Shown here: positions 1-64,000 of the stretch, piece by piece
Position numbering within the stretch: position 1 is the first letter of the stretch
How the letters are laid out: each line of letters begins with the position of its first letter
DNA from: Eledone cirrhosa
Lineage: Eukaryota
DNA: 64,000 nt
Direction: 5' to 3'
Assembly (NCBI GenBank): GCA_964016885.1
Contig: OZ024743.1
Coordinates: 99,014,001 to 99,078,000 of the forward strand
Program-made: the position numbers and the translations under genes
The notes under the pieces: generated by a model
Databases searched by the model: none
Told to the model about the DNA's origin: nothing
What the model saw: only the letters and a program-made list of their open reading frames with translations

Positions 1-3000
1 CATCAACTACCTTCTGCTCTACAACGTCTCCTGTTTACAGCATACATCAACTACCTGCTGCTCTAGAATCTCTCCTCTTTACAGCATACATCAACTACCT
101 TCTGCTCTACAACCTCTCCTATTTACAGCATACATCAACTACCTTCTGCTCTACAATCTCTCCTGTTTACATCATACATCAACTACCTTCTGCCCTACAA
201 TCTCTCCTGTTTACAGCATACATCACCTACCTTCTGCTTTACAATCTCTCCTGTTTACAACATACATCAACTACCTTCTGCTCTACAATCTCTCCTCTTT
301 ACAGCATACATCAACTACCTTCTTCTGTACAACCTCTCCTATTTACAACATACATCAACTACCTTCTGCTCTACAATCTCTCCTCTTTACAGCATACATC
401 AACTACCTTCTGCTCTACAATCTCTCCTGTTTACAGCATACATCAACTACCTGCTGCTCTACAATCTCTCCTCTTTACAGCATACATCAACTACCTTCTG
501 CTCTACAATCTCTCCTGTTTACAACATACATCAACTACCTTGTGCTCTACAATCTCTCCTGTTTACAGCATACATCAACTACCTTCTGCTCTACAATCTC
601 TCCTGTTTACAACATACATCAACTACCTTGTGCTCTACAATCTCTCCTGTTTACAGCATACATCAACTACCTTCTGCTCTACAACCTCTCCTATTTACAA
701 CATACATCAACTACCTTCTGCTCTACAATCTCTCCTGTTTACAGTATACATCAACTACCTTCTGCCCTACAATCTCTACTGTTTACAGCATACATCAACT
801 ACCTACTGCTCTACAATCTCTCCTGTTTACAGCATACATCAACTACCTGCTGCTCTACAATCTCTCCTGTTTACAGCATACATCAACTACCTGCTGCTCT
901 ACAATCTCTCCTGTTTACAGCATACATCAACAACCTGCTGCTCTACAATCTCTCCTCTTTACAGCATAAATTAACTACCTCCTGCTCTACAATCTTTCCT
1001 GTTTACAGCATACATCAACTACCTGCTGCTCTACAATCTCTCCTCTTTACAGCATACATCAACTACCTTCTGCTCTACAATCTCTCCTGTTTACAGCATA
1101 CATCAACTAACTTCTGCTCTACAATCTCTCCTGTTTACAGCATACATCAACTACCTGCTGGTCTACAATCTCTCCTGTTTACAGCATAAATTAACTACCT
1201 CCTGCTCTACAATCTTTCCTGTTTACAGCATACATCAACTACCTTCTGCTCTACAATCTCTCCTGTTTACAGCATACATCAACTACCTCCTGCTCTACAA
1301 TCTCTCCTCTTTACAGCATACATCAACTACCTTCTGTTCTACAATCTCTCCTCTTTACAGCATACATCAACTACATTCTGCTCTACAACCTCTCCTCTTT
1401 ACAGCATACATCAACTACCTCCTGCTCTACAATCTCTCCTCTTTACAGCATACATCAACTACCTTCTGCTCTACAATCTCTCCTCTTTACAGCATACATC
1501 AACTATCTTCTGCTCTACAATCTCTCCTCTTTACAGCATACATCAACTATCTCCTGCTCTACAATCTCTCCTGTTTACAGCATACATCAACTACCTCCTG
1601 CTCTACAATCTCTCCTCTTTACAGCATACATCAACTACCTTCTGCTCTACAATCTCTCCACTTTACAGCATACATCAACTATCTTCTGCTCTACAATCTC
1701 TCCTCTTTACAGCATACATCAACTACCTTCTGCTCTACAACCTCTCCTGTTTACAGCATACATCAACTACCTGCTGCTCTAGAATCTCTCCTCTTCACAG
1801 CATACATCAACTACCTTCTGCTCTACAACCTCTCCTATTTACAACATACATCAACCACCTTCTGCTCTACAATCTCTCCTGTTTACAGCATACATCAACT
1901 ACCTTCTGCTCTACAATCTCTCCTGTTTACAACATACATCAACTACCTTCTGCTCTACAATCTCCACTGTTTAGAGCATACATCAACTACCTTCTGCTCT
2001 ACAACGTCTCCTGTTTACAACATACATCAACTACCTTCTGCCCTACAATCTCTCCTGTTTACAGCATACATCAACTACCTTCTGCTCTACAATCTCTCCT
2101 CTTTACAGCATACATCACCTACCTTCTGCTTTACAATCTCTCCTGTTTACAACATACATCAACTACCTTCTGCTCTACAATCTCTCCTCTTTACAGCATA
2201 CATCAACTACCTTCTGCTGTACAACCTCTCCTATTTACAACATACATCAACTACCTTCTGCTCTACAATCTCTCCTCTTTACAGCATACATCAACTACCT
2301 TCTGCTCTACAACCTCTCCTGTTTACAGCATACATCAACTACCTGCTGCTCTACAATCTCTCCTCTTTACAGCATACATCAACTACCTTCTGCTCTACAA
2401 TCTCTCTTGTTTACAGCATACATCAACTACCTTCTGCTCTACAATCTCTCCTATTTACAACATACATCAACTACCTTCTGCCCTACAATCTCTCCTGTTT
2501 ACAGCATACATCAACTAACTTCTGCTCTACAATCTCTCCTCTTTACAACATACATCAACTACCTTCTGCTCTACAATCTCTCCTCTTTACAGCATTCATC
2601 AACTATCTTCTGCTCTACAATCTCTCTTGTTTACAACATACATCAACTACCTTCTGCTCTACAATCTCTCCTGTTTACAGCATCCATCAACTACCTTCTA
2701 CTCTACAATCTCTCCTGTTTACAGCATACATCAACTACCTTCTGCTCTACAATCTCTCCTGTTTACAGCATATATCAACTCCCTTCTGCTCTACAATCTC
2801 TCCTGTTTACAGCATACATCAACTACCTTCCGCTCTACAATCTCTCCTGTTTACAGCATACATCAACTACCTTCTGCTCTACAATCTCTCCTGTTTACAG
2901 CATACATCAACTACCTTCTGCTCTACAATCTCTCCTGTTTACAGCATCCATCAACTACCTTCTACTCTACAATCTCTCCTGTTTACAGCATACATCAACT

Positions 3001-6000
3001 ACCTTCTGCTCTACAATCTCTCCTGTTTACAGCATATATCAACTCCCTTCTGCTCTACAATCTCTCCTGTTTACAGCATACATCAACTACCTTCCGCTCT
3101 ACAATCTCTCCTGTTTACAGCATACATCAACTACCTTCTGCTCTACAATCTCTCCTGTTTACAGCATATATCAACTCCCTTCTGCTCTACAATCTCTCCT
3201 CTTTACAACATACATCAACTACCTTCTGCTCTACAATCTCTCCTCTTTACAGCATTCATCAACTATCTTCTGCTCTACAATCTCTCCTGTTTACAGCATA
3301 CATCAACTACCTTCTGCTCTACAATCTCTCCTCTTTACAACATACATCAACTACCTTCTGCTCTACAATCTCTCCTCTTTACAGCATTCATCAACTATCT
3401 TCTGCTCTACAATCTCTCCTGTTTACAGCATACATCAACTACCTTCTGCTCTACAATCTCTCCTCTTTACAACATACATCAACTACCTTCTGCTCTACAA
3501 TCTCTCCTCTTTACAGCATTCATCAACTACCTTCTGCTCTACAATCTCTCCTCTTTACAGCATTCATCAACTACCTTCTGCTCTACAATCTCTCCTGTTT
3601 ACAGCATCCATCAACTACCTTCTGCTCTACAATCTCTCCTGTTTACAGCATACATCAACTACCTTCTGATCTACAATCTCTCCTGTTTACAGCATACATC
3701 AACTCCCTTCTGCTCTACAATCTCTCCTGTTTACAGCATACATCAACTACCTTCTGCTCTACAATCTCTCCTGTTTACAGCATAAATTAACTACCTCCTG
3801 CTCCACGATCTCTCCTGTTTACAACATACATCAACTATCTTCTGCTCTACAATCTCTCCTGTTTACAGCATACATCATCTACCTTGTGCTCTACAATCTC
3901 TCCTGTTTACAGCATACATCAGCTATCTTCTGCTCTACAATCTCTTCTGTTTACAGCATACATCAACTACCTGCTGTTCTACAATATCTCCTCTTTACAA
4001 CATACATCAACTACCTGCTGCTCTACAATCTCTCCTGTTTACAGCATACATCAACTACCTGCTGTTCTACAATCTCTCCTCTTTACAACATACATCAACT
4101 ACCTGCTGCTCTACAATCTCTCCTGTTTACAACATACATCAACTACCTGCTGTTCTACAATCTCTCCTCTTTACAGCATACATCAACTACCTACTGCTCT
4201 ACAATCTCTCCTCTTTACAGCATACATCAACTACCTGCTGCTCTACAACCTCTCCTGTTTACAGCATACATCAACTACCTTCTGCTCTACAATCTCTCCT
4301 GTTTACAGCATACATCAACTACCTTCTGCTCTACAATCTCTCCTGTTTACAGCATACATCAACTACCTTCTGCTCTACAACCTCTCCTATTTACAACATA
4401 CATCAACTACCTTCTGCTCTACAATCTCTCCTGTTTACAGTATACATCAACTACCTTCTGCCCTACAATCTCTCCTGTTTACAGCATACAACAACTACCT
4501 ACTGCTCTACAATCTCTCCTGTTTACAGCATACATCAACTACCTGCTGCTCTACAATCTCTCCTGTTTACAGCATACATCAACTACCTGCTGCTCTACAA
4601 TCTCTCCTGTTTACAGCATACATCAACAACCTGCTGCTCTACAATCTCTCCTGTTTACAGCATAAATTAACTACCTCCTGCTCTACAATCTTTCCTGTTT
4701 ACAGCATACATCAACTACCTGCTGCTCTACAATCTCTCCTCTTTACAGCATACATCAACTACCTTCTGCTCTACAATCTCTCCTGTTTACAGCATACATC
4801 AACTAAATTCTGCTCTACAATCTCTCCTGTTTACAGCATACATCAACTACCTGCTGGTCTACAATCTCTCCTGTTTACAGCATAAATTAACTACCTCCTG
4901 CTCTACAATCTTTCCTGTTTACAGCATACATCAACTACCTTCTGCTCTACAATCTCTCCTGTTTACAGCATACATCAACTACCTTCTGCTCTACAATCTC
5001 TCCTCTTTACAGCATACATCAACTACCTTCTGTTCTACAATCTCTCCTCTTTACAGCATACATCAACTACATTCTGCTCTACAACCTCTCCTGTTTACAG
5101 CATACATCAACTACCTCCTGCTCTACAATCTCTCCTCTTTACAGCATACATCAACTACCTTCTGCTCTACAATCTCTCCTCTTTACAGCATACATCAACT
5201 ATCTTCTGCTCTACAATCTCTCCTCTTTACAGCATACATCAACTATCTCCTGCTCTACAATCTCTCCTGTTTACAGCATACATCAACTACCTTCTGCTCT
5301 ACAATCTCTCCTCTTTACAGCATACATCAACTACCTTCTGCTCTACAATCTCTCCACTTTACAGCATACATCAACTATCTTCTGCTCTACAATCTCTCCT
5401 CTTTACAGCATACATCAACTACCTTCTGCTCTACAATCTCTCCACTTTACAGCATACATCAACTACCTTCTGCTCTACAATCTCTCCACTTTACAGCATA
5501 CATCAACTACCTTCTGCTCTACAACCTCTCCTGTTTACAGCATACATCAACTACCTGCTGCTCTAGAATCTCTCCTCTTCACAGCATACATCAACTACCT
5601 TCTGCTCTACAACCTCTCCTGTTTACAGCATACATCAACTTCCTTCTGCTCTACAATCTCCACTGTTTAGAGCATACATCAACTACCTTCTGCTCTACAA
5701 CGTCTCCTGTTTACAACATACATCAACTACCTTCTGCTCTACAATCTCCACTGTTTAGAGCATACATCAACTACCTTCTGCTCTACAACGTCTCCTGTTT
5801 ACAACATACATCAACTACCTTCTGCTCTACAATCTCCACTGTTTAGAGCATACATCAACTACCTTCTGCTCTACAACGTCTCCTGTTTACAACATACATC
5901 AACTACCTTCTGCTCTACAATCTCCACTGTTTAGAGCATACATCAACTACCTTCTGCTCTACAACGTCTCCTGTTTACAACATACATCAACTACCTTCTG

Positions 6001-9000
6001 CTCTACAATCTCCACTGTTTAGAGCATACATCAACTACCTTCTGCTCTACAACGTCTCCTGTTTACAGCATACATCAACTACCTTCTGCTCTACAATCTC
6101 TCCTGTTTACAGCATACATCAACTACCTTCTGCTCTACAACCTCTCCTATTTACAGCATACATCAACTACTTTCTGCTCTACAATCTCTCCTGTTTACAG
6201 CATACATCAACTACCTTCTGCTCTACAATCTCTCCTGTTTACAGCATACATCAACTACCTTCTGCTCTACAACCTCTCCTATTTACAGCATACATCAACT
6301 ACTTTCTGCTCTACAATCTCTCCTGTTTACAGCATACATCAACTACCTTCTGCTCTACAATCTCTCCTGTTTACAGCATACATCAACTACCTTCTGCTCT
6401 ACAACCTCTCCTATTTACAGCATACATCAACTACTTTCTGCTCTACAATCTCTCCTGTTTACAGCATACATCAACTACCTTCTGCTCTACAATCCCTCCT
6501 GTTTACAGCATACATCAACTACCTTCTGCTCTACAATCTCTCCTGTTTACAGCATACATCAACTACCTTCTGCTCTACAATCTCTCCTGTTTACAGCATA
6601 CATCAACTACCTTCTGCTCTACAATCTCTCCTGTTTACAGCATACATCAACTACCTTCTGCTCTACAATCTCTCCTGTTTACAGCATACATCAACTCCCT
6701 TCTGCTCTACAATCTCTCCTCTTTACAGCATTCATCAACTATCTTCTGCTCTACAATCTCTTCTGTTTACAGCATACATCAACTACCTTCTGCTCTACAA
6801 TCTCTCCTGTTTACAGCATACATCAACTACCTTCTGCTCTACAATCTCTCCTGTTTACAGCATACATCAACTACCTTCTGCCCTACAATCTCTCCTGTTT
6901 ACAACATACATCAACTCCCTTCTGCTTTACAATCTCTCCTGTTTACAACATACATCAACTATCTTCTGCTCTACAATCTCTTCTGTTTACAGCATACATC
7001 AACTACCTTCTGCTGTACAACCTCTCCTATTTACAACATACATCAACTACCTTCTGCTCTACAATCTCTCCTCTTTACAGCATACATCAACTACCTTCTG
7101 CTCTACAACCTCTCCTGTTTACAGCATACATCAACTACCTGCTGCTCTACAATCTCTCCTCTTTACAGCATACATCAACTACCTTCTGCCCTACAATCTC
7201 TCCTGTTTACAACATACATCAACTACCTTGTGCTCTACAATCTCTCTTGTTTACAGCATACATCAACTACCTTCTGCTCTACAATCTCTCCTGTTTACAA
7301 CATACATCAACTACCTTCTGCCCTACAATCTCTCCTGTTTACAGCATACATCAACTAACTTCTGCTCTACAATCTCTCCTCTTTACAACATACATCAACT
7401 ACCTTCTGCTCTACAATCTCTCCTCTTTACAGCATTCATCAACTATCTTCTGCTCTACAATCTCTCTTGTTTACAACATACATCAACTACCTTCTGCTCT
7501 ACAATCTCTCCTGTTTACAGCATCCATCAACTACCTTCTACTCTACAATCTCTCCTGTTTACAGCATACATCAACTACCTTCTGCTCTACAATCTCTCCT
7601 GTTTACAGCATACATCAACTCCCTTCTGCTCTACAATCTCTCCTGTTTACAGCATACATCAACTACCTTCCGCTCTACAATCTCTCCTGTTTACAGCATA
7701 CATCAACTACCTTCTGCTCTACAATCTCTCCTCTTTACAACATACATCAACTACCTTCTGCTCTACAATCTCTCCTCTTTACAGCATTCATCAACTATCT
7801 TCTGCTCTACAATCTCTCCTGTTTACAACATACATCAACTACCTTCTGCTCTACAATCTCTCCTGTTTACAGCATCCATCAACTACCTTCTGCTCTACAA
7901 TCTCTCCTGTTTACAGCATACATCAACTACCTTCTGATCTACAATCTCTCCTGTTTACAGCATACATCAACTCCCTTCTGCTCTACAATCTCTCCTGTTT
8001 ACAGCATACATCAACTACCTTCTGCTCTACAATCTCTCCTGTTTACAGCATAAATTAACTACCTCCTGATCCACGATCTCTCCTGTTTACAACATACATC
8101 AACTATCTTCTGCTCTACAATCTCTCCTGTTTACAGCATACATCATCTACCTTGTGCTCTACAATCTCTCCTGTTTACAGCATACATCAGCTATCTTCTG
8201 CTCTACAATCTCTCCTGTTTACAGCATACATCAACTACCTGCTGTTCTACAATATCTCCTCTTTACAACATACATCAACTACCTGCTGCTCTACAATCTC
8301 TCCTGTTTACAGCATACATCAACTACCTGCTGTTCTACAATATCTCCTCTTTACAACATACATCAACTACCTGCTGCTCTACAATCTCTCCTGTTTACAA
8401 CATACATCAACTACCTGCTGTTCTACAATCTCTCCTCTTTACAGCATACATCAACTACCTACTGCTCTACAATCTCTCCTCTTTACAGCATACATCAACT
8501 TCCTGCTGCTCTACAACCTCTCCTGTTTACAGCATACATCAACTACCTTCTGCTCTACAATCTCTCCTGTTTACAGCATACATCAACTACCTTCTGCTCT
8601 ACAATCTCTCCTGTTTACAGCATACATCAACTACCTTCTGCTCTACAACCTCTCCTATTTACAACATACATCAACTACCTTCTGCTCTACAATCTCTCCT
8701 GTTTACAGTATACATCAACTACCTTCTGCCCTACAATCTCTCCTGTTTACAGCATACAACAACTACCTACTGCTCTACAATCTCTCCTGTTTACAGCATA
8801 CATCAACTACTTGCTGCTCTACAATCTCTCCTGTTTACAGCATACATCAACTACCTGCTGCTCTACAATCTCTCCTGTTTACAGCATACATCAACAACCT
8901 GCTGCTCTACAATCTCTCCTGTTTACAGCATAAATTAACTACCTCCTGCTCTACAATCTTTCCTGTTTACAGCATACATCAACTACCTGCTGCTCTACAA

Positions 9001-12000
9001 TCTCTCCTCTTTACAGCATACATCAACTACCTTCTGCTCTACAATCTCTCCTGTTTACAGCATACATCAACTAAATTCTGCTCTACAATCTCTCCTGTTT
9101 ACAGCATACATCAACTACCTGCTGGTCTACAATCTCTCCTGTTTACAGCATAAATTAACTACCTCCTGCTCTACAATCTTTCCTGTTTACAGCATACATC
9201 AACTACCTTCTGTTCTACAATCTCTCCTCTTTACAGCATACATCAACTACATTCTGCTCTACGACCTCTCCTGTTTACAGCATACATCAACTACCTCCTG
9301 CTCTACAATCTCTCCTGTTTACAGCATACATCAACTACCTTCTGCTCTACAATCTCTCCTCTTTACAGCATACATCAACTATCTTCTGCTCTACAATCTC
9401 TCCTCTTTACAGCATACATCAACTATCTCCTGCTCTACAATCTCTCCTGTTTACAGCATACATCAACTACCTTCTGCTCTACAATCTCTCCTCTTTACAG
9501 CATACATCAACTACCTTCTGCTCTACAATCTCTCCACTTTACAGCATACATCAACTATCTTCTGCTCTACAATCTCTCCTCTTTACAGCATACATCAACT
9601 ACCTTCTGCTCTACAACCTCTCCTGTTTACAGCATACATCAACTACCTGCTGCTCTAGAATCTCTCCTCTTCACAGCATACGTCAACTACCTTCTGCTCT
9701 ACAACCTCTCCTATTTACAACATACATCAACCACCTTCTGCTCGACAATCTCTCCTGTTTACAGCATACATCAACTACCTTCTGCTCTACAATCTCCACT
9801 GTTTAGAGCATACATCAACTACCTTCTGCTCTACAACGTCTCCTGTTTACAACATACATCAACTACCTTCTGCTCTACAATCTCCACTGTTTAGAGCATA
9901 CATCAACTACCTTCTGCTCTACAACGTCTCCTGTTTACAACATACATCAACTACCTTCTGCTCTACAATCTCCACTGTTTAGAGCATACATCAACTACCT
10001 TCTGCTCTACAACGTCTCCTGTTTACAGCATACATCAACTACCTGCTGCTCTAGAATCTCTCCTCTTTACAGCATACATCAACTACCTTCTGCTCTACAA
10101 CCTCTCCTATTTACAGCATACATCAACTACTTTCTGCTCTACAATCTCTCCTGTTTACAGCATACATCAACTACCTTCTGCTCTACAATCCCTCCTGTTT
10201 ACAGCATACATCAACTACCTTCTGCTCTACAATCTCTCCTGTTTACAGCATACATCAACTACCTTCTGCTCTACAATCTCTCCTATTTACAGCATACATC
10301 AACTACCTGCTGCTCTACAATCTCTCCTCTTTACAGCATACATCAACTACCTTCTGCTCTACAATCTCTCCTGTTTACAGCATACATCAACTACCTTCTG
10401 CTCTACAATCTCTCCTATTTACAGCATACATCAACTACTTTCTGCTCTACAATCTCTCCTGTTTACAGCATACATCAACTACCTTCTGCTCTACAATCTC
10501 TCCTGTTTACAGCATACATCAACTACCTTCTGCTCTACAATCTCTCCTCTTTACAGCATACATCAACTACTTTCTGCTCTACAATCTCTCCTGTTTACAG
10601 CATACATCAACTACCTTCTGCTCTACAATCCCTCCTGTTTACAGCATACATCAACTACCTTCTGCTCTACAATCTCTCCTGTTTACAGCATACATCAACT
10701 ACCTTCTGCTCTACAATCTCTCCTGTTTACAGCATACATCAACTACCTTCTGCTCTACAATCTCTCCTGTTTACAGCATACATCAACTCCCTTCTGCTCT
10801 ACAATCTCTCCTCTTTACAGCATTCATCAACTATCTTCTGCTCTACAATCTCTCCTGTTTACAACATACATCAACTACCTTCTGCCCTACAATCTCTCCT
10901 GTTTACAACATACATCAACTCCCTTCTGCTCTAGAATCTCTCCTCTTTCCAGCATACATCAACTATCTTCTGCTCTACAATCTCTCCTCTTCACAACATA
11001 CATCAACTACCTTCTGCTCTACAATCTCTCCTCTTTACAGCATTCATCAACTATCTTCTGCTCTACAATCTCTCCTGTTTACAACATACATCAACTACCT
11101 TCTGATCTACAATCTCTCCTGTTTACAGCATACATCAACTCCCTTCTGCTCTACAATCTCTCCTGTTTACAGCATACATCAACTACCTTCTGCTCTACAA
11201 TCTCTCCTGTTTACAGCATACATCAACTACCTTCTGCTCTACAATCTCTCCTCTTTACAACATACATCAACTACCTTCTGCTCTACAATCTCTCCTCTTT
11301 ACAGCATTCATCAACTATCTTCTGCTCTACAATCTCTCCTGTTTACAACATACATCAACTACCTTCTGCTCTACAATCTCTCCTGTTTACAGCATACATC
11401 AACTACCTTCTGATCTACAATCTCTCCTGTTTACAGCATACATCAACTCCCTTCTGCTCTACAATCTCTCCTGTTTACAGCATACATCAACTACCTTCTG
11501 CTCTACAATCTCTCCTGTTTACAGCATGAATTAACTACCTCCTGCTCCACGATCTCTCCTATTTACAACATAAATCAACTATCTTCTGCTCTACAATCTC
11601 TCCTGTTTACAGCATACATCAACTACCTTGTGCTCTACAATCTCTCCTGTTTACAGCATACATCAGCTATCTTCTGCTCTACAATCTCTCCTGTTTACAG
11701 CATACATCAACTACCTGCTGTTCTACAATCTCTCCTCTTTACAACATACATCAACTACCTGCTGCTCTACAATCTCTCCTGTTTACAACATACATCAACT
11801 ACCTGCTGTTCTACAATCTCTCCTCTTTACAGCATACATCAACTACCTACTGCTCTACAATCTCTCCTCTTTACAGCATACATCAACTACCTGCTGCTCT
11901 ACAACCTCTCCTGTTTACAGCATACATCAACTACCTTCTGCTCTACAATCTCTCCTGTTTACAGCATACATCAACTACCTTCTGCCCTACAATCTCTCCT

Positions 12001-15000
12001 GTTTACAGCATACATCAACTATCTCCTGCTCTACAATCTCTCCTATTTACAACATACATCAACTACCTTCTGCTCTACAATCTCTCCTGTTTACAGCATA
12101 CATCAACTACCTTCTGCTCTACAATCTCTCCTGTTTACAGCATACATCAACTACCTTCTGCCCTACAATCTCTCCTGTTTACAGCATACATCAACTACCT
12201 TCTGCCCTACAATCTCTTCTGTTTACAGCATACATCAACTACCTGCTGCTCTACAATCACTCCTGTTTACAGCAGACATCAACTACCTGCTGCTCTACAA
12301 TCTCTCCTGTTTACAGCATACATCAACAACCTGCTGGTCTACAATCTCTCCTGTTTACAGCATAAATTAACTACCTCCTGCTGTACAATCTTTCCTGTTT
12401 ACAGCATACATCAACTACCTGCTGCTCTACAATCTCTCCTCTTTACAGCATACATCAACTAACTTCTGCTCTACAATCTCTCCTTTTTACAGCATACATC
12501 AACTACCTGCTGGTCTACAATCTCTCCTGTTTACAGCATAAATTAACTACCTCCTGCTCTACAATCTTTCCTGTTTACAGCATACATCAACTACCTTCTG
12601 CTCTACAATCTCTCCTGTTTACAGCATACATCAACTACCTTCTGCTCTACAATCTCTCCTCTTTACAGCATACATCAACTATCTTCTGCTCTATAATCTC
12701 TCCTGTTTACAGCATACATCAACTACCTTCTGCTCTACAACCTCTCCTCTTTACAGCATACATCAACTACCTTCTGTTCTACAATCTCTCCTCTTTACAG
12801 CATACATCAACTACATTCTGCTCTACAACCTCTCCTGTTTACAGCATACATCAACTACCTCCTGCTCTACAATCTCTCCTCTTTACAGCATACATCAACT
12901 ACCTTCTGCTCTACAATCTGTCCTGTTTACAGCATCCATCAACTACCTTCTGCTCTACAATCTCTCCTGTTTACAGCATACATCAACTACCTGCTTCTCT
13001 ACAATCTCTCCTGTTTACAGCATACATCAACTACCTTCTGCTCTACAATCTCTCCTGTTTACAGCATACATCAACTACCTTCTGCTCTACAATCTCTCCT
13101 GTTTACAGCATACATCAACTACCTTCTGCTCTACAATCTCTCCTGTTTACAGCATACATCAACTACCTTCTGCTCTACAATCTCTCCTGTTTACAGCATA
13201 CATCAACTACCTTCTGCTCTACAATCTCTCCTGTTTACAGCATACATCAACTACCTTCTGCTCTACAATCCCTCCTGTTTACAGCATACATCAACTACCT
13301 TCTGCTCTACAATCTCTCCTGTTTACAGCATACATCAACTACCTTCTGCTCTACAATCTCTCCTGTTTACAGCATACATCAACTACCTTCTGCTCTACAA
13401 TCTCTCCTGTTTACAGCATACATCAACTACCTTCTGCTCTACAATCTCTCCTGTTTACAGCATACATCAACTCCCTTCTGCTCTACAATCTCTCCTCTTT
13501 ACAGCATTCATCAACTATCTTCTGCTCTACAATCTCTCCTGTTTACAACATACATCAACTACCTTCTGCCCTACAATCTCTCCTGTTTACAACATACATC
13601 AACTCCCTTCTGCTCTAGAATCTCTCCTCTTTCCAGCATACATCAACTATCTTCTGCTCTACAATCTCTCCTCTTCACAACATACATCAACTACCTTCTG
13701 CTCTACAATCTCTCCTCTTTACAGCATTCATCAACTATCTTCTGCTCTACAATCTCTCCTGTTTACAACATACATCAACTACCTTCTGCTCTACAATCTC
13801 TCCTGTTTACAGCATCCATCAACTACCTTCTACTCTACAATCTCTCCTGTTTACAGCATACATCAACTACCTTCTGCCCTACAATCTCTCCTGTTTACAG
13901 CATACATCAACTATCTCCTGCTCTACAATCTCTCCTATTTACAACATACATCAACTACCTTCTGCTCTACAACCTCTCCTGTTTACAGCATACATCAACT
14001 ACCTTCTGCTCTACAATCTCTCCTGTTTACAGCATACATCAACTACCTTCTGCCCTACAATCTCTCCTGTTTACAGCATACATCAACTATCTCCTGCTCT
14101 ACAATCTCTCCTATTTACAACATACATCAACTACCTTCTGCTCTACAATCTCTCCTGTTTACAGCATACATCAACTACCTTCTGCTCTACAATCTCTCCT
14201 GTTTACAGCATACATCAACTACCTTCTGCCCTACAATCTCTCCTGTTTACAGCATACATCAACTACCTTCTGCCCTACAATCTCTTCTGTTTACAGCATA
14301 CATCAACTACCTGCTGCTCTACAATCACTCCTGTTTACAGAAGACATCAACTACCTGCTGCTCTACAACGTCTCCTGTTTACAGCATACATCAACTACCT
14401 GCTGCTCTAGAATCTCTCCTCTTTACAGCATACATCAACTACCTTCTGCTCTACAACCTCTCCTATTTACAGCATACATCAACTACTTTCTGCTCTACAA
14501 TCTCTCCTGTTTACAGCATACATCAACTACCTTCTGCTCTACAATCCCTCCTGTTTACAGCATACATCAACTACCTTCTGCTCTACAATCTCTCCTGTTT
14601 ACAGCATACATCAACTACCTTCTGCTCTACAATCTCTCCTATTTACAGCATACATCAACTACCTGCTGCTCTACAATCTCTCCTCTTTACAGCATACATC
14701 AACTACCTTCTGCTCTACAATCTCTCCTGTTTACAGCATACATCAACTACCTTCTGCTCTACAATCTCTCCTATTTACAGCATACATCAACTACTTTCTG
14801 CTCTACAATCTCTCCTGTTTACAGCATACATCAACTACCTTCTGCTCTACAATCTCTCCTGTTTACAGCATACATCAACTACCTTCTGCTCTACAATCTC
14901 TCCTCTTTACAGCATACATCAACTACTTTCTGCTCTACAATCTCTCCTGTTTACAGCATACATCAACTACCTTCTGCTCTACAATCCCTCCTGTTTACAG

Positions 15001-18000
15001 CATACATCAACTACCTTCTGCTCTACAATCTCTCCTGTTTACAGCATACATCAACTACCTTCTGCTCTACAATCTCTCCTGTTTACAGCATACATCAACT
15101 ACCTTCTGCTCTACAATCTCTCCTGTTTACAGCATACATCAACTCCCTTCTGCTCTACAATCTCTCCTCTTTACAGCATTCATCAACTATCTTCTGCTCT
15201 ACAATCTCTCCTGTTTACAACATACATCAACTACCTTCTGCCCTACAATCTCTCCTGTTTACAACATACATCAACTCCCTTCTGCTCTAGAATCTCTCCT
15301 CTTTCCAGCATACATCAACTATCTTCTGCTCTACAATCTCTCCTCTTCACAACATACATCAACTACCTTCTGCTCTACAATCTCTCCTCTTTACAGCATT
15401 CATCAACTATCTTCTGCTCTACAATCTCTCCTGTTTACAACATACATCAACTACCTTCTGCTCTACAATCTCTCCTGTTTACAGCATCCATCAACTACCT
15501 TCTACTCTACAATCTCTCCTGTTTACAGCATACATCAACTACCTTCTGATCTACAATCTCTCCTGTTTACAGCATACATCAACTCCCTTCTGCTCTACAA
15601 TCTCTCCTGTTTACAGCATACATCAACTACCTTCTGCTCTACAATCTCTCCTGTTTACAGCATACATCAACTACCTTCTGCTCTACAATCTCTCCTCTTT
15701 ACAACATACATCAACTACCTTCTGCTCTACAATCTCTCCTCTTTACAGCATTCATCAACTATCTTCTGCTCTACAATCTCTCCTGTTTACAACATACATC
15801 AACTACCTTCTGCTCTACAATCTCTCCTGTTTACAGCATACATCAACTACCTTCTGATCTACAATCTCTCCTGTTTACAGCATACATCAACTCCCTTCTG
15901 CTCTACAATCTCTCCTGTTTACAGCATACATCAACTACCTTCTGCTCTACAATCTCTCCTGTTTACAGCATGAATTAACTACCTCCTGCTCCACGATCTC
16001 TCCTATTTACAACATACATCAACTATCTTCTGCTCTACAATCTCTCCTGTTTACAGCATACATCAACTACCTTGTGCTCTACAATCTCTCCTGTTTACAG
16101 CATACATCAGCTATCTTCTGCTCTACAATCTCTCCTGTTTACAGCATACATCAACTACCTGCTGTTCTACAATCTCTCCTCTTTACAACATACCTCAACT
16201 ACCTGCTGCTCTACAATCTCTCCTGTTTACAGCATACATCAACTACCTGCTGTTCTACAATCTCTCCTCTTTACAACATACATCAACTACCTGCTGCTCT
16301 ACAATCTCTCCTGTTTACAACATACATCAACTACCTGCTGTTCTACAATCTCTCCTCTTTACAGCATACATCAACTACCTACTGCTCTACAATCTCTCCT
16401 CTTTACAGCATACATCAACTACCTGCTGCTCTACAACCTCTCCTGTTTACAGCATACATCAACTACCTTCTGCTCTACAATCTCTCCTGTTTACAGCATA
16501 CATCAACTACCTTCTGCCCTACAATCTCTCCTGTTTACAGCATACATCAACTATCTCCTGCTCTACAATCTCTCCTATTTACAACATACATCAACTACCT
16601 TCTGCTCTACAATCTCTCCTGTTTACAGCATACATCAACTACCTTCTGCTCTACAATCTCTCCTGTTTACAGCATACATCAACTACCTTCTGCTCTACAA
16701 TCTCTCCTGTTTACAGCATACATCAACTACCTTCTGCCCTACAATCTCTTCTGTTTACAGCATACATCAACTACCTGCTGCTCTACAATCACTCCTGTTT
16801 ACAGCAGACATCAACTACCTGCTGCTCTACAATCTCTCCTGTTTACAGCATACATCAACAACCTGCTGGTCTACAATCTCTCCTGTTTACAGCATAAATT
16901 AACTACCTCCTGCTGTACAATCTTTCCTGTTTACAGCATACATCAACTACCTGCTGCTCTACAATCTCTCCTCTTTACAGCATACATCAACTAACTTCTG
17001 CTCTACAATCTCTCCTTTTTACAGCATACATCAACTACCTGCTGGTCTACAATCTCTCCTGTTTACAGCATAAATTAACTACCTCCTGCTCTACAATCTT
17101 TCCTGTTTACAGCATACATCAACTACCTTCTGCTCTACAATCTCTCCTATTTACAGCATACATCAACTACCTTCTGCTCTACAATCTCTCCTCTTTACAG
17201 CATACATCAACTATCTTCTGCTCTATAATCTCTCCTGTTTACAGCATACATCAACTACCTTCTGCTCTACAACCTCTCCTCTTTACAGCATACATCAACT
17301 ACCTTCTGTTCTACAATCTCTCCTCTTTACAGCATACATCAACTACATTCTGCTCTACAACCTCTCCTGTTTACAGCATACATCAACTACCTCCTGCTCT
17401 ACAATCTCTCCTCTTTACAGCATACATCAACTACCTTCTGCTCTACAATCTGTCCTGTTTACAGCATCCATCAACTACCTTCTGCTCTACAATCTCTCCT
17501 GTTTACAGCATACATCAACTACCTTCTGATCTACAATCTCTCCTGTTTACAGCATACATCAACTCCCTTCTGCTCTACAATCTCTCCTGTTTACAGCATA
17601 CATCAACTACCTTCTGCTCTACAATCCCTCCTGTTTACAGCATACATCAACTACCTTCTGCTCTACAATCTCTCCTGTTTACAGCATACATCAACTACCT
17701 TCTGCTCTACAATCTCTCCTGTTTACAGCATACATCAACTACCTTCTGCTCTACAATCTCTCCTGTTTACAGCATACATCAACTACCTTCTGCTCTACAA
17801 TCTCTCCTGTTTACAGCATACATCAACTCCCTTCTGCTCTACAATCTCTCCTCTTTACAGCATTCATCAACTATCTTCTGCTCTACAATCTCTCCTGTTT
17901 ACAACATACATCAACTACCTTCTGCCCTACAATCTCTCCTGTTTACAACATACATCAACTCCCTTCTGCTCTAGAATCTCTCCTCTTTCCAGCATACATC

Positions 18001-21000
18001 AACTATCTTCTGCTCTACAATCTCTCCTCTTCACAACATACATCAACTACCTTCTGCTCTACAATCTCTCCTCTTTACAGCATTCATCAACTATCTTCTG
18101 CTCTACAATCTCTCCTGTTTACAACATACATCAACTACCTTCTGCTCTACAATCTCTCCTGTTTACAGCATCCATCAACTACCTTCTACTCTACAATCTC
18201 TCCTGTTTACAGCATACATCAACTACCTTCTGCCCTACAATCTCTCCTGTTTACAGCATACATCAACTATCTCCTGCTCTACAATCTCTCCTATTTACAA
18301 CATACATCAACTACCTTCTGCTCTACAACCTCTCCTGTTTACAGCATACATCAACTACCTTCTGCTCTACAATCTCTCCTGTTTACAGCATACATCAACT
18401 ACCTTCTGCCCTACAATCTCTCCTGTTTACAGCATACATCAACTATCTCCTGCTCTACAATCTCTCCTATTTACAACATACATCAACTACCTTCTGCTCT
18501 ACAATCTCTCCTGTTTACAGCATACATCAACTACCTTCTGCTCTACAATCTCTCCTGTTTACAGCATACATCAACTACCTTCTGCCCTACAATCTCTCCT
18601 GTTTACAGCATACATCAACTACCTTCTGCCCTACAATCTCTTCTGTTTACAGCATACATCAACTACCTGCTGCTCTACAATCACTCCTGTTTACAGCAGA
18701 CATCAACTACCTGCTGCTCTACAATCTCTCCTGTTTACAGCATACATCAACAACCTGCTGGTCTACAATCTCTCCTGTTTACAGCATAAATTAACTACCT
18801 CCTGCTGTACAATCTTTCCTGTTTACAGCATACATCAACTACCTGCTGCTCTACAATCTCTCCTCTTTACAGCATACATCAACTAACTTCTGCTCTACAA
18901 TCTCTCCTTTTTACAGCATACATCAACTACCTGCTGGTCTACAATCTCTCCTGTTTACAGCATAAATTAACTACCTCCTGCTCTACAATCTTTCCTGTTT
19001 ACAGCATACATCAACTACCTTCTGCTCTACAATCTCTCCTGTTTACAGCATACATCAACTACCTTCTGCTCTACAATCTCTCCTCTTTACAGCATACATC
19101 AACTATCTTCTGCTCTATAATCTCTCCTGTTTACAGCATACATCAACTACCTTCTGCTCTACAACCTCTCCTCTTTACAGCATACATCAACTACCTTCTG
19201 TTCTACAATCTCTCCTCTTTACAGCATACATCAACTACATTCTGCTCTACAACCTCTCCTGTTTACAGCATACATCAACTACCTCCTGCTCTAGAATCTC
19301 TCCTCTTTACAGCATACATCAACTACCTTCTGCTCTACAATCTGTCCTGTTTACAGCATCCATCAACTACCTTCTGCTCTACAATCTCTCCTGTTTACAG
19401 CATACATCAACTACCTTCTGATCTACAATCTCTCCTGTTTACAGCATACATCAACTCCCTTCTGCTCTACAATCTCTCCTGTTTACAGCATACATCAACT
19501 ACCTTCTGCTCTACAATCCCTCCTGTTTACAGCATACATCAACTACCTTCTGCTCTACAATCTCTCCTGTTTACAGCATACATCAACTACCTTCTGCTCT
19601 ACAATCTCTCCTGTTTACAGCATACATCAACTACCTTCTGCTCTACAATCTCTCCTGTTTACAGCATACATCAACTACCTTCTGCTCTACAATCTCTCCT
19701 GTTTACAGCATACATCAACTCCCTTCTGCTCTACAATCTCTCCTCTTTACAGCATTCATCAACTATCTTCTGCTCTACAATCTCTCCTGTTTACAACATA
19801 CATCAACTACCTTCTGCCCTACAATCTCTCCTGTTTACAACATACATCAACTCCCTTCTGCTCTAGAATCTCTCCTCTTTCCAGCATACATCAACTATCT
19901 TCTGCTCTACAATCTCTCCTCTTCACAACATACATCAACTACCTTCTGCTCTACAATCTCTCCTCTTTACAGCATTCATCAACTATCTTCTGCTCTACAA
20001 TCTCTCCTGTTTACAACATACATCAACTACCTTCTGCTCTACAATCTCTCCTGTTTACAGCATCCATCAACTACCTTCTACTCTACAATCTCTCCTGTTT
20101 ACAGCATACATCAACTACCTTCTGATCTACAATCTCTCCTGTTTACAGCATACATCAACTCCCTTCTGCTCTACAATCTCTCCTGTTTACAGCATACATC
20201 AACTACCTTCTGCTCTACAATCTCTCCTGTTTACAGCATACATCAACTACCTTCTGCTCTACAATCTCTCCTCTTTACAACATACATCAACTACCTTCTG
20301 CTCTACAATCTCTCCTCTTTACAGCATTCATCAACTATCTTCTGCTCTACAATCTCTCCTGTTTACAACATACATCAACTACCTTCTGATCTACAATCTC
20401 TCCTGTTTACAGCATCCATCAACTACCTTCTGATCTACAATCTCTCCTGTTTACAGCATCCATCAACTACCTTCTGCTCTACAATCTCTCCTGTTTACAG
20501 CATACATCAACTACCTTCTGATCTACAATCTCTCCTGTTTACAGCATACATCAACTCCCTTCTGCTCTACAATCTCTCCTGTTTACAGCATACATCAACT
20601 ACCTTCTGCTCTACAATCTCTCCTGTTTACAGCATCCATCAACTACCTTCTGCTCTACAATCTCTCCTGTTTACAGCATCCATCAACTACCTTCTGATCT
20701 ACAATCTCTCCTGTTTACAGCATACATCAACTCCCTTCTGCTCTACAATCTCTCCTGTTTACAGCATACATCAACTACCTTCTGCTCTACAATCTCTCCT
20801 GTTTACAGCATAAATTAACTACCTCCTGCTCCACGATCTCTCCTATTTACAACATACATCAACTATCTTCTGCTCTACAATCTCTCCTGTTTACAGCATA
20901 CATCAACTACCTTGTGCTCTACAATCTCTCCTGTTTACAGCATACATCAGCTATCTTCTGCTCTACAATCTCTCCTGTTTACAGCATACATCAACTACCT

Positions 21001-24000
21001 GCTGTTCTACAATCTCTCCTCTTTACAACATACATCAACTACCTGCTGCTCTACAATCTCTCCTGTTTACAGCATACATCAACTACCTGCGATTCTACAA
21101 TCTCTCCTCTTTACAACATACATCAACTACCTGCTGCTCTACAATCTCTCCTGTTTACAACATACATCAACTACCTGCTGTTCTACAATCTCTCCTCTTT
21201 ACAGCATACATCAACTACCTACTGCTCTACAATCTCTCCTCTTTACAGCATACATCAACTACCTGCTGCTCTACAACCTCTCCTGTTTACAGCATACATC
21301 AACTACCTTCTGCTCTACAATCTCTCCTGTTTACAGCATACATCAACTACCTTCTGCCCTACAATCTCAACTGTTTACAGCATACATCAACTATCTCCTG
21401 CTCTACAATCTCTCCTATTTACAACATACATCAACTACCTTCTGCTCTACAATCTCTCCTGTTTACAGCATACATCAACTACCTTCTGCTCTACAATCTC
21501 TCCTGTTTACAGCATACATCAACTACCTTCTGCCCTACAATCTCTCCTGTTTACAGCATACATCAACTACCTACTGCTCTACAATCTCTCCTGTTTACAG
21601 CATACATCAACTACCTGCTGCTCTACAATCACTCCTGTTTACAGCAGACATCAACTACCTGCTGCTCTACAATCTCTCCTGTTTACAGCATACATCAACA
21701 ACCTGCTGGTCTACAATCTCTCCTGTTTACAGCATAAATTAACTACCTCCTGCTGTACAATCTTTCCTGTTTACAGCATACATCAACTACCTGCTGCTCT
21801 ACAATCTCTCCTCTTTACAGCATACATCAACTAACTTCTGCTCTACAATCTCTCCTTTTTACAGCATACATCAACTACCTGCTGGTCTACAATCTCTCCT
21901 GTTTACAGCATAAATTAACTACCTCCTGCTCTACAATCTTTCCTGTTTACAGCATACATCAACTACCTTCTGCTCTACAATCTCTCCTGTTTACAGCATA
22001 CATCAACTACCTTCTGCTCTACAATCTCTCCTCTTTACAGCATACATCAACTATCTTCTGCTCTATAATCTCTCCTGTTTACAGCATACATCAACTACCT
22101 TCTGCTCTACAACCTCTCCTCTTTACAGCATACATCAACTACCTTCTGTTCTACAATCTCTCCTCTTTACAGCATACATCAACTACATTCTGCTCTACAA
22201 CCTCTCCTGTTTACAGCATACATCAACTACCTCCTGCTCTACAATCTCTCCTCTTTACAGCATACATCAACTACCTTCTGCTCTACAATCTGTCCTGTTT
22301 ACAGCATCCATCAACTACCTTCTGCTCTACAATCTCTCCTGTTTACAGCATACATCAACTACCTTCTGATCTACAATCTCTCCTGTTTACAGCATACATC
22401 AACTCCCTTCTGCTCTACAATCTCTCCTGTTTACAGCATACATCAACTACCTTCTGCTCTACAATCTCTCCTGTTTACAGCATACATCAACTATCTTCTG
22501 CTCTACAATCTCTCCTCTTTACAGCATACATCAACTACCTTCTGCTCTACAACCTCTCCTGTTTACAGCATACATCAACTACCTGCTGCTCTAGAATCTC
22601 TCCTCTTTACAGCATACATCAACTACCTTCTGCTCTACAACCTCTCCTGTTTACAGCATACATCAACTACCTGCTGCTCTAGAATCTCTCCTCTTTACAG
22701 CATACATCAACTACCTTCTGCTCTACAACCTCTCCTGTTTACAGCATACATCAACTACCTGCTGCTCTAGAATCTCTCCTCTTTACAGCATACATCAACT
22801 ACCTTCTGCTCTACAACCTCTCCTATTTACAACATACATCAACTACCTTCTGCTCTACAATCCCTCCTGTTTACAGCATACATCAACTACCTTGTGCTCT
22901 ACAATCTCTCCTGTTTACAGCATACATCAACTACCTTCTGCTCTACAATCTCTACTGTTTACAGCATACATCAACTACCTTCTGCTCTACAATCTCTCCT
23001 CTTTACAACATACATCAACTACCTTCTGCTCTACAATCTCTCCTATTTACAACATACATCAACTACCTTCTGCTCTACAATCTCTCCTGTTTACAGCATA
23101 CATCAACTACCTTCTGCTCTACAATCTCTCCTGTTTACAGCATACATCAACTACCTTCTGCTCTACAATCTCTCCTATTTACAACATACATCAACTACCT
23201 TCTGCTCTACAATCTCTCCTGTTTACAGCATACATCAACTACCTTCTGCTCTACAATCTCTCCTATTTACAACATACATCAACTACCTTCTGCTCTACAA
23301 TCTCTCCTGTTTACAGCATAAATTAACTACCTCCTGCTCCACGATCTCTCCTGTTTACAACATACATCAACTATCTTCTGCTCTACAATCTCTCCTGTTT
23401 ACAGCATACATCAACTACCTTGTGCTCTACAATCTCTCCTGTTTACAGCATACATCAGCTATCTTCTGCTCTACAATCTCTTCTGTTTACAGCATACATC
23501 AACTACCTGCTGTTCTACAATCTCTCCTCTTTACAACATACATCAACTACCTGCTGCTCTACAATCTCTCCTGTTTACAGCATACATCAACTACCTGCTG
23601 TTCTACAATCTCTCCTCTTTACAACATACATCAACTACCTGCTGCTCTACAATCTCTCCTGTTTACAACATACATCAACTACCTGCTGTTCTACAATCTC
23701 TCCTCTTTACAGCATACATCAACTACCTACTGCTCTACAATCTCTCCTCTTTACAGCATACATCAACTACCTGCTGCTCTACAATCTCTCCTGTTTACAG
23801 CATACATCAACTACCTTCTGCTCTACAATCTCTCCTGTTTACAGCATACATCAACTACCTTCTGCCCTACAATCTCTCTTGTTTACAGCATACATCAACT
23901 AACTTCTGCTCTACAATCTATCCTCTTTACAGCATACATCAACTATCTTCTGCTCTACAATCTCTCCTTTTTACAACATACATCAACTACCTGCTGCTCT

Positions 24001-27000
24001 ACAATCTCTCCTCTTTACAGCATACATCAACTATCTTCTGCTCTACAATCTCTCCTGTTTACAACATACATCAACTACCTTCTGCTCTACAATCTCTCCT
24101 GTTTACAGCATACATCAACTATCTTCTGCTCTACAATCTCTCCTGTTTACAGCATACATCAACTACCTTCTGCTCTACAACCTCTCCTGTTTACAGCATA
24201 CATCAACTACCTTCTGTTCTACAATCTCTCCTCTTTACAGCATACATCAACTATCTTCTGCTCTACAATCTCTCCTGTTTACAGCATACATCAACTATCT
24301 CCTGCTCTACAATCTCTCCTGTTTGCAGCATACATCAACTACCTGCTGCTCTACAATCTCTCCTCTTTACAGCATACATCAACTACCTTGTGCTCTACAA
24401 TCTCTCCTCTTTACAGCATACATCAACTACCTACTGCTCTACAATCTCTCCTGTTTACAGCATACATCAACTACCTTCTGCTCTACAATCTCTCCTGTTT
24501 ACAGCATCCATCAACTACCTTCTGCTCTACAATCTCTCCTCTTTACAGCATACATCAACTACCTTCTGCTCTACAATCTCTCCTGTTTACAGCATACATC
24601 AACTATCTTCTGCTCTACAATCTCTCCTGTTTACAACATACATCAACTACGTTCTGCTCTACAATCTCTCCTCTTTACAGCATACATCAAATATCTTCTG
24701 CTCTACAATCTCTCCTGTTTACAGCATACATCAACTCCCTTCTGCTCTACAACCTCTCCTGTTTACAGCATACATCAACTACCTTCTGCTCTACAATCTC
24801 TCCTCTTTACAGCATACATCAACTACCTTCTGCTCTACAATCTCTCCTGTTTACAGCATACATCAACTACCTTCTGCTCTACAATCTCTCCTGTTTACAG
24901 CATACATCAACTACCTGCTGCTCTAGAATCTCTCCTCTTTACAGCATACATCAACTACCTTCTGCCCTACAATCTCTCCTGTTTACAGCACACATCAACT
25001 ACCTTCTGTTCTACAATCTCTCCTCTTTACAGCATACATCAACTATCTTCTGCTCTACAATCTCTCCTGTTTACAACATACATCAACTATCTCCTGCTCT
25101 ACAATCTCTCCTATTTACAACATACATCAACTACATTCTGCTCTACAATCTCTCCTGTTTACAGCATACATCAACTACCTTCTGCTCTACAACCTCTCCT
25201 ATTTACAACATACATCAACTACCTTCTGCTCTACAATCTCTCCTGTTTACAGCATACATCAACTACCTTCTGCCCTACAATCTCTCCTGTTTACAGCATA
25301 CATCAACTACCTACTGCTCTACAATCTCTCCTGTTTACAGCATACATCAACTACCTTCTGCTCTACAATCTCTCCTCTTTACAGCATACATCAACTATCT
25401 TCTGCTCTACAATCTCTCCTGTTTACAACATACATCAACTACCTGCTGCTCTAGAATCTCTCCCAGTTACAGCATACATCAACTACCTTCTGCCCTACAA
25501 TCTCTCCTGTTTACAGCATACATCAACTACCTTCTGCTCTACAATCTCTCCTCTTTACAGCATACATCAACTACCTTCTGCTCTACAATCTCTCCTATTT
25601 ACAACATACATCAACTACCTTCTGCTCTACAATCTCTCCTGTTTACAGCATACATCAACTACCTTCTGCTCTACAATCTCTCCTGTTTACAGCATACATC
25701 AACTACCTTCTGCTCTACAATCTCTCCTGTTTACAGCATACATCAACTACCTTCTGCTCTACAATCTCTCCTATTTACAACATACATCAACTACCTTCTG
25801 CTCTACAATCTCTCCTGTTTACAGCATACATCAACTACCTTCTGCTCTACAATCTCTCCTGTTTACAGCATACATCAACTACCTTCTGCTCTACAATCTC
25901 TCCTCTTTACAGCATACATCAACTACCTTCTGCTCTACAATCTCTCCTATTTACAACATACATCAACTACCTTCTGCTCTACAATCTCTCCTGTTTACAG
26001 CATACATCAACCACCTTCTGCTCTACAATCTCTCCTCTTTACAGCATACATCAACTACCTTCTGCTCTACAATCTCTCCTGTTTACAGCATACATCAACT
26101 ACCTTCTGCTCTACAATCTCTCCTCTTTACAGCATACATCAACTACCTTCTGCTCTACAATCTCTCCTATTTACAACATACATCAACTACCTTCTGCTCT
26201 ACAATCTCTCCTGTTTACAGCATACATCAACCACCTTCTGCTCTACAATCTCTCCTCTTTACAGCATACATCAACTACCTTCTGCTCTACAATCTCTCCT
26301 GTTTACAGCATACATCAACTACCTTCTGCTCTACAATCTCTCCTATTTATAACATACATCAACTACCTTCTGCTCTACAATCTCTCCTGTTTACAGCATA
26401 CATCAACTACCTTCTGCTCTACAATCTCTCCTCTTTACAGCATACATCAACTACCTTCTGCTCTACAATCTCTCCTATTTACAGCATACATCAACTACCT
26501 TCTGCTCTACAATCTCTCCTGTTTACAGCATACATCAACTACCTTCTGCTCTACAATCTCTCCTATTTACAGCATACATCAACTACCTTCTGCTCTACAA
26601 TCTCTCCTCTTTACAGCATACATCAACTACCTTCTGCTCTACAATCTCTCCTATTTACAGCATACATCAACTACCTTCTGCTCTACAATCTCTCCTCTTT
26701 ACAGCATACATCAACTACCTTCTGCTCTACAATCTCTCCTATTTACAACATACATCAACTACCTTCTGCTCTACAATCTCTCCTGTTTACAGCATACATC
26801 AACTACCTTCTGCTCTACAATCTCTCCTCTTTACAGCATACATCAACTACCTTCTGCTCTACAATCTCTCCTGTTTACAGCATACACCAACTACCTTCTA
26901 CTCTACAATCTCTCCTGTTTACAGCATACATCAACTACCTTGTGCTCTACAATCTCTCCTGTTTACAGCATACATCAACTATCTTCTGCTCTACAATCTC

Positions 27001-27024
27001 TCCTCTTTACAGCATACATCAACT
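1..27024. repeat. 44-bp tandem satellite, consensus catacatcaactaccttctgctctacaatctctcctgtttacag, about 614 units, open at the window start
   Basis: Unit starts at 41, 3781 and 27013 are all 41+44k, so there is no net indel. The array ends abruptly at ...catcaact|ggaaac. Confidence 0.98.
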
Positions 27025-27479
27025 GGAAACCTGTGGATTCTTATATATATTCATATTTAGGGCTTGTGCCATCATTTCAGCCCATCCATAATATCAAAAA
27101 TCTCCAAGAAGAGTAGAAAAGTTAGTAGCATTAGTAGTAGCAGGAGTAGTAGTAGCAGCAGTAGTAGCAGCATCTAGCAGTTATTGCCACAGATAGTGAG
27201 TGAAGGTGTCTTTGTATTACTGGGGTTTGGTTGGTCAAAGAGGCTAAATTGTGAGTGGTTTGGCTGGTTAATTAATGTCTTAGAGGAACAGGAAACATGA
27301 AATAAGATAAAATAGTCATTGTTGATAGAATACATGGAAAAGAGCCAAGCCTATATATACACACGTGTGTGTGTGTGTGTTGATAGTCAGAGTGTCAGTG
27401 ATATAAACCTTTGTTTATATCTGGTAACATCCATACAAGTAGTTGATAGCTTCTGCTATTACTCCTGTTGTAAACAAAA

Positions 27480-28165
27480 GGTTTCTTACTATGAATGAAA
27501 GGTCAACTGTATTATGTCTGTGTGCAATGTGCAATGGCTGCATGGTAGTGAGACATGGGCAGTGACTGCAGAGAATATGGGAAAACTCGAGAGAAATGAA
27601 GTGAGCATGATATGATGGATGTGCAATGTTAATGTGCATAAATGACAAAGCATGGATGAACTGGGAAAGAAATTGGGTATGTAAAGAGTCAGTTGTAGTA
27701 GGAGAGAAGACTGTGCTGGTATAGACATGTGATGGACACAGATGATGATGGATGAGTGAAAAGTTGCCAAGAAACCCAGTGGAAGAAAGCTACGGTAGTG
27801 GACATCGAAGGTATATCTGGACAGAAGTGATGAGGGCATTCTCCATAAATAGAGGAACCCCTGATGTGTGAAAATCAAAATCCTTACTTAGAAAATAAAT
27901 GAACATTGGGAGTACTGTGAAATTCGTTATAACGAAATTCACGGAATATAAAAATAATTTGTTGTAACGAAAAGTTCTTTATAATGAGATAGCGAAACAA
28001 ATGTTTGCTTGTTACCCCGGGGAAAAAAATGTTATACTGAAAAATTCATCATAGTGGTATTCATTATAATGGAATTTTACCTGTATTAGGAAGGACATCT
28101 AGCCATAGAATTACTTTTATAAAATCCTTTTAAACCCATACCAGCAAAAATGAGAATGATATCTA
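27480..28165 (+). mobile_element. Decayed 3' fragment of an RTE-clade LINE (ORF C-terminus plus 3' UTR motif), interrupted by a MITE
   Basis: Broken translation KGQLYYVCV..LHGSETWAVTAENMGKLERNEVSMI*WMCNV matches the peptide at 50921-51190. The motif aggaaggacatctagccatagaa near 28088 matches the shared 3' module. Confidence 0.75.
27915..28083. mobile_element. Tc1/mariner-pogo (Tigger-like) MITE, about 170 bp
   Basis: Degenerate TIRs: ta|ctgtgaaattcgttataacgaa versus reverse complement of the right end ta|caggtaaaattccattataatgaa. TA flanks both sides and internal gttataa-type subrepeats are present. Confidence 0.6.
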
Positions 28166-28419
28166 CATGAAAAAGAGAAAAGAGGCAGCGAGTGTGTGAG
28201 GAGGTGCAACGGGCAAGAAAATAAAACAACAAAACAACAAAGAAACTGACAGAGTATCAATGAAGGTATTTTAAAATGATTTTTTTTTCTTTATTTTCTT
28301 TATTTCATAACCAATCAAAAATATAAAAATTAAGCATTTTACTCTTCAATTAGGAATTATTATAATTTGCAGACACAAAAAAAAAAAAATTAAGGGATTA
28401 CAATTTATAATGTATATAA

Positions 28420-28955
<536 letters not shown>

Positions 28956-29014
28956 TTTGTTTTTGTATTTGTTTTGCAAGATTTTTATATCTGAAAACAT
29001 GTGTTGAAACAGAT

Positions 29015-30367
29015 ATTGTTATACGTTGGGAGGGTCATGCTGCCAATAAAAATACATGCACTTGTTGATTGTCATCAAAGCTCTTTCAGCACACATTCTG
29101 TGACCTCCTCAGTGACTACTTTTGTTGTTGTTTTGTGTATCTCTGTTTTTCTGTCCTACACCATCTTGTTTTTCTGAGCTGTATACTTGTGGGGCACATG
29201 TGTTATATCCAAGTTTGTGTGTGTGTTTTTTTTAATTTTATTTTTTTTAAATATATTTATCTGTTTATTTATTTATTTGCTTTGTTTCCTTCCTGTCACT
29301 AGTTGGTTATTTGACTCCTTTATACATCCTGGGTGTATAAAGCCAGAGCCAAATGGATAAAAATTATAGAAAATCATGTGAATGGGACTTGCCTCATATA
29401 TAGGAGCAAAGTTTGGAATAGGATAGAGAGAACTAAGAAGAAGATAAATAAGACCAACTCCTGGTATAACAGCAACAAATACCAGAGGCAAACTAGCTTA
29501 AAGATTTAGAAGGGCTCTAGACGTATTCAAATTAAGGTAGTAGAAAAACTAGGTATCCCTATAAATTCCTTGATTAATAGAATGTACCCTTTTGAGAAAC
29601 TGCCCTGCACTTATAGAATGCAGATTAAGCTCAGAAATTAACTGTAAAACTAGGAACATAGTACATAGCATAAAGTGTAGGGGGGGGGGGGGCAGGAAAA
29701 GGACCATGGCAAACATATGTGAGTCGGCCTATAGCACAAGAGAAAAGATAAAAGAACACTATTGAAAACTTCAAGATGAGAAAAATTCCTCAGTACTGCA
29801 CCAACATGCCAGAATGTAATATAGGGGCAAACTAGAGAATATTGGGATAAAAAGGATATCCACTCACAGAGCAGATGCAGTGCTTCGACAGATTACAGAA
29901 GCAACAAACATAAACAAACTCCAACCAAAACTAAACAGAAAAGATGAGTGGGATAGCAACAACATAGTAACTAAGGACAAGATAAAGACATACAGACACA
30001 AAAACTAAACTAATAAAACAAACCAGACACAGATGTAGAATAATTAACCAATTAGTGACATGTAGAAAAGAGGGAAAATAAATAAATAAAATGCACACAA
30101 ACTAGGATATAACTCATGTGCAGCTCAAGTATACAGCTCAGAAAAACAAGATGGTGTAGGACAGAACAAAAAAGAGACAAAATAACAACAAAAGTAGTCA
30201 CTGAGGAGGTCACAGAACATGTGATGAAAGAGCTTTGATGACAATCAACAACTAAACAACCATCTGGTTATTAAACTAACCAAATGGGAAATTATAATAA
30301 ATTGAAGTGAAGCCCAACAGGTGCATGAGTTTTTATTGGCAGCTTGACCCTCCCAGAGTACAACAAT
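29015..30367 (+). mobile_element. Decayed 5'-truncated Penelope-like retroelement (linker plus GIY-YIG endonuclease) bracketed by inverted pseudo-LTRs
   Basis: 29015-29311 is the reverse complement of about 30042-30367. The interior translates, with stops and frameshifts, to IYRSKVWNRIERTKKKINKTNSWY..IKVVEKLG..PFEKLPC..NCKTRNIVHSIKC..ICESAYSTREKIKEH..SVLHQH..LRQITEATNINKLQPKLNRKDEW, the typical PLE linker and GIY-YIG C-terminus. Confidence 0.85.
30194..30246 (+). ncRNA. Degenerate type I hammerhead ribozyme-like motif in the PLE pseudo-LTR (mirror copy 29068-29119, minus strand)
   Basis: gtagtca CTGAGGA g-gtcaca-gaaca-tgtgat GAAA gagctttga tgacaat. Core boxes and stems I and II are present, but the cleavage triplet is non-canonical. 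Confidence 0.55.
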
Positions 30368-30373
30368 CTATAT

Positions 30374-30447
<74 letters not shown>

Positions 30448-30837
30448 AAATGTGTAAGTCAAACATGTTAAAGTTGGCTTCGTTTATTCTATATGTATAT
30501 ATATATATATGTAAACATATATGTACATACATACATACACTCACACACACTAACACACACACATACACACACACACACATACACATATATATATATATAT
30601 ATACATGTAAACAAACATACAAGAAATATTTACAAATGCACATAGATACATGTATTTTATGTATGTAACTGACAGCGAGAAGTTTTCTGAAACAATTTTA
30701 AGCACAGTGAATTGGGAGAAAAAAATAGACAAGTAAATATATAAATAAATAAATATATATTTTAGCAAATTTCTAACAAGAATTACAGATATTTGTTTTA
30801 AATATACAGCCATAAGTTATAGCAGTGCAGTTGTATG

Positions 30838-31842
30838 ATGTGTTATACACATACTGACAGAGCTACAGTATGTATTATACACATACATACACACAGAGCT
30901 ACAGTATGTATTATACACATACTGACAGAGCTACAGTGTGTGTTATACACATACTGACAGAGCTACAGTATGTATTATACACATACTGACAGAGCTACAG
31001 TATGTGTTATACACATACTGACAGAGCTACAGTATGTGTTATACACATACATACACACAGAGCTACAGTATGTATTATACACATACTGACAGAGCTACAG
31101 TATGTGTTATACACATACATACACACAGAGCTACAGCATGTATTATACACATACTGACAGAGCTACAGTATGTATTATACACATACTGACAGAGCTACAG
31201 TGTGTGTTATACACATACTGACAGAGCTACAGTATGTGTTATACACATACATACACACAGAGCTACAGTATGTATTATACACATACTGACAGAGCTACAG
31301 TATGTATTATACACATACTGACAGAGCTACAGTGTGTGTTATACACATACTGACAGAGCTACAGTATGTGTTATACACATACTGACAGAGCTACAGTATG
31401 TGTTATACACATACATACACACAGAGCTACAGTATGTATTATACACATACATACACACAGAGCTACAGTATGTATTATACACATACATACACACAGAGCT
31501 ACAGTATGTATTATACACATACTGACAGAGCTACAGTATGTATTATACACATACTGACAGAGCTACAGTATGTGTTATACACATACTGACAGAGCTACAG
31601 TATGTATTATACACATACATACACACAGAGCTACAGTGTGTGTTATACACATACTGACAGAGCTACAGTATGTGTTATACACATACTGACAGAGCTACAG
31701 TATGTATTATACACATACTGACAGAGCTACAGTATGTATTATACACATACATACACACAGAGCTACAGTATGTATTATACACATACATACACACAGAGCT
31801 ACAGTATGTATTAAACACATACATACACACAGAGCTACAGTA
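30838..31842. repeat. Minisatellite with interspersed 32-bp and 36-bp units, about 30 units
   Basis: Unit acagagctacagtatgtRttatacacatac followed by tg (32 bp) or atacac (36 bp). Spacing of the agct motif is always 32 or 36. Confidence 0.97.
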
Positions 31843-32069
31843 AGAATGTATAATTTACATCATACATATCTATATTTATACACATATATTATCTATAACC
31901 AGTTCTACATGCATACATAGCACGTGAATTTATGTGTGTGTGTGTGTATGAGTATATATATATGTATATATAAATAGGAATATATATACATATATACACT
32001 TATCATATATATGTACAATACATACACATTTTAACTATTTTCATCTCTAAGTGTGTGTATATATATATA

Positions 32070-32162
32070 CATACTTTTTCCTATTACCCACTCTACTACC
32101 CTAAGTATTGAGTACTCTGGTGCGTTATGGTCCACCTGGTTCCTTACCACATCTCCTTTGTT
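32070..32162 (+). mobile_element. Hairpin+tail short element, tail-only copy
   Basis: catactttttcctattacccactctactaccctaagtattgagtactctggtgcgttatggtccacctggttccttaccac is near-identical to 33259-33340 and starts in a TA run. Confidence 0.85.
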
Positions 32163-32416
32163 ACATGCTTATATATATGTGTATATACATACATACATAT
32201 TTATATATATACATATATACACATATACATATATATATATCAAATAGCTCTCTACTATACATAGAGCACTCTTCTTTCCTTTACCCTTTCTACGGAAATA
32301 CTTAACATATATCATCATCATCATTATATATATATATATATATACGTATGTATATATATATATTAAATATCAGCCGTACTAAGAGTGAGAAATGAAATTT
32401 CGTTTCATTCTTTTCC

Positions 32417-32454
<38 letters not shown>

Positions 32455-32944
32455 ATATATATATATATATATCTCTATATATATATACATATATACACAT
32501 ACATATATACATACATACACACATATATATATATACTTATATACATGTGTGTGTGTGCAAGCATATTTATGATGGCGTCTTATTGTTCAAATATTATATA
32601 CAAAGAATAGATGTTTATATACATAGATGAAATATATGCTACATAATCTATATTGAATGGCACATAGATACATTATATACATATAGCTGTAAATCTAAAT
32701 ACATGTATATCTGCCTATATATATGCACACACATATATACAAACATACACACATTATATACATATATATATATATATACTACAAAATGATATACACAATC
32801 ACATATGCAGCTTTATAACCATCCATCATATTCAGTCATTGATATACATACACATCTCCCCCTCTCCCCCATCTCTCTCTCTCTATATATATATAATATA
32901 TCAGGGAACAAAGAATCAGTGTTGCATCAGATACATATTTAATC

Positions 32945-33033
32945 ACACATTACATATGTTTCACTGTCGACCAGCTCGAGGAACGGATTAATGATCGATC
33001 CTGACTCTGGAATCGGAAGCTCCTCAGACATGT
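32945..33033 (-). ncRNA. Type I hammerhead ribozyme with intact core, within a ~215-bp pLTR-like insert (32901-33117) in TA repeats
   Basis: Minus strand reads acatgt CTGAGGA [58-nt stem II hairpin] GAAA C-atat-G TA atgtgt, giving a GUA cleavage triplet and a palindromic stem III (acatatgt). Confidence 0.75.
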
Positions 33034-33158
33034 TTTAACATGTAGACTCACGTCTAAGAGTGGTTGGATATATTATGCTGCCACACACTCTGTTAAAGGA
33101 ATGTGTCATCATTGTATTATATATATCTATATATATACACATTTATATATATATATAT

Positions 33159-33351
33159 GAAAAAGTATGATCCCGACAGCAGAGCTCAAGCCGTTTCGAC
33201 AGCTATTTCTAGATGTCCAGAATAGCCGTCGAAACAGCTTGAGCTCTGCCGTCGGGGTCATACTTTTTCCTATTTCCCACTCTACTACCCTAAGTATTGA
33301 GTACTCTGGTGCGTTATGGTCCATCTGGTTCCTTACCACAATTCCTTCGTT
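33159..33351 (+). mobile_element. Hairpin+tail short element, full copy (~50-bp arms, ~80-bp tail)
   Basis: 33159-33269 is a near-perfect inverted repeat followed by the conserved tail, with (TA)n on both sides. Confidence 0.85.
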
Positions 33352-34370
33352 ATATATATATATATACACACATTTATTATATAATTAAATCTTCCACACA
33401 CACATTCAGTAATTCAGTTTCAATGAAGTGTGTCTTCATATGTGTGTAATCACCAGGGGAACTCTGACATACCCTGGTAGCATCAATGCTGCTTGGCACA
33501 GAAAGAACCATACTGTTGTTAGGTGCCAAAATCATGTCCATCACCAGTCATCATCTGATGAAGAGAATGTTCTTCAGATAAGCTGTATGCAAATTAAATT
33601 ATAAAGTTAGAAATAATAATATATATATATTTAACTTAAGGTATGTGTAGGACTTTGTGACTACAAACACACAAACACAAATGCGTACATATATATGTGT
33701 GTGTGTATATGTATATATATTTAGAGAGAGAGAGAGTGAGACATATATAGTACAGTCTCAATTACGTGGTTTTTATACAGATATAACTTTATATATATAT
33801 GCATGTATATATATATGTGTGTGTTTGTAAGGGTGAGTATATATGTATATTTATATATATTCACACACATACATGTATGTGATTATTTCTTTATTCAAAC
33901 TGATTTAATGTAGTATTTCAACTACTTGAAGAGCAACAAGACAACATATTTTTGAGAACAGGAGTTAAGAAAAAGAAATTAAAGATGACTCTAACTGTTT
34001 ATATCCCACATCTTTCTTGAAAATTCTTAGCCATATTTCACATAAAATCATATATTTCATTTAATATTTAGCCTTTATGATACCAACTCAGCTCTGGTTT
34101 TATGAAACTAAAACCATCAATTTTAAAGGGTTCATATTTATAATAAATAAATTATTCCGACATAATATTGTATAAGAACCATATGTTAAGATATCTTAGT
34201 AATGAAATAATTAATGATTGTACCAAATCTCTCCAAATTCTTCAGTGATTAATTGAAATAGAGAGTATTTCATTAGAAATACAGTGACAGGTTAAGAAAT
34301 TCTCTCTGTCTGTGTGTCTCTCTTTTCTGTATATGTTTCTGTTTTCCCTCTCACTATTCTTCTGATTTAA

Positions 34371-34577
34371 CCCTTTAGCATTTACATTAGTCTATATTTA
34401 CTATTATATCTTTATATTTACTATTTATCTCACATAATATTGAAGCTATGAGATTTTGAGATTATTTATTTTGAGAATAATACCTTAATGTGAGTATGAA
34501 CAGCCAGTTATGGTTGGTTTGAACAGAAAGAGGTGAGAGAATTCTGGGGTGATATGGCAAGTTTAAATGCTAAGGGG
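34371..34577. mobile_element. piggyBac-type MITE
   Basis: ttaa|ccctttagcattta ... taaatgctaagggg|tttt. TIRs start with CCC after TTAA; the right TSD is degenerate. Confidence 0.6.
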
Positions 34578-35361
34578 TTTTATACAAAGACATTTTACAC
34601 CAATAATATAATTAATTTACAATCTACTGTTACATTGCTCCATACTGAGGATGTACATCATATAGAAATGGTCTTGTTGGATATAGAAAGAGTAGAGAGT
34701 ATGTAAAAGTTAAATGCATAAAGAACATGACATGTTGAGAGGCTTACCTATAATGGTAACTTTAAGAACAAATATATATACCTTCCTACTTACCTACACA
34801 AGGTATACACACACATATATATATACATACATACACATATCTATACATACATACACATATCTATACATGCCGCATACAGAAGAGAAATAAGAATTATGCA
34901 GGTATGTATGTAATATATGTGAGTGGTTGTCAACACAGTTACTTATAGACTTGAATGTATGTATATTCATACACCTCAATAGTCATGTGTATACTTATAC
35001 ACAAACACACACACACATATATTTATATTAAGCAGAAGTAGTTTATATAATGACTAAATATCACTAAGAATCCTTTGATTGATTTCTGTATCAATTTGTG
35101 TGGATCTATGGTCGAATATTTACCATTTTCCCATGTGTTTTATTAAACTTAGTATTTCTACTAAAATATAAAAGAGGCTATATTTATACATACACAGACA
35201 CACACACACAGGTTTACATAATACATGAATGTCTGTGTAGTTTGGATGTATATACGGATGTATATGTAATGTGTATGAGCCATACAACATTAGTTTAGAA
35301 GTAACATTTAAAAGGCACTGAAAAGCAATAGATATGGTCACATTGAAAGCAAAATAAATCA

Positions 35362-35420
35362 TTATTGTTGTTGCTGCTGTTGTTGTTGTTGTTGTTATTG
35401 TTATTATTATTATTATTATT
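35362..35420. repeat. (TTG)n(TTA)n trinucleotide microsatellite
   Basis: Directly visible; it explains the poly-L and poly-N ORFs. Confidence 0.95.
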
Positions 35421-35601
35421 ACTATATTTTTGGCATGCCATATATGCAGAAGACATTCTCAAACACATATACATACATACACAAACAAACACACACACAC
35501 ATATTGATGCTTATGGAGTTTATTACATAGAATCTCCCTATAGACATGCTCACATATTTACAGTTAGATATATATCAAATTCATTTTTTTCATGTATGGG
35601 G

Positions 35602-35645
<44 letters not shown>

Positions 35646-36014
35646 TTAAATATAGATGCTTTAAAGTAAACTATGCTAGGGACAGAAGCAGAGTAAAGAC
35701 ACATTTAACAAACAGATACAGAGATAGAAATAAAATATCCAGAAGATTTGTGTGTGTGACTAGATTTATATATATATATAACATATATATAACATATATA
35801 TATAACATACATATATAACATAGATATATAACATAACATATATAATACACATATATAACATACATATATAACATATATATATGCTTATATATGCATGATT
35901 ATGTGTTATATATATTACAAATAAGCAAAATAAACACAATGATCCTCCACATACATATGTATATATATATATTTATTATATATAAGTGTGTGTGTGTATA
36001 TAAATACAAACATG

Positions 36015-36049
<35 letters not shown>

Positions 36050-36408
36050 TATATATAAGTGTGTGTGTGTATATAAATACAAACATATATATATATATAT
36101 ATATAATTGAAGGTGTGTTTGTGTACATATAAATCCATACATATGTGTATATCTATATATATATATACACATCCCAGTATATGTATAGGGCCATATATAT
36201 ATATATATATATATACGTATATATATATAATAGCTGTATATTTACTCACTTATGTCAATGTCTATGCAATAACAAGAGAAATGTAAAACAATAGTGTTTA
36301 TGTATGAAACTCTATTTTAAAAAATCAACAAAAAACATAACACTCTACATTTTATGTATTGAGTTCTTTATTGTAGGTTTCTTAATCTTTGAATTAAATT
36401 AATTGATT

Positions 36409-36459
<51 letters not shown>

Positions 36460-36592
36460 ACACACATATTTATATATACATATATATATAAGCATAAGCA
36501 TATATATAAGCATAAGCACATATATATATGTATATATACATATATATATGTATATATACATATATATATGTATATATATATACATACATATA

Positions 36593-36625
<33 letters not shown>

Positions 36626-36741
36626 GCTGAAATATTCACATGCTAAATCACACACACTCTCGCAGGCACACAAATAAATACACACAATTTCATATCTATG
36701 TACATACACAACAAAGCATAAAAGTTATTTCTACTGGCAGG

Positions 36742-38415
<1,674 letters not shown>

Positions 38416-38615
38416 NNNNNNNNNNNNNNNNNNNNNNNNNNNNNNNNNNNNNNNNNNNNNNNNNNNNNNNNNNNNNNNNNNNNNNNNNNNNNNNNNNNNN
38501 NNNNNNNNNNNNNNNNNNNNNNNNNNNNNNNNNNNNNNNNNNNNNNNNNNNNNNNNNNNNNNNNNNNNNNNNNNNNNNNNNNNNNNNNNNNNNNNNNNNN
38601 NNNNNNNNNNNNNNN
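38416..38615. other. Assembly gap of 200 N (contig join)
   Basis: Exactly 200 N, the size of a scaffolding placeholder. Confidence 0.99.
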
Positions 38616-40072
38616 AAATTTTGACAGAAAATTCACATATGTTCTAACTGCTCACAGAATACGAAAAGAAACTCTTTAATATTTGATAAGACTGATATAC
38701 CAATCAAAACCAGTAATATTTGACAAAATTTAAATCCATTTAATGTAATAATTATAAAAAATATTCATTCCGTTGAATAAAGAAACAAATAATCTTTAAA
38801 AACACCCCTGTGCCTTTTCACCTTATATATTCTCTGAAATGTCATACCTTATATATTCTCTGAAATGTCATACCTTATACTTTTCTAGTTAGTTCTATGT
38901 AAATACTATGAAAGTTTAGAAAATGTTTCTTCTCAGAGTTTTGTGATAAGTTTCAATTGAACCAATATAAGTAGTGTGGTTGTGATAAAATATAAAGATC
39001 AACAAACATATACCCAGTCAGAAGAGCAGGATGGATAATTTACAACTTACAGTTTATTCCTTGGTATGTATTGGAGATATTACTAAAATAATTAACATGT
39101 GGCTTAGTTGATCTAAATGGTCTAATTTATTTATTTTCTGTGAAATAATAGTTGGGAAATATCCTCATATCTGTATATGTGATCTGTTCATATTTAATTA
39201 TTTCACTTTCTAATAGTTTTTAATCAATTATTTCTACTTATTGATATTTCCGAAATCAGAAAATTTTTTGTTTCTGCGAAGGAGACATTTGGTGCTGTAT
39301 AATATCTACAGTTGAATCAAATTGATAAGTCTCATCAGAGACTATTTTTGCCTACATGAACTTCAGTAGATGTATTAGTAGGCCAATACTGTAGAAATAG
39401 TTTAGCAATGTCTGGTTTAATTCTAATTACTCAAACAGCTCACAATACATAAATAAATAACAATAAAAATGATTAAAAAACTAAATAAGAACTGTCCAAA
39501 ATTTCCATCCCTTTCTCTTTTCTCAAATTTTGTTTTGGTTTAATTTTCTCTTTTTTATCATCATTCAGATTCATATTTTTTTAAAGATCTAATATATGTC
39601 TGGAGATTCTTTGCTATGAGTTAAAAATGAAATGAGAAACAAACAAACAAAAAAAAAACATATCACAAAAAGCATATAGGAATTTGACAAAAAAAAAAAC
39701 CACCTGCTTCGTACTAATTTCATTGTTGATATCTCATCAAACTAATACACTTTCTCTTTTCTTTCAGTTTTTTTTTTTCACGGACAACATTATTTGAACA
39801 GTCATAAAAGGTTTTTTTGAGATTACATTTATGTTTTTTTGATTTACAATTTACTTTTTATATTAGTTTTCATCAAGTGTCAATACTGTCATGAAGCAAA
39901 GCTATAACTCTCCATTATCCATTGTGGCTAAGTGGTCTGGAGAGATAGGACCAATTAACAGAGGCAGTAATTAGCAGGGCAGCTGCTTGGCCAATTCAAC
40001 ATGGTTCCAAAGTATATGTATATGCATGCGGTGGTTGTGTATGTGTATATGTTGTGTGTGCATCAGACAAGG

Positions 40073-40189
40073 TTACTTGAGTCTCTGAGTAACATTTGCC
40101 AAAGCTACGGCAAAAGCCTGCAAGGCAGTGAAAGGGTATTGAAAATCCAAGGTATATGCATTGCTGTCTATTCTTCCAAACTGCATTAC
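40073..40189 (-). CDS. TULP4: Tubby-related protein 4, last coding exon (VMQFGRIDSNAYTLDFQYPFTALQAFAVALANVTQRLK*)
   Basis: Acceptor tttcttatcatcag|GTA, phase 0, 38 codons plus TAA. The peptide is the characteristic TULP4 tubby-domain C-terminus. The ORF track shows only a wrong frame here. Confidence 0.95.
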   Translation of the reverse strand, partial: VMQFGRIDSNAYTLDFQYPFTALQAFAVALANVTQRLK

Positions 40190-42689
40190 CTGATGATAAG
40201 AAAATATGAAAAAAAAAATACATTAAAAAAAAGTTTAAATCAAAAAAATATATATTATCTTCAAACAAAATGACAATATATAACATGATGTAACTGGTTT
40301 ATTTCAAATTTACTACATTCAAACATTTTATCAAGAGTAGTATACTTCTATATAAGTTTCTGTACATACAGAATTTTATGATGGTCTGAAACAGTTAACT
40401 GAAAGGATAACTCAGCATAGATTGTGATTGGCAGGTAACTGTAAGAGATTCTGAAGAAATAGCCTCCATTCTAGTAATGACAGCACATTAGTGGATTAAC
40501 CATGAGAGAAAACTCTTCAACTACCTTGACCTACTTTAAAAAGATAAGAAACACAAACAATGATGGAGCAAGTCATCTGGTATGAGTGTTTCTCTGGTTC
40601 AATCAATTCAAAGTAAAAACTGAGTTAGAATAAAGTTAACTAACTTCATGTTTTCTTCTATGTAGTTTTGTTTATAATAAACTACACAACTCTATTAGCC
40701 TCAATTATAAATGATAGTATATGAGAGTTCCCCACAATCTGAGCAAGGGATTTTTAAGTACTGAAATAGGATGTAAAAAAAAAATAATTACCAGGTAACA
40801 CCCAAACATCTTTATTTTCATTTAAACAAAATTTTACAGTCCATTTTACATTGTTTTAGCCTTCTTAAAAACATTACACACTTATACACAATGTTTCAAG
40901 CAAACTACAACACTCTATTAAAAAAAATACTTTTGAATATATTTTTGAATAGTGTTATCACCTAAAGTCTGAAAATTTATATAACATCCAATAAGATAGT
41001 TAATAGTTGCAATATAATGACTGCATACCAATAGTTGTCATATAAGCTATGCTAATCAGTTATTGTTTTGTAACCCTAGTTCAGGCCCTGATTGAGCAGA
41101 TCTATGATGAAATGTGTTCAAAGCATGACCATGTCCCTTTTTTTATTTTGTGATATGAAGGAAATTTAGCTGCTATTTCCAGTAGGTTGAGTAATTACAT
41201 TTCTCTTTGTTGATTCATCTTCAATGAGTATAATTAGTATATGCTAATATTAGCTTATTCACAATCCTTTAAGGACAAACAATTCCTCTGACTATACATC
41301 AGAGGTACAAAGCCTGTGGGCCTTATCTCAAATAGGTCTTAGGTGCTCTGAAATTTATATTTTATTTCATTAAATCTTGTATTAAAATAAAAGCCATGAG
41401 TTATGGCTCAACCTTTGAAGCAGTTTCCAATAAAATTCCAAGTAAAAAAAATCAAACTGAGTAAAAATAAATGAACTAACTTCATGTTTTCTTGTATATA
41501 TTTTTATTAATAATAAACTATGCAGCTCCATTAGTCTCAATTATTATTTTGTTAAGCTACAAATGACTTCAATTTCCCCTCCCCCTGCTACACATATGTT
41601 CATTCTGTTTTCTAAACTCAAACTGAGCTGATTCATACAGAATTATTCATACATAATTATATCTGGATTTTGAACGCTGTCTTTATTATATTTTATATTC
41701 AAAGCACCTTACACTTTAATATTTGTCTCATATGATATATTTACAGGATAATTTGATGAATAACAAGTAAATTTTATTAAACTATGTCTAAATAGGTGGA
41801 AGGTTTTTGGTATTAGTGTTGTTTAAGTCAACTAGTCAATTTATATACAACCCAAGTAAGCCACCATTACTGAATATAGCTTTTGATTGCAGATTACATA
41901 TTCTGTTTACTCACTTGAATATCAGTGTTTAGCTTTATAAACTGATGGTGAATTACCAGAAATGTTAGAGCAGAGCTGGTACTACTATTAGGCTAACTAA
42001 CAAGCTGCTTAAGGTACATACTTGAGAGTGGTGTATTACTGAACTTAAAGGGTCACAGATTCATACAAATATATATAATTGAATTAAATAATTAATAATT
42101 TCATGTGATTAATAAATAAATTACTAAATATCTTTAAGTAGCAGCAATTTGGAGATATTTAAAGTGGTGAAGAGGGTCATATGGTGTTATGACCTATAAC
42201 ATAATCTGACATGGGTGAGTGTGAAATGTGTAGTAGAAAAGTCAGACTAAGTAATTTTCTTATTGCCAGAGCAAGTGTCAAAAGCTATGTTTGTAAGCTT
42301 GCCAGAGAGTAACTTGAAATATTTTATTTGGGAGAATGAGGCACACACTGTATGGCTAGACTAAGGTATTAAACCCCTAGATACAAGTCCCATTTAGATG
42401 AAATACCTCATAGTATTTATTACTGTCCAGGTTAAGGCAGTGGACTGGCAAAGTCATTTGAACATGATATAGAATGCCTAGTGGAATTTGTTTTGGTTCT
42501 TTTTGCATTCTGAGTTCAAATCCTATCTTAGCCAATATGGGGGTGCTAGACTTATTTGGTTGCCTTCCCCTTTGACTTAGTGATAAAAAAACTAAAAACC
42601 TTGTTGCTTACTCTATATAATTGTTACACACACAAGTTAATTTTTCATTTGCAATAAGATTGCTGATCATAGTTCTAACTTTTTCGTTT

Positions 42690-43004
42690 TCATATTTCTA
42701 ATGAATGACACTGCCTATGATTTCCAAATAATTTTGAAAATAATCAAGAATTTGGAGGGATTTAGTAATATAACTTCATTATTAAGCTGGTTTCTGGAAC
42801 ATAACTTAACAGAGGTTCTTACATAAAATTATGATGCAAGGTTTTTAACTAAATATAAATACTAATGTTAAGATATTGTTCTCAAAATAAATAACGTCAA
42901 AATATCATAGATTCAATATTATGTGAAATAATTATGTGGAGGTAAAGCTTTTACTGTGAAAATGAAATAGTAAATATAGAGTAATGTAAATGCTAAAGGG
43001 TTAA
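42690..43004. mobile_element. AT-rich piggyBac-type MITE fragment, with related pieces at ~44717-44800 and ~45905-46120
   Basis: Ends in taaatgctaaaggg|ttaa, the same TIR as 34371-34577. The internal block cctatgattt.caaataattttgaaaataa..aagaattt recurs three times. Confidence 0.55.
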
Positions 43005-43369
43005 ATCAAACAGTTTATATCATTGAATAAAGATTATTTCAGAAAATTTGGTATCAGAATGTTAAACATTCTCTATCTGAGTAAATAAAACTTTAGTGAA
43101 ATATTTTCTTAATTATGTTGTTGCTTTTAAACTATCAGGATGGCTCTGGTTACAAGAAAATGCAGTTTGGGCATTGAATACAGAATGCTAAATTTAAAGA
43201 TAGGATGACGTCTGAGTAATAGAGCTGTTTGGTAGCTTATAGTTCCGTGTTCACCACATAAAATAACTGAAAATCTCACTTTAAGGACATTGAAACATTT
43301 AAAGATCACGAATGGCCAAGTTGATAAAGTACAAGACAACTAACTTGAAGGTTAACAATTCATATCTGT

Positions 43370-44330
43370 CATCAACAGCTACTTTATTTTATCAACCCTG
43401 AAAGTTGACTTCAGTGGGATGTGAACACTGCAAGGTATTTTGCCCAATGTTCTAATTCTGTCAATCCACCATAATAATAATTGTTTCTACTCTTGGCACA
43501 AGGCCAGCAATTACCCGAGTGCATTACTAGTACTTTACTGGTACTTTATTTTATCGACCCCGTAAGGATGAAAAGCAAAGTTAACCTCGGCGGGATTTGA
43601 ACTCAGAATGGCAAGGGCCGTAACTCTATGCATCAAAGTATGGCGTCTGACCCTCTACCGACATTGCCAATCCACCGCCCTAATCCACTATAATAATAAT
43701 AATGATAATTGTTTCTACTTTTGGCACAAGGCCAGCAATTACCCCAGTGCATTACTGGTACTTTATTTTATCGACCCCGTAAGGATGAAAGACAAAGTTA
43801 ACCTCGGTGGGATTTGAACTCAGAATGGCAAGGACCGTAACTCTATGCGTCAAAGCATGGTGTCCAACCCTCTACCGATACTGCCAATGGTTTCTGATTT
43901 TAGACAAAAGGTCAACAATTTCGTGGAAGGGAAAGTCAATTAAATTGACTCCAGTACATTACTGGTACTTTATTTTATTGACCCTGTAAGGATGAGAGGC
44001 AAAGTTAACCTCGGCAGGATTTGAACTCAGAACGTAACTATATGCAGTAAAGCATGTTGTCCAATAATAATAATAACAAAGACAGAGTTGATTATATCCC
44101 AGAACTTACCTGGAAATTTATGTTATTGACTCCAGAAAGGTGAAAGGCAGAGGTAATCTCAGAATTTTAATTCAGAATATAGAAAGTTGTAACTAAATAT
44201 CACAAAGTATTTTGTCTAATGCTCTACTGATTCTGCCAATCTACTGCCCTAATAATTGTTTTTCTATTACTGGCAGAAGGCCAGTAGTTTAGGGAAAGGA
44301 GAAAGTCGAATATATTGACTCCAGTAATAT
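43370..44330 (-). mobile_element. Head-to-tail cluster of 5-6 tRNA-derived SINEs with a Nin/Deu-like central domain
   Basis: Repeated ggtactttattttatcgaccccgtaaggatgaaa..caaagttaacctcgg..ggatttgaactcaga (B-box gttcaaatcc on the minus strand) near 43540, 43757, 43964, with degraded copies near 43380 and 44110. (aat)n tails lie between copies. Confidence 0.85.
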
Positions 44331-44384
44331 TAATATTAGTAATATATCCACCCCAACAAAAAAATTAAATAAATCTTCTCTCAC

Positions 44385-44576
44385 CTGACGTCCTCTAAAC
44401 TCAATTTGAAAGTTTTTGGCCGATTCCTGTGTCACACGCCCTCCGAAGTCCAACTGATACACCTGACTGCCTTCATTCCATAATGGTGCTTTATTGTACA
44501 TAACAAACTGGCGTCCAGCACACACTGTACTGGAACCCATGCGGCGTGGCTCTCCACGACGTCGTGCTTTTCGAAT
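44385..44576 (-). CDS. TULP4: Tubby-related protein 4, penultimate coding exon (IRKARRR...FVMYNKAPLWNEGSQVYQLDFGGRVTQESAKNFQIEFRGRQ)
   Basis: Acceptor ttgtttcag|ATT, donor CAG|gtgaga, 192 bp, phase 0/0. Contains the tubby motif NKxPxWNE..YxLDFGGRVTQESAKNFQI and joins in frame to the exon starting at 40189. Confidence 0.95.
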
Positions 44577-46265
44577 CTGAAACAAATAGAAAAATAAATA
44601 ACTATATTTAAACCTGTATGATATTACCCAGTGTTCCCATGTCTGATGGAAGCTTCCAAGGACTATCATGGATTCCTTCTTAAACCTTTCATTACAATAT
44701 TTCCAAAGAAAAGAAAGACATTGCCTATAATTTTCAAATAAGTTTGAAAATAATTGAAAATTTGGAGGGATTAAGTAATATAGGTAAGTTTCTCATTATT
44801 AATTCATGACTTCCTGTAGCACATGAAACTGCATTACCAGTACAGAACAACATTATGACTACATCATATTAAAAATTAAAGTCTTTAATTTGGTTTACTG
44901 TAAATTTCTACAATGATCTGTCCACTAGGAGAGATATTATAAACATTTGAATTAACAACCCTGTTTTTTTTTCTTTATTTCTTACTAAATCATTACAGGA
45001 TGTTAAGAGTTGAACTAGTGTTCAGGGAATAACTTAAAGGTTCTTAAATAACATTATTATGGAGGTGACAGTAAACAGCTTAGAATAAACAGCTTTGTAT
45101 CTTAGAACCAGAGACAGTTCCAGATTTTGAGTGAGGAAATGAACGTTGTGATATGCCTTTTACAATGGTATTAGTGATATAATGAAAGAATATTAAAACT
45201 GGGAATTGAAACTTAGTAATGGATAGTTCTTCTTGGGAACCTTAATTGAGCATTACACCTGAGAAACCATGAAAAACGAAACAGAAAATTAGATTATCCT
45301 TATTACCCTCCAATTTTTCTCCTCATCATTACAGTCATGACTTACATCTGTCCTAGTTGCTGACAAGGTTTGTTTCTCAAGTAGTTTCTGATAGAATCAT
45401 CATAATCATCATCATTTAATGTCCATTTGGACAGGCTTTCACTGATTGAGTCAGTACTTAAGCTACTGACCTCCCAGACAGACCAGGGTCCACAGTTCCC
45501 TTACATATGGTTTCATGCTCCACTGAGTGCATTTTATCATGACACCAGCACTTGAGAAATTGTCATGTTTTGACATAACTGAAGGGTCCTCCAAACTCTT
45601 TGTTTGGCAAGCTTTCTATGAATGGATGCCCTTCGTATCACCAACCACAGTGTGTACTGCGTGTGTTTATTGTGTAGATAACTAGGGAGGCTGTCCTCCC
45701 AACCCTTTCTTTAGAAAGCCTTCTACCACTTTACAGCATGTACTGGGTGTGTTTATTGAGTGAAACACCAACACTAGAGAGATTGTCATGCCGCTGACAC
45801 AACTGATGTACCCCAAATTTACTTCTATCAACCATTTTCAAACTGAGTAAAAATCACTAGAATAGTAATCAGAGGATTGTTAAATGTACTGGGGACTACG
45901 ACATATTTCTAATGAAAAATGATACCTATGATTTTCAAATAATTTTGAAAATAACCAAGAATTTAGAAGCATTTAGTAACACAATCAAATTTTCCATTAT
46001 TAAGCTGATGTTTGGAGCATAATTTAACAAAGGTTCTTACAAAAAATCTTTTTGGAAGGTTTTGAGATAAATATAAAAACTTCAAATCAAATAGTTTTGT
46101 GTTGTAGAACTAAGGGGAGTTTGATATAAAAAATATTTCTGCACAGTCCAAACTCTTTCAGTTGCATCATGGAAGTGCTATTTTAGCCATTTAGACTCTC
46201 ACTACCACCACAAAACAAACCCTCTTATATCATTTTACATTATTACATCAAGTTATTATTACATA

Positions 46266-46460
46266 GGGCGGTGTATTGGCAGTATCGGTAGAGGGTCAGA
46301 CGCCATGCTTTGCAGCAAAGAGTTACGGCCCTTTATGGTCTGAGTTCAAATCCCGCCGAGGTTAACTTTGCCTTTCATCCCTACGGGGTCGATAAAATAA
46401 AGTACCAGTAATACACTGGGATAATTGCTGGCCTTGTGCCAAAAGTAGAAACAATTATTA
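46266..46460 (+). mobile_element. Full-length tRNA-derived SINE, same family as the 43.4-44.3 kb cluster
   Basis: A-box-like tggcagtatcgg, B-box gagttcaaatcc, central gaggttaactttgcctttcatccctacggggtcgataaaataaagtaccag and tail gaaacaattatta. The sequence attacat occurs on both flanks as a possible TSD. Confidence 0.85.
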
Positions 46461-46780
46461 CATCAAGTTAAATTTTTGTTGTACCTCACAAAACGAGAGA
46501 AAAGTGACTATAACAATTTGTGTGATTTATTAAATAGTTAAAATCCCATGATGTAACTGTTTCAGTTTTAACATTTCAACATTTAGTCTCAGATTAATTC
46601 ATCTTCCAAGCAAATACAACTTTCAAACTTCTTTTCTTTTAATAAATTCACTAGTAGGACCTGTTAGTCCGCATCAACAAGTTTGTATAAACAAATCAAA
46701 AGTGGAATAACCTTTTTGATATTGAACCCCCTGAAACTGCTTCTGGTTCTCTAGTACAAAGCTGTTTATTTTAAAGTGTT

Positions 46781-46811
<31 letters not shown>

Positions 46812-47204
46812 CGAGAGTTCAAAGAATCAACGAACAGAGCTACACAATGTCTTATTCATTATCACCATGAAATTGGATAATATGATGGAAAAAATTGTGA
46901 GTTTACATTTATCTTATTTACAAATACATATTGAGAGCATTCACAGGTGGACGTATACAGTAATTAGAGTATTAAAAAATAATTTCTTATTTTCATATTT
47001 CATCAACATAATTGTAATATACATTTCTGAAAATATATCTCTGTAAACAGAATGGCAGACTTGATTGTGGTATGGTGGATAAGACCATGAAAATCCTGTA
47101 TGAAATAAATGTTCATGAGGCTAATACTGAATTAAATACATGTACATAGTAAATACGGCACATAATGATAAACTGCTAGAAACTTGTTTGACAAAAATAT
47201 TTAA

Positions 47205-47620
47205 CAATAGTTTCTGATTTATGCACAAGGACAGCATTTTTGGGGGAAGGGAAAATTAATTATACCGACCCAGGTTCTTTGCTGGAACTTTATTTTATCG
47301 ACTCCAGAAGGATAAAATGCAAAGTTGACCTCAGCAGGAGTTGAATGTAAAGAGCTGGAACAAATAGCTGCAAAGCATTTGTCTGATGCTCTAATGATTC
47401 TGCCAGCCTTCTTAAAATATAATGCTTTCTGACTTAGGCACGAGGCCAGCAATTTGGGGAGAAGGGAAAGTCAATTAAATTAACCCCAGTACATGACTGG
47501 TATTTTATTTGATCAACCTTGTAAGGATGAAAGGCAAAGCTAACCTCGGTGGAATTTGAACTCAGAATGTAAAGAGTCATGTCCAATGCTCTACCAATGC
47601 TGCCAACCCACTGCCCTTTA
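47205..47620 (-). mobile_element. Two tandem copies of the Nin-like tRNA SINE; further copies at ~42435-42530 (+), ~49060-49200 (-) and ~56670-56810 (-)
   Basis: Same central domain (aggatgaaaggcaaag.taacctc) and B-box. Confidence 0.75.
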
Positions 47621-49991
47621 TAATGTAATAACAATCATTTGTATTAAACATATTTTATACCTATTTCATAACATCTGTCAAACACGAGCCAATGTTGAGC
47701 CACCACATGGTTTTATTATCTGCCAGAAACAGTCACCAATTTCCTCTCAAATCACAACTTGCCATTTAAAAAAAAATGGACGGCCACATTGGATGATGTA
47801 GTCCTAAATACACTCTTTAAAAAAGGCCACATTGGATGATGTAGTCCTAAATACACTCTTTAAAGAGGCAGCATAATGATCATAAACAACAACAACAACA
47901 ATATCATTTGAGCAGATCAATGTGTCTTCTAATGTTACCTAGCCTATTAAACCAATGTGGACATAGCATGGACAAATGGTAAAAAAAAGATTTTAATCAT
48001 GTAATCATTGATTCAATCTCAGTTTGTGATACTTTAGGTAAATGTCTTGTAAGTAAAATTGGGTAGACAGAAATTGTATGGAAGCCCAACAAATGGATTG
48101 TGTCTCTGATCCAAAGATGCAGCCTTGTCACAAAACTGTGTCCCACAGATTCAGTTTCGAAGTTACGTTATGGCACTGTGGAGTATTCAAGCACATATTA
48201 ATCTATGGTTTGGATGACCGGTTGATAGAAGAACTGTATGCTCATCATGAAAACCGATGGAGGATCCATCATTATTAGGCCAATACTGCTTAAATAAAGT
48301 TTAACCACTTTATTTTAACATCTTAGTTTTTATGATGAAAATATCAAATGATCTGTCAAATATTATCAAATTTGTCCTGTAGCACTAATAAATCTGTGAA
48401 ATACATTTCTTATTTGAGGCTATTTCTAATGTCTGACATGAATCAGTTTGAAGTGGAAGCCAATTTGTGATGCCTTATTAGAACTCTTCGAATGAAAGCA
48501 GTCACTGACAAGTTTAATGATCAAATAGAAACCATCATGATTTTCTTCAATCTTCTTTTGGATCAAATAAGCAATTACATCAATGTATAATAATACCAAG
48601 TTGATATTAACAATGTAATAAGAATGTAATAAGAATAGCTTTATTATGTCAGTCTTTGTTAGGAACCGTGGAGGATATTTGATTATCTAAGTCAACAAAA
48701 CAGTGAAGTCAGAAGGAAAGAAGGAGATTTATTATTATTAGTGAATGTCATAATCTGTTCTATGAGAAGAAGCAAACTAATAGCTTTGGCTTTCTTGAGT
48801 GGGAAGAGAAAAGTTATTTGTAGACTGGTCACCTATCTTGAATGCTTCCAACAAAGTGGACTCAGCCAAAGGAGGCAATCAAGGGCCAGGTAGGAATGTT
48901 AAACCAGGCAATGGATTCTTCTCTTTTTCTTAACTCCTAAGTCAGTGGGCATTGGGCATTTCTTTTCTTAAACTTGGCAGAATTCATCCCGTCTCTAGGT
49001 CTGAACACAGAGAAAGAGAAAGTGTGATAGAGAGGAATTGAGAGATATAGAGAAAGAATCAATCTGGACTGGTACTTTTCTTATCAACCTCAAAAAGGTG
49101 GAAGGCATTGTTGACTTTGGTAGGTTTTGAAGCCAGAACATAGAGGGCTGGAATGAATATGGCAAAGCATTCTATCTGACATTCAAACGACTCTCCCAGT
49201 CTTGAAAATAATTACTGGGGTTGATATGAGCCACTAAATCCCTTTATGGTAGTGCTCCATCATGGACATAGTTTATAGTCTTCTTGGTTTATTTCTGTCA
49301 TTCTACATTAATGTATATATTTATGTTGCCTTTAAGGCAAAATAAAGAAATCCTTGTATTATTACTATTTTTTATAGTTGAGTCAGAAGGGGGTGGGATA
49401 TATGTGTATGTGTATGCATGTGTCAACATCTATTTTATATAATTCTAAAACAGCAGATTCAAATACTGGTAGCTAAAGTATATATTATTTTAGTTGTCAT
49501 TGTTGTCATCATTGTGCCCATCATCTTTATGTCTGGTTTCTATGTTGGCATGGATTGGTGGGTTTCTCAGACCAAGTCAGTTCTTATTCAAAGTTATGAC
49601 CCTCCTAAATAGGATGGAAGACTATATTTCCCTCGTGCATTCCATTTTGGGTATGGTCTCTGTAGTTGGATACCCCTTTTAATATCAACAATTTACAGAA
49701 TGTACTATGTACATTTTATTGTGCCATCAGCACTACTGAAGTTGTCAAGTACTTGACTAAAGTGTCCACTATACCCTACATTGTTTCCTTTTGGTTGCCA
49801 ACTATTTACTGTGTGTAGTGGGTGCATTTTATCATGACAACGGATCTAGTGGATTTTTGGCCTTAAGAAATTTGGTGAAAGCAGGATGGTTGGTTTTCAA
49901 CATCAACAAAGGTTTCAAACAAATATAGCATGCACATCTCAGGATTGCCTATGAGCTTCATCTATTTCTTAGATCAATGACTTCTTGTCAG

Positions 49992-50023
<32 letters not shown>

Positions 50024-50024
<1 letters not shown>

Positions 50025-50213
50025 GAAAAGAGTCAGGACCCCGTAGGCTGAGCTCCGGCAGTTTTGACAGTTGAGATCTAGCTGTCAAAATGGCCGGAGC
50101 TCAGCCGTTGGGGTCCTGACTATTTTCCTATTACCCACTCTACTACCATACGTATTGAGTACTCTAGTGTGTTATGGTCCACCTGGTATCCTACCACACC
50201 CTCTTTGTTTGTT
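50024..50213 (+). mobile_element. Hairpin+tail short element, divergent subfamily copy
   Basis: Inverted repeat 50024-50128 plus tail tattacccactctactaccatacgtattgagtactctagtgtgttatggtccacctgg, with (TA)n on both sides. Confidence 0.85.
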
Positions 50214-50232
50214 ATATATATATATATATATA

Positions 50233-51452
50233 TCATCATCATTATCGTTTAACGTCTATCTTCCACGCTAGCATGGGTTTAGACAGGAATTGTCCTACTT
50301 GCGGCAAGATTGGTCAGGTGACCATGTCTCGCTCGTATAGGACTGTCTGGCAGGTTTTCTACGGCTGGATGCCCTTCCTAGCACCAACCACATTTACAGT
50401 GTGGACTGGGAGGTTTTTACCATGTTACCTACACGGCCACATTACAGCGTGGACTGTGTGTTTTTGTTGTGACACCTACACGATCTCATATATTTAGGAC
50501 TGGATATTGTGGTACCAACATAACTTTACAGAGAAAGGGTGGTGTTGGTGGAGTGGGGTGAGTAGGTGTAGTGGGATGGGGTATATATTTTGGTTAAGAG
50601 GTAGGTTTCGCTTTGTACATAGGCAAGGCGGGTTTTCTGTATTACTGCATAGCGCCAAAGCTCTCGGTCCAGTGACAATGTCTTAGAGAGGTGTAAGTGT
50701 GTAAGGTCGGAATTTATCAAATTGTCCCAGGTTTTTCTGGGTCTGCCTACTCCGTAACTTCCATCAATTTTGATCGCCCTGCACTTTTTTATACAGCTGT
50801 CGTCTTTCATGCACATCACGTGTCCATACCAACGTAGTCTTCTCTCGAGTAAACAGCCCCTCTTATTCCTAATTTCTCACTTAGTTCATTTATGCTTTGC
50901 TGTTCACGTATATTACTATTTCACATCCAACAGAGTATGGATGCTTTGTTCCTCTCCAGTCTGCGCAGATCCTCTGCACACAAGGCCCATGTCTCACTGC
51001 CATGTAGCATTGCTGTTCGTATGCAGGCATCATACAGTCTGCCTTTCATTTTTAGAGAGAATCCTTTAGCAGCCAATAGCAGTATAAGCTCTCTGAACCT
51101 TTTCCATCCTGTTCTGACTCTGGCTACTATACTTTCAGAACACCCTCCACCACTGCTGATTTTGTCACCCAGGTAACGGAAGATATCCACTATTTCTATA
51201 GAACCATCTGGGCAATAGAAGGAGCTAGTATCCTGTGGGCACTTGCTACTTATTGCACCTGAGCATCAGCCACATATAAAATCTACGTTCTTAGATAGCT
51301 TACCTGTGATCCAACTACATCTTTTATGTACCCATAGTTTGCATTTGGGACATAAAATGGAATTTCTGCCTACTCCTTTCCTACACACTGAGCATGGCCA
51401 TTTCCCAGAGGGTACCTGTACCCTATTTTCCTTTCTACATACTAGAACTTTA

Positions 51453-51454
<2 letters not shown>
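50233..51454 (-). mobile_element. 5'-truncated RTE-clade LINE: RT C-terminus with inserted PHD-like zinc finger, 3' UTR and (GAT)n tail
   Basis: TKVLV..PCSVC..CPKCKLWVHKRC..FICG*C..VDIFRYLGDKISSGGG..ARVRTGWKRFREL..KGRLYDACIRTAMLHGSETW..GRPRKTWDNLINSDL..DRELWR, with a nonsense codon and frameshifts. Confidence 0.9.
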
Positions 51455-51490
<36 letters not shown>

Positions 51491-51667
51491 TATATATAAA
51501 TACAAAGACCCAAATCTGAAGAGGCCTCGGTAAGGATTGTATATATATATATAAGTGTATATAAACCCATAGAGCAAATATTTATTATTAATACAGACTA
51601 AAGCAAAGAATTTCTGCTTTCATCCTGTATAGGATCTTCTGAAATGAAGATATATATATATATATAT

Positions 51668-51835
51668 AACAAAGGAATTGTGGTAAGGAACCAGATGGAC
51701 CATAACGCACCAGAGTACTCAATACTTAGGGTAGTAGAGTGTGAAATAGGAAAAAGTATGACCCCGACGGCTATTTCAGGACTCAAATAGCCGTCGAAAC
51801 AGCTTGAGCTCTGCCGTCGGGGTCATACTTTTTCC
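51668..51835 (-). mobile_element. Hairpin+tail short element, reverse copy with a deletion in one arm
   Basis: Reverse complement of the 33159 element. The tail-proximal arm has lost the segment between two gacggc repeats. (TA)n flanks. Confidence 0.85.
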
Positions 51836-51919
51836 TATATATATATATATAGGCAGAAAAGGGAACGTGCTAACATGGAAAGTAGACGTAAATGATGATG
51901 ATAATGATGATACATAAGT

Positions 51920-52486
51920 TAATGGAAGCTATGGAGTAGAAAGACGTAGGAAGATTTGGAATGAGGTGATAAAAGCTGACCTTGAACAATTGCACCTCTC
52001 AAAAGCGATGATACAAGACTGAGATCTCTGGTGGTGCAGTAATACAGACGACCTGCCTTCCCATGTGCACAGGTTGAAGCATACATCTAGTATGCAGCAC
52101 CTTCTCCTCCATTCTCTCTTCCATACGCCTCCCATGTCCTATCTCTCTACCCATGCCCTAAAACTATGCACTCGCCCTAACACTTCACCCTCACACACAT
52201 CCCTAGATCTAGCTCCCCAATCCCCACATACTTTGTCCACCCAAATCTCCAGTTCCCACTGTAAAGTGGTCGTGTAGGTGTCATGACAAAAAGCACCCAG
52301 TACTCACTGTAAATGTGGTTGGCATCAAGAAGGCCATCCAGCCATAGAAACCAAGCCAAAATCAGTTCTGTATGAGCAAGACATGGTCATCTTACCTAGT
52401 TTGTGAAACAATAGGACAACTCATCTAACCCATACTAGAGTGGAAAAATGGATGTTAAACGTTGATGATGATGATGATGATGATGA
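51920..52486 (+). mobile_element. RTE LINE 3' end (ORF C-terminus, C-rich spacer, 3' module, (GAT)n tail)
   Basis: GSYGVERRRKIWNEVIKADLEQLHLSKAMIQD*DLW parallels 50526-50819, followed by aagaaggccatccagccatagaaa and gttaaacgttgatgatgat. Confidence 0.8.
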
Positions 52487-52496
52487 TACACACACA

Positions 52497-52532
<36 letters not shown>

Positions 52533-52535
<3 letters not shown>

Positions 52536-52700
52536 CATCATCATCATCATCATTTTACGTCCGCTTTTCCCTGCTTGCAAGGGTGGGACGGGAACTGATT
52601 CTGGCTTGATTTCTACAGCTGGATGCCCTTCCTAACACCAACCTCATTTACAGTGCTTTTTTGCCGTGGCACCTCCACGACCACTTTGCAGTGGAATGAT
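52533..52700 (-). mobile_element. RTE 3'-module repeat; similar copies at ~45405-45800, ~49500-49850, ~53100-53200, ~54705-54900 (-) and ~56300-56505 (+)
   Basis: Shared ttctac.gctggatgcccttcctaacaccaacc motif and (cat)n tail. Confidence 0.65.
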
Positions 52701-52721
52701 ATGGACCCCAGTCCCTATCAT

Positions 52722-52860
52722 CTCATTTCTACAGCTGAGTAAACTGGAGCAATGTGAAATAAAGTGTCTTGCTCAAGGAAACAACACCCGGTCTGAGAAT
52801 TGAATTCACAACCTTTCGTTTGCAAGGCCAATGCTCTAACCACTAAGCCATGTGCCTCCA
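52722..52860 (-). mobile_element. Second tRNA-derived SINE family (CORE-like body); other copies at 54936-55056 (+) and ~55815-55938 (-)
   Basis: A-box tggcttagtgg, B-box-like gagttcgattt/gaattcaatt and body ttgagcaagacactttatttcac.ttgctcc in all three copies. Confidence 0.75.
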
Positions 52861-54357
52861 TATATTATATAAATACATATAGTGAGCAAATGGACAGAAA
52901 CTAAAAAAAAAACGAGAACAAGGTCAAAATTGAGGATACTAGTTTAGCCCTGAGATGTAAGAAAAAGTTTGTCTATAACATGCTGGGCTATGTCCTTCAT
53001 CTGATAGTAGAGGTGAGTGAACGACAATATAATGGCAAGGCTGAATGACTGTTGATAAGAAATATAGACACAGAAATTTGATATTCAATAGATATTCCCC
53101 TCTTTTTATAGTTGGATACCCTTCCATTTTTAGAAGCCCTTTCTAACACCAACCACTTTATAGAGTGTATTGAAGCAGCAGGACTAGTGAGGCTCATGGT
53201 CAATGACTCATCTGCAGACCCCTTTCTACCCTTAGGGTGGGGCAAGGGAGATAAGAAAGATGATAAATATGATGTAATAGATAAATGAAATTAGTGAGAG
53301 GGGGAACAATATTATAATATCATGGATTTTTGACTGTTGATATGTTAGCCATGAGTAATATAGACACAAAAATATAATATTCAATAGATATCCCATGTTG
53401 AAATCAGGTGTAATAACATCAAAATATTTTATCAACACTAGGAATAATAGATATAGAGATTATTTATCAATAACATAACCTAGATATTTTCAATACATTT
53501 TTCCATGTGGGTATCTAATAAAATGTTTGTTATAACATTTTCTCTCCACACAGTATATATCACAACTCGTAAAGTTTTGACCTGACAAACATTTCTTCAA
53601 ATAACCAGGATCTTCTGTTCAATTGGAGTGAAATCTAGGCTATAATATAATATAGAACAATGCTTCAGTATTTTTTTTATTGAAGATATTTACTGATGGA
53701 GACTGTTGAGAAACTGAAAGAGATGATCTATTATAACCTTTTCTTTACTTATTCCTAATATCAAATGATAAAATAACTGTTATATTGTGTAGTTGTCAAT
53801 GAAATAAAATAGAAAAATACCAAAATCACTACAAAAGGGAGAAAAAGTAAAGATAAAATCGTTACATGAGTGTTTTCTAAAATATGATGATGATGATGAT
53901 GATGGTGATGGTGATGATGAAAAAAGATGGCTTTTCATGATTGAAGAGTCATTTGAATCAAGTTATTCTTCTGGAAGAAATCAACTAAAAAGGGTCTCTT
54001 TTATTCTTTCTTTTAGGAAAGTGGTTATTCAAATTCTTTTCTGGCTTTTAAGTTTCGTTTTCTGAAGCAAAGGATTTATACTTTGACATTACACATGGCC
54101 ATAGTAGGAAAAACAAGAAAAACAATACTGTTGCATTGTTTTCTGATTCTCAGGCTATCAGATTTTCAATTGAGCATAAACTGATATTTATGCAGCTGAA
54201 ATGTCTTCTGCTTATATTCAAAAACACCTTTCAGTAACCTTCAGCAATATTATTTCCTTATATACCCTACAGAGGCATTGGAGTGTGCAGTGTATTGCTT
54301 TGATAAATACTGAGCTGTAACAACTGCTAAATTCACTTCCAAATTGTTTAATACAAT

Positions 54358-54418
54358 TTTAACACAACCCTTTAACACAACCCTTTAACACAACCCTTTA
54401 CACAACCCTTTAACACAA
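54358..54418. repeat. 13-bp tandem repeat (tttaacacaaccc), about 4.5 copies
   Basis: Directly visible. Confidence 0.9.
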
Positions 54419-54492
54419 TTATAGTTTGTAAAACAACTACAAAATTTTAAATATAGAAAATATGTATATATATCGGACAAAGCTGAGTGGGT

Positions 54493-54537
54493 AGAGAGGA
54501 AGGTAAAAACCCAACTCGGGTTTTTACCTTCCTCTCT
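54493..54537. repeat. Perfect inverted repeat with 20-bp arms and a 5-nt loop
   Basis: agagaggaaggtaaaaaccc aactc gggtttttaccttcctctct. Confidence 0.95.
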
Positions 54538-55187
54538 CTCTCTCTTTCCCCCTATCTCTATCTCTTTCTATCTCCCCCCCCCTCTCTCTATATATATATA
54601 TATGCCAGCGTGGAAAAATGGACGTTAAATGGTGATTATGATTATGATGATATATAGGTGTTTACATACAAACAAACACATATATATCTTTATTTTGCTT
54701 CAACAACATCCTCATCATCATTTATACTCTGTTTTCCCAGCCAGCAAAAGTTGGATGGGTTGTCACAGATGGCTTAGATGGATTGAGGGCAGCATCTCAC
54801 TCACATATGTTCCGGAAGAGTGTACTGGGTGTATTTTATTATGGCACCAACAATAGGGAAGTTATCATGTCTTTGATACAACTGAAGAATCCTACCAACT
54901 GTTTGTTTGGTAGGTTTATAAACTGTGTATACACAGTGAAGCCACTTGGCTTAGTGGTAAGAGAATTGGATTTGCAATCGTAAAGTGATGAGTTCGATTT
55001 CCAGACCAGGCAACGTATTATGTCTTTGAGCAAGACACTTTATTTCATGTTGCTCCTTCTGCCAGGAGTTGTAACCATGAGATAGTATCAGCAATGGAAA
55101 GACCAATGGAAACATTGTTTCTTTGGTCCAACTTGATGAATACCGCTGCACTCGGTAAGTGAATGAGGTCTGGGGGTTTGTTAATCG

Positions 55188-55230
<43 letters not shown>

Positions 55231-57070
55231 TTTAGAAATAATTCCTGATACACTCAGTTGCAGTAAAAGTTTAGAATGTAAGCAAGCTGTTTTTTTTTTT
55301 AAAGAGAACTAAACAAATGATGAAAAACATAAAATCACGGAAGTGTAAAATATTCCCCAATAGATATTAGAGCTACATATGAACCAAATTAGGAAGAACT
55401 CTGGAAAAGGAAAGCTATAAGTCAACAAGTCGAAGATATATAGAATGTGAACTCAGTCTCTAAGAAACCCCAGACACCCGCTCCCCTCTTTCTAATAATG
55501 AGGTAGGGATGTAAATGAGATGTAAAAGGAGTTAGAAATCCTTGAATAGTTTCTAGAATATCTGCTTATCATTAGTTTGAGAAAGGATGAGGATCGAGTT
55601 AGGCCACAGGTAGTGAGGATGTAGGTAGACAACAGGTAGTATAGTGCTAGAATATTAGCTCAGACATTTGAAATAAGATAAGCAAGGAATACATGAAATG
55701 AAAAATGAAATTTGCAGCTTGCACCTATGCAGGTTTACATGGCCTTCTACAAGGCTGCATCTTATAGGAGATTTCTGGGGTGTTTTAGTGACTAAGGCTC
55801 TCAGTTCAATCACAAAAAGCAATATGAAATGAAGTGTACTTGCTCAAGAACACAATGCATCACCCATTCTGGGAATCAAACTCACAACCTCATTAATGTG
55901 AATCTGACACTCCTATCACTAAGCTACGTGCCTTCACAACAGCCTAACCATTAGGTCATATACCCTCAGAATTCACACCAAGTATTAGGTTTACCTAACA
56001 GGAAATGAAAAGCAGAAAGTTAAAGGGAATGAAAACTGTGAAAGTTTGCAATAGCAAGACCTTGTTCATTGGAACTATTATATCTCCAGGGGAAATGTTT
56101 CCTTCTCTTTTTATCAAATTTAAAACATAAACGTCTGAGAGTAAATAAGTCTACAGAAGGCCGCAGGATATGAAGTAGGAATGGAACAAGGAGACTTTAC
56201 CATATCTAAATTAAAGATCAGATGGAATATGGTGAGCGAATCAATTAAATGTGGTCAAATGGCTGGGAGGACATTTCAGTTGTGTCAAGAAGGTGACAAT
56301 CTTCTTAGTGCTGGTGTCATGATAGAATGTACTCAATACACAGTACACTCTATAAAGTGGTTGGCATTAGAAAGGGTATTCAGGGGTAGAAACCATGCCA
56401 AAACTCGGAAAGTATGATGTGGCTCCTTGTCTCTAATTATATAAGTACTGACACGGTCTATGACCACTCGTCCAACTGTTGCCATATGGAGAAATGCACA
56501 TGATTATAATAAGGTCTAGAAATGCAGTAGAACTGGGATAGTTACTTACTGAACAAATATGTAAAATTGTACTTGAAGGAATATACTACTAAAGACAGGT
56601 GTAATATCATCATTGTTAATAGTAGTTGTATAGATAAGAACTAGCCTAATACATAACCTAAGGGATCAAATAACTGTTTCTACTTTTGGCACAAGGGCAG
56701 CAATTATATCAGTATATTACTGGTACTTTATTTTTTAGACCCCGTAAGGATGAAAGGCAAAGTTAACCTCAGCAGCATTTGAACTCAGACAATAAAGGGC
56801 CATAACTGGTCTGAGGGAACAAATAGTGAATGCAATTGAGAGTCATTACGATGTTAGCAGTTAGAGTAGAGTGGTGGAGAGAATGAAACAAGGTTTTGAT
56901 CTAAGGCATAGAAAAGTGGGGGAAAAGAAAGTACTTGACACCACCAATAAATAAATACACAGCAAGTGCTGGTGGAACTAGACATTGTAAGACAAAATGA
57001 CATGAAAATATATTCAGAACATTCACAGACACCACAAGTTAGCAACACAAAGAAACAACAACATTATTTT

Positions 57071-60000
57071 ACAACAATATATCTATCATGGGGTGTAGTT
57101 CTACTACTGTACAACAATATATCTATCATGGGGTGTAGTTCCACTACTGTACAACAATATATCTATCATGGGGTGTAGTTCCACTACTGTACAACAATAT
57201 ATCTATCATGGGGTGTAGTTCCATTACTGTACAACAATATATCTACCATGGGGTGTAGTTACACTACTGTACAACAATATATCTATCATGGGGTGTAGTT
57301 CCACTACTGTACAACAATATATCTATCATGGGGTGTAGTTCCATTACTGTACAACAATATATCTATCATGGGGTGTAGTTCCACTACTGTACAACAATAT
57401 ATCTATCATGGGTGCAGTTCCACTACTGTACAACAATATATCTATCATGGGGTGTAGTTCCACTACTGTACAACAATATATCTATCATGGGCTGTAGTTC
57501 CACTACTGTACAACAATATATCTAGCATGGGCTGTAGTTCCACTACTGTACAACAATATATCTATCATGGGGTGTAGTTCCATTACTGTACAACAATATA
57601 TCTATCATGGGGTGTAGTTCCACTACTGTACAACAATATATCTATCATGGGGTGTAGTTCCATTACTGTACAACAATATATCTATCATGGGGTGTAGTTC
57701 CACTACTGTACAACACTATATCTATCATGGGGTGTAGTTCCACTACTGTACAACAATATATCTATCATGGGGTGTAGTTCCATTAGTGTACAACAATATA
57801 TCTATCATGGGGTGTAGTTCCATTACTGTACAACAATATATCTATCATGGGGTGTAGTTCCACTCCTGTACAACAATATATCTATCATGGGGTGTAGTTC
57901 CACTACTGTACAACAATATATCTATCATGGGCTGTAGTTCCACTACTGTACAACAATATATCTATCATGGGGTGTAGTTCCACTACTGTACAACAATATA
58001 TCTATCATGGGGTGTAGTTCCATTACTGTACAACAATATATCTATCATGGGGTGTAGTTCCACTCCTGTACAACAATATATCTATCATGGGGTGTAGTTC
58101 CATTACTGTACAACAATATATCTACCATGGGGTGTAGTTCCACTACTGTACAACAATATATCTATCATGGGCTGTAGTTCCACTACTGTACAACAATATA
58201 TCTACCATGGGGTGTAGTTCTACTACTGTACAACAATATATCTATCATGGGGTGTAGTTCCACTCCTGTACAACAATATATCTACCATGGGGTGTAGTTC
58301 CACTACTGTACAACAATATATCTAGCATGGGGTGTAGTTCCACTACTGTACAACTATATATCTAGCATGGGGTGTAGTTCCACTACTGTACAACAATATA
58401 TCTACCATGGGGTGTAGTTCCACTACTGTACAACAATATAGCTAACATGGGCTGTAGTTCCACTACTGTACAAAAATATAGCTATCATGGGCTGTAGTTC
58501 CACTACTGTACAACAATATATCTATCATGGGGTGTAGTTCCACTCCTGTACAACAATATATCTATCATGGTGTGTAGTTCCACTACTGTACAACAATATA
58601 TCTATCATGGTGTGTAGTTCCACTACTGTACAACAATATATCTATCATGGGCTGTAGTTCCACTACTGTACAACAATATATCTATCATGGTGTGTAGTTC
58701 CACTACTGTACAACAATATATCTATCATGGGCTGTAGTTCTACTACTGTACAACAATATATCTATCATGGTGTGTAGTTCCACTACTGTACAACAATATA
58801 TCTACCATGGGGTGTAGTTCCACTACTGTACAACAATATAGCTATCATGGGCTGTAGTTCCATTACTGTACAACACTATATCTATCATGGGCTGTAGTTC
58901 CACTCCTGTACAACAATATATCTATCATGGGGTGTAGTTCCGTTACTGTACAACAATATATATATCATGGGGTGTAGTTCCACTACTGTACAACAATATA
59001 TCTACCATGGGGTGTAGTTCCACTACTGTACAACAATATACCTATCATGGGGTGTAGTTCCATTACTGTACAACAATATATCTATCATGGTGTGTAGTTC
59101 CACTACTGTACAACACTATATCTATCATGGGGTGTAGTTCCACTACTGTACAACACTATATCTATCATGGGTGTAGTTCCACTACTGTACAACAATATAT
59201 CTATCATGGGGTGTAGTTCCACTACTGTACAACACTATATCTATCATGGGGTGTAGTTCCACTACTGTACAACACTATATCTATCATGGGGTGTAGTTCC
59301 ACTACTGTACAACAATATATCTACCATGGGGTGTAGTTCCACTACTGTACAACAATATACCTAACATGGGCTGTAGTTCCACTACTGTACAACAATATAT
59401 CTACCATGGGGTGTAGTTCCACTACTGTACAACACTATATCTATCATGGGGTGTAGTTCCACTACTGTACAACAATATATCTATCATGGGGTGTAGTTCC
59501 ACTAATGTACAACAATATATCTATCATGGGGTGTAGTTCCACTACTGTACAACAATATATCTATCATGGGGTGTAGTTCCACTACTGTACAACAATATAT
59601 CTATCATGGGCTGTAGTTCCATTACTGTACAACAATATATCTACCATGGGGTGTAGTTCCACTACTGTACAACAATATATCTATCATGGGCTGTAGTTCC
59701 ACTCCTGTACAACAATATATCTATCATGGGCTGTAGTTCCACTCCTGTACAACAATATATCTATCATGGGGTGTAGTTCCATTACTGTACAACAATATAT
59801 CTATCATGGGCTGTAGTTCCACTACTGTACAACAATATATCTATCATGGGGTGTAGTTCCATTACTGTACAACAATATATCTATCATGGGGTGTAGTTCC
59901 ATTACTGTACAACAATATATCTACCATGGGGTGTAGTTCCACTACTGTACAACAATATATCTATCATGGGGTGTAGTTCCATTACTGTACAACACTATAT

Positions 60001-63000
60001 CTATCATGGGCTGTAGTTCCACTACTGTACAACACTATATCTATCATGGGGTGTAGTTCCACTACTGTACAACAATATATCTACCATGGGGTGTAGTTCC
60101 ACTATTGTACAACAATATATCTACCATGGGGTGTAGTTCCACTACTGTACAACAATATATCCATCATGGGCTGTAGTTCCACTACTGTACAACAATATAT
60201 CTATCATGGGGTGTAGTTCCACTACTGTACAACACTATATCTATCATGGGGTGTAGTTCCACTCCTGTACAACAATATATATATCATGGGGTGTAGTTCC
60301 ACTACTGTACAACAATATATCTATCATGGGGTGTAGTTCCACTACTGTACAACAATATATCTATCATGGTGTGTAGTTCCACTACTGTACAACAATATAT
60401 CTATCATAGGCTGTAGTTCCACTACTGTACAACAATATATCTACCATGGGCTGTAGTTCCATTACTGTACAACAATATATCTATCATGGGGTGTAGTTCC
60501 ACTACTGTACAACAATATATCTATCATGGTGTGTAGTTCCATTACTGTACAACAATATATCTATCATGGTGTGTAGTTCCACTACTGTACAACAATATAT
60601 CTATCATGGGCTGTAGTTCCACTACTGTACAACAATTTATCTACCATGGGCTGTAGTTCCATTACTGTACAACAATATATCTATCATGGGCTGTAGTTCC
60701 ACTCCTGTACAACAATATATCTACCATGGGGTGCAGTTCCACTACTGTACAACAATATACCTATCATGGGCTGTAATTCCACTACTGTACAACAATATAT
60801 CTATCATGGGGTGTAGTTCCACTACTGTACAACAATATATCTATCATGGGGTGTAGTTCCACTACTGTACAACAATATATCTACCATGGGCTGTAGTTCC
60901 ATTACTGTACAACAATATATCTATCATGGGGTGTAGTTCCACTACTGTACAACAATATATCTATCATGGTGTGTAGTTCCATTACTGTACAACAATATAT
61001 CTATCACGGGGTGTAGTTCCACTACTGTACAACAATATATCTATCATGGGGTGTAGTTCCACTCCTGTACAACAATATATCTATCATGGGGTGTAGTTCC
61101 ACTCCTGTACAACAATATATATATCATGGGGTGTAGTTCCACTACTGTACAACAATATATCTACCATGGGGTGTAGTTCCACTACTGTACAACAATACAT
61201 CTATCATGGGGTGTAGTTCCACTACTGTACAACAATATATATATCATGGGGTGTAGTTCCATTACTGTACAACAATATAGCTATCATGGGCTGTAGTTCC
61301 ACTACTGTACAACAATATATCTATCATGGGCTGTAGTTCCACTACTGTACAACAATATATCTATCATGGGCTGTAGTTCCACTACTGTACAACAATATAT
61401 CTATCATGGGCTGTAGTTCCAGTACTGTACAACAATATATCTACCATGGGCTGTAGTTCCACTACTGTACAACACTATATCTATCATGGGGTGTAGTTCC
61501 ACTACTGTACAACAATATATATATCATGGGGTGTAGTTCCACTACTGTACAACAATATATCTATCATGGGCTGTAGTTCCCCTACTGTACAACAATATAT
61601 CTATCATGGGCTGTAGTTCCACTACTGTACAACAATATATCTATCATGGGGTGTAGTTCCACTACTGTACAACAATATATATATCATGGTGTGTAGTTCC
61701 ATTACTGTACAACACTATATCTATCATGGGGTGTAGTTCCACTACTGTACAACAATATATCTATCATGGGCTGTAGTTCCCCTACTGTACAACAATATAT
61801 CTATCATGGGATGTAGTTCCATTACTGTACAACAATATATCTATCATGGGGTGTAGTTCCACTACTGTACAACAATATATATATCATGGTGTGTAGTTCC
61901 ATTACTGTACAACAATATATCTATCATGGTGTGTAGTTCCACTACTGTACAACAATATATCTATCATGGACTGTAGTTCCACTACTGTACAACAATACAT
62001 CTATCATGGACTGTAGTTCCACTACTGTACAATAATATATCTATCATGGGGTGTAGTTCCACTACTGTACAACAATATATCTATCATAGGGTGTAGTTCC
62101 ATTACTGTACAACAATATATCTATCTATCATGGGCTGTAGTTCCACTACTGTACAACACTATATCTATCATGGGCTGTAGTTCCACTCCTGTACAACAAT
62201 ATATCTATCATGGGGTGTAGTTCCATTACTGTACAACAATATATCTATCATGGGGTGTAGTTCCACTACTGTACAACAATACATCTATCATGGGGTGTAG
62301 TTCCACTACTGTACAACAATATATCTATCATGGGCTGTAGTTCCACTACTGTACAACAATTTATCTACCATGGGCTGTAGTTCCATTACTGTACAACAAT
62401 ATATCTATCATGGGCTGTAGTTCCACTCCTGTACAACAATATATCTACCATGGGGTGCAGTTCCACTACTGTACAACAATATACCTATCATGGGCTGTAA
62501 TTCCACTACTGTACAACAATATATCTATCATGGGGTGTAGTTCCACTACTGTACAACAATATATCTATCATGGCGTGTAGTTCCACTACTGTACAACAAT
62601 ATATCTACCATGGGCTGTAGTTCCATTACTGTACAACAATATATCTATCATGGGGTGTAGTTCCACTACTGTACAACAATATATCTATCATGGTGTGTAG
62701 TTCCATTACTGTACAACAATATATCTATCACGGGGTGTAGTTCCACTACTGTACAACAATATATCTATCATGGGGTGTAGTTCCACTCCTGTACAACAAT
62801 ATATCTATCATGGGGTGTAGTTCCACTCCTGTACAACAATATATATATCATGGGGTGTAGTTCCACTACTGTACAACAATATATCTACCATGGGGTGTAG
62901 TTCCACTACTGTACAACAATATATCTATCATGGGGTGTAGTTCCACTACTGTACAACAATATATATATCATGGGGTGTAGTTCCATTACTGTACAACAAT

Positions 63001-64000
63001 ATAGCTATCATGGGCTGTAGTTCCACTACTGTACAACAATATATCTATCATGGGCTGTAGTTCCACTACTGTACAACAATATATCTATCATGGGCTGTAG
63101 TTCCACTACTGTACAACAATATATCTATCATGGGCTGTAGTTCCAGTACTGTACAACAATATATCTACCATGGGCTGTAGTTCCACTACTGTACAACACT
63201 ATATCTATCATGGGGTGTAGTTCCACTACTGTACAACAATATATATATCATGGGGTGTAGTTCCACTACTGTACAACAATATATCTATCATGGGCTGTAG
63301 TTCCCCTACTGTACAACAATATATCTATCATGGGCTGTAGTTCCACTACTGTACAACAATATATCTATCATGGGGTGTAGTTCCACTACTGTACAACAAT
63401 ATATATATCATGGTGTGTAGTTCCATTACTGTACAACACTATATCTATCATGGGGTGTAGTTCCACTACTGTACAACAATATATCTATCATGGGCTGTAG
63501 TTCCCCTACTGTACAACAATATATCTATCATGGGATGTAGTTCCATTACTGTACAACAATATATCTATCATGGGGTGTAGTTCCACTACTGTACAACAAT
63601 ATATATATCATGGTGTGTAGTTCCATTACTGTACAACAATATATCTATCATGGTGTGTAGTTCCATTACTGTACAACAATATATCTATCATGGTGTGTAG
63701 TTCCACTACTGTACAACAATATATCTATCATGGACTGTAGTTCCACTACTGTACAACAATACATCTATCATGGACTGTAGTTCCACTACTGTACAATAAT
63801 ATATCTATCATGGGGTGTAGTTCCACTACTGTACAACAATATATCTATCATAGGGTGTAGTTCCATTACTGTACAACAATATATCTATCTATCATGGGCT
63901 GTAGTTCCACTACTGTACAACACTATATCTATCATGGGCTGTAGTTCCACTCCTGTACAACAATATATCTATCATGGGGTGTAGTTCCATTACTGTACAA
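57071..64000. repeat. 40-bp tandem satellite, consensus acaacaatatatctatcatggggtgtagttccactactgt, about 173 units, open at the window end
   Basis: 40-bp period. The only indels seen are -1 near 57411, -1 near 59170 and +4 (ctat) near 62121 and 63885. Confidence 0.98.

Follow-up and report, generated by a model that had tools for sequence, protein, structure and literature searches.

Penelope-like elements and their insertions

Penelope-like elements (PLEs) typically combine partially tandem copies that form a pLTR, an inverted 5'-truncated copy, and a tail at one end (PMC8557442, PMC3846280, PMC2377424; here and below, papers are cited for those portions of them that were available). Among these elements, the Hydra clade is marked by a C-terminal GIY-YIG endonuclease without the CCHH motif, by the motifs RW(K/R), DKT, CxCx5C, CxxC, and CxH, and by a hammerhead in the pLTR, and almost all of its families insert into (TA)n (PMC8557442). 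The formation of the inverted repeat and of the one-sided tail is described as an open matter in section 15 of the same paper, and in vitro work on the Poseidon element PAc of Anolis, as far as the available portions of that report go, answers the question only partly: two initiation sites, both internal, mark the limits of the tail, cleavage and extension occur on both strands, and a dimeric form is predicted (Frangieh et al. 2024, PMC11167929). Fold-back self-priming has been proposed as the source of PLE inverted junctions (PMC3846280), Penelope carries an internal promoter (PMC2377424), and an extra G has been described as a mark of capped full-length L1 insertions (PMC11702581).

Copies in the window

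The DNA analyzed here (the window) is a stretch of 64,000 nucleotides from Eledone cirrhosa (assembly GCA_964016885.1, contig OZ024743.1, positions 99,014,001 to 99,078,000). An initial annotation reported four copies of a ~190-bp unit consisting of a hairpin and a tail, and all four are confirmed: copy A (33159..33351, + strand) and copy C (51668..51835, - strand), both of subfamily A, copy B (50024..50213, + strand), and copy D (32070..32162, + strand). Sequence comparison within the window gave 82% identity between copies A and C (E 3e-54), 95% between copy A and copy D, and 83% over 120 nt between copies A and B; in a small correction to the initial annotation, copy B belongs to a separate subfamily, B. 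The hairpins of copies A, B, and C are stable when folded with DNA parameters (-49.9, -53.2, and -37.1 kcal/mol, respectively). As had been reported, (TA)n lies on both sides of these three copies, and copy D begins in a TA run, with TA resuming 7 nt past its end.

With element positions counted from the inferred transcription start (+1), copy A is a whole stub insertion in (TA)n. Its inverted, tail-less arm (33159..33213, - strand), mapped on the natural long copy L263, corresponds to element positions ~+3 to +57, its forward arm (33215..33270, + strand) to +2 to +58, and its PLE tail (33271..33350, + strand) to +59 to +138. This forward arm makes up the 3' half of the hammerhead in the pLTR, and its predicted parts on the + strand are a GAAA at 33231-33234, helix III, a GTC cleavage triplet at 33251-33253, and the 3' strand of helix I. 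Copy B consists of an inverted arm (50024-~50078), a forward arm to 50128, a tail (50129-50208), and then a short duplication of the end; its centre is the self-complementary word AGATCT (50074-50079). Copy C has its tail at 51748-51669 (- strand), a tail-bearing arm that begins at +1 (51783, - strand) and is preceded by an untemplated G (51784), and a tail-less arm running from +8 to +58 (51785-51835, + strand). Copy D starts at +47 and consists of 12 nt of arm followed by the tail (32082-32161), so that its description as tail-only was right as to the tail, which stands as a single stub with no inverted partner, but overlooked the retained piece of arm. Similarly, a palindrome of ~105-110 bp describes the hairpins generally but not that of copy C, which measures ~89 bp because its tail-bearing arm is without 23 nt between two GCCGTCG direct repeats. 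A loss of ~23 nt between GCCGTCG repeats, spanning helix III of the hammerhead, is recurrent (copy C at 51765-51771 and loci such as L270 and L321); internal gaps of at least 18 nt occur in 12 of 149 tail-bearing arms, and the deletion between the repeats is possibly a jump of the reverse transcriptase (RT) across the stem.

The parent element

In copies retrieved with the tail alone, the outer ends are fixed and the centres and arm lengths differ. One of these copies (L084/L091) shares the layout of the stubs and has a 2.7-kb tail-less arm that encodes an RT followed by an endonuclease. In tandem copies, found by a search with the N-terminal region of the ORF, arm and tail lead into a 5' UTR with an ATG at +232. 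The unit measures 3,091-3,126 bp in three of them (L180, L181, and L186), and the ORF frame spans 719 codons in L186; no unbroken full-length ORF is present among the 20 long loci examined. The hairpin-and-tail repeats derive from a PLE, a parentage that we regard as practically certain. The hairpin consists of two 5'-truncated copies in head-to-head orientation, and the 80-nt tail is that known from PLEs. The general PLE layout, with partial tandems forming a pLTR, an inverted 5'-truncated copy, and a tail at one end, is shared exactly, from 190-bp stubs to full-length tandems, although the tails of known PLEs are given as 30-40 nt in the portions available (PMC8557442, PMC3846280, PMC2377424).

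These results bear on several proposals of the initial annotation. Long copies linked to RT and GIY-YIG sequences, for which it recommended a search, do exist, with arm and tail continuous with the RT and GIY-YIG element. That the unit is non-autonomous, unclassified, and mobilised by a partner is contradicted by the contiguity of arm and tail with the ORF for RT and endonuclease, and a Helentron/HUH or tyrosine-recombinase partner is not needed. The suggestion of a fold-back PLE end with microsatellite targeting was correct in kind, and its TA prediction holds, but simple fold-back copying is disfavoured (see below).

The ORF contains the RT motif YRDDG, and VIYQ...YIG is found in 13 of the 20 long loci. 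Neither Pfam applied to pieces of the ORF nor profile and sequence searches of the PDB gave a match, and a fold search was required. A structure modelled for a naturally occurring open stretch of 513 residues (mean pLDDT 81.7) matched the folds of a DGR RT (Z 13.3) and of telomerase RT (Z 13.2), and residues 374-477 of the model matched the GIY-YIG catalytic domain of I-TevI (Z 9.0, rmsd 2.5, 89/92 aligned). By motifs and fold, the single ORF codes for an RT followed, at the C-terminal side, by a GIY-YIG endonuclease. Homologues are numerous (1,133 at E <=1e-10 among 8,000 scored, mostly ~40% identical), and RVT_1 and GIY-YIG are annotated in part of the members of the neighbouring protein-atlas groups.

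Three subfamilies (A, B, and C) were distinguished, each with its own long form. Diverged Hydra-like ORF pieces with second CNC...CPL motifs occur in the flanks of L179, L190, and L172, and another diverged Hydra-like piece (L193:2379-3665) has 72% identity over 1.3 kb. The occurrence of such pieces both beside and apart from the 3.1-kb family indicates that several related families are present in the genome.

Clade placement

The clade was assigned from motifs, with reference Hydra proteins compared by eye, and on this basis the element is very probably a PLE of the Hydra type. The endonuclease lies C-terminal to the RT, as in the Hydra clade; RWR is present in 13/20 and SDKT in 18/20 of the long loci, in agreement with the RWK and DKT marks of that clade; the linker motif CxCx5C is found in 13/20 and LNK..E....CxH in 17/20; and a CxxC motif is also present, CxxC and CxH being placed about the conserved E and N in the Hydra clade. 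The CCHH motif is lacking, with no CxxC within the GIY-YIG core of the query or of 83 homologues. A parent of the Naiad/Chlamys type, whose GIY-YIG domain is N-terminal, was considered and rejected, the endonuclease following the RT and the start of the ORF being free of it.

The nearest named mollusc member is Hydra-1_Obim, with which the element has in common the Hydra motifs, a pLTR hammerhead, and (TA)n targets (PMC8557442). In the available portion of that source, 21 of the first 43 residues are identical to those of Hydra-1_Obim (hand count), and the hammerhead listed for Hydra-1_Obim is unlike that of the present element. Moreover, the present unit is 3.1 kb long, compared with generally <3 kb in the Hydra clade (PMC8557442), its family has copies in the tens of thousands, and its hammerhead has a U3-A8 core that is not canonical. 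Two DNA words of the element are absent from the available parts of the supplements to PMC8557442, where long sequence runs are incomplete, and to PMC13282606. The family thus appears, from sequence, to be distinct from Hydra-1_Obim, and a consensus filed as 'Penelope' or 'Unknown' in Dfam or Repbase possibly exists already. The literature searched, the coverage of which does not extend to subscription journals and Repbase Reports, holds no account of stub-dominated PLE families, of the rule of one tail per insertion, or of this family. Anatomy and clade are already known, and what appears to be new is the family itself, within a described clade.

The hammerhead of the pLTR

Each arm of a stub represents the 3' half of a hammerhead of type I; in long copies, the 5' half is found upstream. 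The core sequence is TTGANAAG, with U3-A8 in 88/96 cores, G8 in none, and position 7 free. In 15 copies from the three subfamilies, the three helices are paired in 92.7% of cells, and helix II has three pairs with two-sided change, which are inherited by subfamily and do not represent independent events. These features match a hammerhead motif, a candidate ribozyme, in the pLTR, with the U3-A8 variant core in place of the canonical CUGANGA. Rfam returned no hammerhead match on the pLTR and, on the window, only microRNA models below their gathering scores. A U3-A8 hammerhead variant has been reported in Schistosoma PLEs, and the covariation in the core is shared with them; compared with the available portion of that description, the present motif differs in having a full 5-bp helix III stem, a loop II of ~34 nt, and stubs with the 3' half only (Cervera and de la Pena 2014, PMC4209133). 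Two further interpretations were rejected. Ribozyme cleavage at the predicted cut (+41/+42) is not the source of the 5' ends of stubs, as none of 149 tail-bearing arms starts at +41 to +44 (bins further upstream in this tally were disregarded, since a partner arm was included in two of the templates), and non-LTR retrozymes, which in the available portion of their description are tandem units each with a complete hammerhead (10.64898/2026.07.22.740005), do not match stubs that are arranged head to head and contain the 3' half only.

Abundance and TA targets

A 24-mer from the tail has 15,569 exact matches in the 3.0-Gb genome, compared with 0 for the reversed control, which makes it a repeat far beyond chance. 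Evenly spaced samples totalling 600 kb contained 10 tails, 5 of which had the exact 24-mer, and tail-bearing insertions can be estimated roughly at 30,000-50,000, from a small sample in which small chromosomes are over-represented. Enrichment for TA flanks, which the initial annotation had proposed as a check, is borne out: (TA)n is found at 197 of 212 outer ends versus 8.6% of random 18-mers. The enrichment applies to ends with a tail (98/109, the remaining 11 reading on into the 5' UTR of the element) and to tail-less ends (99/103) alike. In contigs from short reads, the summed depth is much greater across +1 to +138, and strand-switch joints lie at +0 to +4; the runs may come from the same sample as the assembly and the depth does not give a copy number, so that these data are not counted as independent support. 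At L300-L304 (C4, about 204.1-204.6 Mb), one stub is repeated five times together with its flanks, which is likely a segmental duplication, and four of the five stubs were dropped as duplicates or merged ahead of counting.

Insertion junctions and proposed mechanism

The reading of the stubs that we favour, and consider reasonably probable from their sequence, is that they are made within (TA)n by paired target-primed reverse transcription on the RNA of a Hydra-type PLE, close to the 5' end of that RNA. The GIY-YIG domain would cut both strands of a TA run; one 3' end would prime at +58 and the other at +138, where TAT in the template can pair with the TA target; both cDNAs would proceed toward the 5' end of the RNA; most would end on reaching a capped transcription start within the pLTR hammerhead or shortly before it, some with an extra G; and repair would join the two cDNA ends through microhomology or filler. 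Long and full-length copies could arise by priming on the downstream pLTR or by read-through of tandem RNA. In LINE-1 twin priming, both target ends prime cDNA and a 5' inversion results, as proposed here. The L1 segments do not overlap and start from the poly(A), whereas in the present family both cDNAs would usually cover the same 58 nt and so produce a palindrome. The closest experimental parallel is PAc, with which the present element shares two initiation sites that delimit the tail, an AT-rich target, and insertion ends that are not set by the hammerhead cut (PMC11167929). The initiation sites of PAc are inside the ORF, whereas those proposed here are in the 5' UTR, and the portion of the PAc report available describes neither homology of the initiation site to the target nor a difference in start between strands, in contrast to the TAT overlap and the use of one site per target end in the present family; this difference counts against paired priming at +58 and +138 (PMC11167929).

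The outer ends of the insertions are fixed at two points, +58 and +138, which are 80 nt apart; in the template, a TAT comes just after each of them. The number of tails per insertion was counted in 98 consecutive arms that were picked by arm, regardless of tail, of which 41 were excluded (24 long arms whose partner lay beyond the region seen and 17 with no detected partner). Exactly one tail is present in 53 of the 57 two-sided insertions, while three have none and one has two (p 3e-12 versus 50%). One tail per insertion implies that the two target ends use different start points, +58 and +138. In known PLEs the tail is likewise at one end, but the present family differs in that the majority of its insertions are minimal stubs, limited to the inferred RNA's first 138 nt, and that a single tail is nearly the rule.

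The inner ends are more variable. Among 220 arms that keep +11 to +27, the mode is at +1 (32 arms), 147 end between +1 and +11, and 28 reach at least 13 nt upstream. In the set of 98 consecutive arms that extend to +1, the end lies at +1 itself in 31, at -1 in 19, and at -2 to -11 in 28, and 20 continue for at least 12 nt; exact genome-wide counts fall from 8,637 for the word starting at +1 to 3,070 from -3 and 1,538 from -7. Position +1 is the A of TTAGT, which presumably resembles an initiator and is kept in subfamilies A, B, and C. A G precedes +1 in 2,121 matches genome-wide, at a position (-1) where the template has T, and the partner arm could supply it in about half of the G-preceded arms. 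When only untemplated bases are considered, G is found before +1 in 11/19 cases versus 8/35 elsewhere (p 0.017), and in a second, partly overlapping consecutive set it is found in 9-10 of 13-14 cases (p 0.004-0.009); overall, C is as common as G at -1 (15 versus 16) and is mostly explained by the partner. The statistics for the untemplated G are modest and come from partly overlapping sets. As judged solely from these DNA junctions, run-off of the cDNA at a (capped) transcription start is fairly likely.

A rather unlikely alternative keeps the same parent and the paired priming, and attributes the pile-up of inner ends to a stall of the RT or a break of the RNA in loop II of the hammerhead, caused by structure or by a bound protein. 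The position of the site in loop II just past helix II, within a hammerhead that has compensatory changes, would be expected under this explanation, as would a stop zone spread over ~-6 to +11. That the stop wall is not sharp counts against run-off: 28 of the 98 arms end at -2 to -11, counts still halve from -3 to -7 (partly through variation between subfamilies), and many arms end at +2 to +11. Against a stall or break, the mode lies 7 nt inside the single-stranded loop and not at the entry of the helix, TTAGT is conserved while the surrounding loop has diverged, the excess of untemplated G is specific to +1, and stubs do not begin at the predicted ribozyme cut.

Unlikely as well is self-priming, in which one cDNA of the same parent folds back and copies itself and the centres are trimmed later. 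Mismatches per 46 nt are fewer between arms of the same insertion than between those of different ones (4.2 versus 6.9), the centre of some copies coincides with a self-complementary word (AGATCT, GAGCTC), and a single tail per insertion would be expected if only tail-bearing cDNA folded back, all of which agree with self-priming. A copied arm cannot exceed its template, yet among 54 one-tail pairs the tail-less arm is the longer upstream in 21, the tail-bearing arm in 21, and 12 are ambiguous; in L091 the tail-less arm reaches 2.5 kb further. Tail-less arms are also found joined directly to a tail with almost no arm, or solitary in TA, and the fixed stop at +58 is left unexplained by self-priming. 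The 21:21 distribution of arm lengths is a better fit to separately primed cDNAs than to self-priming as put forward in the available portion of PMC3846280, and origin of the palindrome from two such cDNAs is accordingly judged, from the arm sequences, quite likely, with the reservation that arm lengths could also come to look independent if long palindromes lost their centres after insertion. Among copies found with copy A, a one-base asymmetry between arms recurs, which was discounted as an ascertainment effect of the query.

An independent hairpin element, non-autonomous and copied whole by a partner (of MITE, Helentron, or recombinase type, or a fixed SINE derived from a PLE), would account for the near-uniform length of ~190 bp, the very high copy number, and the MITE-like TA/GG...CC/TA ends, but is highly improbable given 24 different centres in 30 near-identical copies, arm lengths that are continuous up to full length, contiguity with the RT-endonuclease ORF, and three subfamilies each with a long form of its own. 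The statement of the initial annotation that the unit is not a standard MITE stands, since the repeat fails as a terminal inverted repeat: 80 nt of tail lie outside it, its centres vary, and its arms enter the RT ORF. The differences in centre from copy to copy further indicate that each stub was apparently made afresh at insertion.

Paired priming can also be framed more strongly, with the 190-bp palindromic stub as the default product of retrotransposition, a protein dimer always priming at +58 and +138, and both cDNAs running off at a start that splits the hammerhead; on the sequences at hand, we give this version an even chance. If true, a single rule would explain why PLEs have an inverted repeat, a tail on one side only, and an apparent 5' truncation, and would be recorded in tens of thousands of insertions. 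The family is a useful natural record of PLE integration, in which tens of thousands of minimal insertions lead to predictions at the level of single bases (two sites of priming, each serving one target end, and a start of the RNA at +1). For annotation, abundant TA-flanked repeats that resemble hairpin MITEs can be PLE stubs.

Other repeats in the window

Two long satellite arrays, at 1-27024 and 57070-64000, have a 44-bp unit (614 copies, 93% matches) and a 40-bp unit (at least 173 copies, 94% matches), respectively, and a 32-bp minisatellite lies at 30838-31822. Other short dispersed repeats embedded in (TA)n, at 32345-32419, 51554-51649, and 32240-32324, have 45, 38, and 12 matches, respectively, in 1.7 Mb of loci, mostly flanked by TA, and could represent the ends or tails of additional PLE families that target TA. 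A broken LINE fragment (50236-51445, - strand), the frames of which we take to resemble the C-terminus of an RTE-type RT, directly adjoins the TA flank of copy B, and similar fragments ending in (ATC)n abut TA runs at many loci. Finally, a short TA-embedded piece at 51500-51540 contains the word CTGAAGAG, which resembles a hammerhead core; sequence like it is found beside L039 and, reversed, in L271, L306, and L318.
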